The translations under genes and the position numbers were made by a program. Shown here piece by piece: positions 1 through 64,000 of a stretch of 64,000 nt of DNA. The notes under the pieces are model-generated. The model searched no databases and had not been told where the DNA came from. It worked only from the letters and a program-made list of their open reading frames with translations. The stretch covers positions 32,001 through 96,000 of IMG/VR virus record IMGVR_UViG_3300025276_000024; one strand, 5' to 3'. Every line of letters starts with the position of its first letter. The stretch's first letter is position 1. The stretch comes from a virus.

Positions 1-2
1 CA

Positions 3-1895
3 TTACCTATAATGACTTTACCTGCATGTTTGCAGTATAATAATAAAGAAGGTAATCCAGTAACTTCATTACCACTAGATCAGTTTGCTACTCTTATAGC
101 AAATCAAGTATGTACTAATTTAGCTAGTATAAATCTTATTAATTCTACATTAACTAGTTATAGTTCTAGATTAGATGTATTAGAAGCTTGCGTGTTACCT
201 TGTTCAGGTGGTGTTGTAGAAGCTCAAATTGTTCCTACTTGCGTTAGTAATATAGGAACTTTAACTAATGTCTCAGTAGTAGTACTAGCATTAGAAAGTG
301 CATTTTGTGCATTTAGGAGTGCAGTAGGTTTAGTTAGTGCAATCAACGGTGCAGTTTCACAAAGTGGTTTAACTGGATCAAGTAAACAATTAGCAGCATC
401 AACTGGTACATATAGTGGTATAACAGGATGGAATAATAATCCTAATACATTAGCTGAATCAGTACAGAATGCATGGGTTGTAATTGATGATATGTATGCT
501 GCAATAACAAGTGTTCAAAATAATTGTTGTCCAGGTGGATGTGAAAGTGTAGTATTTGGATATACTACAGCAAATACATTAACAAGTGGATTTATTACGG
601 ATGTTGTGTTTAACTTTATACCTTCTAGTATACCTAGTACATTTACTGATTCATCTGGTTATAGTCAAATTACTATTACAGATGCTTTAGGTGCTTCAAT
701 AAATCAAGTGGTAAGTGTTAGTTCATTACAAAACAATACAACAGGTATTTCAATTAATACAGGTTCATTAAATACTTTTCAAAATTTATCTGTAAGTGTA
801 GACTTTAGAGTAACTGACGGTTCAGATACATGTGAATCAAATTCAGCAAGTGTAATATCAGGTATAGTACCTTGCCCAAACACAACAATAACAAGTATTA
901 CAGCAACAGGCTTTACATTAAATATTGCTAATGTATTAGGAACTACTGCGGTATATACTATAGATATATTAGATCCATCAAATGTAGTTGTAGCTACATA
1001 CACACAAAATAGCCCATCAGGTAATTTTGCACATGCATTTACTGGTTTAATTGCTAATACAGCATATAATATCAGAACTACAATAGTAATACAAGGAGCT
1101 ACTAAAATTTGTAATTTAATTCCTGTCTCAACACAAGCAGCTGGTTCACCATGTTCAGCTGGATTAGATGTAGCATTTATATTAGATTATTCAGTTTCTA
1201 TGGAGCCTTCAGTAAAAGTTCTTAAATCAGCAATGGGAGGTGTAACAACTACCATAGCTAATCAAGTTGGAGGAAATAACTATAGACTAGGTTTAGTTAC
1301 TGTTGATGAAGATACTTCAGAGTTACCTAATTATGCAGCTTGTACAGATTACACAAGTTTACCTGCATCACAAAAAATCTCAAATACTGGATCAGCTGGA
1401 ACAAACCAGTACTATACAGCATGGGAGATGTTTGCTACGAATAACAAAACAAGCTTTGAATCTACCTTTGCAAAATTAAATGGTGGAGTTGTAGGTGGAG
1501 CTGGATGTATTCAAATGGGTGATGGAGCAGGTTCAGCAGAACCAATGGATATTGCAATTGAAAATGTAGTTGGTGCAAATAATTTTGTTGGAGCATATAA
1601 TTCTAATATTGCTAAATATGTTTTAGCATTTACAGATCAGCTACCATCAGGAGAAGGAAATGCAATGTCATCTACAGTATATGCAAGAATACTAAGCTTA
1701 ATTACGACATGTAACAATAAAGGTATTAAAGTCTTTGTCTTTGGTGCAGGTGTTAATTTAACTTGGGATAATGGTGGAACAATTTCTCCAGCAATATATC
1801 CTTGGAGAGAGTTAGCAACTCAAACAAGTGGTGGATATTTTGCAAATATTGATCAACCAACAATTCAGAATGCAATAATTAATGGATGTGCATAA
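3..1895 (+). CDS. Virion structural protein, 5'-truncated; Cys-rich segments + FN3-like repeat + C-terminal vWA domain
   Basis: Frame is open to the window edge. FN3-like segment (FAHAFTGLIANTAYNIR); vWA MIDAS motif LDVAFILDYSVS (DxSxS) with downstream FTD; S/T-rich beta composition; lies in the structural block. Confidence 0.7.
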   Translation, partial: LPIMTLPACLQYNNKEGNPVTSLPLDQFATLIANQVCTNLASINLINSTLTSYSSRLDVLEACVLPCSGGVVEAQIVPTCVSNIGTLTNVSVVVLALESAFCAFRSAVGLVSAINGAVSQSGLTGSSKQLAASTGTYSGITGWNNNPNTLAESVQNAWVVIDDMYAAITSVQNNCCPGGCESVVFGYTTANTLTSGFITDVVFNFIPSSIPSTFTDSSGYSQITITDALGASINQVVSVSSLQNNTTGISINTGSLNTFQNLSVSVDFRVTDGSDTCESNSASVISGIVPCPNTTITSITATGFTLNIANVLGTTAVYTIDILDPSNVVVATYTQNSPSGNFAHAFTGLIANTAYNIRTTIVIQGATKICNLIPVSTQAAGSPCSAGLDVAFILDYSVSMEPSVKVLKSAMGGVTTTIANQVGGNNYRLGLVTVDEDTSELPNYAACTDYTSLPASQKISNTGSAGTNQYYTAWEMFATNNKTSFESTFAKLNGGVVGGAGCIQMGDGAGSAEPMDIAIENVVGANNFVGAYNSNIAKYVLAFTDQLPSGEGNAMSSTVYARILSLITTCNNKGIKVFVFGAGVNLTWDNGGTISPAIYPWRELATQTSGGYFANIDQPTIQNAIINGCA

Positions 1896-1919
1896 AAGAA
1901 AAAAATAAAAAATAAAAAA

Positions 1920-2480
1920 ATGGCATGTAATTGTACAAAATGTAGTCAAAAATGTGGATGTGCTGATACAGCAATCACTAATGCATGTACATACACTGAT
2001 TGTAGTGTAGGTAGTGAAAGATGTGATGATGTTCAGTGTGCATCATGTGTAAGTTATTGTGGTACTTCATTTCAAATTGGAGCTGCTAATGCACAGATAA
2101 CAATAACTTCTGGGGAAAGATTAGATTCTATTATTCAGAAGTACGCTATGATATTAGCAAATGGATTAGGTAGTTGTACATCAAATGATACTCAACATGA
2201 TCCATACAATGTATATGCAGGAACAGTAACAAATAGTACAATTTCAGTATTATGGGATGGTATATATAGTAGTAGTAATGGAGTTAATGTTTATATTGAT
2301 ACTCAAGTTAGTCCAAGTGGATGGGTATTACAAAACACAAGTCCAATAGTTGTTACAACAAATAACTTTACTATTTCAAATTTAGTGGCTAGTACAGCAT
2401 ATAAAATAAAAGTTGTTGATAATGGGAACTCAGCTTCCTGTAAACCAATAGAAATACTTATTTCTACATTAGCAACATAA
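1920..2480 (+). CDS. Cys-rich structural protein with C-terminal FN3-like domain
   Basis: N-terminal CNCTKC..CGC..C..C; C-terminal FTISNLVASTAYKIKV is an FN3 signature. Confidence 0.6.
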   Translation: MACNCTKCSQKCGCADTAITNACTYTDCSVGSERCDDVQCASCVSYCGTSFQIGAANAQITITSGERLDSIIQKYAMILANGLGSCTSNDTQHDPYNVYAGTVTNSTISVLWDGIYSSSNGVNVYIDTQVSPSGWVLQNTSPIVVTTNNFTISNLVASTAYKIKVVDNGNSASCKPIEILISTLAT

Positions 2481-2527
2481 AAGAACAACATGCAAGTGGT
2501 TTGTTGGTTTTCTACTGCAAACGTTGG

Positions 2528-2562
2528 AAGAGGCTGGGTTTCACCTGGTCTCTTTTTTTTTT
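2528..2562 (+). terminator. Rho-independent terminator
   Basis: AAGAGGCTGGGT-TTC-ACCTGGTCTCTT stem (with G-U pairs) followed by a long T run, downstream of the 186-aa gene. Confidence 0.7.
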
Positions 2563-2599
2563 ACTATCTTTACAATAAAAAATCTTAATAAAAAAATCA

Positions 2600-3823
2600 A
2601 TGGCTAATTTAAAACAAAAAGTTCTAGACAGTTTAAAATGGAAAAAACATCCTTCTTATTGTGCTGATAAATTAAATATCACAGAAGACCAATATGTAAA
2701 ATTAAAGAAAAGCATTTTACGTGAAAGAAAAGTCAAAAAGAAAAAATCAATATTCTTTAATAAAGCTGCAGATAATGCACAACTAGTTGAATCAATTGAT
2801 TTAGAAAGAGGAGAAGGAAAAATATCAGGAACATTTGATTATGAACCTAAAAGTGCTGAAGAAATAATTTCTTTATTAAAGATAGATACAAATAAATGGA
2901 AGCTATCACAATATTGGAATAAACAAATGGGTGATCATTGGAGAGTGTCAGCTTTAGTTTCTCAAGTTAAAAATCCAGAAGAAAAATTATTTGAAGAGTT
3001 ATTAGCAAATTGGAATCCTAAAACATATAAAATACCCAAAGTAAATTTAAAGAAAATTAAATCAGATGAACCTGTGTGTGGTGTAATATCTTTACAAGAT
3101 ATACATTTTGGTAAAGAAGGTAATGACACCATAGATAAAGATTTTGAAGATACTGTTACATATCTTATTAACAAAGCTGCTCCAGTAAACTATATAGAAA
3201 GAATGTATTTTGTAGTAGGAGGAGATATAATTAATATGGATACCTTTTCTGGTACAACTACAGGCGGAACTCCAGTAGACAACTGCATGAGTGCTACTCA
3301 GGCTTACGTACAGGCATTTGATGCTATGCATTGGGCTATTAACTACATTAAAGCTTTCTGTAAGGAATTAGTGGTTGTATACGTCCCAGGTAATCATGAT
3401 AGATTATCTTCATATCATTTAGTGCATGCTTTATCTATGTCAATAGAAAGTACAGAGATAACTTGGGATACTAAATATGAAGAAAGAAAAGTACATGTAT
3501 GGCATAATAACTTTAATGCTTTTGAACATGGAGATAAACGTAGTAAAAATAATCCATTAATATATGCTTCAGAATACCCAAAACAATGGGGTGCTACAAC
3601 TAATAGAACATTATTTAAAGGACACATTCATACAGATAGGAAAGTTGAGTATATGACTTCAAATGAAACAGCAGGTTTTATAGAAAAGACTTTACCAAGT
3701 TTAGGAAAAACAGATTACTATCATTACAGCAATAAATTTGTAGGCAACAGGAGGTCAGGTAAACTTGAACTGCAACATCCTACAATGGGTAATATATGTG
3801 AATTAACATACCAAGCTTTGTAA
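2600..3823 (+). CDS. Calcineurin-like metallophosphoesterase
   Basis: All five motifs present: DIH, GGD, GNHD, HGD, GHIH. Confidence 0.85.
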   Translation: MANLKQKVLDSLKWKKHPSYCADKLNITEDQYVKLKKSILRERKVKKKKSIFFNKAADNAQLVESIDLERGEGKISGTFDYEPKSAEEIISLLKIDTNKWKLSQYWNKQMGDHWRVSALVSQVKNPEEKLFEELLANWNPKTYKIPKVNLKKIKSDEPVCGVISLQDIHFGKEGNDTIDKDFEDTVTYLINKAAPVNYIERMYFVVGGDIINMDTFSGTTTGGTPVDNCMSATQAYVQAFDAMHWAINYIKAFCKELVVVYVPGNHDRLSSYHLVHALSMSIESTEITWDTKYEERKVHVWHNNFNAFEHGDKRSKNNPLIYASEYPKQWGATTNRTLFKGHIHTDRKVEYMTSNETAGFIEKTLPSLGKTDYYHYSNKFVGNRRSGKLELQHPTMGNICELTYQAL

Positions 3824-3825
3824 AG

Positions 3826-3861
3826 ACCTCACTTTTAATTTCATTAAGTGGGGTTTTTTTT
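3826..3861 (+). terminator. Rho-independent terminator
   Basis: ACCTCACTT...AAGTGGGGT stem followed by a T8 run directly after the stop codon. Confidence 0.7.
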
Positions 3862-3878
3862 GTAAATTATAAATATAA
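3859..3878 (+). promoter_or_regulatory. Candidate phage late-promoter motif (copy 1)
   Basis: TTTGTAAATTATAAATATAA; near-identical copies at 17607 and 51947, each just upstream of a + strand start codon. Confidence 0.55.
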
Positions 3879-3882
3879 CTGT

Positions 3883-4449
3883 ATGATCAACAATTTTAAA
3901 AAACCTAATTTAAATGCTCCTAGATATAGGGAAAAAAGATTAGGGTTATTAAATGAAGAAACAATAAAAGAGTTTAAAGAGAAAAAACCTTTATACTCTG
4001 ATATAGATAGTATAAAATTAAAAAAAATAATTAAGACATATAATGTTAGACTTTGGAATGCTGTAGTAGATAATAGAGATGGTGTTGAGTTACCTGATTC
4101 ATTAGGATATCTTTTTATAGGTACATGTCCTTCTTCAAAATCAGTCAATACAAATTATGCATTATCAAATCAATATGGTAAAGTCTTACAAAACAAAAAT
4201 TGGGAAACAGATGGCAACTTAGGTAAAATATTTTATACAAACTATTCAACTAAATATAGATTTAAAAATAGAGAGTTGTGGAGGTTTGTAGCATGTAGAG
4301 ATTTCAAAAGATCTGTTGCAAAATTTTATCCCATTAATTGGACAAAGTATGTAGTAATGAAAAACAAATATAAGGTGGCTCATTTATATGATGAAAATCC
4401 TGAAGAAACTAGCAAAGCATTAAAGAATTATAATGAATTTGAAAAATAG
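3883..4449 (+). CDS. IHF/HU-like DNA-binding protein (crAss-type)
   Basis: Basic protein; helix followed by GVELPDSLGYLFIG, resembling the HU/IHF V-x-L-x-x-[FL]-G strand; position before the tail ring genes matches crAss-like gene order. Confidence 0.5.
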   Translation: MINNFKKPNLNAPRYREKRLGLLNEETIKEFKEKKPLYSDIDSIKLKKIIKTYNVRLWNAVVDNRDGVELPDSLGYLFIGTCPSSKSVNTNYALSNQYGKVLQNKNWETDGNLGKIFYTNYSTKYRFKNRELWRFVACRDFKRSVAKFYPINWTKYVVMKNKYKVAHLYDENPEETSKALKNYNEFEK

Positions 4450-4454
4450 AAAAC

Positions 4455-5129
4455 ATGGCAACAATAGCAGAAGTAGTATCTAGAATTAGAGGTCAAGTAA
4501 AAGCAGGAGTTCAAGATGCTTTTGTTACTGATAGATATATCTACAGCTTAATAGAAAAGTATGCTCAGTTTTTAATGAGAAGACAAGACTATGCAAATAA
4601 ATTATTAAAATTTAATTCAGTATGGAAAACATTACCATATGTAGAATTAATTGACGTAGATAAAATAGAAGCTCATTGTGCTGGTATACAAAGTGGATGT
4701 ACAATAAAACGTACAAAATTAAAGCTACCTTCAATGTTTGAAGGGTACTGGGGTCCTTTAATCCGTACTATTAGTTCAATAGATGGATCACAAGAATTAC
4801 AAGGAACTCAACCTGGCACATATACTTCATTAACAAAAACAACTTCTTTTAGATATAATAAAACTTTATATTTTTGGTGGTTAGATGGATATATTTATTG
4901 TCCTAATATAGCATGGGATGCAATTAAAGTAGAAGGTGTATTTGATTCTGATATAACTAATTGGGATTGTGATACTGAAAATGATTGTACACCTAGGTAT
5001 AATCAAGAAATATATATACCAGAAGCATTGTTTGCAGAAATAGAAAGTCAAGTTATTGCTACTATGTCAGGTACATTACAAATACCATCTGAAGATTCAG
5101 ATAATAAACGTAACCTAGCTAGAACATAA
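4455..5129 (+). CDS. Tail ring/tubular (adaptor) protein
   Basis: N-terminus MATIAEVVSRIR...TDRYIYSLI is typical of crAss-like ring proteins; located upstream of the muzzle gene. Confidence 0.55.
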   Translation: MATIAEVVSRIRGQVKAGVQDAFVTDRYIYSLIEKYAQFLMRRQDYANKLLKFNSVWKTLPYVELIDVDKIEAHCAGIQSGCTIKRTKLKLPSMFEGYWGPLIRTISSIDGSQELQGTQPGTYTSLTKTTSFRYNKTLYFWWLDGYIYCPNIAWDAIKVEGVFDSDITNWDCDTENDCTPRYNQEIYIPEALFAEIESQVIATMSGTLQIPSEDSDNKRNLART

Positions 5130-5140
5130 AAATTATAACA

Positions 5141-6094
5141 ATGGGAGTATCACAAAAATATAGAACTTTTAGTCAATTAATGGAGGATGTCTCTATTGAT
5201 TTTTCAACATACGCATTAGAAGGTTTGATTGAACCAGCACAATTAATTAAAGTTGCAACAAGAGTAAACTATGATTTAGGTCTTAAGATTCATAGAACTA
5301 AAGAAGTTATTATAGATATTGAACATGGCAGAGGTCAAATGCCTATGGATTTTCAATATTTAAATTATGCATTTAGATGTGGTTCATATACTATTAATCA
5401 GACAATGCCTTCAGGAACACATATTGAAACATTTAATGATGTACCATATGTACCTGCACCAGGTGAAGTTGCTCCTTGTGAAGATGGAAAAGTATGTAAA
5501 GATGTATGTGTAGTCAAAACTTGTGATGATAAAAATAGTTATCAATTGGTACAAAGAGTTGGTCCAAATAATTTTAGAACATTTAATACTTGGACGGAAT
5601 TAAGAATTAAAGATGTAAATGATAAAGTATGTTATTGTCCTAGTTTAGGTGCACAAGCAATAGACATTGCTGAGATTAAAGACGGTTTTTTAGTTACAAC
5701 ATTTAGAACAGGTAAAGTTTATATTAGTTACCAAGGTGCAATGGAAAATGCTGAGGGAGATCTATTAGTATTAGATCAACCATATTGTAATGAATATTAT
5801 GAATATGCAATAAAACAAAGAATATTAGAAAACATGGTTTGGAATGGTGAGAATGTTTCTCAACAATTACAACTAGTTGAAGGAAGGTTAAGGGGTGCAA
5901 GGAATAATGCATTAAGTTTTGTCAATACACCAGATTTTGCAGATATGAGAAAGGTGTGGCATATGAATAGAAGAGCACAATATCATAATTATTATAACAT
6001 GTTTTTAAGTTATGCACCTTCTAATCCAAGAGTAGTTAGTGCACCCAATACATTACCAAGTTCAACAGCAACAACAGCATGTCCAACTTGTTAA
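5141..6094 (+). CDS. Tail ring/tubular protein
   Basis: Size and synteny (immediately before the stabilisation/muzzle gene); GKVYISYQG...D...LVLD motif resembles tail tubular proteins. Confidence 0.5.
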   Translation: MGVSQKYRTFSQLMEDVSIDFSTYALEGLIEPAQLIKVATRVNYDLGLKIHRTKEVIIDIEHGRGQMPMDFQYLNYAFRCGSYTINQTMPSGTHIETFNDVPYVPAPGEVAPCEDGKVCKDVCVVKTCDDKNSYQLVQRVGPNNFRTFNTWTELRIKDVNDKVCYCPSLGAQAIDIAEIKDGFLVTTFRTGKVYISYQGAMENAEGDLLVLDQPYCNEYYEYAIKQRILENMVWNGENVSQQLQLVEGRLRGARNNALSFVNTPDFADMRKVWHMNRRAQYHNYYNMFLSYAPSNPRVVSAPNTLPSSTATTACPTC

Positions 6095-6108
6095 ACAAGT
6101 AATATATT

Positions 6109-9100
6109 ATGGCAAAAAAAAAAGAATCTAATCCTACTCCTACTCCAAGAAATGGATCATCATCAGTAAATATAAATTCATTTAATAAAGGAATGAACAA
6201 GGATGTTGCTCCTTCATTTGAAAGTCAACAATCTTGGTGGCATGCACGTAATGCAGCAAATAATTCAGAAGACGGTGATTTAGGATTAATAGGTAATGAA
6301 CCATCTAACTTACAATGTGGTGTAATTCCCTATACAGTTATTGGTGCAATACATAGATTTGGTGATGAATGGATAGTTTACTCAACAGATAATATCAGTT
6401 CAGAAATAGGTAGGTTTGATGATAGTGAATGTAAGTATACTACAATAGTAAATGATCCTTGTTTAAATTTTAGTACAAAACATTTAATAACTGGTGCAGC
6501 AAAAGAAAACTTTGATTGTACGTGGGAAGTGTATTGGGATGATGCTAATAATCCATCTAGAGCATTTAATATTGATAATGTACCATATAAAAAAGTTCAA
6601 ATTACCGGACCACTTATTGATGGAGATCCATGTGTTACTTTTGAAGTTATTGAACCTAAGCAATTAAATTGTGAAGAGATTAGATTAGCTCCGTTGTTAG
6701 ATACACCGTGTGTTAAACTTACTCAAGCTACTGATGGTGGTATGATACGTAATGGTACATATCAAGCATTTATAGCATATGTAGAAAATGAACAACGTGT
6801 AACAGATTATATAGGTGTATCAAATTTACAAACTATATGGAGTCATGAAGGTGGCTCAGGATCATTAGAAATAACTTTAACTAATTTAGATCAATCATAT
6901 TTCTTTTATGAATTGATTATATTAAGAAGAAATCAAGGACAAACATCAGCAAAGAAAATTGGTCTTTACAGTACAGAGCAATCATCAATTAATATTGATT
7001 TTATTGATGAAGCATTGGTAGCCATAGATTTAAAATTAATTCCATTGCGTAGTCCTGCATATGAAAAGTCAGAATCAATGTTTGTTGTAAATGACTGGTT
7101 AATTAGACAGGGACCTACTGAACAGTTTGATTTTAATTATCAACCTATAGCAAATAATATCACAACTAATTGGGTAGTAAATCAAGTAAGTAGTAAGTAT
7201 TATATATTAGGTGGAAACAAATTAGGTTTCATGCGTGATGAACAATATGCATTTTTTATAAGGTGGATATATAATACAGGTGAAAGGTCATCATCATATC
7301 ACATACCTGGAAGAGCACCTAGAGATTATACATTACCTAGTGGTATAGATAAATTAGAAAATGAACCTATTTCTGGAGATAATACAATAGGGACTGAACC
7401 TCTTTTTCACGTTTATAATACAGCTGATGCAATATCTTTAAATATTAGTGAAGTACAAGAAGATGACTCATTAGTTATTGCAAGAGGTGAGATGGGTTAT
7501 TGGGAATCAACAGAACTTTACCCATCTAACAGACCAGATATTTGGGGTGATTTATGTGGTAAACCTATTAGACATCATAAAATGCCTGATGAATCTCTTG
7601 GCGGTTCAGCTTCACCTCTACATATAAGTACAACAACTGGAGATTTAATTAATTTAATAGGTGTTGAGTTTTCAAATATAGGTAGGCCTAAATATAATAA
7701 TGGATCATATATAGAAAATATTGTTGGCTATGAAATATTACGTGGGTCAAGACAAGGGGCAAGATCCATATTAGCAAAGGGTATGTTTAAAAACATGCGT
7801 AAATATAGAATTCCTAATGCAGAAAATTTATTAGGGAACTCTCAAGGTTTATACCCCAATTATCCATATAACTCATTACAAGATGATGTATTCTTTTTTG
7901 ATGCTGGTAATAATCCAGATGCTGAAGATACACTAACAACAGGTTGTGATAATTTTACACAATCAATAAATGCTTATCCTCCATTAAGTGGATATACTAA
8001 AGATGTATTTACATTTAGTGCACCAGATTTAATGTTTGCCAAGCCTTTTTTAAATGCTTATGAAACAAAAATATATGGAGCAATACATGGTAAAGCAAAT
8101 GGTTCATTTGTACCTTCTGAAGACCATCCACAATTTAAATTATTAAGACCCAAAGCGGCTACTCTAGCTTGTGTGATTGGTATTGGTTATGCATTAAATG
8201 CTGTACAAGGAACTCAGTCTAAGGGTTTAAACCCATTACAAGCAAATAACCTTGCAGGTGCACCTTTTGTTGGTGTAGTTCCTCCTGTGTTGTCTGTTGG
8301 TTATCCTACTATTGGTACTGCTAGTGGTGGAGGTCTTTCATTATTTAATCTTCTTCAAGGTTTATTAATGGATACTTTACTAGATGGAGTTGTTGATATG
8401 GGTGATTTATATTCTGGTGGTGTTCTATCTCAATTAGTATACCAAGCAGAAAATACAGCTAACTTAATTAAAGCTTCTGTAGTTCCTGGTGCATCAGGTG
8501 GTGGTACTACATCTAATACAACATTTGATAAACCAGAAGGATCACTACCAACACTTTTAAGAGCCTTTATAGGTATATCAATGGCTCAAAAAAATATTGC
8601 TATAGGAGGTAATGAAATTATTGATCTATTTTATAATCTTGTAGATGAAGCTGACTTTGTATATAAATATAATTCAGTAGGTTTTTATAATACTTTTGAA
8701 AAAGTTAACCGCAATAATATATTCAGAACTAAAAATCATGATGCAAATTATTTAGGTTCTTCATTTCAAACTTTTGATGGTATAAAATATAAAATTAATA
8801 ATTTATTTAGACCATCCACAATAGCTGTATCAACAGTTAATGAATTAGATAATCCACCTGTAATAGATAATTCTAGATTTTCATTAGGGGGTTATATAAA
8901 TCAAAATGGTAGTACTGTTGATTTTGAAAACAAGTATATGAAGAATCCATCTGGGGCAAGTTCAATACAAACAAATATTTCAGCTTTATATGGTGCATTA
9001 AAATATAACTTTGATAATCAGTACGGACAGCTAGATGGAGTTAAGCAAATACAGATGCGTGGTTGTGTAGAACCAATAGGAGGATTAGATAAAGACGGAA

Positions 9101-12100
9101 ATGCTATACCTGATCAATTTTTATACACAAGTAAACCTATCTTTAGTGGAGATGTTTCTATAAACAGATATACTGAAAAATGTATAATGCCAATCTTTAC
9201 AAACTTTCTAAAAGGCCAACCTAATTTTTATTCATTTGACTATAGTTTATATGTAAATATTCCTTATCCTAGATTCTGGTTGAACTCTACTAAATTTGAT
9301 ATTAGTGGTATTGCACGTGAAGTAGCAACATTAGGACTTAGCCCAGGAAGTTATGCAGATGCATTACCTACAGCAAAGTATTATTTAGATAGAGGATATG
9401 ACAACTGTCAGGGTGGTGGATTTTTTAATAGTTTATTTGGTGGTGGTGGTGACTTAAATCCAGCATGGAATATGTTGTATGCTTATATGTATACACACAT
9501 AAATGGGATAAATGAATTTTTTGTTGAGACAGAAATAAACTTAGCATATAGAGATTGGGAAGACATGCCTAGTAAAAGGTTTTATGATCCATATGAATTT
9601 AATGATTTAGGTGTATTGTTTCATCCTGATAATATTAAAGCAGATAACTTTTATAAGTATGATGATTCATTATCTGCTTCAAAGTTTCCTACACAAATGG
9701 GATCTTATGGTCAAATACAACCTAGAGATTATGATCCATACGTAGCAGCAAATTGTTATATAAGTTATCCTAAGAGATTAATATATTCTTTACAAGCTCA
9801 AGAAGAATCTAAAAGAGATTATTGGAGAGTATTTTTAAATAACAATTATAAAGATTTTAAAAATGAAGTTAGTATAATTAAACCCATAAATAAAAGTGGA
9901 GCAATTATATTTTTTCCATATCTATCACCACAAATGTTTCAGGGTTTAGATACATTAAAGACAGAAACAGATACTAAGCTTACTATAGGTGACGGAGGTT
10001 TATTTAGTCAGCCATTTCAGAATATAGCTAATGCAGATATATCTAATGAATATGGTTCATGTGAAAGTTTAAGAGGAGTTATAAATACACCTATGGGATT
10101 ATTTTTTATATCTCAACAACAAGGTAAAATATTTCAATATGCTGGTAAAGGGTTAGATCCTATATCTAATAATGGAATGAAGTGGTGGTTTAATAAATAC
10201 TTACCTTCTAGATTTATTAGACAATTCCCAGCATCTGAAAATTCACAATGGACTGATAATCCTGTTGCAGGAGTTGGATGTCAAGTAATGTATGATTCAG
10301 TAGATGATGTAGTATACTTTATGAAAAAGGATTATCAACTAAAGCCACAATTTATTGCAAGTGCAACATTTAGAGATGCTCCAACTAAACCAGTAACAAT
10401 TACTATATCAAGTAAACTAGCTGGTAGTGATACTAGAATTCCTATTGACATTGGTGATCCATTATATTTTGATGATTGTTCTTGGACGATTAGTTATGAT
10501 CCTAAATCTAAAGCATGGATTTCATTTCATGACTGGCATCCTGAATTAGCTTTACCAAGCATAAATCATTTTTTTACAACTAAAACTATTGAGACAACAA
10601 TACCTCAATGTCCTCCGGGATACAACTTTAATCCTATTACAGGTTTATGTGAGATAGGTGTAAATACATCAGAACTAGCAGATGTAATTATAGATCAAAT
10701 AGCATCTACAGTTTCAGGTGGTCCTACTGCTTGTAAATTAGATCTTGTAATATCAATGGATGTATCAGGAAGTACTATTAGTTTTGGTAGAAGACAGGCT
10801 CAACAGGCTTTTATGACTATATTATTAAATGATCCCCAAGTAGTCAACTTAATGTCTAATAGTCAAATGCAAGTTGGATTTTGTACTTGGGATAGCAGCA
10901 GTACAACATTTAATATACCTAACGGGGGGAGTACAGTAACAATGAGTCATTTAGTAACTGAAAATCAAGCTACCACCTTTATGAATAATAATTGGACGAA
11001 TGGTTCTACTAGTGTTGCATTAGGATTACAAACTGGATTTAATATACTTAGTAATGTATCAAATTCAACATTGGGTGATAGGACAGCAGATGCTGATTAT
11101 AGAGCAATACAGATTTTAATTACTGATACAACTGATGCCGCAGGAACTAATGCTGGACAAAATTATACATCTCAAGGTACTGGTACTGCTCCTAGTTATA
11201 TGTCTGTTTATGCTATGTACTGTGGAGCTTCTAGTTCTATTCCACCGACTGCAGGAGTATTAAATGATATATCTATGACTAGTGGACCTGTTAATGTTGA
11301 TCCATATCAATGGGGTATTAATGCATCAGATTCTTCTACTAGTCAAGCAGTAGCATCAGCAATTGCAGGTGCAGTATGTGGTACGGATTATGTATGTGAT
11401 TGTCCATCAGGATACACTAAAGTATTTTTTGATCCAACTACAGCAACTTATACAGCATCAAGTGGAGAATGTGATGACAGTGATAGAGCACCTGTCTGTA
11501 GAAAAGTAACATGTGATTGTCCTATATCTACAGTACCGGGTTCTGTTGTAACTCAGTCTGGTGCATGTCCTACTGGAGCAGATATATATAATTTAGATGG
11601 AACAGGTAATTGGACTGACCCAAATCCATTAGTATGTAATTATTTTTACTTTGATCAAATAGCTGCTAATTATAGAGTTGGGGGATTTTGGAGACATAAT
11701 GTAAGATGTGATTCATTTGTAAATTATTATGGTGAGGATTATCCTTGGGAAATAGATTTAATATCTAACACAGGACAAGCAGTTAATACAATAAGAAGTT
11801 TTGAATATCAATTAGAAACATATGTATATAAAGGAGATCCTCAATATAACATGTGTGGAGGAGATAAGTGGGAAGATTTAGATTATAATTTTGATGCATC
11901 TATTATATATAATAATGATCAAGTATCAGGACTACTAGTTTTAAATACTCAACCAGTTAATAATCCATGGGGTAATTTAACTTATCCTATTGTTGGTTTT
12001 AATAATATTGATATACTAGTTTCTAAAGTTGAACATAAGTTTAGATTTAATCAGTTTTGGGATATTACTAATGATAGAGGAGAATTTACAAATGTAGAAC

Positions 12101-12297
12101 AATCTATATTTGATACATCATGTAATGGTTATGTAAGACCATTAAATTCCATAAATCTAAATTATAATAAACCACAAACACAACGCAAGAAATTTAGACA
12201 CTACTCTAATAATATTATATTACGTAGAAATGTATCTGGAAATAGAAAGATGTTGCTTAGACTAAATAATACTAAACTTTTACTATCACAAAGATAA
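6109..12297 (+). CDS. Tail stabilisation/muzzle protein with inserted Cys-rich + vWA module
   Basis: N-terminal FNKGMNKD...ARNA and C-terminal WTISYDPKSKAWISFHDW motifs typical of crAss/podovirus tail stabilisation proteins; vWA DVSGS at ~10759. Confidence 0.75.
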   Translation: MAKKKESNPTPTPRNGSSSVNINSFNKGMNKDVAPSFESQQSWWHARNAANNSEDGDLGLIGNEPSNLQCGVIPYTVIGAIHRFGDEWIVYSTDNISSEIGRFDDSECKYTTIVNDPCLNFSTKHLITGAAKENFDCTWEVYWDDANNPSRAFNIDNVPYKKVQITGPLIDGDPCVTFEVIEPKQLNCEEIRLAPLLDTPCVKLTQATDGGMIRNGTYQAFIAYVENEQRVTDYIGVSNLQTIWSHEGGSGSLEITLTNLDQSYFFYELIILRRNQGQTSAKKIGLYSTEQSSINIDFIDEALVAIDLKLIPLRSPAYEKSESMFVVNDWLIRQGPTEQFDFNYQPIANNITTNWVVNQVSSKYYILGGNKLGFMRDEQYAFFIRWIYNTGERSSSYHIPGRAPRDYTLPSGIDKLENEPISGDNTIGTEPLFHVYNTADAISLNISEVQEDDSLVIARGEMGYWESTELYPSNRPDIWGDLCGKPIRHHKMPDESLGGSASPLHISTTTGDLINLIGVEFSNIGRPKYNNGSYIENIVGYEILRGSRQGARSILAKGMFKNMRKYRIPNAENLLGNSQGLYPNYPYNSLQDDVFFFDAGNNPDAEDTLTTGCDNFTQSINAYPPLSGYTKDVFTFSAPDLMFAKPFLNAYETKIYGAIHGKANGSFVPSEDHPQFKLLRPKAATLACVIGIGYALNAVQGTQSKGLNPLQANNLAGAPFVGVVPPVLSVGYPTIGTASGGGLSLFNLLQGLLMDTLLDGVVDMGDLYSGGVLSQLVYQAENTANLIKASVVPGASGGGTTSNTTFDKPEGSLPTLLRAFIGISMAQKNIAIGGNEIIDLFYNLVDEADFVYKYNSVGFYNTFEKVNRNNIFRTKNHDANYLGSSFQTFDGIKYKINNLFRPSTIAVSTVNELDNPPVIDNSRFSLGGYINQNGSTVDFENKYMKNPSGASSIQTNISALYGALKYNFDNQYGQLDGVKQIQMRGCVEPIGGLDKDGNAIPDQFLYTSKPIFSGDVSINRYTEKCIMPIFTNFLKGQPNFYSFDYSLYVNIPYPRFWLNSTKFDISGIAREVATLGLSPGSYADALPTAKYYLDRGYDNCQGGGFFNSLFGGGGDLNPAWNMLYAYMYTHINGINEFFVETEINLAYRDWEDMPSKRFYDPYEFNDLGVLFHPDNIKADNFYKYDDSLSASKFPTQMGSYGQIQPRDYDPYVAANCYISYPKRLIYSLQAQEESKRDYWRVFLNNNYKDFKNEVSIIKPINKSGAIIFFPYLSPQMFQGLDTLKTETDTKLTIGDGGLFSQPFQNIANADISNEYGSCESLRGVINTPMGLFFISQQQGKIFQYAGKGLDPISNNGMKWWFNKYLPSRFIRQFPASENSQWTDNPVAGVGCQVMYDSVDDVVYFMKKDYQLKPQFIASATFRDAPTKPVTITISSKLAGSDTRIPIDIGDPLYFDDCSWTISYDPKSKAWISFHDWHPELALPSINHFFTTKTIETTIPQCPPGYNFNPITGLCEIGVNTSELADVIIDQIASTVSGGPTACKLDLVISMDVSGSTISFGRRQAQQAFMTILLNDPQVVNLMSNSQMQVGFCTWDSSSTTFNIPNGGSTVTMSHLVTENQATTFMNNNWTNGSTSVALGLQTGFNILSNVSNSTLGDRTADADYRAIQILITDTTDAAGTNAGQNYTSQGTGTAPSYMSVYAMYCGASSSIPPTAGVLNDISMTSGPVNVDPYQWGINASDSSTSQAVASAIAGAVCGTDYVCDCPSGYTKVFFDPTTATYTASSGECDDSDRAPVCRKVTCDCPISTVPGSVVTQSGACPTGADIYNLDGTGNWTDPNPLVCNYFYFDQIAANYRVGGFWRHNVRCDSFVNYYGEDYPWEIDLISNTGQAVNTIRSFEYQLETYVYKGDPQYNMCGGDKWEDLDYNFDASIIYNNDQVSGLLVLNTQPVNNPWGNLTYPIVGFNNIDILVSKVEHKFRFNQFWDITNDRGEFTNVEQSIFDTSCNGYVRPLNSINLNYNKPQTQRKKFRHYSNNIILRRNVSGNRKMLLRLNNTKLLLSQR

Positions 12298-15200
12298 TGG
12301 GAAATAAAAAAAGCACAGGACTACCAGGAGGACCAAATGAATTTCTAAAAGATATTACACAACATATATCTGTAGATGGTTATAAACGTTATAGTGAAGA
12401 TGTAAACAATCCTTATAATGTTATTGAGTCAGGTAATATAACTATGGAAGATGTAGATTTTCCTGTTATGGGAACAGATAACTTAGGTAATAGTCAAATG
12501 ATGACACCTGGTAATAACTATCAGTTTCCAGGTGACAAAGTGTTTGAAATACCCATGGCTCAATATGGTATTAAAAATCAATACCCACTTCCAAAGAGAA
12601 ACGGTATTAGAGAGAACTATGATGCAGAAGGAAATGTCAATGGTGAGTCTTCTCATATAATGAGAACAGAAACTTTAGATGAAGTTAATTGGTTTTCTTT
12701 TCCTACTTTATTTCAAGATGAAGATGGTACTTGGGTTGACATGTCTAAAGAGGCAGAAAAAGACTGGAGACCTGCATATGAAGAAGCCAAAAGAAGAGGA
12801 GAAGTTATAGAGTTTGGTGAAGATAAAGATGCTGCTTTTAAATTTGGAGAAGGTTCTTGGAAACCTAAAATGAAACGTGGAGGTGGTTTACTAAATAAAA
12901 CCATGTCTTGTAATAGCTGTGGTTGGGAATGGAAAGCAGCAGATGGTGGAGCTGATGTATCTACATGTCACAAGTGTGGTGGGAGCGCATTACCTAAAGC
13001 TCAGTTTGGAAACAATGGAGAACAAACATTTTTACAAGCTATTACTAATCCAATTAGAAAAGCAGTGGCTGATAATATTTATCCTTATACTTATATGGAT
13101 CCGGTTGATAGGTTTTGGAATGCAATGAAAGGTGATAAAAATACTCATGATAATAGAAGTGATAATGCTAATGAAAACCCTGCATGGATGAATGAGAGGA
13201 CAGATCTTCTAAATTTATATATGGGTCAACCTCAAAAACATAATACAATAGAAGAGTCTCTTTATAAACCAACTAAGTCTAAAAATCCAGATGCAACTTA
13301 TTATACTTCTAAACAAACTGAAAAATCACTTATAAAGATGCTTCAGCGTAATGGGTGGAATGATTTTGATACATTAAAGAATTTTGGTGGGGTTTTAGGT
13401 CAGTTTAAAGTAGACAAAGGTGAAGATGAAAAAGGTAAGTATATATCATACTATGATGTGTGGGATGTAGAACCTTTAGATAATGTATTGTCAAAAGACA
13501 TGCAAAGCAAATTTGGAGTAAATGCTCCTGAAATATATGGTAGAATATATATAGATGATGTAAAAGATGTTCCAGCATACAGTAAAACTTTTGAAAGAAG
13601 TAAATTACCTGAAGGTCAGTACGGTGGCCGTTTTATGCAAGATGCTGGAGAAACTGAATTTGAAGATAATATCCAAACTGTACAATTACCTGAAGTAACA
13701 GTAACTGGAAATAAAGAAAAAAAAGGTTTTGATTGGAAGAATTTACTTAACAATACACTAAACCCTTTATATATTGCAGATAATGCATTACAGCTTTTAG
13801 GTACACCTGCTAATTTAGTTAGAGAAAGTATAGAAGGTATTAGTGGTAAAGGTGATGGTAAATTTAATTGGGGTAACATAGTACCTGATGTATATGGTAC
13901 TACTATACTTGATGATGATGCTAAACAAAAATCAGTATCACAAACTTTAGGTGTAGATAATTTTTGGGGAGGATTGGCACTTGACATGCTAACAGATCCT
14001 ACTACATATATTGGTGCAGGTATAGTAAAAAATCTTGTAAAAACTGGAGGTAAAAAAACAATACCTTCTGTATTAAAAGCTATTAAAGCTCCAATTAAAA
14101 AACAACTTAAAAAAATACCAAGAAAAGTAAACACACCTATTGTAGGTACAGACATGGTAATGACTACTAATTCTAAAATAGGTGAACTTGTTGATAAAAC
14201 AGGTATACCAAAAATGTTTTGGCCTAAAGGTTTTAACTACGGACCTGATGAATTTGGTAGAAGGTTTGTTGCAAGTGCAACTAATGAAAGTGGAGATATT
14301 GTTGATTTATCTAAATATACTGATGAAGTAGGTGATTATTTTTCTTTTGACAATGCCTTTGTAAAAAACCCTTTTACTGCTGGAAGAACAATGAATGCTA
14401 TGGAAGAGCTTGTACCTAAGTATGGTATTATGAAACAAAACACTTTAACAGGTTCATTAAGTGAAGATTCATTTAGTATGGCGTTAAACCGTTTAAGGAA
14501 CCCAAAGAAATTTTCAGATGCAACAGACTATGGACAAACCACTTTCTTAAATAGATCTGGTACTAATAGAACTATTGCAGACGGACCTGCAAGTAATTTT
14601 TTAAAAGATAAAGGTTTATTTGATGCTAGTGAAGTTAAAGCATTAGAACTTAAGTATGGTAAAATATTTGAACGCTTACAAAATAAAGGATTGTTAAATG
14701 ATGAGTTCCGTGGTTTAGGAATTAGAGGTGTAAAGTTAGATGGGTTAGCAGATGAAGTTTATCAAGTAGGTGTACCAAATATAGCATTGCAAAAACTATT
14801 TCAAGATGGTGGTGGTATAAGCCCTGATGTTTTATATAAGCAAGCGTTTATTGAATCTAGCTTAGATCCAAATGCAGCAAATGAAAAAGGATACAAAGGT
14901 TTAGGACAAATAGGTAGTGATATAATTGAAGATTATAAAAAAGCAACAGGTGTAGAGGAAGTAGATCCATTTAATCCTAAACAAAATAGTGATATACAAA
15001 AATGGTCAATGAATGAATTATATAACTCTTCATTTATAAATAAAGAAGGCCAGTTAGATTCTGTTAGATTAGCTAAAACATTAGCATCTTACAATTGGGG
15101 TAGAGGTAATGTTAGATCCTTATTAAATGAATTAAAAGAAGAAGGTGTAGATATATATAACTCAAGTGATTGGACATCCAGATTACCAAGGGAAACACGG

Positions 15201-17576
15201 GAATATATAGATATGATTCTTAACAATGCAGATACTGAAGGAAGACCTGATGTACAGGAAAATTTTAATAAAGTAAATACAGATGAAAAATATAAACAAT
15301 ATAAAGATTTATATACAATGCAATATGGAGGAGAAGACTTCCAACCTTATGATACTTCATTAATACCTGAATTTGCACCAGTTAATGAAGTAGATAAATA
15401 TATTGGTCCTTATAAAAGTGATTATACTCCAGTAGAAGGAGAATATGGTTATGACCCAACTAAAGAAGTAAAAACTAAACCTAATAGTAGAACATATAAA
15501 GTAGAAGCTGGAGATAACTTAACAAGAATAGCAGAAAAATATGATACTACAGTAGATGAAATTGTAACTCTAAATAATATTGACAACCCAAGTCAGATAA
15601 ATATTAATCAAGAAATTATTTTACCTGAGAGTAAAACTAAGTTTGCTGTTTATAATGTTAAGGCAGGAGATACATTAGGTAGAATAGCTAAAACATTTGG
15701 TACATCTACTAGAAAATTAAAAGAAGCTAACTCTCTTAGAGATATTAATAAAATTAATGTTAATCAACAATTAAAAATACCTCAAGAATCATATGAGCAA
15801 TTAGATGAAGTTAAAGAAAGTTGGATTGATGTAGATGTTTTAGATCAAGATAGAATGATCATTAATAGTGATGGATCAGATGAAGATATTATTAAAAAAT
15901 CACAATTAGTTAATGACCCTAATTCTCCTTATGTTATAGTAAATAAAAAAACAAAACGTTTAGAAGTTTGGAGAGGTGGTAAATCTATACTAGACTTTGA
16001 AGTACTAACTGGTGCTAATGAAGGTGACGCACAAACAGTAACTAAAATGTGGGATCTTAATGGTGATGGTATAATTACTGATGAGGATAAAAGAAATGGT
16101 AAATGGATACCTAATTGGGCTGCAGGAAATAAAAATACTGGGGCAGGTAAATTTTATATAAATGCTAGTTATGAAGACTCACCTAATAAATATGGTGGTA
16201 AAGGTGTACCTTCTTTTAATTTATTTACTGATGGTACTGACATAGATGTAGCAACAGCAATACATGGGCCTACTGCAAATAGAACTGGATTATTTGATGA
16301 TAATAATTTAGAAAACAATAAAGCAAGTAATGGATGTATAAATGGTCAATGTACTGATATGCAAGCATTATATGATTTAGATTTACCTAAAGGTACTTCA
16401 GTATATATTTTACCAGAAGATGAAGGTAATCAATTCCAATGGGTAGATGGTGAAGCGGTTATGAGAATGTCAGGTGAAAATAGAAAGAAGTATGGTTCAT
16501 CATATTTAGATTCACAGGGTAATAAACAAACAAGTCAAGGTTCTAACTATGCTACAAACACATTAAACTATAAACCAATTAGACCTGTATTTAATACAGA
16601 ACTCTTTGAAAAAGAAGTATATAATGAATCACGTATTGGAGATTATTTTACTTCTGATACTAGTGACAAACAAGAATTTGAAACAACAACAAAGCCCTTT
16701 ATAAATGCTTTGGTTGCAAACAAACAAAAAATCATGGTTACTGCTAGTATACCTAGTGATGTATATAATGATATAGCTAGAATAGCTTTTGGTATATATG
16801 GTAACGAATCTAAATTTGGTGATACACACAGTGGTTCTGGAAATCTTTTAAGAGGAGCTCAGAAAAAAGTAGCTGATATGAATAAAAAAGGTGAGTTACC
16901 TGTTATAGGATCTACATCTATGTTACCTACTGTAACTTCTTCACCAGATGTATTTAAAAAATATGATGGATATTCATTAGATAACATTACAAGTGCTGAG
17001 CCTTTCTATGAAATAAATGCAAGAGGAAATGATAACAGTGTTGGTCTAACACAATTAAGATGGTCTAATGTAGCTAATGAAGGTCTCACTAATGAAGAAA
17101 TAATTGCAGGTAAAGAATCTGATTTACTTAAACAGTTTTATGAGTTTGATATAAAATCAAATAAAGATTTATTAGATCCTGAAAAAGCAGCAATAGCAAC
17201 AGTTCTTAGATTGGCTTTTTTAGCTAATAATAGGAAGGGTGTAGATAGAAACAATTTATTTGAAACATTACCTAGACACTGGGGAGGGTCTAGTAAAGAT
17301 GGTGGTAAAACATATACTACCAATGTTATGAATAATGCTAAATATTTAAAATTTCAACAACTAGATAAGTATTTGCCTGGGTTTAAAAGAGGTGGAGAAA
17401 AACAAGATCTAGAAATGTACAAAGGTTATATGGAAGGTCTATATGATGGTACAGAAAAAGAAGTTGAAGCAAAGAATTTATATGATAAGCTTAATAGGCT
17501 TCATTATAATGATGCTAAAACCCTAGGTAACATGAGTCCTCCTAATTATATTATGACTCATTTGTATAAACCTTAA
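12297..17576 (+). CDS. Multidomain virion cell-wall enzyme: Zn-finger, SLT lytic transglycosylase, 2x LysM, YkuD-type L,D-transpeptidase, second lysozyme-like domain
   Basis: CNSC..CHKC; IES..GLGQ..SYNWG..PRETREY (SLT); YKVEAGDNL and YNVKAGDTL (LysM); IHG..SNGCIN (YkuD); GNES..VGLTQ..LLDPE (second lysozyme-like fold). Confidence 0.8.
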   Translation: MGNKKSTGLPGGPNEFLKDITQHISVDGYKRYSEDVNNPYNVIESGNITMEDVDFPVMGTDNLGNSQMMTPGNNYQFPGDKVFEIPMAQYGIKNQYPLPKRNGIRENYDAEGNVNGESSHIMRTETLDEVNWFSFPTLFQDEDGTWVDMSKEAEKDWRPAYEEAKRRGEVIEFGEDKDAAFKFGEGSWKPKMKRGGGLLNKTMSCNSCGWEWKAADGGADVSTCHKCGGSALPKAQFGNNGEQTFLQAITNPIRKAVADNIYPYTYMDPVDRFWNAMKGDKNTHDNRSDNANENPAWMNERTDLLNLYMGQPQKHNTIEESLYKPTKSKNPDATYYTSKQTEKSLIKMLQRNGWNDFDTLKNFGGVLGQFKVDKGEDEKGKYISYYDVWDVEPLDNVLSKDMQSKFGVNAPEIYGRIYIDDVKDVPAYSKTFERSKLPEGQYGGRFMQDAGETEFEDNIQTVQLPEVTVTGNKEKKGFDWKNLLNNTLNPLYIADNALQLLGTPANLVRESIEGISGKGDGKFNWGNIVPDVYGTTILDDDAKQKSVSQTLGVDNFWGGLALDMLTDPTTYIGAGIVKNLVKTGGKKTIPSVLKAIKAPIKKQLKKIPRKVNTPIVGTDMVMTTNSKIGELVDKTGIPKMFWPKGFNYGPDEFGRRFVASATNESGDIVDLSKYTDEVGDYFSFDNAFVKNPFTAGRTMNAMEELVPKYGIMKQNTLTGSLSEDSFSMALNRLRNPKKFSDATDYGQTTFLNRSGTNRTIADGPASNFLKDKGLFDASEVKALELKYGKIFERLQNKGLLNDEFRGLGIRGVKLDGLADEVYQVGVPNIALQKLFQDGGGISPDVLYKQAFIESSLDPNAANEKGYKGLGQIGSDIIEDYKKATGVEEVDPFNPKQNSDIQKWSMNELYNSSFINKEGQLDSVRLAKTLASYNWGRGNVRSLLNELKEEGVDIYNSSDWTSRLPRETREYIDMILNNADTEGRPDVQENFNKVNTDEKYKQYKDLYTMQYGGEDFQPYDTSLIPEFAPVNEVDKYIGPYKSDYTPVEGEYGYDPTKEVKTKPNSRTYKVEAGDNLTRIAEKYDTTVDEIVTLNNIDNPSQININQEIILPESKTKFAVYNVKAGDTLGRIAKTFGTSTRKLKEANSLRDINKINVNQQLKIPQESYEQLDEVKESWIDVDVLDQDRMIINSDGSDEDIIKKSQLVNDPNSPYVIVNKKTKRLEVWRGGKSILDFEVLTGANEGDAQTVTKMWDLNGDGIITDEDKRNGKWIPNWAAGNKNTGAGKFYINASYEDSPNKYGGKGVPSFNLFTDGTDIDVATAIHGPTANRTGLFDDNNLENNKASNGCINGQCTDMQALYDLDLPKGTSVYILPEDEGNQFQWVDGEAVMRMSGENRKKYGSSYLDSQGNKQTSQGSNYATNTLNYKPIRPVFNTELFEKEVYNESRIGDYFTSDTSDKQEFETTTKPFINALVANKQKIMVTASIPSDVYNDIARIAFGIYGNESKFGDTHSGSGNLLRGAQKKVADMNKKGELPVIGSTSMLPTVTSSPDVFKKYDGYSLDNITSAEPFYEINARGNDNSVGLTQLRWSNVANEGLTNEEIIAGKESDLLKQFYEFDIKSNKDLLDPEKAAIATVLRLAFLANNRKGVDRNNLFETLPRHWGGSSKDGGKTYTTNVMNNAKYLKFQQLDKYLPGFKRGGEKQDLEMYKGYMEGLYDGTEKEVEAKNLYDKLNRLHYNDAKTLGNMSPPNYIMTHLYKP

Positions 17577-17606
17577 ACCCTAAAGATTAGTGAATCTCCC
17601 TAATTA

Positions 17607-17626
17607 TTTGTATATTAATAATATAA
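17607..17626 (+). promoter_or_regulatory. Candidate phage late-promoter motif (copy 2)
   Basis: TTTGTATATTAATAATATAA, 10 nt before the GTG start. Confidence 0.55.
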
Positions 17627-17636
17627 TTATATCAAC

Positions 17637-20348
17637 GTGGATTTAAACAAAATAAGTGTAAAACAGCAAGGTGGACAAATGATTCCAGGTGAACCTGGTA
17701 TGCAATCACAACAACCTATGCATCAAATGCCTGATGGTTCAATGATGCCGGGTGCAACACATGGTGAACAACCTATGATGGGAGCTCAAGAGGAAATTGA
17801 CCCTCAAGTAATGCAAATTACAGAATTATTTAACACATCAATTCAAGAAGGTAATAAACCACATGATGTAGTTATATCTTTGATTGAACAACAAGTAGAT
17901 CAAAATCTTATAGGTCAAGCCCTTATGCAACTTGGTATGGAACAAGAAGCAATTGTGCAATTGTTTCAGGAAGTACAACAAATGCAACAACCTCAAGAAC
18001 CATCAGCTGAGCAGATCAATAATAATCCACAACAGATTTCAAGGGCAGAAGCTATACAAGAAGAAGCTCCAGGTATGGACATGAATATAACTTCTATAGA
18101 TCAAGCTAAGTCTGGTATAGAAATTAAGCCAGAGAACAAGGGAAAGTTTACTAGATGGGCTAAAGCCCGTGGTATGACCGTTCCTGAAGCTGCTAAGAAG
18201 GTTATGTCAAATACTAAGGCTTACCCACCATCTGTAGTTAAGATGGCTAATTTTGCAAAGAATGCAGCAACTTTTAAAAAACAAGAGGGTGGAGCAACAG
18301 ACTATACAGAAGGGGTAAGACAAAGAGAAGGTTCTTATAATCCTCCTAATAGAAAGTATACTTTAGATCCAAGATTTAAAGCACAGACAGGTACAGAAAC
18401 TTCTACAGCTAATACAGGAACACAGGGTCAGGAGAATCTCAACATGATGAATGCTATTACAGCAGGGAAAGTAAATTTTACTGACACAAGTAAACCTAAA
18501 CCAAAAGGACCAGGTTTTATTGAGGGTTTAGAAAATGAAGGTATTCTAGAGCCAGGACCAATGTATGTCAATCCTGCTATATATAATCAAGGCAAATTTA
18601 ATTTGGGTAATGCAGCTAATGCTCTACTTGGTGGTTATGAAGATATGTTTAGTGGAAGAGACACAGATGGTGATGGTGTTAAAGATGGTTCATTTAGAGA
18701 TTGGAAAGGCAAAACAATTAAAAATAAAATGAACAAAGTTGCTAATGCAACATATGATTTAGAACTTAATTTAAGTGATGAAAATAAAACTGCTGCCAAA
18801 AATTGGTGGGAACAGTTTAAAATAGAAAACCCTGATGAAACTCAACAAAAAGATTTATTGGGTAATATTATACAAACAGAAACTGAAAAGCAAATCAATA
18901 AGGCAAATGCACCAAGTGGATTATCAGATGTTTCTGCTAAATTAATAGAACAATGGAAAGCTGGTTCTGCTGCTACAAAAGCATATATTGAAAGTATATT
19001 AAAACAACAGGGAAAAACTATACCAGCTGAAGAAGAAGTTGAAGAAGAAGTTGAAGTAGAGGTAGAAAAAGAAGAAGTATTAAGAAATGGTGGTTCATTA
19101 CCAAGAGCTCAGTATAGTTTTCCAGATGGTCCAGGTAGCTATGATGGTAGCTATGGTGGTGGTAAATATACTTTTCCGGATGGGTTTGACTCTAGCACAA
19201 TGGACTTTAGTAATTACTTTAAACAATTTCAAACAACTGATTATAATAGAGATACTCGTAATGCAGCAGATGCTGTTTTACAATCAGCAAATCCTACATT
19301 AGGGCCTACTCCACTACAACAGCAAACCAATCAAATGATGCAGAACTTAGCATCAGGACCACAAAATGTTAGCACTAAGGCAAAAGAAGAAAAAGGATTA
19401 GTAGAAGAAGTAAAACCTGAAACTGCAGAAGATCTTTACAAAAAAATAGATCAAGGAAGTTTAGATGTAAACTATGGTGGTGTTGGTGGATTTATTGATA
19501 GAGTTAAAAATGGCAAAGTTGCAACAGCTTTTGGAGATGTAAGTGATTTTCTTGTAAAAGGTGCAGGTGTAGTTAATGATTATTTTGATGAAGTAGAGCA
19601 AGAAGAAGCTATGCAAGATATGAGAGTTGGTTTGTCTGCTGATAATATATATGGAACTAAGACAGATGCATTTAATAAAAGAGGTACCTTTGATATTAAT
19701 ACTGGGATAATGGGTAGTGAAGGTGATGCTACTACAGGATTATATATGAGCAAAAAAGGTGGGGGTGTTAATAACCCAGGCTTTAAAGCATTGCCACCAG
19801 AAGCGCAACATAACATACTTAAGTTTATGCAAAATGCAGGTGAGATAGTTGAAGTTCCTGCCGAGGAAGAGCAATTAACTGTAGCACAAGATACGTTACA
19901 ACCACTGCCAAAAGAATTTAGAGAAAGTGAACTAGGAAAACAACTTTATAATTTAAGTCAACCATCACAAGAAGAAGTAATGTCTGTATGGGATCAAGCT
20001 AAAAATATTGATTCAATAGGTACCGGTTTAGATTTCTTTTCAGAAGTATCTAAAAAAGATTTACAACGCCTTTTACAAGAAGCTCAAATAGAAAAGCAAG
20101 ATGTAAGAGATTATGTTTATGATCAACCTTTTTATCAAGATGCTAGTGGAGTAAGTAAATTTGGAATTAGATCAGCAATGAAAATTAAAGGATTAAAAAA
20201 AGGGGGAGAAGCTGCGTACTTAGCAAATAGAGATAGAGTTATAAAAAGAGAAATGGCTAAAGCACAAGGTGGTGGTGAAATAGTACAAGTAGATTCAAGA
20301 ATGTTGGCAAAATTAATTGCAGCTGGAGCTGACATAGAAAAATTATAA
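17637..20348 (+). CDS. Putative internal virion/cargo protein, Q/M/E-rich, modular
   Basis: 903 aa, GTG start, low complexity, many xxxGG-type linkers; lies between virion genes. Confidence 0.55.
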   Translation: MDLNKISVKQQGGQMIPGEPGMQSQQPMHQMPDGSMMPGATHGEQPMMGAQEEIDPQVMQITELFNTSIQEGNKPHDVVISLIEQQVDQNLIGQALMQLGMEQEAIVQLFQEVQQMQQPQEPSAEQINNNPQQISRAEAIQEEAPGMDMNITSIDQAKSGIEIKPENKGKFTRWAKARGMTVPEAAKKVMSNTKAYPPSVVKMANFAKNAATFKKQEGGATDYTEGVRQREGSYNPPNRKYTLDPRFKAQTGTETSTANTGTQGQENLNMMNAITAGKVNFTDTSKPKPKGPGFIEGLENEGILEPGPMYVNPAIYNQGKFNLGNAANALLGGYEDMFSGRDTDGDGVKDGSFRDWKGKTIKNKMNKVANATYDLELNLSDENKTAAKNWWEQFKIENPDETQQKDLLGNIIQTETEKQINKANAPSGLSDVSAKLIEQWKAGSAATKAYIESILKQQGKTIPAEEEVEEEVEVEVEKEEVLRNGGSLPRAQYSFPDGPGSYDGSYGGGKYTFPDGFDSSTMDFSNYFKQFQTTDYNRDTRNAADAVLQSANPTLGPTPLQQQTNQMMQNLASGPQNVSTKAKEEKGLVEEVKPETAEDLYKKIDQGSLDVNYGGVGGFIDRVKNGKVATAFGDVSDFLVKGAGVVNDYFDEVEQEEAMQDMRVGLSADNIYGTKTDAFNKRGTFDINTGIMGSEGDATTGLYMSKKGGGVNNPGFKALPPEAQHNILKFMQNAGEIVEVPAEEEQLTVAQDTLQPLPKEFRESELGKQLYNLSQPSQEEVMSVWDQAKNIDSIGTGLDFFSEVSKKDLQRLLQEAQIEKQDVRDYVYDQPFYQDASGVSKFGIRSAMKIKGLKKGGEAAYLANRDRVIKREMAKAQGGGEIVQVDSRMLAKLIAAGADIEKL

Positions 20349-20350
20349 TT

Positions 20351-23344
20351 ATGGCAAAAATTAAAATAAATAAATTACCACAAGGTTTTAGTATCCGTAA
20401 TGGAAATGTTGTAGAAGACAATACTATGAAAGATGGTGGAATGACTACAGGTGATCAAGCTGATTATGGTTTGGTTACAACTCCACAGGCATACTATGGT
20501 GAGACTAATTTTAACAATTCACAAGATGAATCAGTTAGATACAGTTTATCAAGTGTACCTAGAGAAGATGCAAATATAGAAGCAGAAGGTGGAGAAACAG
20601 TATTAACTGATTTGAATAATGATGGTACATTTGGTTTATATGACATACAAGGTCCTAGGCATGGAAGTGGTGGTGTTCCAATGTTTTTGCCTGATCAATC
20701 ATTTATTTTTTCTGATACTAGAAAACTAAAGTTTACTAAAGATGAAATGAATGAGTTTAATGTAGGAGGTAGTAAGAAAACCCCTGCTAAAATATCTAAG
20801 AAATTTGGACTGCAAGATTATTATGCTGAATTAGATTCACAATATGCTGATAACATATCTGCAACAAGTGCAGAGTTAATGTTAAAGAAAAACATGAATG
20901 ATTTATCTAAATTAGCATTTGTACAAGAAGCTAAAAAAGATTTTTCTGATGGTGTACCTTTAGCATCACATCCTTATTTAGTTTCTATAGGGGAAGACCC
21001 AATAGAGTTTACAGCTAAAGTAGAAGAAATATCAAGGAAAGAAGCAGAGGCCAAAGCACTAGCAGCATTACCCATTGAGCAACAGCAACAGATAATGATG
21101 ATGCAACAAATGATGGCTCAACAAGAACAACAACAGGGTATGCAACCACAAGGTATGCAACAGCAAATGCCACAACAAGGTATGCCTTCACCTATGGAAG
21201 AATTTATGCCTCAAGTAGGTGAGCCAGGTTTAGCTATGGAAAACAATGCTATGTTAGGAACTGCAATGTTTGGTTCTGAGTTAGGAGATTTCTTAACTAA
21301 AGCACAAGGGGGTGAGGAAATAGTATATGAGACAGTAGATACTGGAGATACTAATGATGGAGGTGTAACAACAGTTAATGATGGGTTTGGTTCATATTAC
21401 GTACCTCCAACTAGTGCCGCTGAAGAAGGTAAGTATTATCTAAATAAAAACACTGGTCAAGGTTATCAATTTACAAATGGAAAGTATGTTGAAGTAGAAC
21501 AGGTTACTCTTGATAGTGACAATAAAGTAGTCAGACCTCAAGTAGAAGTAGAAGAAACTTCTGAGGAAGTTGCATCAGGACCCACTAATGACGTTGCTGT
21601 GGAAGCTGTAACAACAGATAAAACTGTAGAGGCTACTGATAAACAAGTAGAAACTGTTGTTGATTCTGGGGGTAACAAAAACCCTTATAAAGCAGGAAGT
21701 GAAAAAGCTATAAAGTTTGATAAATTTATTGCTGATGGATATACTCCTACTATAGTAAAAGATGGTAAGAAGAGTAAAATATCTTTTGTACGTGAGGCAA
21801 AAGATGGTAGAACAATAAAAGGAGCTACTGAGGTTCAGGTATTTGATCAAGATAAAATAAAGGGTGCAGGTGGTTTAGGTGATACATATACTCCTGATAT
21901 TAGAGCTCAAGAAGAATTAAATAATGATCCTGATGTTGGTGATGTAGCTACATTTATATCTGGTAAGTTTTCTGGTAATAAATTACCTGACACACAATCA
22001 AGGAATACTGATGGTTTTGGATATGGTTCAGATATGTTTTCTAGTGAAGAATCTGAAGAAGATTTTTATTACAGAAATCAGACTGTTATAGATGAATTAA
22101 AAGCAGATGGTGTTGACTTCCAGTTTAACATGGATATGAAAGATCCAAACTATGATGCAAATTGGAGAGGCTTTCAAAACAAGTATGAAGAGAAAAGAAA
22201 AGAATACTTTGAGAAAAAAAATGTTCAATATATACCATACTTCTTTACAGATGAAGTATTACAAGAAAGACTTAAAAATGATCCTGATACTTATGATACA
22301 GATGGAGATGGTAAGTTAGATAAAGAATGGAAAAAAAGAAGGTTTGATGGTAAGAGAGGTGGTTATACTGTAAATGCTCCTGGGTTTGATATGAATTATC
22401 AAGCAAGAGATGAGCAGTTTATGGAACTTGATGAAGAACCACCAGAAACCAAAATACCACCAGTAGTCAAACCACCACCAAAAAAAGAATGGTGGAAACA
22501 AGATCAAAATAATATTCAAGCTTTAAATAATATTGATGATGAATTGTACCTGCCTTGGGCACCACAATTAGAAGATCAAAAAATTGATTATGTTTTGGAT
22601 GATTATACAGGCCGTGTTAATGCTAACCTTGCAAGTCAAAATACTATGGCTCAAGCATTAGGGGCATATGGTCCACAAGCTATTGCAAGAAGTAATATTC
22701 AAGGAAAAACTTTAGATGCTAATGCAAAAGCTATAAATCAAGTAAATCAAAACAATGTTAAAACAATGAATAGAGTAGCAACTATGCAACCTCAACTTGA
22801 TATGAAAGTTGATATGGCAAACAATGCTACAAATAAACAACTGTATGATGATACTACAGTAGCTCTTCAAAATGCTAATAACTTTGATAATTGGAAGACT
22901 GGTAAAATGAATGATTTATATAATGCTGGAATAACCAATGCAGCAAATACTTATAATATGAATCAGCTATATGATTATTATAATGTAAATACACTAAAAG
23001 GTGGGGATGTTGAATTTGGCCCTAATGGTAAAAAATTAATGAAAGATTCTTCTGGTAACTCAGCTCAGCAAAATATTGAGAATTACCAAGAGCTCCAAAA
23101 ACTAATGGGTAAAGATGAAAAAGGTAATCAACAGCAAGTTCCTGAATGGTTATTTAATCAAACTTATGGTACTACTCCACCAAATGCAAGTAGAACAAAT
23201 GGTCAAAATGAATTATTAAATAATTCAGGAGTAACTGGATATGACGCAGCTGGTAATAAAGTTGGTGGAGCAAGAAAAGGAAAAGAAATAAAGAAGTTAT
23301 CAAAGTGGGCAGTACCTTTTTACAGTGGTAAAATGGGATTATAA
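20351..23344 (+). CDS. Putative internal virion/ejection protein
   Basis: 997 aa; EAEGGE..GPRHGSGG motif, poly-Q/M tract, N/Q-rich helical C-terminus; synteny with cargo genes. Confidence 0.55.
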   Translation: MAKIKINKLPQGFSIRNGNVVEDNTMKDGGMTTGDQADYGLVTTPQAYYGETNFNNSQDESVRYSLSSVPREDANIEAEGGETVLTDLNNDGTFGLYDIQGPRHGSGGVPMFLPDQSFIFSDTRKLKFTKDEMNEFNVGGSKKTPAKISKKFGLQDYYAELDSQYADNISATSAELMLKKNMNDLSKLAFVQEAKKDFSDGVPLASHPYLVSIGEDPIEFTAKVEEISRKEAEAKALAALPIEQQQQIMMMQQMMAQQEQQQGMQPQGMQQQMPQQGMPSPMEEFMPQVGEPGLAMENNAMLGTAMFGSELGDFLTKAQGGEEIVYETVDTGDTNDGGVTTVNDGFGSYYVPPTSAAEEGKYYLNKNTGQGYQFTNGKYVEVEQVTLDSDNKVVRPQVEVEETSEEVASGPTNDVAVEAVTTDKTVEATDKQVETVVDSGGNKNPYKAGSEKAIKFDKFIADGYTPTIVKDGKKSKISFVREAKDGRTIKGATEVQVFDQDKIKGAGGLGDTYTPDIRAQEELNNDPDVGDVATFISGKFSGNKLPDTQSRNTDGFGYGSDMFSSEESEEDFYYRNQTVIDELKADGVDFQFNMDMKDPNYDANWRGFQNKYEEKRKEYFEKKNVQYIPYFFTDEVLQERLKNDPDTYDTDGDGKLDKEWKKRRFDGKRGGYTVNAPGFDMNYQARDEQFMELDEEPPETKIPPVVKPPPKKEWWKQDQNNIQALNNIDDELYLPWAPQLEDQKIDYVLDDYTGRVNANLASQNTMAQALGAYGPQAIARSNIQGKTLDANAKAINQVNQNNVKTMNRVATMQPQLDMKVDMANNATNKQLYDDTTVALQNANNFDNWKTGKMNDLYNAGITNAANTYNMNQLYDYYNVNTLKGGDVEFGPNGKKLMKDSSGNSAQQNIENYQELQKLMGKDEKGNQQQVPEWLFNQTYGTTPPNASRTNGQNELLNNSGVTGYDAAGNKVGGARKGKEIKKLSKWAVPFYSGKMGL

Positions 23345-23403
23345 ACTTAAAGGGTTTATATAAAACACTTTGTAAACTTATATAATTATATTAATTTTAC
23401 ATT

Positions 23404-26400
23404 ATGGCAACATACGTTAAAGGAGTAGAAACATACTTACCAGATATTAAACCGTTTACACCGGATTATAAATTCTTGTCTGCAGTTTTAGAGACTAGAA
23501 CAGATAAGTATGATAGAAACTATAAAGCTACAAATGACTTATATAATAAAGTTGTTTATGCAGACTTAGCAAGAGAAGATACTAAAGAAAGAAGGGATCA
23601 ATATGCAGAACAAATTGCTCCTAACATTGAACAAATATCAGGATTAGATTTATCATTGCAATCAAATGTTGATGCAGCTAAAGGTGTGTTTGCCCCTTTC
23701 TATGACGATGATATGACTGTAAGAGATATGGTATATACCTCAAGGTTTAGAGACCAGAATAGGCAAGCACAGAACTTATTAAATTCTCCTGACCAAACTG
23801 TACAAGATCAGTATTGGGAAGTTGGTAAACGAGCTATGCAATATCAAATGGATGAGTTTATTAATGCTGATCCAGATAAAGCTATGTCTATGAGGTTACC
23901 AGAGTTTGTTCCTCAAGCTAACTTATTTAAGATGAGTCAACAGTTGTTAGAAAACATGGACCCACCTCTTAAAATGAAGATGGATAGATTTGCTAAAGTT
24001 GCAAATCCTAATTTTAATCCAAATCAAGATGTATCAAAATCAAACCCAAAAGAAATAGCAAATACTGATTGGGTTATTACTGAGCAAAATGGTTCTTTAG
24101 TAACTGGTGCTGCATTACAAACAATACGAGCAAGTTTAATTGATAATGCTGGAGTACAAAAAGCATATCAGACTGAGGCTTATGTAAAAAGTATGGACTG
24201 GGCTACACAAGCTGTAGAAAGCGGAAGTGCAGGTTCACTTGCTAATGGTCAAGAAATGTGGGCAACTGAAACTGTTAGAAGAATAGAAGCAGTAAATCAA
24301 TATAAATTAAATAATGATTTAAAGAGTTTAGAAAAAGCAGAAAAAGCTGCAGTAACATGGGCAAATTATAAAGGTGGTAAAGGTCTTGTACCTGGTAGTC
24401 AATTAGATAACTTAGATAAAGAACAATTATCTGATATAGAAAAATATAAATTAGATATTGAAGCTAAGAAAAGAATAGCTAATGAGGCCGTATTACCTTC
24501 TCCAACAAATCAGAACCTATTAAATAAAGCATATAGTTTATATATGCAAAGCAATATTTTAAATGATATGCAAGAGTCTGCACAATCATGGAGTGCTAGA
24601 GACTACATATATGAAATGAATCCTAATGAGTTTGCTCTTAAAGAAAAACAGTTTAAGTACAACATGGCTGAAATTTCAGCACGTAGTACTAATGCTTTTA
24701 ATCAAGCAAAGTATAATGCAGATAGAAAAGATAATAATACTTTATTAGATAAAGGCTACCAATATGATGACGCAGGTAATTTGGTGAAAATGCCTTGGGC
24801 TGAAGGTGGTGGTGGAGCAAATAGTGGTTTAGGAGCTTTCCTTAATCAAGGAGGAGTAACTATTGGTGATGCTAATACAATTGAAGGAGCGGTAGATAAG
24901 GACGGAGATGTTTCTCCAAATTCAGATATTATGGAAACAGCTAAAGCTGACCATGGTCTTCATATGCAAAATGTAGGTAGAGAGCAAATTTCTATGTTGT
25001 TAGGTTCAACGGGACAAGTGGGTATGTTACAACAGCTTAATCCTAAAGGAAATACTGGTGATGATAATCAAAGGTTTAGAATTAATTTAGGAGGTAGAGA
25101 AGTTGTAGGTGATTTACAGGAAATAAGAAAAGAACTTTCACAACCTATGAATAGAGATGGTTCCGGTGGTTTAAAATATCTTAATGATATTAAAAACTTG
25201 TATACAGAGCAACAACTTCTTTTTAATGATACAAGACAAGTAACTAAAGATAATATAGAAACTACACAAGGTGATGCTAATCAAAGGACACAATATGATG
25301 ATCTATATGATTTGATGTCAGGACCTAATGGTACTAATATAAAAATGAAAGCTGGTGATGTATTTATAAAAGAAGCATATAAGACATATAAACAAGCCTT
25401 TGATCAAAATCAAATATTAGAAACAGCAAGAAAAGATAGTGACATAAGAGGGTTTATGGATGCAGGAATGCCAACTCTTTTTGCTGAAGGATCAAACATG
25501 CCTTACAGTCTAAAAGAATATCAAGATGCAGTTATAGAAGGAGTTAAAAACGGTACTATAAAAAACTATGATGAATGGGGATGGGATATTGGTACAAGTG
25601 AAAGAAACTATTTAATTCCACTAAGGGAAAAGGTACAAGGGAAACCAAGTACTAGTATTTCACCAACAACTGGTGTAGTTACCACATCAGATGGTTCATA
25701 TATGAGAGATGTATTTGAAGCAGATGGTGTTACTCCAGTAATGACTGTAGATGTCAGAGCTATTAGAGCTGAGGCAAAACAAGTATATGATGAATTAAAG
25801 ACTAATCTTAATGCTGCACTTACAGATCAAAAAGATGCTAATACAAATTCAGCTTCTTTTAATTCTATTAAGTATGGTATAGAGGGTGGATACGCAGATG
25901 TCATTAGTAATTTTACATATAACTATACTGTTAATCCGTTATCACGGGATGCTGATAGTGAAAATGAAGTTATCAATTTTGTAGGACAAATGAGAGATAT
26001 GGATTCTAAAGGTTTACCATATGGAATAGGCGTAGGTAAATTAGGTAATGTAGGTGAGTTAACAGAAAAAGATCCATTAGCTATTAAGGTTAGGGATAGA
26101 TTGATGAAAGATCTTCAAACTTGGATTAATAACCCTAAGAGATCTAACACTGCAGCAATTGCTCCTATATTTAATTTAGCTTACAAGCCTGTTTTTGGTA
26201 GAGCAAAAGAAGCTAATAAAGTTCATGCTGGTTATGAAGTTGGTAATATAGATGCTTGGCTTGCATCATATGTAAAAGGCGGAGTCAATGATGAGTATGG
26301 TGTATTTTCCAGGGATGATTTAAAAAGGCTTAAGGGTATTGGTGATGATAATGAAGGTTCAGGTATATTTGTTGTATTTGATCAAGAGTATGATTTAAAT

Positions 26401-26775
26401 ACTAAAGCTAAAAAGAATGATTATTATTCTAGTACTGAAGTAGATATATTAAGTGGAGATGATAGTGGCTATGCTGACTACAAAGTTCCTAATGATAATG
26501 GTATAACACCAACTGCTGAGTTTAGAGTTATTAAAAATGGTACTGGTGATTATTCAGTTCAATATTCTGTCAATACATATAATCCAAAACCTGCAGATCC
26601 AGACTTAGCAGCAAACTGGTCAGAATATACTCAAGAGACGGGAACAGTACCTATGGACTTTAAACATGGACTACGTGGTATAGATGTACAAGTTCAAAAT
26701 TATCTCTTTGAATATAGAAATACTAGAGATAATAATCAGCGCCTAAGACAAAAAGATGAGGCTATTAATAAATAA
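23404..26775 (+). CDS. Putative ejection/cargo protein
   Basis: 1123 aa, helical, immediately upstream of the virion RNAP as in crAss-like phages. Confidence 0.55.
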   Translation: MATYVKGVETYLPDIKPFTPDYKFLSAVLETRTDKYDRNYKATNDLYNKVVYADLAREDTKERRDQYAEQIAPNIEQISGLDLSLQSNVDAAKGVFAPFYDDDMTVRDMVYTSRFRDQNRQAQNLLNSPDQTVQDQYWEVGKRAMQYQMDEFINADPDKAMSMRLPEFVPQANLFKMSQQLLENMDPPLKMKMDRFAKVANPNFNPNQDVSKSNPKEIANTDWVITEQNGSLVTGAALQTIRASLIDNAGVQKAYQTEAYVKSMDWATQAVESGSAGSLANGQEMWATETVRRIEAVNQYKLNNDLKSLEKAEKAAVTWANYKGGKGLVPGSQLDNLDKEQLSDIEKYKLDIEAKKRIANEAVLPSPTNQNLLNKAYSLYMQSNILNDMQESAQSWSARDYIYEMNPNEFALKEKQFKYNMAEISARSTNAFNQAKYNADRKDNNTLLDKGYQYDDAGNLVKMPWAEGGGGANSGLGAFLNQGGVTIGDANTIEGAVDKDGDVSPNSDIMETAKADHGLHMQNVGREQISMLLGSTGQVGMLQQLNPKGNTGDDNQRFRINLGGREVVGDLQEIRKELSQPMNRDGSGGLKYLNDIKNLYTEQQLLFNDTRQVTKDNIETTQGDANQRTQYDDLYDLMSGPNGTNIKMKAGDVFIKEAYKTYKQAFDQNQILETARKDSDIRGFMDAGMPTLFAEGSNMPYSLKEYQDAVIEGVKNGTIKNYDEWGWDIGTSERNYLIPLREKVQGKPSTSISPTTGVVTTSDGSYMRDVFEADGVTPVMTVDVRAIRAEAKQVYDELKTNLNAALTDQKDANTNSASFNSIKYGIEGGYADVISNFTYNYTVNPLSRDADSENEVINFVGQMRDMDSKGLPYGIGVGKLGNVGELTEKDPLAIKVRDRLMKDLQTWINNPKRSNTAAIAPIFNLAYKPVFGRAKEANKVHAGYEVGNIDAWLASYVKGGVNDEYGVFSRDDLKRLKGIGDDNEGSGIFVVFDQEYDLNTKAKKNDYYSSTEVDILSGDDSGYADYKVPNDNGITPTAEFRVIKNGTGDYSVQYSVNTYNPKPADPDLAANWSEYTQETGTVPMDFKHGLRGIDVQVQNYLFEYRNTRDNNQRLRQKDEAINK

Positions 26776-26786
26776 ATCAACATTAG

Positions 26787-29700
26787 ATGGAAAACGAATC
26801 TAAAGGCCCTTTATCAGAGGAAATAGTATCACAACAAAGACCTGCCCCAAGTATTATACCTGAAGGGCAGTTCCGCTTTGAACCAATTGCTGATTTGTTT
26901 GAAACTCCTGAAACTAACTTTAATGATCTATTAATGAGTGGACCATTAGCTGCTGATGAAATATCAGGTGTTAATGAATATAAAGCTGATATAGATAAGT
27001 ATGGTATAAGTGCTATGGCTTCTTTAGGTGTAGGTGTTCCAAGTTTTGCAACTGATACATATAATCCAATTGCTCAGGATCAACCTGATAAGAGTACATT
27101 TTCTAAAATGCAAGAGCTTTCTACTCTGCCAAATGCACCCGTGTCTACTAATAGATTAGCTCCTGTGTTTTCAGGAATGAGACAAACTCAATTTTTGAGA
27201 TATTATAATCATCCTGAATTTGATAAGTTAGGTTTTTCACCATATGCAAATATGGAGAACTTTTATAATGAGAATTCTACTATATGGGATGATATGGAAA
27301 GAATGAGAGGACAATGGTTTTCTCTAGCCGGTACTGGATTAAATTCTGTATATGGATCACTTACAAGTGGTACTGATTACCTAGAACCAGACTTAGCTTC
27401 TGCTTCAGAATTTGAAGATATAATGGCAATCTCTTCTTCTACTAGAGGTGGAGTAGGTGGTTTCATTAATAACTTAGCTGCTAACTCTGCATACACAGGG
27501 GGTATACTTGCATCAATAGCAATTGAAGAAGTAATACTTGCAGGAGCAGCAGCATTACAAGGTGGTATGAATCCTGTTTCTGATGCAGCTCTTATAGCAA
27601 GAACCGCTAAGAATACAGTAACAGGTACAAAAGCTCTTTATAGTTTTACAAAATTATTTGAGAGAACAAGAAAGATATTACAAAAAGCTAAAGAATTAGA
27701 AACAGCAAGAGATTTTTTTACTGCTGTAAAATCAGGAGGTAAAATGTCACTTAATCTATTAGGTAAAGGATTTACACCTAATACAGTAAAGGCATTTAGA
27801 AATATTAAGACTGCTGAAAATGCTGGTCAGAATATGTCTAATCTAGCTAAGATGTCTACTAAGTTTGGTGGATTTTATAGAGACCTTAGAGCAGTTAATT
27901 TAGCAATGGCTGAATCTAAACTTGAAGCAGGAATGGTTTACAACCAGGTAATGAGACAAGGTTTAACAGAGGCATCTAATAAAAATATGGGTAAAGGACC
28001 CGGAGAAGATTTTGAAGGAGATATAGCCAATGCAGCAAACAATGCATCATTCAAAGCTATGTTAGCTAATGCACCTTTAATTTATGCAAGTAACTGGTTT
28101 GTTATTGGTAATGCATTAGGTGGTTTTCAAAGAGGAATACAAAGAACATTAGGTAATACATTTCAAAAAGGTTTTGCTAAAAATATAGTTAATACTGCAG
28201 GTAAGAAAGTAGTAAACTCTGCTGGTGAATTAATTAAAAGCCCATTTAAATATGTAGGCAATAGCTTTTCAAACATGTGGGGTAAGGTTAAAGCTGGTGG
28301 CTTTAAAGGTCTTACCGGTGCAGGTAGTATAGCAATGCTTGATTATTTTGCTGCTAACGTTGCAGAAGGTATACAAGAGATTGGACAGGAAGCTATCTCA
28401 GCAGCAACTGTAGGTTACTATACTGAAATACTAGATAATCCTGCACAAGGAGGTATTGATTTAAGAAATCAAATGATAATGTCTGCAATGGGTGATCAGT
28501 TTTCTGCTGAAGGAGCCAATGTATTTTTATCTGGTTTTCTTATGGGTGGATTAGTATCTGGTCCACAAAAATTATTCTTTCAAGGTGTACCTTCTATATA
28601 TAATTATGGGCTTCAGCAAGCTGGTATTGGTTTAGCATCTAAGTCTCAAAAAGAAGCATACGCAGAATACAAGAAGAACAGAGAGGAAATGATTGATGAG
28701 GTTGTGAAATCTTATAATAAATCATGGGATACTCAAGCATATGACCCTTCAGACTTATTTGATCTTACAAGAATGAACTTTATGGTTCAAAAGGAAGCAG
28801 CAGAAAGTATCAGAAAGAATGTATTTAGCCAAGACAGGTTCGGTGTTATAGATGCAAAAGATGCATCTAAATTTTCACAGTATAATTATATGTTTGCTAC
28901 AGGAGGATCAGCTAATTTTAAAAATCAATTACAAGGATTTCTAGAATTATCAGATGAAGAACTCATACAAGCATTTCCTAATGTATCTAAACAAGATAAA
29001 CAATCTGGAAAGTTAAGAGAACGTATTACTAGTATGATGACTAGTATGGATAAAATTGAAGATTCCTATAATAGGAATAAAGATAAAAATGTAAACCCAT
29101 TTAATAAAAATAAGTACAATAGAAAGACTCAAGAAACAGAATATATTGCTGAAGCATTAAATCAATATGCATATGATCATGTGCGTTATTTACAAATGTT
29201 TACTGAGAACGGTTTTAACAGAGCGTTAGAAAGAGCAGATGGTATTTATTCTATATTAGAATCTGAACCATTATTTAAAGGCATGTCTGCTAATGATATA
29301 ACAGTTTTACTAGACTCAGATTCAATAGAGAAAGAAATATCAATGCTTCAACAACAAATTGCAGCTACTGAAGGTGCTGACAAAGGTCTTGGAGAAAGCA
29401 ATAAAACCAAAAGACAAAAAATTAAAAGGTTGACAGCAATGTATAAGATTGTTACTGACCCACAAAATAGATTTAAGAATGGAACCTTTAAAAGAAATAA
29501 ACTTTTAAAAGGAAAACTAAGAAGTGAATTTAAAAATTATGTAAGATTCATGGCATCTAGTAAAGGTGAATTTGTATCTGAAGATAAAATAGATACAGCA
29601 CTTGAACAGATAGTTGATTATGGTGCTCTTAAAGGTAGAGCAAGGGTATATGATAAAGCCATTCAGTATTTACAGAATCCTGAAAAGTTTGCTGAGATAC

Positions 29701-32700
29701 AACAAAGACAGTATGAAGTAAATAAAGTTATATATGGTAAGAGAGCTGAGATTACTAGAAGATCTGTAGAGAAGTATACAGAAGTAGTTGAAGCCAATGA
29801 GTTTGTAAACCAATTGGCTAAAGAAGGAATATTTGCTGACATTGGTGAAATGGAAATGTTTTTAAAAACAGGAAATATTAATTTCTTACAAACATTTTAT
29901 GATGATAATGGTTTGATAAATCCTGCTGTGCATGAAATTAAACATGGCATGATTCAAAGGCTAATTGGAGATTGGAAAAGTACTAGAAAAGATGTTAAGC
30001 CAGAAGAAGAAAAATCTGAGGAAGAGGCAGCTGTAGAACAAACAGAAGACTCAAGAAATAAATTAGATACACTATTAGATAAAGCAGGTATTACAATTGA
30101 TATTGATACTACAACTAATAGCCCATTAGTTGTTAAAGCATTAAAGAAAAACTATGCTTTATATAGAGCTAGACAAACTAGACTAGGTCTACCTATTTTA
30201 GATAGTGTTGAATGGGCTAATTCAGCTGAAGCATTAGATGTTAGGAATACAGTAAATGCACTAAAAAGAATTTGGGCATCAGGTGAGGCATCTGTGAATA
30301 GTGCAGATGGAACTTTAATATTTAATAATCCAAAAGAGTCAGATATAATTAATGGTGATATTGGATTTGAGGAATTTTTACAAGATTCAGAAGTTTTAAT
30401 TAATAATCCTTTGGTTCAAAGTGTTTTAAATCAAAGTACATTAGATCTATCTAATATAGTTTCAATGGCTGAAACAGAGTTAGAAGAAGGTGAATCTTTA
30501 CCAGATACTCCACAAAGACAATTCTATAAAGGAGGCCTTGCTGGAGATATATATAAAATAACAACTTTTGATAAAACTAATAACACTACAGATGTATCAT
30601 ATCAAATTTTAGATAAATCAGGTAACCCATTATCAAAAGAGTATTTAGATTTTCTAGATGACAACTTTGCATCTGTACAGGGTACTTTTCTAGAGAAAGA
30701 AGCACAGATAGCAAAAGATGCATTAGATGCCTTAGATGAGACTATGCCAGATACAACAGAGTTTTCTTTTGATGGTGTTGGTGGTTTAACATATGGTCAG
30801 CCTGTCTATAAAGGAAGTGTTAAATATATAGTAGTTCAGAAGCCTCAGTATTCAAATAGATTTGGAGATAACCAAAAACTTAAAGTTATTAAAGAGTCTG
30901 AAAATGTTGGACCAATATCAGAAAGAAAGTTTGAATTTATTGAACAAGGTGATTTTGCTAACAACTTTACTGTTGAAGAAACAACGTTTAATTTATTACC
31001 TGATTCTGTTACTAAGATTCAAATAAAAGATCTAACAACTTTATATCCTCATACAAACTATACTGAGCTAGGTGCTGGAGAAAATTCAATAGCAAGGGAA
31101 AGTGCTATACGTAGTGATAACCTAAAGGCTAAAGATAGATTTAATATGATATTGTCTGAACTAAGCCCTAGTGAAATTGAAGGTTTAGAATTTGTGGTGT
31201 CATTAGATCCTAATGGAGGTAATGTAAGGGGAGCTTATACAGCAAAAAATAGAGATGGTAAAATATATAAAGAAGCAAATCCATTAATTGATGCACGTAC
31301 TAGTAAGTATATTATAGGTGTGAGAATTGCTAATCCAAAATTAAGGGCTGATATAAACAATAAGCTTATTGATAGTGGGATGGAAATTTCTAATAGCCCA
31401 GAAGAAGTATTTGCATATTTAAATAATGAAGCTTTTATAATTAGAGATCAACGTACAGGAAAAGAAATTGATCCTAGATCAATGAATAATGAGCAAGCAA
31501 GTAATGTTATATTACAACCAAATAAAAACTTGACACTTGAAGAAAAACAAGCGGCTCTTAGCAAAGTACAAAATGACTTTGCATTAAATGCATTAATAGT
31601 TCAATCATTTGATAAACTAGATATAGGTAGTACACCTCAATACTTTGTAGCAGGTAGTAAAGAATTACCTTTTACAATTGACCTTACAGCTGGGGGTGGT
31701 AAAGTTGCTTATGCAAAATCAAGAGAAAGGGTTTATCCTATTCCAATGGATGCATTACAATATGATACAGCAGACAGTGAAGGTAATTTATTTGTTTTTA
31801 ATTTAAAATATAATAAAGAAACAGGGCAAAGAGACTATGACTTTACTACAAATCTAAAAGGTGCTGAGAGAGATGCACTTGAAGATGCTGTTGAGTTACA
31901 ACTTAAAAAGCAAAATCAATGGGATAATCTATTACGTGCTGGTAAAGGTACTGATAGATATCTTGCTATGGTTAGATTACCTAATGGTACATTTGCCAAA
32001 GTAAATCTAAAGCCTACTGTATATACTACTGAAGAACTAGATGCTAAACAAGTAGAAGTAGTAGAGGCAGCTAAGAGAATTGGTGCTATTAAAAGTATGG
32101 AAAAAAGCATTGAAGAAGCAGTAAAATACAATGCAGAATTACAAGACTCATTATTTTTAAGTAGCAAGCCTGGTAATTTAATTGAACTTAATGTGGGTCC
32201 TGATGGGTCCATCTTTCTTTCTTTAGATAATACAAATACTAAAACTTCTTTTAATATAGGTTTAACCCCAGAAGAAGTTAATGCAACAGATAGATCTGCT
32301 AAAGATGTAATTAATGATTTAGTTGAAAAATTTAATCTTGATACTGATGGTGGTGGAAGAGTAGAGAAGCTAAGTGCAGAATTAAAAAGTGGCAATTTTA
32401 GAAGATCTTTCCCTACAGATACAGATCCACAAACAATATATGATAATGCAGTTACAGAAGTATTACCTGAAGTTGTTGAAGCTCAAACTGTTGAAGTATC
32501 TGCATCATCAGATGCAATACAACTTTCACGTGATATTGCTTTTATTCCTTCTAATGATAAAAGCAAAAAGGTAGAAGAAGAAGGTGAACTTGGTAGAGAA
32601 AGACCTACGGCTGAGGAAGATGTTGATAGTGTAGCTTATATGGAAGATGCAGAGTTTGAGGAAAAACTAGCTAATGTATCACAAGCTGGTATAGGTGATA

Positions 32701-35700
32701 TGCAAAAACATATTGATCACATCACAAATAAGATTTTAAGGAATGAGGGAGAACTGAATGAGCGTGAATTGGAATTAATGAAAGAACCATTTATATCTCA
32801 ATCAGTTAATCTTGGTGTTGCTACTATGGGAGGACCAGGTGCATTAGCATCTGCAGATAGTGTTGAAGCAGGAATTGAGACTAGATTAGATAAAGTAAAT
32901 GCAGAGTTGAATTCTTTAAGAGCTGAACTTGAGAAAGGTTTATCTAAAAAAGAAAAAATAAAAGCTGTTAGATCAAGTGAAAAATATAAAAAATTATTAG
33001 CAGAGAAAAAGAAACTTGAAAAAGGAGCTAATAAACTTATAGAAGTAACAACAAATAGAGGCCGTATTGAAGACTATAATAAGTTTTTAGATTGGGCTGC
33101 TGATAATTTACCAGAAGTAATAGGTATAGCTAACCTAACAACCCTTGCTAATAATGGAATCTCTGAAGGATATCAAAGAGTAGGTGCTTTTGTAATGAAC
33201 CTTGATAGAATTGCAAATGGTATAAATATAAACGGTACTTTATATACAAGTGAAAATAGTCCATACAAATATCATGAAGCCTTTCATGGTGTATTTAGAA
33301 TGGTGCTTAGTCAAGAAGAAATAAATAAGTATAGAAAAATAGCTAAGTCAGAGTTAAAAGCCAAATACGGAAGTACATATAAAACACAATTAGAAAGGTT
33401 TAGAAATTCAGCTGAAGCATATCAAGAAATGACTGCTCTTGAATTAGAAAATGAATTTGCTGAAGAATATTTGGCAGATGAGTTTGATAACTTTAAAATG
33501 AAACCAAGCAGTAGTAAAACAAATGCAGATGTTAAGAATTTATTTACTAGAATTATAGAGTGGATTAAATCTGTATTTGGAAAATATTCTGCTAATGAGT
33601 TGAATACTTTATTTGAAAACATTGATGCTGGTAAATATAAAAATGCTGTTATACAAGCAAATGAGTTTACTCAATTAGATACAAGCTTAAGCGGATCTAT
33701 TAGTGTAGCAAATGCAACAGTAAGATATGGTTCTGCATCTAAAGTTGTAGCTGAAGGTGAGCCAGCTGGTCAGCTATATGTTGACACAGATGTAATAGAT
33801 CCTTTAATTAGATCTATGGCTGGTATGTTTGTTAATAGAGTAAATAAACTTTCTTTAAAAGAACAATCATATAACCCAACTGAAATATATAATGATCTAG
33901 AAATTGACTTTATGCTTATGCTTGATCCAGCAGCAGCAATTAATTCTAGCTTCACTGGAGCTAAAAGAAAATATCTTGAACAATTAGATCAAGCATTTAT
34001 TAACTATCCAGAAGATATCAAAAAAGAAGTATTTAATTTAATTAATATTATATCTGATATGGATCAGTCTAATGCTCTTATAGTTGAGAACATTGAAGAT
34101 GCTACCGGATTAAGATCTACAAGTGAATTTAATAAAGATGCGGCAGAGATAGGGGGATATAATTCATTATCATTTAAGGTAAGATCATATATTGCTACTA
34201 CTACGTTGGTTGGAACAGACTTTTTTGGTAAGACAGAATTAACAGAAGGAGAACCATTAATTGTACCAGTTAAGTTTAATGAAGCATATAATAGTATATT
34301 AAAATCTGTGTCAAATGAAAGTGACCCAGTTACTATGCTAAAAAGAATGTTTTCATATTCAAGATTAAACCCACAAGGAAAAGCAGTAGTAGATAAACTA
34401 TTTAATGATACAGGATTAAGTATAGAAAAATTAATGACTGAAGATCCATTTAAAGATTTAAAAGATGGATCATTATTAATTTCTATGCTAAAAGGATTTG
34501 AAAATTACAAAGTAGATTATATATTTAATGAAAGGGATTCAAATGGTAACCTATTAATATATACTGCTTCAGAACGTGATGACATTAATTCACAATTAGA
34601 TGAGTGGGCTCAGGCATTTATAACTAAACAAAAGCTTGCGCTATCAGATCCTAAGAGGGTAAAAGACTTCTTAAGATTAACAAAGAATATGAAAGAAGTA
34701 ATGACTTCATATCCAGAAGATACATCAACAATAATTGGAGTGTCAAGAGAGTTTTCTCAAAAGATGTTTGATCTAATAGGTATTAGATTAAGTCCAAATT
34801 ATATTGCGTTTAGTATTGCTTCTGCTAAAACAGAATCTGACCTAGAAAACAGTCCAGAACTAGGTGCATTAAAGCAAGGGTATTCAGACTCTACTCCACT
34901 TTCAAATGAGCTTCTAGATCAATTATATACTGGTTTTAAAAACAATGTAAACATATTCTCTAAGAAAGAAGATGGTATGGCATCTAGGTTAACTACATTA
35001 AGTATTAACAACGCTACATTTGATGAAACTATTGGTGCATCAACATTTGTTAATCCTAATGGTGATGTAGTATATGCACATCAATTACCAACATATCATT
35101 TAAAAGCAATACAAGCATTAAACACATCAGTTAAAAGAGATCAATTAATGCAAGATGAGTATTTAAAAAACAATTACTTACTTAATAATGAAGCCTTTAA
35201 TGAATTGGCAAATCAAAATAGAATAAAGGTTATTAGAATTGCTGGTAGTAAGCTTAAAAATCAAATTGAAACTAATGATGATAGTCAAACTACAGAAGAT
35301 ATACTAAATGAATCTATATCTAAAAATAAATCAACACAAAGTTTTGGTGAGTTTACCCCTCAAGAGTTTGCTATATCTTTAATAAACAACTACACTGCTA
35401 ACTTTAATAGAAGAAGTGGTAAAGTAGAAACTGTAGTGGGCTTAGGTAAACAAGACATTGCACTAGCACCTGTGTTTCTTAGAGTAATGGAAGCAGCAAA
35501 TACAGGAGATTTAACATCATTGCCTATTATTAAAGCTGTGTCAATTAAAGCTGATGGTAGTATTAATTTAACTCCTCAAGCTATAAATGTTTTTATGGAT
35601 TCTATCTCAGCTGAGTTTGAAAGAATAAACAGAGAAACAATTGAATATCAAAAATCTACTGGTGAAATAGAAGGGTTTAATGACTCATTAGAAGGTAGAG

Positions 35701-38700
35701 CATTTTCATTTACTAATAACGAAATGCTTATTTCTGGATCATTGCAAGAATCATTAATAAACATTGCAATGCAGTCTGGTGCAAAGGAAGAAGTTATTAG
35801 TTTTGAAAAAGCTGTTTCTTTAGCACAGGGTGTTTCAATGGCGGGTATAAGAAGTGAGGTAACTAAATCATTAAATGAAAGCTTTAAAGAATTTGATACA
35901 CTACTACAAGATTTAAAAGTAAAAGATAATTTATCTAAACAAGTACTACAAGGTTTAACAATTGGAGAAGGAGTTGCAAGAACTTCTATTGAATTATCTG
36001 GATTAAAATTAAATTTAAATACCAACACATCTCATAACCTACAACAAATATTTTTTAACAATTGGATAATTTCTAAGTCCATAAATGATTTACTATTGGG
36101 AGACCAAGCCGTATCATTAAAAGATATGGTTGATAGAGTTAAGAGAGCTAAGCTTCAGAATGCTGCATATTACAGTGCTTCTAGTAAAGTTGTAGATCCG
36201 TCTAAGGGTATATTTCATGAAAGTACTAATTTTGATATGTTTAGTTTTCAAGAACCAAAGGCTAAATCTTCATTAACAAATAATAATATAGATCTAGCTG
36301 ATGCTCAAGCATACATAACTACTAAAGGAGTACGTTATGCTACGTTTGCATTTGGAAGATTGAGTCCTGCAATGTCAAACATGTTAGATGATATTGATGT
36401 TGGTAATCCTATTGATGCTGATAGAGCATATGGGACAGAAGAAAATACAATTAATTTATCTGAACAACAAGACTTTATAAATTCTAAGAAGTATGTATAT
36501 ATGGATGGTAAGACAGCTATTAAAATGTCTGTTACTGTCTTAACTAAAGAGTATACATCAAATTATAATGACAATCTTGGTAAGTGGGAAGCAAAACCTA
36601 ACATGGTTGAGCTACATTATTTACGTGAGCAAATGGAAGCCAATGAGGAAAAGAATCAAAACTTTGCTATGGCCGCTCCATTATCTGCAATAAAGATGAT
36701 GAAGCAATCAGTTAATAGACTTAATCCAGAGTCTGGTAAATTTGATAAGACAAGAGATTTAACATCTATTAATCTAGATACATCTTACCTAGGGCTACAA
36801 GTTATTAATCCATCTAACAAGAAGATTGTAACTGATATGTCACAAATAAAAGAGCTTATTACAAGTGAACAAGATGATAATGTAGAGGTTGAAGGCATGG
36901 TAGATGAAAATGGTGAAACAATGAATGTAGGTGCTCTTAAAGTTGCCTATAACAAAGCAGTATCTGAAAGAGTTACATTAAAATATAAGAACAAAAGAAA
37001 TTTAATATTCTCATTTGATACAGCACTGGATGAATTTGAATTATCTAAAGAAGCTGGAGCTATTACACCAAATCTAGCTGCCTTTTTACTTGAAGCACAA
37101 ACATCATTACAGGCATCAGGAGTAAGTTCAAATTTATTAGAGTTCTTTTCTTTAGAAGACGGAGCACAAAAATATAATTTAAATAGTCCGGTGACTGCTA
37201 AGAGGTTTGAGTCATTATTTTTAACATACTTTAGTAAAGGCACCTTAAGAGAAAAAGTACCTGGAGATGCGTTTGCACTTGTATCATCATTTGGTCACAA
37301 AGTTTACAGACGTGTATTTGAAATTAAAGATGGTGTACCAATTAGATCTGAAATAGTAAGAGAGAGCTCAATGAAAGGTGTAACACCTGAAGTAAGCATA
37401 GATGATTTACTACAAAGTGCTATACCTGCAGAAGGAGTAATTGTTCTTGATGATCTGCGTACTGGAGTTATGGAATATAAAAATGGTAAACCAACTGGCT
37501 TAAGATATAGTGAGGTTATTATGCCTCCTATGGACAAAAACATAATGAGCCTTATATATAATAGTGAAAATGCATCTATCCCAGATGCAATATCTAAAAT
37601 GTTTGGTGTGCGTATTCCAACTCAAGATAAACATTCAGCTGTAAATATGAAAGTGGTAGACTTTATGCCTGTGTATTATGGTTCTTCAGCTATATTTCCT
37701 AAAGAGTTAGTAGAAATATCTGGAGCAGATTTTGATATTGATAAAGTGTATGCTCTTATGAAGGAGTATTACTTAGATAGTAATAAAAACTTTGTAGAGT
37801 ATGGTGCTGGTAATTCATATTTTGAATATGTAAAATATATGAATAGGCAAGTTAAGCAAGCTGGTAACCCAATTAGAACTGCCTCTGACTTATATAAAGA
37901 TGAAGTTCTTTCTATCAGAATAGATAATGCTTTAACTGATTCTGAAAAAAATAGACTTACTGATGCCAATGGTATAAATAAAATAAGTGAGGAAGCTCTA
38001 AGAGCTATGTTAGTATTAGGTCTCCCTGCTACACAAGCACAGTTTAAAAGCTATGTTGAAAAAAACGGAACACCTAATGAGGCTGTATTAAACAACAGAA
38101 TTGTAGATCTGAGATATGCATTAGCTGGGAATAGAGGTATGACTGGTTCTGAATTATCTGTTTTAAATGATGGTCAATTAAAATATGATTTACCTATTGC
38201 ATATCAATCTGCTGATTTAGCTGTACTAGAAGATTTATTTAAAAGATTTTCAAGTACTGATTCTGGTATGGAACTATTTCAAAATAGAGTTGACTCATCA
38301 GTTGATGTAGATAATCTTACTGGTATGATCAAAGCTTTTGAAGCTAATAAAGGTGCAGCAATTGGTGCTATTGTAAAACCAAATTTATATTTAAGTTTGC
38401 TTAGAGAGTATAAAATAAAATTAAAATCTCCTATAAAATTTAATAATAACACCTATGATGGCTTTACTCAAAATGAAATAGATGGGGTTAGAATTCAGGA
38501 TATTGTTTCTTCTCTAATTACAATGGAAACAGATAATGCTAAAGAACGTTTAATATCTAAGTTAGGTTTAAATATACAAGCTGTAGGTATAGCAGGTAAT
38601 ATGTTATCACTTGGAGTTAGTCTAGACACAACAATTCTTTTATTGAATTCAGCTGAGGTACGTGATTTATTTGCTCTTGCATTAAATAAAGATGATCAAT

Positions 38701-40706
38701 TTGATCCAAGCTTAAATACATTATTAAAACAAAGAATTGCACAATTAAGTAAAAACATTACAGATCAAAAAACCAAAGGTAATAAACCTACTTTTGTTAG
38801 ACTAACAGATGAGTTTTTAAAGACTGCTGTAGATAGTACTGAAGACCTTACTGATAATGAAAGAATACAAATTTTATATCTATTTAAGAAGTTCAATGAT
38901 CTTAAAACTTATACATCAAAAATGGGATCTGTTACTGCTCTTACAAAAGGCCTGCCTCAAAATATTCCTGCTGTAAAGAAAACTATACAAGATCTACAAG
39001 AATTGTTTGATAAGAAAACAGCCTTGATGAACTTATCTCCATTGTATAAAAGTAAAACATGGCAAAGCACATACTTAAAAATATTTAGTCAAATTTATTC
39101 TGACTTATTGCCAAACACTCTTTTAACAATGAGCTCAGAGTTTGCTAGTGTTTTAGATCCAGTATATAGCGGTATGAATACTGATGACAGAGGTTTTGAT
39201 AATGAAACAAGAAATGTTATTGAACAAGATCTACTATCATATCTAACTATTAAGTCTTATCAAAAATTACTTAATAACAGTTCTGGTAATTCATCTGTAG
39301 AGAATACATTAATTTATCCAGGCCCTGTTGGAGCAACTGACTTGTCATTGATTAAAAAAATAAATGATTATCAGTTAGTAAGGGAAGAACAAGATTTAGA
39401 GTCTAATTACTTTTTAGATTCTTTTATAGGTACTAACTATGCCGGTACAGCAAGTAATAAAACAGGTCTAAACTTAGTAGTAGCAGATACATGGAGAAGA
39501 CTCAACTCTGCTAATAAAATTGATTTACAAACTTCCTTTGCAAGGTTGTATGGTTCAATTGAAACAAGGGAATTAGCTGAGGATGTACTACATTACATGA
39601 TGGTTAAAGATGGTCTACAACTTAAGTATGGTACTTTAATGTCAGCAATGAGTCCATTTGTAATGAATAAGTATTTGACTAATGTTGCATCTGTAGAAAA
39701 AGCATTAAAAGGACAACTTGATTTTGAAAAAGTATTTGGTCTATCTAAACAAGAAGTAATGTCTGAGTTTAAGTATGGGTATCTACAATCTAATGTAGTA
39801 GGTCCATTATTACATACATATGATGCATCAGCTTTACAAGATGGCTTTGTTTGGGATCCAACAACTATACCTAATAAATTTACAGTTACTTCAGATGACT
39901 ATCATGGAAAAGAGTTTATTAGAATTAAGAGTGAAAGAAATGGATTTTCAGGAATTGCTTATTACACTACATTCAGACTTCTAGAACAGGAACAAGAGAA
40001 TGTATATGAATATGTAGAGATTTCATCTATGGGATCTAATCAACAATTTGGAGGTGGCTTTGTAGGAGGTCCTAGATTAACATATCAACAAACCAGAAAC
40101 CTAGGTAGAGGCACTCAACAAAATGACTACCCGGCTAATGCATATGAATTGTCTAAGGATGAACTTCTAGAAGACTATTCACAAGTTGATGGTAAACCTG
40201 TAGGTACAGGTGTTGGTATTGTAGATACAAATCTTGAGAAAAAGCAGGAGATTACTGAAGCATTAAATTCTGAATCAGCAATTATAAATCAAACAAATGA
40301 TAGCGTAAGTGTTAAGGTTGACGAAGATGCCAAAGAAGTAAATATTAGTAAGGAGCAGTTAATGCTGCAGGAGCTCTCTAAGAATCAAAAAAGTTTTATC
40401 TTTGATGAGAATGGTAATTCAATTATAGAGGATACTGATCAGTCTCTTCCTGAACAGACAGAAGAAGAACAACAGGAAACAGAAGAACTAAATGAAGGAT
40501 TAAAAGATTCTGTAGAAGATGCTGAGGCAAGTATATTAGAAGAATGGTGGAGTAAGAATATAGTAGGTAATCCTGCAGCAATAGAAGCTTTAAGGGTTGA
40601 TGGTATACAGAGTATAGATGATGCAAAACTTTTATATGGGGATATGTTTTCTCAATCAGAAGATGGACAACAACAATTGATAGATAGACTTAAATGTCTT
40701 ATATAA
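26787..40706 (+). CDS. Giant virion-packaged two-barrel RNA polymerase fused to an N-terminal membrane/ejection region and a zincin-like metalloprotease domain
   Basis: RIPTQ..S..KVVDFMP..G..P..GADFDIDK catalytic loop (DFDID at 37728-37742) is characteristic of crAss-like virion RNAPs; HEAFH at 33273-33287 with downstream EEYLAD. Confidence 0.9.
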   Translation: MENESKGPLSEEIVSQQRPAPSIIPEGQFRFEPIADLFETPETNFNDLLMSGPLAADEISGVNEYKADIDKYGISAMASLGVGVPSFATDTYNPIAQDQPDKSTFSKMQELSTLPNAPVSTNRLAPVFSGMRQTQFLRYYNHPEFDKLGFSPYANMENFYNENSTIWDDMERMRGQWFSLAGTGLNSVYGSLTSGTDYLEPDLASASEFEDIMAISSSTRGGVGGFINNLAANSAYTGGILASIAIEEVILAGAAALQGGMNPVSDAALIARTAKNTVTGTKALYSFTKLFERTRKILQKAKELETARDFFTAVKSGGKMSLNLLGKGFTPNTVKAFRNIKTAENAGQNMSNLAKMSTKFGGFYRDLRAVNLAMAESKLEAGMVYNQVMRQGLTEASNKNMGKGPGEDFEGDIANAANNASFKAMLANAPLIYASNWFVIGNALGGFQRGIQRTLGNTFQKGFAKNIVNTAGKKVVNSAGELIKSPFKYVGNSFSNMWGKVKAGGFKGLTGAGSIAMLDYFAANVAEGIQEIGQEAISAATVGYYTEILDNPAQGGIDLRNQMIMSAMGDQFSAEGANVFLSGFLMGGLVSGPQKLFFQGVPSIYNYGLQQAGIGLASKSQKEAYAEYKKNREEMIDEVVKSYNKSWDTQAYDPSDLFDLTRMNFMVQKEAAESIRKNVFSQDRFGVIDAKDASKFSQYNYMFATGGSANFKNQLQGFLELSDEELIQAFPNVSKQDKQSGKLRERITSMMTSMDKIEDSYNRNKDKNVNPFNKNKYNRKTQETEYIAEALNQYAYDHVRYLQMFTENGFNRALERADGIYSILESEPLFKGMSANDITVLLDSDSIEKEISMLQQQIAATEGADKGLGESNKTKRQKIKRLTAMYKIVTDPQNRFKNGTFKRNKLLKGKLRSEFKNYVRFMASSKGEFVSEDKIDTALEQIVDYGALKGRARVYDKAIQYLQNPEKFAEIQQRQYEVNKVIYGKRAEITRRSVEKYTEVVEANEFVNQLAKEGIFADIGEMEMFLKTGNINFLQTFYDDNGLINPAVHEIKHGMIQRLIGDWKSTRKDVKPEEEKSEEEAAVEQTEDSRNKLDTLLDKAGITIDIDTTTNSPLVVKALKKNYALYRARQTRLGLPILDSVEWANSAEALDVRNTVNALKRIWASGEASVNSADGTLIFNNPKESDIINGDIGFEEFLQDSEVLINNPLVQSVLNQSTLDLSNIVSMAETELEEGESLPDTPQRQFYKGGLAGDIYKITTFDKTNNTTDVSYQILDKSGNPLSKEYLDFLDDNFASVQGTFLEKEAQIAKDALDALDETMPDTTEFSFDGVGGLTYGQPVYKGSVKYIVVQKPQYSNRFGDNQKLKVIKESENVGPISERKFEFIEQGDFANNFTVEETTFNLLPDSVTKIQIKDLTTLYPHTNYTELGAGENSIARESAIRSDNLKAKDRFNMILSELSPSEIEGLEFVVSLDPNGGNVRGAYTAKNRDGKIYKEANPLIDARTSKYIIGVRIANPKLRADINNKLIDSGMEISNSPEEVFAYLNNEAFIIRDQRTGKEIDPRSMNNEQASNVILQPNKNLTLEEKQAALSKVQNDFALNALIVQSFDKLDIGSTPQYFVAGSKELPFTIDLTAGGGKVAYAKSRERVYPIPMDALQYDTADSEGNLFVFNLKYNKETGQRDYDFTTNLKGAERDALEDAVELQLKKQNQWDNLLRAGKGTDRYLAMVRLPNGTFAKVNLKPTVYTTEELDAKQVEVVEAAKRIGAIKSMEKSIEEAVKYNAELQDSLFLSSKPGNLIELNVGPDGSIFLSLDNTNTKTSFNIGLTPEEVNATDRSAKDVINDLVEKFNLDTDGGGRVEKLSAELKSGNFRRSFPTDTDPQTIYDNAVTEVLPEVVEAQTVEVSASSDAIQLSRDIAFIPSNDKSKKVEEEGELGRERPTAEEDVDSVAYMEDAEFEEKLANVSQAGIGDMQKHIDHITNKILRNEGELNERELELMKEPFISQSVNLGVATMGGPGALASADSVEAGIETRLDKVNAELNSLRAELEKGLSKKEKIKAVRSSEKYKKLLAEKKKLEKGANKLIEVTTNRGRIEDYNKFLDWAADNLPEVIGIANLTTLANNGISEGYQRVGAFVMNLDRIANGININGTLYTSENSPYKYHEAFHGVFRMVLSQEEINKYRKIAKSELKAKYGSTYKTQLERFRNSAEAYQEMTALELENEFAEEYLADEFDNFKMKPSSSKTNADVKNLFTRIIEWIKSVFGKYSANELNTLFENIDAGKYKNAVIQANEFTQLDTSLSGSISVANATVRYGSASKVVAEGEPAGQLYVDTDVIDPLIRSMAGMFVNRVNKLSLKEQSYNPTEIYNDLEIDFMLMLDPAAAINSSFTGAKRKYLEQLDQAFINYPEDIKKEVFNLINIISDMDQSNALIVENIEDATGLRSTSEFNKDAAEIGGYNSLSFKVRSYIATTTLVGTDFFGKTELTEGEPLIVPVKFNEAYNSILKSVSNESDPVTMLKRMFSYSRLNPQGKAVVDKLFNDTGLSIEKLMTEDPFKDLKDGSLLISMLKGFENYKVDYIFNERDSNGNLLIYTASERDDINSQLDEWAQAFITKQKLALSDPKRVKDFLRLTKNMKEVMTSYPEDTSTIIGVSREFSQKMFDLIGIRLSPNYIAFSIASAKTESDLENSPELGALKQGYSDSTPLSNELLDQLYTGFKNNVNIFSKKEDGMASRLTTLSINNATFDETIGASTFVNPNGDVVYAHQLPTYHLKAIQALNTSVKRDQLMQDEYLKNNYLLNNEAFNELANQNRIKVIRIAGSKLKNQIETNDDSQTTEDILNESISKNKSTQSFGEFTPQEFAISLINNYTANFNRRSGKVETVVGLGKQDIALAPVFLRVMEAANTGDLTSLPIIKAVSIKADGSINLTPQAINVFMDSISAEFERINRETIEYQKSTGEIEGFNDSLEGRAFSFTNNEMLISGSLQESLINIAMQSGAKEEVISFEKAVSLAQGVSMAGIRSEVTKSLNESFKEFDTLLQDLKVKDNLSKQVLQGLTIGEGVARTSIELSGLKLNLNTNTSHNLQQIFFNNWIISKSINDLLLGDQAVSLKDMVDRVKRAKLQNAAYYSASSKVVDPSKGIFHESTNFDMFSFQEPKAKSSLTNNNIDLADAQAYITTKGVRYATFAFGRLSPAMSNMLDDIDVGNPIDADRAYGTEENTINLSEQQDFINSKKYVYMDGKTAIKMSVTVLTKEYTSNYNDNLGKWEAKPNMVELHYLREQMEANEEKNQNFAMAAPLSAIKMMKQSVNRLNPESGKFDKTRDLTSINLDTSYLGLQVINPSNKKIVTDMSQIKELITSEQDDNVEVEGMVDENGETMNVGALKVAYNKAVSERVTLKYKNKRNLIFSFDTALDEFELSKEAGAITPNLAAFLLEAQTSLQASGVSSNLLEFFSLEDGAQKYNLNSPVTAKRFESLFLTYFSKGTLREKVPGDAFALVSSFGHKVYRRVFEIKDGVPIRSEIVRESSMKGVTPEVSIDDLLQSAIPAEGVIVLDDLRTGVMEYKNGKPTGLRYSEVIMPPMDKNIMSLIYNSENASIPDAISKMFGVRIPTQDKHSAVNMKVVDFMPVYYGSSAIFPKELVEISGADFDIDKVYALMKEYYLDSNKNFVEYGAGNSYFEYVKYMNRQVKQAGNPIRTASDLYKDEVLSIRIDNALTDSEKNRLTDANGINKISEEALRAMLVLGLPATQAQFKSYVEKNGTPNEAVLNNRIVDLRYALAGNRGMTGSELSVLNDGQLKYDLPIAYQSADLAVLEDLFKRFSSTDSGMELFQNRVDSSVDVDNLTGMIKAFEANKGAAIGAIVKPNLYLSLLREYKIKLKSPIKFNNNTYDGFTQNEIDGVRIQDIVSSLITMETDNAKERLISKLGLNIQAVGIAGNMLSLGVSLDTTILLLNSAEVRDLFALALNKDDQFDPSLNTLLKQRIAQLSKNITDQKTKGNKPTFVRLTDEFLKTAVDSTEDLTDNERIQILYLFKKFNDLKTYTSKMGSVTALTKGLPQNIPAVKKTIQDLQELFDKKTALMNLSPLYKSKTWQSTYLKIFSQIYSDLLPNTLLTMSSEFASVLDPVYSGMNTDDRGFDNETRNVIEQDLLSYLTIKSYQKLLNNSSGNSSVENTLIYPGPVGATDLSLIKKINDYQLVREEQDLESNYFLDSFIGTNYAGTASNKTGLNLVVADTWRRLNSANKIDLQTSFARLYGSIETRELAEDVLHYMMVKDGLQLKYGTLMSAMSPFVMNKYLTNVASVEKALKGQLDFEKVFGLSKQEVMSEFKYGYLQSNVVGPLLHTYDASALQDGFVWDPTTIPNKFTVTSDDYHGKEFIRIKSERNGFSGIAYYTTFRLLEQEQENVYEYVEISSMGSNQQFGGGFVGGPRLTYQQTRNLGRGTQQNDYPANAYELSKDELLEDYSQVDGKPVGTGVGIVDTNLEKKQEITEALNSESAIINQTNDSVSVKVDEDAKEVNISKEQLMLQELSKNQKSFIFDENGNSIIEDTDQSLPEQTEEEQQETEELNEGLKDSVEDAEASILEEWWSKNIVGNPAAIEALRVDGIQSIDDAKLLYGDMFSQSEDGQQQLIDRLKCLI

Positions 40707-40720
40707 TTAAAAAATAGAAA

Positions 40721-43700
40721 ATGGCTACATGTTATAATAAAAATGATGCAGGGTATAAAGCATTAAGGACACAATATAATTCAGATGTTGAAACATCTCA
40801 GGTCATTAATAACTGGCAGCTTCTTAATGACTCTAAAGTTTTTCCTAGTGTTGTTCAAGCACAGACTATGGTTAAGGATCAAAATATTGTTTTTTCTCTG
40901 AAACAGAAAAGATTTGGAGAAAGTGTAATTGATAACCTGAGAAGAGAGAGAATAGGTAGTAATCTTAACGGGCAATTTTTAATTAATAATTCTAATCCTG
41001 CCACACAATCTTATGATGAAGCATTTTTACAAAGCAATCTAAAAAGATTTAATAGATATTTAGAAATTAATAATATCCCTGCTGAGTCATTTTCTGTTAC
41101 AAGAACTCCAAAGAGTTATAAGATAGAAGCAGTTAATGATCTATTTAGTTCAAGAGATATATTAGAAAAATCTAGATCATGGGATACTAACAGATCTAGA
41201 GCAGTTGTAATGCATCTTAAAAGAATGTTCCCACAAGTAAAGGTAAAGATGTTATCTGTAGGTCAAGCTAAAATAATGTTTGAGTCATTACCAAAGTGGA
41301 GAAAAAATAATGTAGGGTTTGATCAAGTGAATTCTTTTTATATGGATGGCACAGCATATCTAATAAAAGGAAGAGTCACTGATGAAATAGCAATTGAAGA
41401 AATACTGCATCCATTTACTGATGCAATAAAAATGGAAAATGAAGAACTATTTAATAACTTATTAGATGAAGCAGTTAATAATTTTCCAGAGTTAACTCAG
41501 CAAATTGAAGCAGCATATAATAATAAAAAATTCAGTGATACTGAAAGAGATCTTGAGATTGTAACACAAGCACTAGCAAGACACTTCAAAAAAGAATATG
41601 AAACAACACCTACTACAAACTTTTTAGCAAAAGTTAAAGAGGTTCTAGAGTGGTTTAAAACTGTTATAGAAAATTTAAACAAGTATTTAACTGGTAGACC
41701 TCTTCCTGTTTCAGCAATTAAAGCAGGAACAAATCTAAGTGATATTGCAAAATTACTTAATACAGAAGGCATACAGTTTAAATTAGAAAAAAGAGTAGAT
41801 GGTAAAGTTAGATATAGTTTAACTCCAGCAAAGGAAGCACAAGTAAGACAAGCATTAGCTGTAGCTAATGATGTTCAAAGACCTCTTATACTACAACTAT
41901 TTAATGTAGCTCAACTAGAGGATGGTACTTTAGTTGACTCTCTCTCAGTATCAGTAAAGAATGCTGCAGCAGGTGATTCAATAGTTACACTTAATAAAGA
42001 AAATCATACATACATAAATTCAAAGGATAAAAATAAAGTATATACATCTGTAACTACTGCTATTAAAGGAAAGTTATCTCCTGAAAAGCAAGTTGAGCAT
42101 CAGATCAATCTAGATATTGGTAATGAGGTAGATACTTTATTAGATGGTGTTATTGCAAATTTATCTTTTGAGGATTCATTAGCAGCTGTTGAAACCAATA
42201 ATCTATCAAGAGAAGATATGCAGAAGACCTTTAATACTTTGGGAAGTATTATGGATAGTATAAGAATGAAAGGTGCTATTGTGTTATCTCAAGTTGTTTT
42301 ATTTGATGAAGCATCTAAAATGGCAGGTACTGCTGATATTTTTATCATTGACCAAAATGGTAAGGTAAATATCATGGACCTTAAAACAACTAAGAATGAA
42401 CTTAGTAAAGAAGTAGCTCTTAATGATGCTAAAGGAAAACGTACAGTAAATCAATATAAAGGAAGAGAATATAAATTAGATAAAGACAGTAAGTTGTTAG
42501 CTCAATACGATAAGGCAGGTAAGTTGATAAGTGAAGGTGTTAATAAGCCAGGTACTTTAGAAGAACTTAAAGCACTTACAACAGAAACTCAACATAACTT
42601 ACAGGTAAATCTATACAGAAGAATGGCAGAAAACATGGGGTATGAAGTATCCTATGATGAGTGGTCTACATCTACTATACATTTTAAAGTTAATATATCA
42701 GGTAAAGGTATTGATCAGGTATATGAGGGAGGTATAGATTTTGATAGATGGGTGCCTCACCCGGTAAGTCAGAACCTACCTTTAGTAGATAAAATAGTAC
42801 CAGAAGCATTAAACTCATATCAAAAAAGTAAATTAGACCAACAACAAGAGGGTGCTTATAATAAATTCTGGAATGGTAAAGATCAAACAGAGACTACTAA
42901 TGATGATGACAGAAGTAAAGCAGAAAATTATGATGAGTATAATGCAGCTGCAGGATTACTAAACACTTATCAAAAAGCATTAATTGCTAAGAGAGATATG
43001 ATTCCTTTACTGAAATCTAATATCTACATGCAATCTACTAAAGATAAAGAAATTGATCAGATATCAAAAACTATTGCATATATAAACATTGCAATGGGAG
43101 ATGGTGTTAAACAACAATCCACTGCATTGTCAGAGGTATTGCAAGATGCGCTTGAACAGATTAAAGACTTTCAAAATTTTATACAGGATCCTAAAAATAT
43201 TAACTCACCAGAGTATGTATCATATGTATTAAACTTTGATAAGTACATGAAGACTTTTGATGGGTTATATATAGTAAAAAATACTAAAGGATTAAATGCA
43301 ACCCAACAAAGACTAATTTTATCTCTGCAAACACAACTAAATAATTTAAGTGGAGCAGGAACAGACACCGGTGGTATAGTTGGAATTGCACTTAAAGATT
43401 ATGTTAAAGAACAAGTAAGACTTAAATCTAATAATGATTATGGTGGAGAAGGAAGCTACTTTACTGAAGCTGATTTAAACCTTCTACTGGAGAAAGCACA
43501 GGACATTAGTGATACGGAATATCAAACTAAAGATATGGCCACTTCTCCTGATGTACTTTTAGCAACAATGGATAAAATTAGAAAAGCACAAAATCAAAAG
43601 TTGCTTGATAGAATAGCTCAAAGAGAATCATTAATTAGAGCAGCTGGTCAAAAGCTTCTAAAGTTATCTCCAGAAAGCAAACTAGAAGACTTGTATGATT

Positions 43701-46567
43701 TTATGTTAGAGTTTGATGCTGATGGTGTTTTCAATGGACAGTATGTAACTAAAATTGGTCAAAGATACTGGGATGAATATAATAAAGTTAGAGATCCTTT
43801 ATATGACAATGAGGGAACACCTTATCAATATAGACCTATTTATGATACAGAACAAGCACAAAAGACTGAGCAAGGTAGGAAAGATTTAGAATACAATATA
43901 GATTTGGCAGGTAAGAAAAGAGCCTTTGGTGATTTCTTTATGGCAGAAACAAAGAGAGAGGATGGATCATTAGGCAAAGGAGATAAACATGAATACACTC
44001 AGGAGTTTAAAGATGCAAGAGATAAGTTTGAAGTATGGAAGCCAGGATCAGAAAGTAGTTATAGAGGATTTTGGGAAAAGAAAGCAGGTATAAAAGCAGG
44101 AGAGTATGCTGCATATCAAGCTAGATATTACGAAGGGATACAATATACTAAAGCAGTTAGAGTTGATGGTGTAGCTACTGGAGCAATAATACAAGAACGA
44201 CAGGGTTTTATGGTTCCTAAAGTTGAATACAGAACAGTAAGAGAAATTTCTGGGTCAGGTATAAACTTCCGTAGTGATAAATATGATGCTATATTGTCAG
44301 GTAACGATGCTAAATCAGTAGCAGAAAGAGAGTTCTATAATCTGTATATTGATATGTTTGAGAATGACCTACTGAAAAAGATTCCAATTGGTCAAGCTGC
44401 AAATATGTTAGGCAGAGTACCTTTAGTACAGAATAAATTATTAGATGAGGTAACTGAAAGGGGGTCCTTCTTTACTAAGGTCTGGGCTAAAACAGTGAGT
44501 AGTAAAGCATTTAATATGTTTAAGCAAACGTCTACTCAAAAGAATGTTATACTAGATAACAATGGTTATATTATAGACCAGATGCCAGTATATTATACCG
44601 GGAGAGCTAAGATAGATAGTGACATGGCTGACTTAGAAAAAGAGATCAGTGCATTAAATGCTTCTTATAAAATAAACAAAATCACTGCTGATGAATATAA
44701 AACTAAAATTGCTGCTTTAAATGGTAAAATGACTAGGCTACGAGCTACACCAAGTAGAGGTCAAATAAGTAAGGATATGGCATCAAGTCTTTTGAAGTTT
44801 AGTGCAATGGCAGAAAACTATGAGACTATGGGTGCAATTGATGATACATTAAAAGCCTTTGTTAAAGTAATAGAAAAAAGAACTTATACTCCGGCTAAAG
44901 GAATGAAGCTAAAGTTATCATCTACATCCAAAGGTGAAACACAAGAAGACATTGGAACTAAAGCAAATACATCTACACAGGAAAAAAATACTGTCAGGAG
45001 AGCTAAGAAGTTTATGTCAATGATACACTATGATAATGAAATGATAACCAAAGGTGCAGTAGATAAAATTGCAGATGGTCTAATTCAATTGTCTTCTTTA
45101 TCTTATGTAGCATTTAACCCTTTTGGTAACTTTAATAACTACTTGATTGGTAGATTAAACAATAATATTGAAGCAATTGGTGGTAGATTTTATTCTCAAA
45201 AAGCATTTAAAAGAGCAACTTGGGAGTTTAACAAAAGAGCTCTTCCAGGTTTAGTACAAAGAACTGCCCACGGTGGTGCAGAAAGTCTTTTAGATGTAGT
45301 TACATTAGGTATTATACCTGGCTTAGATAAAGCTGATTATAATAAAAAATTACCTAATAGTAAATATGAAGCTTTTGTTGATATGTTTAGAATGATGGAC
45401 AACATGTCTGATTTACGTGAGCAAAGTATTGTAACAGAGGATGGTAAGAGTTGGTTTGATAAAGCTACAGAGTGGGGTTACATCATGCAAGATGCTGCTG
45501 AGTACAATTCACAAACTAAGGTAGGTATGGCTATTCTAATGGATACGTTTGTAAAAAACACAAAGACAGGGGATAAGCTATCAATGTTTGATGCATTTGA
45601 ATATGATACTGTAACTCATACAAATAAATTAAAAGAGGGATATGACGTTGTTATAAAAAGAAATGGACAAGAAGTGCCATATAGTGATGAGTTTAGATAT
45701 GAAATTAGAAATGAAATTAGAGAAGTAAATAAACAAATTCATGGTAACTATGCTAAGGAAGACAGGATGGTATTACAATCTCATACTCTTGGTAATCTAG
45801 CTGTTCAGTTTAAGAAATGGTTGGCCCCTGCTATTAGAGCAAGATATCAAAGAGAATATTTTGATCAGAATCTTGGTTGGATGGAAGGTAGATATAGATC
45901 TGCTTTATCATTTATAAACTATGCTAGAAAGGAAGTTGTACAAGGTAATCTAGACTTTAAAAATATGGGTAAAAAATACTTAGATGCCCAGGTTAATTTT
46001 TATAGCAATGATAAATTTGGTGTAGATAGAGAATATGGTAAGGGAGGAAACATGGATCAAAGAGCAAAAAATAAATTGTTTGGTTTTTATAGATCTATGG
46101 GTGACTTAGGTATTATGTTTAGTACATTATTTATATCTATGTTATTTGATGATATACTTTCTGGAGATGATGATGATAGTGATACTACTAAACGATTTAA
46201 AAACTTAACTAGATATCAAGCAGACAGAGTTTATAAAGAGCTTGTATTATTTATGCCATCATTTGCAGGGTTTAAACAAGTAGAGCAAATGTTTAACTCT
46301 CCAGTTGCTGCTTCACGTTCAGTAAGTGAACTGTCTGAGCTTATGGAAATGTTCTTTATAGGAGGGTTTAAATATTCTATGGCAAGAGTAACAGGAAATC
46401 TAGAAGGACCTGATGGTTTTTATGGGAATTCAAATTATGTATATCAAAGAGGTAATAGAAAGGGAGAGTTAAAGTTATATAAAAACTTTAAAGATGTATT
46501 TCCTATTGTTTATTCAATACAGAAGTGGGACTCTTATCTTAAGAATAGTGATTTCTATATTAAATAG
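40721..46567 (+). CDS. Large virion cargo protein with degenerate zincin-like domain and PD-(D/E)xK nuclease domain
   Basis: EEILH (~41396) in place of HExxH; GTAD..IMDLKT (~42326-42388) plus QVNLY, a RecB-like motif; follows the RNAP gene. Confidence 0.7.
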   Translation: MATCYNKNDAGYKALRTQYNSDVETSQVINNWQLLNDSKVFPSVVQAQTMVKDQNIVFSLKQKRFGESVIDNLRRERIGSNLNGQFLINNSNPATQSYDEAFLQSNLKRFNRYLEINNIPAESFSVTRTPKSYKIEAVNDLFSSRDILEKSRSWDTNRSRAVVMHLKRMFPQVKVKMLSVGQAKIMFESLPKWRKNNVGFDQVNSFYMDGTAYLIKGRVTDEIAIEEILHPFTDAIKMENEELFNNLLDEAVNNFPELTQQIEAAYNNKKFSDTERDLEIVTQALARHFKKEYETTPTTNFLAKVKEVLEWFKTVIENLNKYLTGRPLPVSAIKAGTNLSDIAKLLNTEGIQFKLEKRVDGKVRYSLTPAKEAQVRQALAVANDVQRPLILQLFNVAQLEDGTLVDSLSVSVKNAAAGDSIVTLNKENHTYINSKDKNKVYTSVTTAIKGKLSPEKQVEHQINLDIGNEVDTLLDGVIANLSFEDSLAAVETNNLSREDMQKTFNTLGSIMDSIRMKGAIVLSQVVLFDEASKMAGTADIFIIDQNGKVNIMDLKTTKNELSKEVALNDAKGKRTVNQYKGREYKLDKDSKLLAQYDKAGKLISEGVNKPGTLEELKALTTETQHNLQVNLYRRMAENMGYEVSYDEWSTSTIHFKVNISGKGIDQVYEGGIDFDRWVPHPVSQNLPLVDKIVPEALNSYQKSKLDQQQEGAYNKFWNGKDQTETTNDDDRSKAENYDEYNAAAGLLNTYQKALIAKRDMIPLLKSNIYMQSTKDKEIDQISKTIAYINIAMGDGVKQQSTALSEVLQDALEQIKDFQNFIQDPKNINSPEYVSYVLNFDKYMKTFDGLYIVKNTKGLNATQQRLILSLQTQLNNLSGAGTDTGGIVGIALKDYVKEQVRLKSNNDYGGEGSYFTEADLNLLLEKAQDISDTEYQTKDMATSPDVLLATMDKIRKAQNQKLLDRIAQRESLIRAAGQKLLKLSPESKLEDLYDFMLEFDADGVFNGQYVTKIGQRYWDEYNKVRDPLYDNEGTPYQYRPIYDTEQAQKTEQGRKDLEYNIDLAGKKRAFGDFFMAETKREDGSLGKGDKHEYTQEFKDARDKFEVWKPGSESSYRGFWEKKAGIKAGEYAAYQARYYEGIQYTKAVRVDGVATGAIIQERQGFMVPKVEYRTVREISGSGINFRSDKYDAILSGNDAKSVAEREFYNLYIDMFENDLLKKIPIGQAANMLGRVPLVQNKLLDEVTERGSFFTKVWAKTVSSKAFNMFKQTSTQKNVILDNNGYIIDQMPVYYTGRAKIDSDMADLEKEISALNASYKINKITADEYKTKIAALNGKMTRLRATPSRGQISKDMASSLLKFSAMAENYETMGAIDDTLKAFVKVIEKRTYTPAKGMKLKLSSTSKGETQEDIGTKANTSTQEKNTVRRAKKFMSMIHYDNEMITKGAVDKIADGLIQLSSLSYVAFNPFGNFNNYLIGRLNNNIEAIGGRFYSQKAFKRATWEFNKRALPGLVQRTAHGGAESLLDVVTLGIIPGLDKADYNKKLPNSKYEAFVDMFRMMDNMSDLREQSIVTEDGKSWFDKATEWGYIMQDAAEYNSQTKVGMAILMDTFVKNTKTGDKLSMFDAFEYDTVTHTNKLKEGYDVVIKRNGQEVPYSDEFRYEIRNEIREVNKQIHGNYAKEDRMVLQSHTLGNLAVQFKKWLAPAIRARYQREYFDQNLGWMEGRYRSALSFINYARKEVVQGNLDFKNMGKKYLDAQVNFYSNDKFGVDREYGKGGNMDQRAKNKLFGFYRSMGDLGIMFSTLFISMLFDDILSGDDDDSDTTKRFKNLTRYQADRVYKELVLFMPSFAGFKQVEQMFNSPVAASRSVSELSELMEMFFIGGFKYSMARVTGNLEGPDGFYGNSNYVYQRGNRKGELKLYKNFKDVFPIVYSIQKWDSYLKNSDFYIK

Positions 46568-46662
46568 GACAAATTTACAGGTTTAATTCTTTCAGTATTC
46601 ATTTAGATATCTTATATTATAGTATAAACCAGCAGTACCAGTGTTAAATTATACAATTATAT

Positions 46663-47907
46663 ATGAAAAAATATTTAAACTTACTGCTGTTATTTACATT
46701 CTTCTTTGTTTCTAATAGTATATACTCTCAATCAACTGAAGCGCCAGTAAAACAAAAATTCTTTAAAGGTTTATATGAAGACTTTTTAAAGTTTGGAACT
46801 ATATACGGGGCGGGTGATTTAAACAATTCAATAGAAGCTGATGAGTCAACTTACTTTGTTAGAACAGGAGACGGTGACGGCTTATATGATATACCTGTTG
46901 TAGTAAATAACACACCTGACTATCCATTTGATTATAGAGTGGGTATTGGTATTAGAAAGCTAGCAAGGTTTAGCTATGAGAGAAAACCCAAAAACTTTTA
47001 TGATGGTACAGAAGAACAGCTGGCATTTAGTGCCCCAACTTCTGCATTAAGAGGTTTAGAATATCAACTGCATTGGGAAAAGGAACGTTGGAGAGGAGAA
47101 GACTTTAAAAACCACAGGTTCTTTATAAAACATACAGGCAAATATCATATAGTTAAAGTTGAGTCAAGAGAAGTAGGAAAGATAAATCTAGCCTATCAAT
47201 CTGCTGAGGCAAGATTAAGACTACCTATAGGGGAGAAGTTTAGTATTTCTGCAGGTGCAATCTACCGTACTCATAACCGTGCTTATGGTTATAACCCAAT
47301 TGAAATATGGTTAAATGAAACACAAATGTTTACTGATCCTAATACAGGTGAGGAATTTGAATTCCCAGTTAATCCTTGGTATACTTTAGGATTTGAATAT
47401 GGATACACTGATCATTTTACTACATATACAGATGCAAACACAGGAGAAGAGATACAAGACTGGATCTGGAAAGATGCAGATGGAAACATTGTAGCTTATT
47501 CTGACATTGACTTTAGAGAAGGTGTATTTACAGATTTGATGAACCGCTTTAATAGGGAAGCTTTATCAGAGATACCTGGATTTGGTGAGATAGCACCAAT
47601 AGTAGGAATGGACTTCTATCATTACAAAAGAAACTTTTGGTTACATGCATATGCTAACTACATACTACCATATCACAGATATTTAAAAGGTGATGAAGTT
47701 GTCTCTTATTTAAATAGAAACAACTGGGGTAAGGGAGGCTTAAAAGATGATGCAGGATTAGAACAGTGGGCAGACTATTCATTTGGTGCTGATTTGGGTT
47801 TTAAAATAAATAAAAACTTAGGTATATTCATAGAAGGAGAATATTCTAAGATGTGGGATAGTGAATTATATCAGACTACACTTGGTCTTAATTATACATT
47901 TAGATAG
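46663..47907 (+). CDS. Predicted outer-membrane beta-barrel protein
   Basis: Sec-type signal (MKKYLNLLLLFTFFFV..YSQ), alternating aromatic beta-strands, C-terminal LGLNYTF beta-signal. Confidence 0.65.
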   Translation: MKKYLNLLLLFTFFFVSNSIYSQSTEAPVKQKFFKGLYEDFLKFGTIYGAGDLNNSIEADESTYFVRTGDGDGLYDIPVVVNNTPDYPFDYRVGIGIRKLARFSYERKPKNFYDGTEEQLAFSAPTSALRGLEYQLHWEKERWRGEDFKNHRFFIKHTGKYHIVKVESREVGKINLAYQSAEARLRLPIGEKFSISAGAIYRTHNRAYGYNPIEIWLNETQMFTDPNTGEEFEFPVNPWYTLGFEYGYTDHFTTYTDANTGEEIQDWIWKDADGNIVAYSDIDFREGVFTDLMNRFNREALSEIPGFGEIAPIVGMDFYHYKRNFWLHAYANYILPYHRYLKGDEVVSYLNRNNWGKGGLKDDAGLEQWADYSFGADLGFKINKNLGIFIEGEYSKMWDSELYQTTLGLNYTFR

Positions 47908-47909
47908 AC

Positions 47910-48320
47910 ATGAAAAAATTATTAATTATAGTATTAGCATTAACACTTACATCTTGTGGTAGCACATATAATCTCTCAACAGATTATAGAATTAAGAGTA
48001 TACTAACTATAACTGAAAAAGGAGATACACTTGCTGTACCAATTAGAGACTTTAAATTTAGAGTGCTTGATAGTAGAATATTACAGTTAATAGACCGCAA
48101 TCAATTTAGATATAGACAAGACTGGCAACGTTGGAATCCTTATCCTCTTCCATATATTAATAATAGGTCTTCAGTTATTCACGGTAATAACAACACTAGA
48201 GTGAGAGTAGAAAGAAATAATGTTAAACCGGTCAACACGCCTGTAATAATTAAGCCTTATAAGCCGTCTACCCCAATAAATGTAACACCAATTGTAAAAC
48301 CTAATAAAAAAAGTAATTAA
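47910..48320 (+). CDS. Lipoprotein with Pro-rich tail
   Basis: MKKLLIIVLALTLTSC-GS lipobox. Confidence 0.7.
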   Translation: MKKLLIIVLALTLTSCGSTYNLSTDYRIKSILTITEKGDTLAVPIRDFKFRVLDSRILQLIDRNQFRYRQDWQRWNPYPLPYINNRSSVIHGNNNTRVRVERNNVKPVNTPVIIKPYKPSTPINVTPIVKPNKKSN

Positions 48321-48321
48321 A

Positions 48322-48609
48322 ATGGCAGAAGTACCTCAGATAGGAGAACAAACAAAAGTAACTTTAGATTTAAAAACAATTGGGATGATAGTGGGTTTTG
48401 TAATATCACTATCAACAATGTGGTTTACATTAAAGGCAGATATAGCAACGGCTATGGAAAATCCAAAACCACCAATTGAAAGAGTGGAGTATGATCTTAA
48501 AGATGAACTTGTAAGACAAACCATAATGGAAACACAGGAAGACGTTGAGATGCTTCTTATGAAATTTGAAAAGATGGAAGAGAGAATCTATGAGTTAACC
48601 AAAAGATAA
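48322..48609 (+). CDS. Single-pass membrane protein with C-terminal coiled coil
   Basis: TIGMIVGFVISLSTMWF hydrophobic helix followed by charged heptads. Confidence 0.65.
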   Translation: MAEVPQIGEQTKVTLDLKTIGMIVGFVISLSTMWFTLKADIATAMENPKPPIERVEYDLKDELVRQTIMETQEDVEMLLMKFEKMEERIYELTKR

Positions 48610-48613
48610 TATT

Positions 48614-49039
48614 ATGAAAAAGGATCTTCTGTTTGTTATAACGTTATTATTTACTACTACAATAACTATACAGGCTCAAGAATGGGTTACAGATCTAAAC
48701 TATGCTGATAAAGTAACAGGTAGTTCAGCATTTGATGATGACTTACATGAGATTATTGTTGTAGAGTTTTGGGCAAAGTTTAATGAACAAAATGCATTTC
48801 CTGATTGGAAAAAGTTAGATGATATAGAAGGTGTAACATACTATAGATGTGACATAGCTACATCACCTAACTTAAAAAAAGAACTAAGAATAAGAATGGC
48901 ACCAACCTTATTGATTTATACAAAAGGTGAAGCTTTTATAAAGTTTAAGGCTAAGGCAGGATTAGATCTTTTGTGTCCTGTGGATTATCCTAAAATGATC
49001 AGAGCTATAGAAGTTGTCAGAAGAGAGTCACAGTATTAA
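48614..49039 (+). CDS. Exported thioredoxin-fold protein lacking CxxC
   Basis: Signal peptide ending AQE; IIVVEFWAKFN aligns with Trx VVDFWAxWC; IRMAPTLLIY carries the cis-Pro motif. Confidence 0.65.
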   Translation: MKKDLLFVITLLFTTTITIQAQEWVTDLNYADKVTGSSAFDDDLHEIIVVEFWAKFNEQNAFPDWKKLDDIEGVTYYRCDIATSPNLKKELRIRMAPTLLIYTKGEAFIKFKAKAGLDLLCPVDYPKMIRAIEVVRRESQY

Positions 49040-49190
49040 TAATACATGTTCAAGTTGTGCTAAACCCATGACTTATTATGGAGGCACCATCAAAGATGGG
49101 CCTTTTTTTTATTGTCATAACTGTGATGTTATAGAATTTATTTACCCTTCACAACTAGAACACTCTAATATATCACGTGCAAAATCTTGA
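49014..49190 (+). CDS. Possible 58-aa Zn-ribbon microprotein (not in ORF track)
   Basis: TTG start; MSEESHSINNTCSSCAKPMTYYGGTIKDGPFFYCHNCDVIEF...; CxxC-x18-CxxC. Overlaps a terminator and the nrdA 3' end, so uncertain. Confidence 0.35.
   Translation: MSEESHSINNTCSSCAKPMTYYGGTIKDGPFFYCHNCDVIEFIYPSQLEHSNISRAKS
49083..49110 (+). terminator. Rho-independent terminator
   Basis: GGC(A)CCATC-AAA-GATGGGCC followed by T8, between convergent genes. Confidence 0.65.
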
Positions 49191-50767
49191 GCACTACTCT
49201 TACTAAACTGATAATATAAAGTCTTTACACCTTCTTCCCAGGCGTACATATAAAGTTTATTTATATCTTTAGCTGAGACAGATGGATCTATCATCAAGTT
49301 TAATGATTGTGACTGATCAATATGCTTTTGTCTTTGAGCTGCTTGAAGAACAATCTCTTTTGGAGATATTTCAACAAAAGACTTAAACACTTCTTTAGTA
49401 GGGAAATCTAAATGTTGCACGCTACCATCTTTCTTTAGGATAGACTTCCAAGTCTTGTCTGTATTTAGACCATACTTCTCAAGCTCCTCTTCTAAAAACG
49501 GGTTCCTGTAGATAGTCTTAGACTTAGCAAGATCCTTAATAAAGTAGTTAGACTTGATAGGCTCTATACCCATAGACACAGCACCGTGTATAAATGAACT
49601 AGACTTAGTAGGAGCAATGGCCATAAGAGTAGTATTAGCATACCCTTCTCTAAGAGATGTGTACCCATACTCTTTATGCAGCTCTCTGGAAGCAATCTCA
49701 CTTCTATCTTTAAGTGTTCTAAATATCTCACTATTTAATCCTTTAGCTTGCAATGAGTCAAACTCAAGAAGCTTAGATTGAAATAAAGAATGGTATCCTA
49801 ACACACCAAGACCAATTGCTCTATGCTTCTCAGCAAAGTTAAACGCTCTCTTCATGCCCGGCATAGTCTCAGACTTAATAATGAATTCATCCATTACTGC
49901 ATTTAAGAAATACACATATGTTTCAATTGCATCAGTTTCTTTTATCTGGTCCCAATGTAATAGGTTAATAGAACCCAAGCAACATACAAAAGAATTATAA
50001 CTATCAGTAGGAAGCTGGATCTCTGAACATAAATTAGATGCTGTGATATCCATTCCAAGCTCTTTGTAAGGAGAGTTGTTATTAGAGTTATCTTTAAACA
50101 TAATATAAGGAAATCCAAATTCACTTCTGTTCTGAATGATCTTGGCCCATACTTTACGTTTACCTTTATCTCCTTCTTTCATCTCATTCATCCATTGATC
50201 AGTAACTGTTACACCATACTGTAAATTTTGTATGGGGTTACCTTCTGTACCAATATCTAAGAACTCTAAGATATCTGCATGCTCAACTGGTAGGTATACT
50301 GCACAAGCACCACGTCTTGCTTCAGATTGCTTACAAACATCTACTACAGTATCATACATTCTAGCATAATGAATAGGACCATCTGCATGACCTCCAGTAG
50401 AAATCTCAGTTCCTCTAGGCCTAATATTACCCAAATAGGCGCTTGTACCCCCACCATATTTACTCATCATACCTATCTCACGTGCAGCATTTAAAATACT
50501 ATCTAGGTTATCATCTACATTAGATCCATAACAACTAATTGGCAGACCCTTTTGTTTACCAAAATTAATCCATACAGGAGTAGACAAAGAGTAAAATCCT
50601 TTTGTCATATAATCCTCAAACTTTTCTGCAAAGCCTTTTATATTTAAATATTTTTCTGCCTTAATAGCAATATCTTTTATTCTTTGCTCAGGTGTTTCTG
50701 TAATATATCCTCTTGATAAGAAGGTTCTGCTATCTTCATTAAGCCAGTAATATTTTTTGTATTCCAT
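49142..50767 (-). CDS. nrdA: Ribonucleotide reductase class I alpha subunit, no ATP cone (NrdAi-like)
   Basis: SC, NLCSE, VCCLGS, APTKSSS, TLYY and C-terminal CSSC motifs. Start probably MEYKKYYW at 50767, preceded by A-rich AAAAAACCAAAC. Confidence 0.93.
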   Translation of the reverse strand: MEYKKYYWLNEDSRTFLSRGYITETPEQRIKDIAIKAEKYLNIKGFAEKFEDYMTKGFYSLSTPVWINFGKQKGLPISCYGSNVDDNLDSILNAAREIGMMSKYGGGTSAYLGNIRPRGTEISTGGHADGPIHYARMYDTVVDVCKQSEARRGACAVYLPVEHADILEFLDIGTEGNPIQNLQYGVTVTDQWMNEMKEGDKGKRKVWAKIIQNRSEFGFPYIMFKDNSNNNSPYKELGMDITASNLCSEIQLPTDSYNSFVCCLGSINLLHWDQIKETDAIETYVYFLNAVMDEFIIKSETMPGMKRAFNFAEKHRAIGLGVLGYHSLFQSKLLEFDSLQAKGLNSEIFRTLKDRSEIASRELHKEYGYTSLREGYANTTLMAIAPTKSSSFIHGAVSMGIEPIKSNYFIKDLAKSKTIYRNPFLEEELEKYGLNTDKTWKSILKKDGSVQHLDFPTKEVFKSFVEISPKEIVLQAAQRQKHIDQSQSLNLMIDPSVSAKDINKLYMYAWEEGVKTLYYQFSKSSAQDFARDILECSSCEG

Positions 50768-50777
50768 GTTTGGTTTT

Positions 50778-51758
50778 TTAGAAGAGATCATCTTCAGTTA
50801 TACTTTTACTTTTTTTATTATAGTCTACGCTTTTTTTGTAGAAGAAATCACCTTCTTTAGTTCCAGTAATTTCAATGTCAAACCACTCAGTTGATTTTAA
50901 TAATTCTTGGTCAACTTTAAAGATGCTTTTCATGCCTATCTTTTCCAATGAGTTGTTAAATCTGTTTTTTATAAAATGACGTATAGTCTCTTTAGGCAAG
51001 AAACTTAATTCACCTTGTTCAAATATCCAGTCTAAAATACCACACTCTGCTTCATATGCTTTTCTACATGCAGAATCAATGAGCTCTTCAAATTCAGAAT
51101 CAAACCACTCAGGATTTTCTTTTTTAATAATATTTATAATTTCAGCACCAAAGTTTCCATGTATTTCTTCTTCCTTACTAGTAGCCTCAACAACATTAGA
51201 TATACCTTTAAGTACATTTTTTTCTTTGTTAAAACTCATCATAATTAAGAACTGGCTAAATAAACTTACGTGCTCTATAAATAAAGAAAACAATAGTACG
51301 GACTTGGTATACATTTTATTGTCTCTAGAACGTGTACCATCTAGGTATTTCTTTAGGTACTTAAGTCTACCGGCAATGGCAGGAACTTCAACAACTGATT
51401 CAAATTCTTTCTCTAAACCTAAGATCCTCAACAACCTAGCATAAGCATCTTTGTGTCTCACTTCTGATTCAGCAAAGGTAAAACCAACATCTCCAACTTC
51501 TGTAATTGGCATACGTTTATATAAATCTCCCCAAAAAGTTTTTACATTTACTTCTATTTGTGCAATAGCAAGCATAGTCTTTTTAATGACATCTTTTTCT
51601 TCATTTGATATAGTGATTTTAAAATCTTGTATATCTTCTGTAAAGTTAAATTCAGTATCAATCCAGTAAGAATGTCTAATTGCGTCTTTATAAGCTAATA
51701 GTTGTGGGTACTCATAAGGCAATATATTTACCCGTGGTTTGAAGATGTCTTTATTCAT
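50778..51758 (-). CDS. nrdB: Ribonucleotide reductase class I beta subunit (class Id/NrdBi-like)
   Basis: QIE(69)VNVK(73), E99xxH102, Y106, IEHVSLF, EEEIH, C-terminal DFF..SVDY. Confidence 0.93.
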   Translation of the reverse strand: MNKDIFKPRVNILPYEYPQLLAYKDAIRHSYWIDTEFNFTEDIQDFKITISNEEKDVIKKTMLAIAQIEVNVKTFWGDLYKRMPITEVGDVGFTFAESEVRHKDAYARLLRILGLEKEFESVVEVPAIAGRLKYLKKYLDGTRSRDNKMYTKSVLLFSLFIEHVSLFSQFLIMMSFNKEKNVLKGISNVVEATSKEEEIHGNFGAEIINIIKKENPEWFDSEFEELIDSACRKAYEAECGILDWIFEQGELSFLPKETIRHFIKNRFNNSLEKIGMKSIFKVDQELLKSTEWFDIEITGTKEGDFFYKKSVDYNKKSKSITEDDLF

Positions 51759-51898
51759 AAGATTAAGTTAAGGATTAAAAAGCCCCATCCTTCATAAAGA
51801 AAAATGCGGCTACGTGATGTATTTAATTTACTAAATGCAGCTGATATATGAAAGACTTTTCTAAGTTTTGTTTTAGTTTTATCTTTCAGCAGATTTGA

Positions 51899-51906
51899 CA
51901 AAGATA
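51899..51906 (-). promoter_or_regulatory. Bacteroidota sigma70 -7 box (TATCTTTG) upstream of nrdB
   Basis: Exact TAnnTTTG on the - strand; no clear -33 TTTG at the expected spacing. Confidence 0.45.
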
Positions 51907-51946
51907 ATATTTATATATCTTAATCAGTTGTATAAGTGACACAAAA

Positions 51947-51966
51947 TTTGTATATTATTCATATAG
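51947..51966 (+). promoter_or_regulatory. Candidate phage late-promoter motif (copy 3)
   Basis: TTTGTATATTATTCATATAG, 19 nt before the ATG at 51986. Confidence 0.55.
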
Positions 51967-51985
51967 CACTTTTAAAAAACAAACT

Positions 51986-52240
51986 ATGTTTAAAAAAATT
52001 ATACATGTTCTCTGGACCTATAGCCTTCAGGATTACTGGAGAGCTGTTTGGTCAAGGACTTCAATTGATGAGAAAGCAGAAGCTACTCTAGTTGAAATAG
52101 TTAAGCGTTATAAACTTACAGCTGATGAATTAGCTGATGTTGGTAAAGCAATTAAAGCTGTGGGAACTCAATTAGGACATGTCCCTAAAGCAGTTGCAGG
52201 CAAAACAAGAAAAGGCAGAAAGAAAAAGGAAATGAAATGA
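51986..52240 (+). CDS. Hypothetical protein, basic C-terminus
   Basis: A-rich leader; first gene after the promoter motif; ATGA overlap with the next ORF. Confidence 0.65.
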   Translation: MFKKIIHVLWTYSLQDYWRAVWSRTSIDEKAEATLVEIVKRYKLTADELADVGKAIKAVGTQLGHVPKAVAGKTRKGRKKKEMK

Positions 52241-52338
52241 AAAATATTTGTTTACTTATACAATGGATAACAAGAGGTAAAGTCTGTTTAGGACATTGCC
52301 GTAAAGGAATTTGTAACAAAACCAAAAGCAATATATAA
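52237..52338 (+). CDS. 33-aa Cys-rich basic microprotein (not in ORF track)
   Basis: MKNICLLIQWITRGKVCLGHCRKGICNKTKSNI; ATGA overlap with the upstream stop; tiles the gap exactly. Confidence 0.55.
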   Translation: MKNICLLIQWITRGKVCLGHCRKGICNKTKSNI

Positions 52339-52339
52339 A

Positions 52340-52486
52340 ATGGGAGATTGGCAATTAGAAATAGCTTTTCATTGGCCACATGACAGATTTGCCCTAGGGT
52401 GGGATATCATGAGACCAGATAGTGAATATGATTATTATACATTAAAATTATACTTATTCTTTGTAACATTTACATTGGATATTTAA
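52340..52486 (+). CDS. 48-aa aromatic-rich microprotein (not in ORF track)
   Basis: MGDWQLEIAFHWPHDRFALGWDIMRPDSEYDYYTLKLYLFFVTFTLDI; starts 1 nt after the previous stop. Confidence 0.6.
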   Translation: MGDWQLEIAFHWPHDRFALGWDIMRPDSEYDYYTLKLYLFFVTFTLDI

Positions 52487-52497
52487 AGCAAAAAGAA

Positions 52498-52743
52498 ATG
52501 GGTAAAAGTAGACCTAGCTTACCAAAGCAAAAGATTAGTAGACAGAAAAGCAAAATGCTTATGAGAACTGGTGGTGAACTGGAAGACATGATGCTTGGAT
52601 CTGTTATAGAAAAGATGCGTAAAGGTGGAAAAGCCAAAAGAGTGGTTAAAGACTCAGAAACAGGTGGTGAAAGCATGCAAGAATATAATCTTGGTGGTGG
52701 CACCCACAATACGTATAGTGGTAAAAGCAAAAGAAAAAAATGA
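52498..52743 (+). CDS. Small basic protein with repeated xxxGG motifs
   Basis: MRTGG, MRKGG, YNLGG; K/R-rich. Confidence 0.65.
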   Translation: MGKSRPSLPKQKISRQKSKMLMRTGGELEDMMLGSVIEKMRKGGKAKRVVKDSETGGESMQEYNLGGGTHNTYSGKSKRKK

Positions 52744-53930
52744 ATATTTTAACTGACATATTAAGTTTAATAAGACAAGGCAAGTATTCTAAAGTTGCTG
52801 AAAAAGATGATGTCTTAGTATTAGGTAAATGGAATGAGACACCTGATATGACTGGTGTAGCTTCTCCTATTCCTTATAAAGCAGTTAAGCTTATTAAGAT
52901 TAGTGACTTTAAAATAGAAGGTAAGGGATGTATTAATGCAAATACACCTTTAGCACCTAAAGGAGATACAGCAACAGTATATCAAAAAACTGTTAATGAT
53001 GAAGATACAGGAGAGTGTACAGTATTTTTCCGTACTCTTAAATCTATGAGTACTAATTTAACATTAGCATTATCAGCAGATGATGATTATGTTGAGATAG
53101 ATACATCAGGAGAACCAAATCTTGCAGCTAATGCAGGAACAGGAAAAGGTGTATGGAAAGACAAAGTTGGTGAGACACTCAATTTTAAATCACTAGTTGC
53201 AGGATCTAATATTACAATAGGAGAAAGTACTAATGAAATAACTATTTCTGGAACTGGTAGTAGTTATGTTTTACCAGCAGCAACAGCAACTACACTTGGT
53301 GGAGTTGAGTTGTTTTCAAACACAGTACAATTAGAAGCAGCAGAAGCAGTTTCAACAATTAAAGATAGAACATATGGGCTTCAATTTAATTCATCTGGTC
53401 AAGCAGTAGTAAATGTACCATGGATTACAAGTGGTGGAACCATGAGTCAGTTTTCTGTAAACTCTGATAGTGGAATAGGAGCAACAACAATAGTTAATAA
53501 TGATATTCTTTATTTAAAAGGTGGAACTGGAATTAATACAGTAGGATCTTCTCCTGATACTGTAACTTTTAATTTGGATTTGGGTTATACTAAATATGTA
53601 GCTCTTATAACTCAGCAGTTTGGTAATGCTCCTACACAAATAATATTAGAAAATAATACAGGAAGAATTTTACAATGGACACATACTAGTCCTGGACAAT
53701 ATAGAGCTGTATGGAAAGATGTAAACAACCCAGGTACTGATTTAGCTTTAGTTGATATAGATAAAGCAGCACTCAGTATAGCACAAACTTTTAAAAGTGG
53801 TGCCTGTGGAGCTAATATAGTTTCTAGTAGTGTTGCTAGTTTTAATGTTATGACATTTGAAATAAGTGGTGGTGGAGTTCTTGATACTCTACTTTTAAAT
53901 ACACTATTAGAAATAAAAATTTATTCATAA
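52740..53930 (+). CDS. Fibre-like virion structural protein
   Basis: LNFKSLVAGSNITI, YVLPAATATTLGGV and LKGGTGINT fibre-type repeats; C-terminal YVAL..LENNTG domain. Confidence 0.6.
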   Translation: MNILTDILSLIRQGKYSKVAEKDDVLVLGKWNETPDMTGVASPIPYKAVKLIKISDFKIEGKGCINANTPLAPKGDTATVYQKTVNDEDTGECTVFFRTLKSMSTNLTLALSADDDYVEIDTSGEPNLAANAGTGKGVWKDKVGETLNFKSLVAGSNITIGESTNEITISGTGSSYVLPAATATTLGGVELFSNTVQLEAAEAVSTIKDRTYGLQFNSSGQAVVNVPWITSGGTMSQFSVNSDSGIGATTIVNNDILYLKGGTGINTVGSSPDTVTFNLDLGYTKYVALITQQFGNAPTQIILENNTGRILQWTHTSPGQYRAVWKDVNNPGTDLALVDIDKAALSIAQTFKSGACGANIVSSSVASFNVMTFEISGGGVLDTLLLNTLLEIKIYS

Positions 53931-53934
53931 AACT

Positions 53935-54336
53935 ATGCCAAACTTTATAACAAAATTATTTTCAAGCGGAGCAACTAAATTAGTTGAAGGAATAGGTGGT
54001 GTCTTAGATGAACTCATTACTTCTAAAGATGAAAAGCTAGCAGCTGAATTAAAGATAAAAGAACTGATTGTAAAACATGAAGTTGAGATGGAAAAAGAAA
54101 TCTCTTCTAGGTGGTCCTCAGACATGACTAGTGATAGCTGGTTGAGTAAGAATGTAAGACCTATGGTTCTTATATTTTTAGTTGTATCAACAGTGCTTTT
54201 AGTATTTATAGATGCAGGTGTAATAGAATTTGAAGTAAAAGATACTTGGGTAGACTTATTACAATTAGTTTTAATAACAGTTATAGGTGCCTATTTTGGT
54301 GGACGTAGTATTGAAAAGGTAAAGAAAACAAAATAA
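53935..54336 (+). CDS. 3TM-type holin
   Basis: RW..DM.SDSWLSKNVRP, two hydrophobic helices, GAYFGGRSIEK. Confidence 0.75.
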   Translation: MPNFITKLFSSGATKLVEGIGGVLDELITSKDEKLAAELKIKELIVKHEVEMEKEISSRWSSDMTSDSWLSKNVRPMVLIFLVVSTVLLVFIDAGVIEFEVKDTWVDLLQLVLITVIGAYFGGRSIEKVKKTK

Positions 54337-54641
54337 TGGCAAAGAAAAATATATCACAAAATAGAGAGCGCATGTATTCATATGCTAAGGGTGGTGGGCT
54401 TAAAGGTTTCAAGAACGGTGGAGATGTTTTACAGCAAGCACAATTAGCCGGTGCTGTAAAAGCAATTGTAAAAGGTGTTAAAAAAAGTGCAAAGAAAGTT
54501 ATACCTAAAATAAAAAAGGTCATTACAGACTTAAAAGGAACAACATATGACGAAGATATGTTAAAAAACACAGGATATGCTAGACAAGTAGATCTTGATA
54601 AAGCAATTAAAAACAGAAAAATAGGAACAGGATCAAATTAA
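54336..54641 (+). CDS. Small basic protein with xxxGG motifs
   Basis: YAKGG, FKNGG; K-rich; start overlaps the holin stop. Confidence 0.6.
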   Translation: MAKKNISQNRERMYSYAKGGGLKGFKNGGDVLQQAQLAGAVKAIVKGVKKSAKKVIPKIKKVITDLKGTTYDEDMLKNTGYARQVDLDKAIKNRKIGTGSN

Positions 54642-54665
54642 TATAAATATTAAAAATTAGAAATT

Positions 54666-54893
54666 ATGGCAAAAGAATATAAAGGTAGTTACACACAAGG
54701 AGGACCAACAAGTAAAAAAATGAATTATGGTGGAGGTTTTACTGATGGTGCAGGAGATGGTGATATTACACCAAAAGATGCAATGATGCAAATGGCCAAA
54801 GGTGGTGGTTTAATGGGCTTCATGGAAGGCGGATCAGTATTAGATCCTATGATGAAAATGACTTATGGTGGTACTAAAAATAAAAATAAGTAA
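54666..54893 (+). CDS. Small Gly/Met-rich protein made almost entirely of xxxGG repeats
   Basis: YTQGG, MNYGG, MAKGG, FMEGG, MTYGG in 75 aa. Confidence 0.65.
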   Translation: MAKEYKGSYTQGGPTSKKMNYGGGFTDGAGDGDITPKDAMMQMAKGGGLMGFMEGGSVLDPMMKMTYGGTKNKNK

Positions 54894-54977
54894 ATGAAAA
54901 ATAGAATAACTTGTCAGTGTGGAAATACACAAGATCCAAATGGAAATTGTGATGGCTCACATTTACTCAAAAAATAA
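54894..54977 (+). CDS. 27-aa CDGSH iron-sulfur-motif microprotein (not in ORF track)
   Basis: MKNRITCQCGNTQDPNGNCDGSHLLKK; ATG directly follows the upstream TAA; C-x-C-x2-T...CDGSH. Confidence 0.75.
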   Translation: MKNRITCQCGNTQDPNGNCDGSHLLKK

Positions 54978-54982
54978 GAATC

Positions 54983-55216
54983 ATGGCAAAAAAAATATCA
55001 TTCCCTATGCAGGGAGAAAATTTTAAGAGAGCTACTACTAATGGTTACTTCAACCCTACTTCTATTCCACAAGCATTACAAAATGCTAAGAATAAGAAAG
55101 AAGTTGCAGCAAGACAAAAGTTAGCAAAAAAAACAAATTTAAATCCACCACAAAAGTCTACTAGAGCTGCTGAGCCAGTTCAATCTATGGCTTTTAAAAG
55201 TGGATATTGTAAATAG
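54983..55216 (+). CDS. Hypothetical basic protein
   Basis: Tightly packed 77-aa ORF in the operon. Confidence 0.6.
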   Translation: MAKKISFPMQGENFKRATTNGYFNPTSIPQALQNAKNKKEVAARQKLAKKTNLNPPQKSTRAAEPVQSMAFKSGYCK

Positions 55217-55230
55217 ATAAATAATAAAAC

Positions 55231-55575
55231 ATGGCAACATTAACAGCACAACAAATATCACAGTCAGGCTTAAAGCCTACTACAGTAACTCCAGCAGCCG
55301 CAGGAGATCAGCTAGCTAATACAGCTATACAGTTTTTTCATCTTGAAAATGATGGAGCTGTTTCTGTTACAGCAACCGTAGTACCAGTAGTAAAAACAGT
55401 AATAGATCCCCAGTTGGGAACTTTAGTAAAAGAGAATGCTGTTTTAATATTAGCTGCAGGTGAAGAGGGTTTTTTAGGACCTTTTGAGGTTGATGCTTTT
55501 AATGACACTTCAGGAAATATAAAAATAACATGTACTGTACAGACAAACGTTAAGTTGTCTGCTTTGTACCTATAA
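55231..55575 (+). CDS. Small beta-rich virion (decoration-like) protein
   Basis: MATLTAQ...GD..N...AGEEGFLGPF..FN pattern resembles small phage structural proteins. Confidence 0.45.
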   Translation: MATLTAQQISQSGLKPTTVTPAAAGDQLANTAIQFFHLENDGAVSVTATVVPVVKTVIDPQLGTLVKENAVLILAAGEEGFLGPFEVDAFNDTSGNIKITCTVQTNVKLSALYL

Positions 55576-55585
55576 AAAAAAGAAA

Positions 55586-57820
55586 ATGAGCATATTTATA
55601 CAAGAAGTATTAAACTTACTTCAAAGAAAGAAAGTTAAAACATCAATTAATCTAAAGACAGATTACTTTGAGTTTGGAAGAAAGCAGCAAAGCACACTTA
55701 ATACTGGTACTTCTTATGTTCCATCTATGGAACCATTTGCTATAAAAGCTCAGGATTTTGTATGTACAGTTACCAAAGGTCTTACAAAGACCATTGATGG
55801 ATCAGGTACAGTTGATGTCTTTCCTATATTTGCTACTACAGATGGTGTTTGTAGTTTAAAAGCATTGAAAGATAGTGTTATGACAATGAATGCTAACACA
55901 GTAACTGTTAATGCTAGTAATAAATTTTCAGCTAACTGGATTATACTTGGTGATATTTTAGAAGCAAGTGGTTCAACAGGAACAAGTGGCCAAGTATTAC
56001 AAGTATCTGCTGCCGGTAAACCAGAATGGGCTACAGCATCAGGTAGTGGTACTGTTAAAGGAACAGGTACTGCTAATAATATTGCAATGTGGATAGATGC
56101 TAACACAATAGGTGATGCAGCTAAAGTACCAATGATTGAATCAACAGCTGATAGTAAGAGCTTTTTAACTATTGGTGATGATCCAGAAACACAAACTACA
56201 ATAGTAAAATCTATTTTACAGCTTGCAGGTCCAGTTTTAGATAAGTCTGGTAATCTAGGTACAGTTGGTCAAGTTTTAAAAGCAGATGGTAGTAGTAATG
56301 TAGGCTGGGCAACTCCAAGTGCACTACAAACATATAAATTAACAGGAGATGTATCTGGTAGTACTAATTTTGCTGTTTCTTTAACTGAAAGTCCAAGTGG
56401 TGATATAGATAAAGTAGTTCTTATTGCTGGTTCTAATATTACACTTACTGACGATGGCTCTAATGGAGTAACTATTGCTTCTACTGCTGGTGGCGGTGGT
56501 GGTGGAACAGTAACAGATTTTTCTTCAACAGTAGCTGGAGATGCATTAGATGTAACTGTATCTACCTCAACAACTACACCTGCCGCAGCATTTACATGGG
56601 CAGGATCTGAAGGACAATATATAAATGGATTAGGAAATTTAATAACATTTCCTTCTATACCAGCTGTTAATTTTGTAAGTCTTACAACAAACAATACAAG
56701 TGGTGTAGCCACATTAGCAGCAGGTGTTTTAAATATACCTAATTATGCTAATACAGAATATACTTTAACAGTAAATGATGCAGCAGATGGTATTGCAACA
56801 CTTACTGGTACTGTTTTTAACATACCTACACCAACTATACCTTTCAAAACCTTAACAACAAACAATACATCAGGTGCAGCTACTTTAGCTGGTGGGGTTT
56901 TAAATATTCCAAACTATGCTGTAGGTGGAGGTGGAACTGTAACTTCAGTATCATCTACTTTTGCAGGAACAGCATTCACATCAGAGGTTACTAATGCTTC
57001 AACTACTCCCGCAATTGCAATCACTGCAAACGGAGCAAGTACTGATTATGTAAATGGAGAAGGTAACTTTATAGCTTTAAGTACATTACCTCAAGGTAGT
57101 GTAACAAGTGTTGGATTAGCAATGCCAGCAGCTTTTGCAGTTGCAGATTCACCAATAACTGGAAGCGGAACAATAACAGTATCAGGAGCAGGAGCAACAA
57201 CACAATATGTAGACGGAACTGGAGCATTACAAACATTCCCAGCAATTCCAGCAGCATTTACTGGTTGGAAACTTAATGGTGATACAGGCTCTGCACAAGA
57301 GATTTTATCTGGTGAAACTGCATCAATACTAGGGGGTGTTGGTATATCAACTACAGCAGCTCTTACAGATAAAGTAACAGTTGATTTAGATAATACAGCT
57401 GTAACGCCAGGTACTTATACTAATACGGAATTAACCGTAGATCAACAAGGTAGAATAACAGATGCAAAAAGTGGAGATGCTTCTATACCATATTTAACTT
57501 ATGTGGCTCTATGGAATGTTGTGAAAGGTGTTGGATTTACTATAAAGGTATTAGAAAACACTACCGGTTTAACTTTTGCATGGAGTGATAATAATTTAGG
57601 TACACTTAATATAACTCCAAGTGGAACACTAGAAGGTTATGAAGAAGTATGGGTATTAGTTAATGGTTCATGTGGAACTAGAGAACTTCCAGCACAAGTC
57701 TTCTTTAAAGAAATAGTTGGAGGTAAAGTAGCCTTGGAAGTTTTAGATAAAGATTTTAATTTACAAAATTATGGTGTTAATGATGGTAACGTTGAATTAA
57801 GATACTATAAAGCTAAATAA
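55586..57820 (+). CDS. Fibre-like protein with internal repeats
   Basis: GTVTSV-type repeats x3, LTTNNTSGxATLAxGVLNIPNYA x2, VTPGTYT..TVDQQGRIT fibre motif. Confidence 0.65.
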   Translation: MSIFIQEVLNLLQRKKVKTSINLKTDYFEFGRKQQSTLNTGTSYVPSMEPFAIKAQDFVCTVTKGLTKTIDGSGTVDVFPIFATTDGVCSLKALKDSVMTMNANTVTVNASNKFSANWIILGDILEASGSTGTSGQVLQVSAAGKPEWATASGSGTVKGTGTANNIAMWIDANTIGDAAKVPMIESTADSKSFLTIGDDPETQTTIVKSILQLAGPVLDKSGNLGTVGQVLKADGSSNVGWATPSALQTYKLTGDVSGSTNFAVSLTESPSGDIDKVVLIAGSNITLTDDGSNGVTIASTAGGGGGGTVTDFSSTVAGDALDVTVSTSTTTPAAAFTWAGSEGQYINGLGNLITFPSIPAVNFVSLTTNNTSGVATLAAGVLNIPNYANTEYTLTVNDAADGIATLTGTVFNIPTPTIPFKTLTTNNTSGAATLAGGVLNIPNYAVGGGGTVTSVSSTFAGTAFTSEVTNASTTPAIAITANGASTDYVNGEGNFIALSTLPQGSVTSVGLAMPAAFAVADSPITGSGTITVSGAGATTQYVDGTGALQTFPAIPAAFTGWKLNGDTGSAQEILSGETASILGGVGISTTAALTDKVTVDLDNTAVTPGTYTNTELTVDQQGRITDAKSGDASIPYLTYVALWNVVKGVGFTIKVLENTTGLTFAWSDNNLGTLNITPSGTLEGYEEVWVLVNGSCGTRELPAQVFFKEIVGGKVALEVLDKDFNLQNYGVNDGNVELRYYKAK

Positions 57821-57823
57821 ACT

Positions 57824-58216
57824 TTATATCTGATCATTGACATTACGATTTCTATTATACTGTTCAACTGCATAGTCTTTATAGTATTGTGAATCTTCAT
57901 TAAGAGGTTTGTTTTCTTCTAATTCCTTTTGTAGGCAGGCAAGTGCACGCCAAGCTACTTTAGCAGTATGACGAATTCCATCCTCATCAACGGTCCCGGC
58001 ATCAATAAGATGTCTAGTCAATGCATCAAAATCATCATTGGATTTATTACGATCCCAATGTAGTGGTTTATCAGGATGATGTTGTTTATTCCCTTGTAAC
58101 GAAACACGTGCTATTTCCATTATAGCATCTGGGAAGTATTTTAGTACACCAGAAAATACTGGGGTATCTTTTCTATCTTTAGCTTTATTCATAAATATCC
58201 ATTCTTTTTTTATCAT
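57824..58216 (-). CDS. dATP/dGTP diphosphohydrolase-like (DUF5664-type) protein
   Basis: FPDAIMEIARVS..G..H..W..DAL.RHL...H.AKVAWRALA pattern. Confidence 0.6.
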   Translation of the reverse strand: MIKKEWIFMNKAKDRKDTPVFSGVLKYFPDAIMEIARVSLQGNKQHHPDKPLHWDRNKSNDDFDALTRHLIDAGTVDEDGIRHTAKVAWRALACLQKELEENKPLNEDSQYYKDYAVEQYNRNRNVNDQI

Positions 58217-58302
58217 TTTAATTTTGCATTACAATTTAGACATTTTAATTTAGGTAAGAGGTTATGTACTCCACAAGCTTTACATTGTATGTGTTTTTCC
58301 AC
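58213..58302 (-). CDS. 29-aa Zn-finger microprotein (not in ORF track)
   Basis: GTG start; MEKHIQCKACGVHNLLPKLKCLNCNAKLK; CxxC-x3-N-x6-CxxC; stop overlaps the next ATG (ATGA). Confidence 0.6.
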   Translation of the reverse strand: MEKHIQCKACGVHNLLPKLKCLNCNAKLK

Positions 58303-58384
58303 TTTGAATCTTTTTTATAAGGTTTATTTATAAGGGGAGCCAGAACCCAAGAATACAAAAACTCAGGTCCCGGTTGGTTACTCC

Positions 58385-58459
58385 TTACTTATTTAAGTTG
58401 TTATGACTGCTTATATATAAGAAAAAGATAGCTAATAAGAATACTATAGCTATCTTCAC
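58385..58459 (-). CDS. 24-aa hydrophobic membrane peptide (not in ORF track)
   Basis: MKIAIVFLLAIFFLYISSHNNLNK; GTGA overlap with the upstream stop. Confidence 0.45.
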   Translation of the reverse strand: MKIAIVFLLAIFFLYISSHNNLNK

Positions 58460-59331
58460 CAATCACTATCTAAAAATACATTTTCAATTAATTGTGTATC
58501 TGTAATGTCTTCATCAACTTCCACAACTTCAACTTCTGTCTCACTAGAAACTTTAGTTTTTTCATTCATTACTTTACCGTGTACAGTTGTACTTAGGCAT
58601 TCAGCAACAATAAAATCATGAAAGTTTTGACTATCAGATAACCAGTATCTTGGATGGGCCTTCTTTAAAGCATGTGTAACATGATTATAAAATGTCCAAC
58701 AATTATCTGGATCAGTACCATAATGAAAAGATGGCTTTTCTAATTCAGCTTTAATAATAGATGTTTGTTGAGAATCAATAAGTTCTTCCTGGACAAACAT
58801 TCTACCTACTAGTTCTGCTTGTTCTCTTTGTGTAAGTTCAACACACTTCATAGCATCTCTATCTTTCAGTATACGTTTATAATACTTCTCAGCATTTTTA
58901 ACTTGATCTGAAATATTCATATGACAATCTAAATTAGCAGTGCCAGTATGCTTTCTTTTGAAATTCATCATGTCTCCGGCAATCATACCATTATAACATA
59001 CTCTAACATAGGCCCCAATTGCGCATTGGAATTTAGCTAGTTTATTATATGAATTGGTCCAGGCAAACATCATACCCATTTCTGTTTCATTAATGATATT
59101 TTCATCATCACTTCTACTTGGATAGATATGATATATACCCTGTGCAATCTGGGCATTCATGTTTGCTCTATATATTTCTCTTTGAACAGTAAATCCACTC
59201 TTCTTGAGTAGCTTTAAAGTATTGTCAATCACTTCTTTATGAGTAACAACTGTATATGTCTTACCGTGATTTGGTAAGGGTGCATTTTCTAAATAAGACC
59301 TGGTGGTCTCTGATGGTTTTTTATGTCCCAT
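58456..59331 (-). CDS. DUF932-like phage protein
   Basis: TYTVVTH, NSYN, G..VRVCYNG, RKHTG and YNHVT motifs. Confidence 0.65.
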   Translation of the reverse strand: MGHKKPSETTRSYLENAPLPNHGKTYTVVTHKEVIDNTLKLLKKSGFTVQREIYRANMNAQIAQGIYHIYPSRSDDENIINETEMGMMFAWTNSYNKLAKFQCAIGAYVRVCYNGMIAGDMMNFKRKHTGTANLDCHMNISDQVKNAEKYYKRILKDRDAMKCVELTQREQAELVGRMFVQEELIDSQQTSIIKAELEKPSFHYGTDPDNCWTFYNHVTHALKKAHPRYWLSDSQNFHDFIVAECLSTTVHGKVMNEKTKVSSETEVEVVEVDEDITDTQLIENVFLDSDW

Positions 59332-59350
59332 ATTATAAACTTTTAAGGTG

Positions 59351-59381
59351 TAAATATAATAAATTAATCTGACACAGCAAA
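59351..59381 (-). promoter_or_regulatory. Bacteroidota sigma70-type promoter
   Basis: - strand TTTG-N19-TATATTTA, one mismatch from the TTTG-N19-21-TAnnTTTG consensus, about 20 nt before the DUF932-like start. Confidence 0.6.
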
Positions 59382-59397
59382 TTTATTATAATAAAAA

Positions 59398-63025
<3,628 letters not shown>

Positions 63026-63049
63026 ATTTATCTTCTAATTTTTATAGCC

Positions 63050-63079
63050 AAAAAAAGCCCAAATTAATGAGCTTTTTTT
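63050..63079 (-). terminator. Rho-independent terminator (possibly bidirectional)
   Basis: - strand AAAAAAGCTCA-TTAATT-TGGGCTTTTTTT. Confidence 0.6.
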
Positions 63080-63102
63080 AAGTCAATAGAGTCAACCACG
63101 AA

Positions 63103-63525
63103 CTACTGACCTGGAACTATAAGGTTGGATACTTTTGTTTCTTTTACATCAACTGCAAGATAAGCATCATAATCAAAATCCTTAGCATTTACTGCAAATG
63201 TATGAATGAATGAATCTATATCACTTTTATCTGATAAATAGAATTCTGAAAATGTGTCTACTAATCTTCTTTCTTCTTTAACTGTTTTACCAGTCTGTTG
63301 ATTAGGTTGTTTTAATCTAATAGGTTCTCCGTCATCATTCAATCTAGGAACCATGTGGTAAGATTGTTTCATAACCTTACTAATTACAGCTAAGATGCCT
63401 GACGCAGGGTCAAACATAGCTTCAACATATGGTGAGTCAATGCTCACAGGAATTAACGTAAATGATTTAGCATTTCTAAATGTAGAATTTACTAACATCA
63501 TATTTTGTCCAATTGGTTTTTGCAT
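63103..63525 (-). CDS. Hypothetical protein
   Basis: 140-aa ORF, co-oriented with the replication block. Confidence 0.7.
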   Translation of the reverse strand: MQKPIGQNMMLVNSTFRNAKSFTLIPVSIDSPYVEAMFDPASGILAVISKVMKQSYHMVPRLNDDGEPIRLKQPNQQTGKTVKEERRLVDTFSEFYLSDKSDIDSFIHTFAVNAKDFDYDAYLAVDVKETKVSNLIVPGQ

Positions 63526-63533
63526 AATGTATT

Positions 63534-63998
63534 TTATTTTGTCAAATATATGGAACTATTTTTTAATAATTGAGTGATAACGTGATTATTATCAATCAAA
63601 GTTTCTTTGTCAAGATCAGGTGGTGTACATACTTCATATATATCAGCTATAAATTCTATATCTACACCTAGTTTTTCTGCATATTCTTCATGGACACCTT
63701 CAGGGGTCAAAAAGCCTTCTACATACTTACTAATTTTATCTTGTTTACCAAAGAAATCTATTATACTGATCTTACTATCTAAACTGAATTGAGAATATTT
63801 ACCATTGATAAACTTTTTCACATCAGATTTAAAAGAACTAAAATCATAAATAAATAACTGAGAGTTTTCACTTAACTGTATTGCATCTTCAAAGAAAGGA
63901 TTACTTAACAAATTATCCTTAGCAAATTTATCAAAGACTTTAGTCTTCTTGGTTTTATATTGACATAGAAACTTGTTGTCACTAGGTGAATAGACATT
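63534..63998 (-). CDS. Hypothetical protein, 5'-truncated by window edge
   Basis: Reading frame stays open from 63911 to the window end. Confidence 0.65.
   Translation of the reverse strand, partial: NVYSPSDNKFLCQYKTKKTKVFDKFAKDNLLSNPFFEDAIQLSENSQLFIYDFSSFKSDVKKFINGKYSQFSLDSKISIIDFFGKQDKISKYVEGFLTPEGVHEEYAEKLGVDIEFIADIYEVCTPPDLDKETLIDNNHVITQLLKNSSIYLTK
63543..63550 (-). promoter_or_regulatory. Bacteroidota -7 box TATATTTG
   Basis: Exact TAnnTTTG 17 nt upstream of the 140-aa start, within the end of the upstream gene; no -33 box seen. Confidence 0.4.
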
Positions 63999-64000
63999 AT

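What the first reader, a model, noticed from the sequence alone, without database searches (positions are those of the whole stretch)
12297..23344. Recurring hydrophobic-x-x-G-G linker bounds each module of three large virion proteins: candidate phage polyprotein-processing or cargo-addressing system
Seen: a short motif, [M/F/Y/A/L/K]-[K/Q/R/A]-x-G-(G), recurs throughout three consecutive ORFs. 1759 aa: AQYG ~12558, MKRGG 12870, AQFG ~12999, GQYGG/MQDAG ~13615, FQDGG ~14800, MQYGG ~15318, FKRGG ~17382. 903 aa: KQQGG, AKSG, KQEGG, AQTG, LRNGG, SKKGG, MQNAG, LKKGG, AQGGG. 997 aa: MKDGG, AMFG, AQGG, ARKG. The motifs sit at domain borders. MKRGG/AQFG bracket the Zn finger, FQDGG/MQYGG bracket the SLT domain, MQYGG/FKRGG bracket the LysM-YkuD-lysozyme block, and AKSG/KQEGG bracket a ~55-aa basic module (EIKPENKGKF..ANFAKNA). 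Known: double-Gly sites are cleaved by adenovirus and ASFV maturation proteases and by C39 peptidases. Inference: these genes are polyproteins of swappable cargo modules released or packaged via this signal, possibly by the zincin domain fused to the RNAP or by a head protease outside the window.
Basis: partly seen in the sequence, partly recalled or inferred. Interest (0 to 1): 0.85.

Follow-up and report, generated by a model that had tools for sequence, protein, structure and literature searches.

The report
Conserved Gly-Gly joints in phage cargo
Two, and more weakly a third, of the large proteins that this marine crAss-like phage probably carries in its particle are strings of interchangeable modules joined by one short conserved peptide ending in Gly-Gly; I found no paper describing it, and whether it is a cutting site, a loading handle or a hinge is still untested.

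Summary
The tight motif [K/Q/R]-x-G-G occurs 10, 7 and 3 times in the three ORFs, against 2.3, 1.6 and 1.3 expected. All other ORFs of the complete 114.8-kb phage genome sit at expectation. A scoring matrix trained on other proteins gives 13 hits in the whole proteome: 7 in the 1759-aa ORF, 5 in the 903-aa ORF and 1 in a 101-aa ORF.

The full unit is about L-P-K-[A/Y/F/M]-[Q/K]-x-G-G-[E/S]-hydrophobic. It falls in low-confidence linkers between confidently predicted domains. It also falls where homology to thousands of metagenomic relatives starts or stops. Codons differ between copies, so the constraint acts on the protein.

The genes occupy the cargo position after the tail ring and muzzle genes. 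One module of the 903-aa protein matches crAss001 cargo protein gp45.

The cleavage reading is neither shown nor excluded. I found no protease of the types known to cut at Gly-Gly and no head protease. The zincin motif also occurs in crAss001, whose cargo proteins lack the joint motif. The giant RNA-polymerase fusion has no such motif near its fusion joint.

My odds: processing signal 0.38, loading handle 0.30, hinge 0.17.

This scan has reported the same motif on at least five other genomes.

The parts
12297..17576 (+). Cargo protein of 1759 aa. Order of parts: N-terminal carrier module (20-90), insert module (101-187), Zn ribbon (198-233), three unassigned modules, SLT (840-947), two LysM (1055-1162), YkuD (1211-1371), and a second transglycosylase-like C-terminal domain.
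   Evidence: Pfam and PHROG hits. AlphaFold domains. Module limits from the ends of local alignments to 150 representatives. The C-terminal transglycosylase is called from motifs only (GNES...GLTQL); no family or PDB hit.
12549..12569 (+). Joint 1, IPMAQYG (residues 85-91), at the end of the carrier module.
   Evidence: 81 of 234 local alignments end at residues 81-100. pLDDT falls below 50 at 91-100.
12861..12887 (+). Joint 2, KPKMKRGGG (residues 189-197).
   Evidence: Matrix score 18.6 bits. 37 alignment ends at residues 181-200. pLDDT below 50 at 188-197.
12972..13010 (+). Tandem joint KCGG-SA-LPKAQFG (residues 226-238), after the Zn ribbon.
13605..13649 (+). Tandem joint LPEGQYGG / FMQDAG (residues 437-451).
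14796..14816 (+). Joint LFQDGGG (residues 834-840), directly before the SLT domain.
   Evidence: Absent at this position in close relatives that have another upstream module.
15315..15332 (+). Joint TMQYGG (residues 1007-1012), between SLT and LysM.
   Evidence: Relatives have LPVKQYAG at this position.
17373..17396 (+). Joint LPGFKRGG (residues 1693-1700), before the 59-aa C-terminal tail.
   Evidence: Relatives have MPNYAVGG.
17637..20348 (+). Cargo protein of 903 aa with no Cys. Joints at residues 7-13, 156-160, 213-219, 247-252, 481-493, 704-710, 730-735, 853-857 and 874-880. Its module at 153-215 resembles crAss001 cargo protein gp45 residues 366-425.
20351..23344 (+). Cargo protein of 997 aa with no Cys. 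It has an invariant 30-aa leader ending M-[R/Q/K]-x-G-G, and an A-x-[F/Y]-G ... KAQxG joint just before its variable insert. Motif enrichment in this ORF is weak.
52498..54893 (+). Three small basic ORFs (81, 101 and 75 aa) made largely of the same joint peptides. They are not contiguous: a 396-aa and a 133-aa ORF lie between the first and the other two. The 101-aa ORF is conserved in relatives, with a triple joint YAKGGG / F-x-NGG / (P)KAQLG.
4455..12297 (+). Context genes: tail ring protein 2, tail ring protein 1 and a 2062-aa muzzle-like protein. They place the three ORFs in the crAss cargo position.
   Evidence: PF25702 (E 1.3e-17) and PF24228 (E 1.5e-07). phrog_37948 and phrog_15100, plus hits to structural proteins of Cellulophaga and Flavobacterium phages.
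26787..40706 (+). 4639-aa fusion of a gp47-like protein (zincin motif HEAFH at residue 2163) with the virion RNA polymerase (DFDID at residue 3648). It has no joint motif near the fusion point.

Best explanation
The three ORFs are the cargo (ejection) proteins of a marine crAss-like phage. They are encoded directly after the tail ring and muzzle genes. Each is a string of independently folding, exchangeable modules: a carrier domain, a Zn ribbon, cell-wall enzymes and short helices.

Every joint, and the end of each short N-terminal leader, carries one conserved peptide of about L-P-K-[A/Y/F/M]-[Q/K]-x-G-G-[E/S]-hydrophobic.

Shown here: the motif is real, it is selected at the protein level, it is confined to these cargo proteins and a few tiny basic proteins, and it coincides with module borders.

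Inferred: the peptide is a recognition signal for proteolytic processing after the proteins have been loaded. Cutting at or next to Gly-Gly would remove the leaders, much as T4 removes its capsid-targeting sequences. It would also free the modules, either in the head or after ejection. The enzyme is not identified. It could be the virion zincin, another phage protein without a recognisable fold, or a host peptidase.
For: - Enrichment and specificity are strong.
- Codons differ between copies, so no DNA element explains the motif.
- The joints lie in low-pLDDT linkers between confident domains in two AlphaFold models.
- 40-46% of internal homology borders in 150 diverse relatives have the motif within 12 residues, against 9-10% of random positions.
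- Inserts begin directly after GG.
- In 282 non-redundant strict joints, recognition is extended on the upstream side: P7 Pro 5.7x, P5 aromatic, Ala or Met, P4 Gln 11.6x or Lys 5x. The core pair is small (GG, GA or GS). At P1' Pro (0.4x), Lys (0.1x) and Ile/Leu (0.2x) are depleted. This is the pattern of a protease subsite profile.
- The invariant N-terminal leaders of 13 and 30 aa end in the motif.
- The motif also stands 3-6 residues before many C-termini, which a hinge does not explain.
- The tiny basic proteins carry 3-4 copies each.
- Published view: fused crAss cargo polyproteins are 'likely cleaved', and polyvalent phage proteins are proposed to be processed by embedded metallopeptidases.
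Against: - I found no peptidase of classes S77, S78, C5, C48, C39 or M23 in a genome rated 100% complete.
- No peptidase appears among the listed Pfam or PHROG hits of the other ORFs. Only the top 25 families of each scan were shown.
- The zincin motif is shared with crAss001, whose cargo proteins lack the joint motif.
- The RNA-polymerase fusion joint lacks the motif.
- In crAss001 the authors model gp45 as one chain running from tail to capsid and report no cleavage.
- Conservation continues on the downstream side: P2' is Leu, Val or Ile in 54% of joints.
- Individual joints are lost or degenerate in relatives with about 62% identity.
- The widely shared N-terminal carrier module implies that the chain must stay whole at least until it is loaded.
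Confidence: 0.38

Rival explanations
1. Loading or docking handle. The joint peptide is a short linear motif that binds a repeated site inside the procapsid or tail (portal, tail rings, the capsid's inner face or the scaffold). Many weak copies would pull the cargo proteins, and the tiny basic proteins, into the particle and hold them as an extended chain. Nothing is cut.
For: - The motif is confined to the first cargo proteins and the tiny basic ORFs.
- It is conserved on both sides of GG over about 9-10 residues.
- Copies occur at the extreme N- and C-termini.
- No protease was found.
- Precedent: short segments of crAss001 gp45 bind the muzzle, the tail rings and the portal while the chain stays extended.
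- The 903-aa protein shares a module with gp45, and gp45's only KxGG (AKDGG, residue 371) aligns with AKSG of the 903-aa protein.
Against: - No receptor is identified.
- A universal N-terminal carrier module already looks like the targeting part.
- A handle need not sit at every module border.
- crAss001 loads its cargo without the motif.
Confidence: 0.3
2. Structural punctuation only. The peptide is a helix C-cap plus a Gly-Gly hinge plus the N-cap of the next element. It has been kept as the standard connector because modules move together with their connectors. It lets modules fold and unfold separately while the chain passes through the portal and tail.
For: - In the model of the 903-aa protein, joints follow helix ends or lie in disordered linkers.
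- Glu or Ser after GG is a typical helix N-cap.
- Joints are degenerate and individually dispensable in close relatives.
- Ejection through a narrow channel needs partial unfolding.
Against: - A hinge needs neither Gln/Lys at P4, an aromatic at P5 nor Pro-Lys at P7-P6. All are strongly enriched across proteins clustered at 50% identity or less.
- Copies 3-6 residues from C-termini and in invariant N-terminal leaders have nothing to hinge.
- The tiny ORFs consist almost wholly of joints.
- Codon diversity rules out simple copy-and-paste of connectors.
Confidence: 0.17
3. Chaperonin handle. The joints imitate the Gly-Gly-hydrophobic mobile loop of GroES, so that the phage's own GroEL/GroES can hold or fold the cargo proteins before loading.
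For: - The phage encodes Cpn60 and Cpn10.
- The mobile loop of its GroES reads LSKGGIYIP.
- Motif-bearing phi4:1 has Cpn10. Motif-free FPSV-S29 has none, and crAss001 has only a sub-threshold hit.
Against: - The register differs: GroES has K-G-G followed by three hydrophobic residues, whereas the joints have [Q/K]-x-G-G, a polar residue and then one hydrophobic.
- The correlation rests on four genomes.
- phi4:1 has no Cpn60.
Confidence: 0.05

Closest known systems
Cargo proteins C1 (gp45) and C2 (gp46) of Bacteroides phage crAss001 (Bayfield et al. 2023, PMC10172136)
   Same: Same genomic position: ring proteins, then muzzle, then cargo, then RNA-polymerase-associated giants. Both sets are poor in or free of Cys. 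Residues 153-215 of the 903-aa protein align with gp45 residues 366-425 (41% identity, hhalign E 2.2e-5, probability 76%).
   Different: gp45 and gp46 are not enriched for the joint motif (1 and 0 hits against 2.3 and 0.4 expected). The Pfam crAss_CARG1 domain (PF25725) is not found in this genome. The 997-aa protein shows no similarity to gp45 or gp46. The proteins here carry cell-wall enzymes and many more modules.
Polyvalent proteins of phages and conjugative elements (Iyer, Burroughs, Anand, de Souza, Aravind 2017, PMC5512222)
   Same: Many unrelated domains in one polypeptide that is delivered with the DNA. Cell-wall enzyme domains are present, the mosaicism is extensive, and processing into units is proposed.
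   Different: That paper does not use the word 'linker' and describes no junction peptide. Here the metallopeptidase motif sits in a separate giant ORF, not in the motif-bearing proteins.
T4 capsid-targeting sequences and the prohead-protease sites of T4 and phiKZ-like phages (from my own knowledge; SPN3US papers PMC5694885 and PMC10052503 were listed but not read)
   Same: Short N-terminal leaders on packaged proteins. A short motif recurs in internal and ejected proteins and in small internal proteins.
   Different: Those motifs end in Glu (L/I-x-E, or S/A/G-x-E), and a gp21-type protease is encoded. No S77 or S78 protease is found here. Glu follows GG in only about a quarter of joints.
Gly-Gly-specific cysteine proteases: adenovirus protease, ASFV pS273R, Ulp/SUMO proteases, and C39 bacteriocin-leader peptidases (specificities from my own knowledge)
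   Same: A small Gly-Gly pair preceded by a hydrophobic residue and a variable residue. Short tails after GG at C-termini recall ubiquitin-like precursors.
   Different: The hydrophobic residue is at P5 and Gln/Lys at P4, one position further from GG than in the (M/I/L)-x-G-G rule. No C5, C48 or C39 domain is found in the genome.
Conserved boundary motifs of polymorphic toxins, such as VENN in CdiA and PxxxxDPxGL in Rhs (from my own knowledge; Zhang et al. 2012, PMC3482391, was listed but not read)
   Same: A conserved N-terminal delivery part, variable payloads, and a short conserved peptide at the switch point.
   Different: Here there are many joints per protein rather than one, the setting is a phage virion, and there is no immunity gene.

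Membership tests
crAss-type virion cargo proteins (C1/C2 of crAss001) | Encoded directly downstream of the tail ring and muzzle genes and upstream of the RNA-polymerase-associated giant proteins. | tested here: met
   Ring 2 (PF25702) and Ring 1 (PF24228). Muzzle-like 2062-aa ORF. gp47-like, gp50-like and gp49-like ORFs downstream.
crAss-type virion cargo proteins (C1/C2 of crAss001) | Sequence homology to gp45 or gp46. | tested here: inconclusive
   One 60-residue module of the 903-aa family matches gp45 (E 2.2e-5, probability 76%). No match to gp46. The 997-aa family matches neither.
crAss-type virion cargo proteins (C1/C2 of crAss001) | Pfam crAss_CARG1 domain (PF25725). | tested here: not met
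   No match in the whole genome at E <= 10. The protein-atlas feature hit of 0.91 was only a lead.
crAss-type virion cargo proteins (C1/C2 of crAss001) | Physically present in virions and ejected into the host. | not testable with these tools
   The phage is uncultured. The motif-bearing proteins gp040 and gp041 of Cellulophaga phage phi4:1 are annotated as structural from MS/MS.
Substrates of adenain/Ulp-type (clan CE) Gly-Gly proteases | Consensus (M/I/L)-x-G-G with the hydrophobic residue at P4. | tested here: not met
   The hydrophobic or aromatic residue is at P5 and Gln/Lys at P4.
Substrates of adenain/Ulp-type (clan CE) Gly-Gly proteases | A cognate C5 or C48 protease encoded by the virus. 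| tested here: not met
   PF00770 and PF02902: no match at E <= 1 in a genome rated 100% complete. A divergent fold cannot be excluded.
Double-glycine leader peptides (C39 peptidase substrates) | A C39 peptidase domain in the same system. | tested here: not met
   PF03412: no match in the phage genome. Host C39 transporters were not examined.
T4/HK97-type prohead-protease maturation | A prohead protease gene (S77 or S78) in the head module. | tested here: not met
   PF03420 and PF04586: no match. The head module reads terminase, portal, a 436-aa scaffold-like ORF, then the capsid protein, with no protease hit.
Phage polyvalent proteins (Iyer et al. 2017) | Two to fifteen unrelated domains in one polypeptide, in a virion or late-gene context. 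| tested here: met
   At least eight modules in the 1759-aa ORF.
Phage polyvalent proteins (Iyer et al. 2017) | An embedded zincin-like metallopeptidase domain in the same polypeptide. | tested here: not met
   There is no HExxH in the three ORFs. HEAFH lies in the separate 4639-aa ORF.

The most novel reading that the evidence does not exclude
The joint peptide is the substrate signal of a so far unrecognised phage maturation system. A protease with no detectable similarity to known families, or a repurposed virion zincin or host enzyme, would cut cargo polyproteins at L-P-K-[hydrophobic]-[Q/K]-x-G-G. That would release dozens of modules and small basic peptides inside the head or in the infected cell. 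It would be a bacterial-virus counterpart of adenovirus and ASFV Gly-Gly maturation, and it would be spread over thousands of marine crAss-like phages.
Probability: 0.3. Interest if true: 0.85.

Novelty: new variant of a known kind. Interest (0 to 1): 0.62.

Why it matters
crAss-like phages load several megadaltons of cargo protein, and how that cargo is selected, stored and released is an open question.

A single conserved joint peptide gives a concrete handle on it. The peptide is present in thousands of cargo proteins of marine crAss-like phages (3220 relatives of one N-terminal region alone). It is also present in a cultured phage, Cellulophaga phage phi4:1.

The peptide can be mutated, used as bait, or searched for as a new terminus in virion mass spectra.

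If it is a cleavage site, it defines a new phage maturation system with an unknown protease. If it is a handle, it could be used to load foreign proteins into phage particles. In either case it also explains how these phages swap enzymatic payloads.

Tried and rejected
- DNA-level explanation (a recombination site, promoter or RNA element). Rejected, because the Gly, Gln and Lys codons differ from copy to copy.
- The zincin of the RNA-polymerase protein as the specific protease. Not supported.
- Search for a protease or a receptor shared only by motif-bearing phages, by tblastn of all ORFs against Cellulophaga phage phi4:1. Only terminase, portal, capsid, ring, muzzle and ribonucleotide reductase genes matched, so nothing was gained.
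- Pfam and PHROG scans of 69 further ORFs. No peptidase was among the listed families, but only the top 25 of 40 and of 75 families were shown.
- Six protease families searched in six frames: no match.
- Fold search of the model of the first 835 residues of the 1759-aa protein. Foldseek gave nothing at E <= 0.001. VIA-align gave at best Z 4.7, to small beta-sandwich or cupin-like folds for residues 18-91, which is not significant. No protease fold was seen, and residues 240-835 were modelled too poorly to judge.
- Sequence searches against the PDB and NCBIfam for the unassigned parts: nothing.
- Cultured relatives: tblastn of the 903-aa and 997-aa proteins and of residues 1-240 of the 1759-aa protein against GenBank phages found nothing.
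- Literature: I found no description of the joint peptide.
- Pupylation, ubiquitin-like tags, sortase LPXTG, TonB box, Gln-Lys crosslinks and L,D-transpeptidase substrates were considered from memory. I dropped them because the registers do not fit or the partner systems are absent. None was tested.

Full report
WHAT THE REGION IS

The window lies in a 114,829-bp phage record rated 100% complete. GC content is about 32%.

The head module, outside the window, reads terminase, portal, a 436-aa scaffold-like ORF and the major capsid protein.

Inside the window the gene order is as follows.
- Tail ring protein 2 (4455-5129; PF25702, E 1.3e-17) and tail ring protein 1 (5141-6094; PF24228, E 1.5e-07).
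- A Cys-rich 2062-aa muzzle-like protein (6109-12297). It matches virion structural protein families and structural proteins of Cellulophaga and Flavobacterium phages at about 25% identity.
- Six large proteins poor in or free of Cys, of 1759, 903, 997, 1123, 4639 and 1948 aa.
- The 4639-aa ORF is a fusion. Its residues 2162-2287 match the end of crAss001 gp47, including YHEAFH. Its residues 3336-3661 match the catalytic region of the gp50 RNA polymerase, with DFDID at 3648.
- The 1948-aa ORF matches gp49.

This is the crAss001 layout of ring proteins, muzzle, cargo C1/C2 and RNA-polymerase-associated proteins. The three ORFs of the finding therefore sit in the cargo position.

THE OBSERVATION

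- The tight form [KQR]xGG is strongly enriched in the 1759-aa ORF (10 against 2.3 expected) and the 903-aa ORF (7 against 1.6).
- It is only weakly enriched in the 997-aa ORF (3 against 1.3).
- It is at expectation in every other ORF of the genome.

I built a 12-column matrix from 522 non-redundant contexts in other proteins. At a threshold that expects 1.6 hits per shuffled proteome it gives 13 hits in the 36,049-residue proteome. Seven are in the 1759-aa ORF, five in the 903-aa ORF and one in a 101-aa ORF; there are none elsewhere.

Codons at the copies vary (GGT, GGA, GGG; CAA, CAG; AAA, AAG). The signal is therefore in the protein, not the DNA.

THE MOTIF IS LONGER THAN DESCRIBED

In 150 representatives of clusters at 50% identity, 39% of all GG dipeptides have Gln or Lys two residues upstream. 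P[KR]AQxG occurs 126 times. [KQR]xGG occurs 594 times against 193 expected.

In 282 strict joints the profile is as follows.
- P7: Pro (5.7x).
- P6: Lys or Met.
- P5: Tyr, Ala, Phe or Met.
- P4: Gln (11.6x) or Lys (5x).
- P3: polar.
- P2-P1: Gly-Gly.
- P1': Glu, Ser, Gly or Trp, with Pro, Lys, Ile and Leu depleted.
- P2': Leu, Val or Ile (54%).
- P3': Pro.

It is often present in tandem, as in KCGG-SA-LPKAQFG and LRNGG-S-LPRAQY.

THE MOTIF MARKS MODULE BORDERS

AlphaFold model of residues 1-835 of the 1759-aa protein:
- Confident domains are at 20-90, 101-187 and 198-233.
- pLDDT is below 50 exactly at 91-100, 188-197 and 234-243, where the joints lie.

AlphaFold model of the 903-aa protein:
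- Confident parts are at 55-125, 165-211 and 745-870.
- All its joints lie at helix ends or in disordered linkers.

An exhaustive search with residues 1-835 found 3220 relatives.
- Local alignments end in clusters at residues 81-100 (81 of 234), 181-200 (37) and 231-240 (21).
- In the relatives, 40-46% of internal alignment borders have a motif within 12 residues, against 9-10% of random positions.
- The carrier module (residues 1-91) starts about a hundred otherwise different proteins of 163-3301 aa.
- Module 94-189 is an insert that many relatives lack.
- The other modules occur at other positions in other proteins, each again flanked by joints.

In the families of the 903-aa and 997-aa proteins (402 and 547 hits):
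- The joints are conserved in position.
- Inserts start right after GG.
- Short helical mini-modules are exchanged between the two families.

Not every regex hit is a joint. KYGG at 1298 lies inside YkuD and KDGG at 1667 inside the C-terminal domain, and both are conserved as parts of those folds.

Individual joints are not sacred. In relatives with about 62% identity, FKRGG is replaced by YAVGG, MQYGG by KQYAG-P, and the joint before SLT is missing.

DISTRIBUTION

- crAss001 gp45, gp46, gp47, gp49 and gp50 are not enriched for the motif. Nor is Flavobacterium phage FPSV-S29.
- Cellulophaga phage phi4:1, which is cultured and has virion MS/MS annotation, has the motif in the two proteins after its muzzle-like gene. 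gp040 has 7 against 1.4 expected, with the last copy 3 residues before the C-terminus. gp041 has 2.
- Three small basic ORFs 30 kb downstream (81, 101 and 75 aa) consist largely of joints. The 101-aa ORF is conserved in relatives, with an N-terminal triple joint.
- The 903-aa family's best-conserved module (residues 153-215) aligns with crAss001 gp45 residues 366-425 (41% identity, E 2.2e-5, probability 76%). gp45's single KxGG (AKDGG) is aligned to AKSG.

HOW IT MAY WORK

Cleavage. In favour are the protease-like subsite profile, the small core residues, the leaders of 13 and 30 aa that end in the motif, the short tails after GG at C-termini, and the published expectation that crAss cargo polyproteins are processed.

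Against it:
- I found no S77, S78, C5, C48, C39 or M23 peptidase.
- No peptidase appeared among the listed family hits of the other ORFs.
- The only metallopeptidase signatures are the gp47-like HEAFH and a DUF2201/vWA protein. crAss001, which lacks the joint motif, has the same HEAFH motif and also encodes a metalloprotease-domain protein (gp77) and a vWA-like protein (gp52).
- The RNA-polymerase fusion joint has no motif.
- gp45 in crAss001 is modelled as a continuous chain, and that paper does not mention cleavage.

Loading or docking handle. This fits the conservation on both sides of GG, the terminal copies and the crAss001 precedent of short cargo segments bound to muzzle, rings and portal. 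It has no identified receptor. It also competes with the N-terminal carrier module as the likely targeting part.

Pure hinge. This fits the positions at helix ends. It does not explain the specific residues at P7-P4, the terminal copies or the tiny joint-only proteins.

Chaperonin handle. The phage encodes GroEL and GroES, and the GroES loop reads LSKGGIYIP. This is a long shot.

My odds: cleavage 0.38, handle 0.30, hinge 0.17, chaperonin 0.05, something else 0.10.

COMPARISON AND NOVELTY

The proteins are crAss-type cargo proteins and fit the 'polyvalent protein' concept. The joint peptide is not described in the papers I could search.

Earlier follow-ups of this scan reported the same motif on at least five other genomes and left its function open.

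- the extended consensus;
- the proteome-wide specificity;
- quantitative support that the motif sits at module borders;
- the link to gp45;
- the negative result for the zincin idea;
- a cultured phage in which the question can be tested.

Noticed in passing
window 59398-61032 (-) and G000 7970-8287 (+): The phage encodes its own GroEL (Cpn60, E 1.5e-75; phrog chaperonin groEL, E 7e-175) and GroES (Cpn10). Close relatives also have Cpn60. Cellulophaga phage phi4:1 has Cpn10 only.
   Followed up: partly
window 26787-40706: The 4639-aa ORF is a fusion of a crAss001 gp47-like protein (YHEAFH at 2163) and the gp50-like virion RNA polymerase (DFDID at 3648). The 1948-aa ORF that follows is gp49-like. 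I saw no obvious linker motif at the fusion point (about residues 2335-2400).
   Followed up: partly
window 17637-46567: The 903-, 997- and 1123-aa proteins have no Cys. The 4639- and 1948-aa proteins have one each. The muzzle-like protein has 34. This fits proteins that must be ejected unfolded.
   Followed up: partly
window 17676-17790 and 21050-21230: Long low-complexity stretches rich in Met, Gln and Pro follow the N-terminal joint of the 903-aa protein and precede the variable insert of the 997-aa protein. They may be sticky or condensate-forming segments.
   Followed up: no
window 20277-20345: The last 20 residues of the 903-aa protein (V-D-S-x-M-L-A-K-L-I-A-A-G-A-D-I-E-K-L) are nearly invariant across 48 relatives that have 43-69% overall identity. 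This suggests a specific binding partner.
   Followed up: partly
window 12357-12569: The carrier module of the 1759-aa protein (residues 20-90, pLDDT 77-97, a small beta-sandwich) is the N-terminus of about a hundred otherwise different proteins of 163-3301 aa. It is a candidate virion-targeting or tail-plug domain. No significant fold match (best Z 4.7).
   Followed up: partly
window 53935-54336: A 133-aa ORF with two hydrophobic helices lies directly upstream of the 101-aa joint-rich ORF. It is probably the ORF behind the holin family hits (GTA_holin_3TM; phrog holin), though the scans do not name the member.
   Followed up: no
G000 100566-101729 (-), beyond the window: A DUF2201 putative metallopeptidase with a vWA-like domain (HELLH motif). 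crAss001 also encodes a metalloprotease-domain protein (gp77) and a vWA-like protein (gp52), so such genes are not specific to motif-bearing phages.
   Followed up: partly
window 16434-17573: The C-terminal domain of the 1759-aa protein has lytic-transglycosylase-like motifs (GNES, GLTQL) but no Pfam, NCBIfam or PDB sequence hit.
   Followed up: partly
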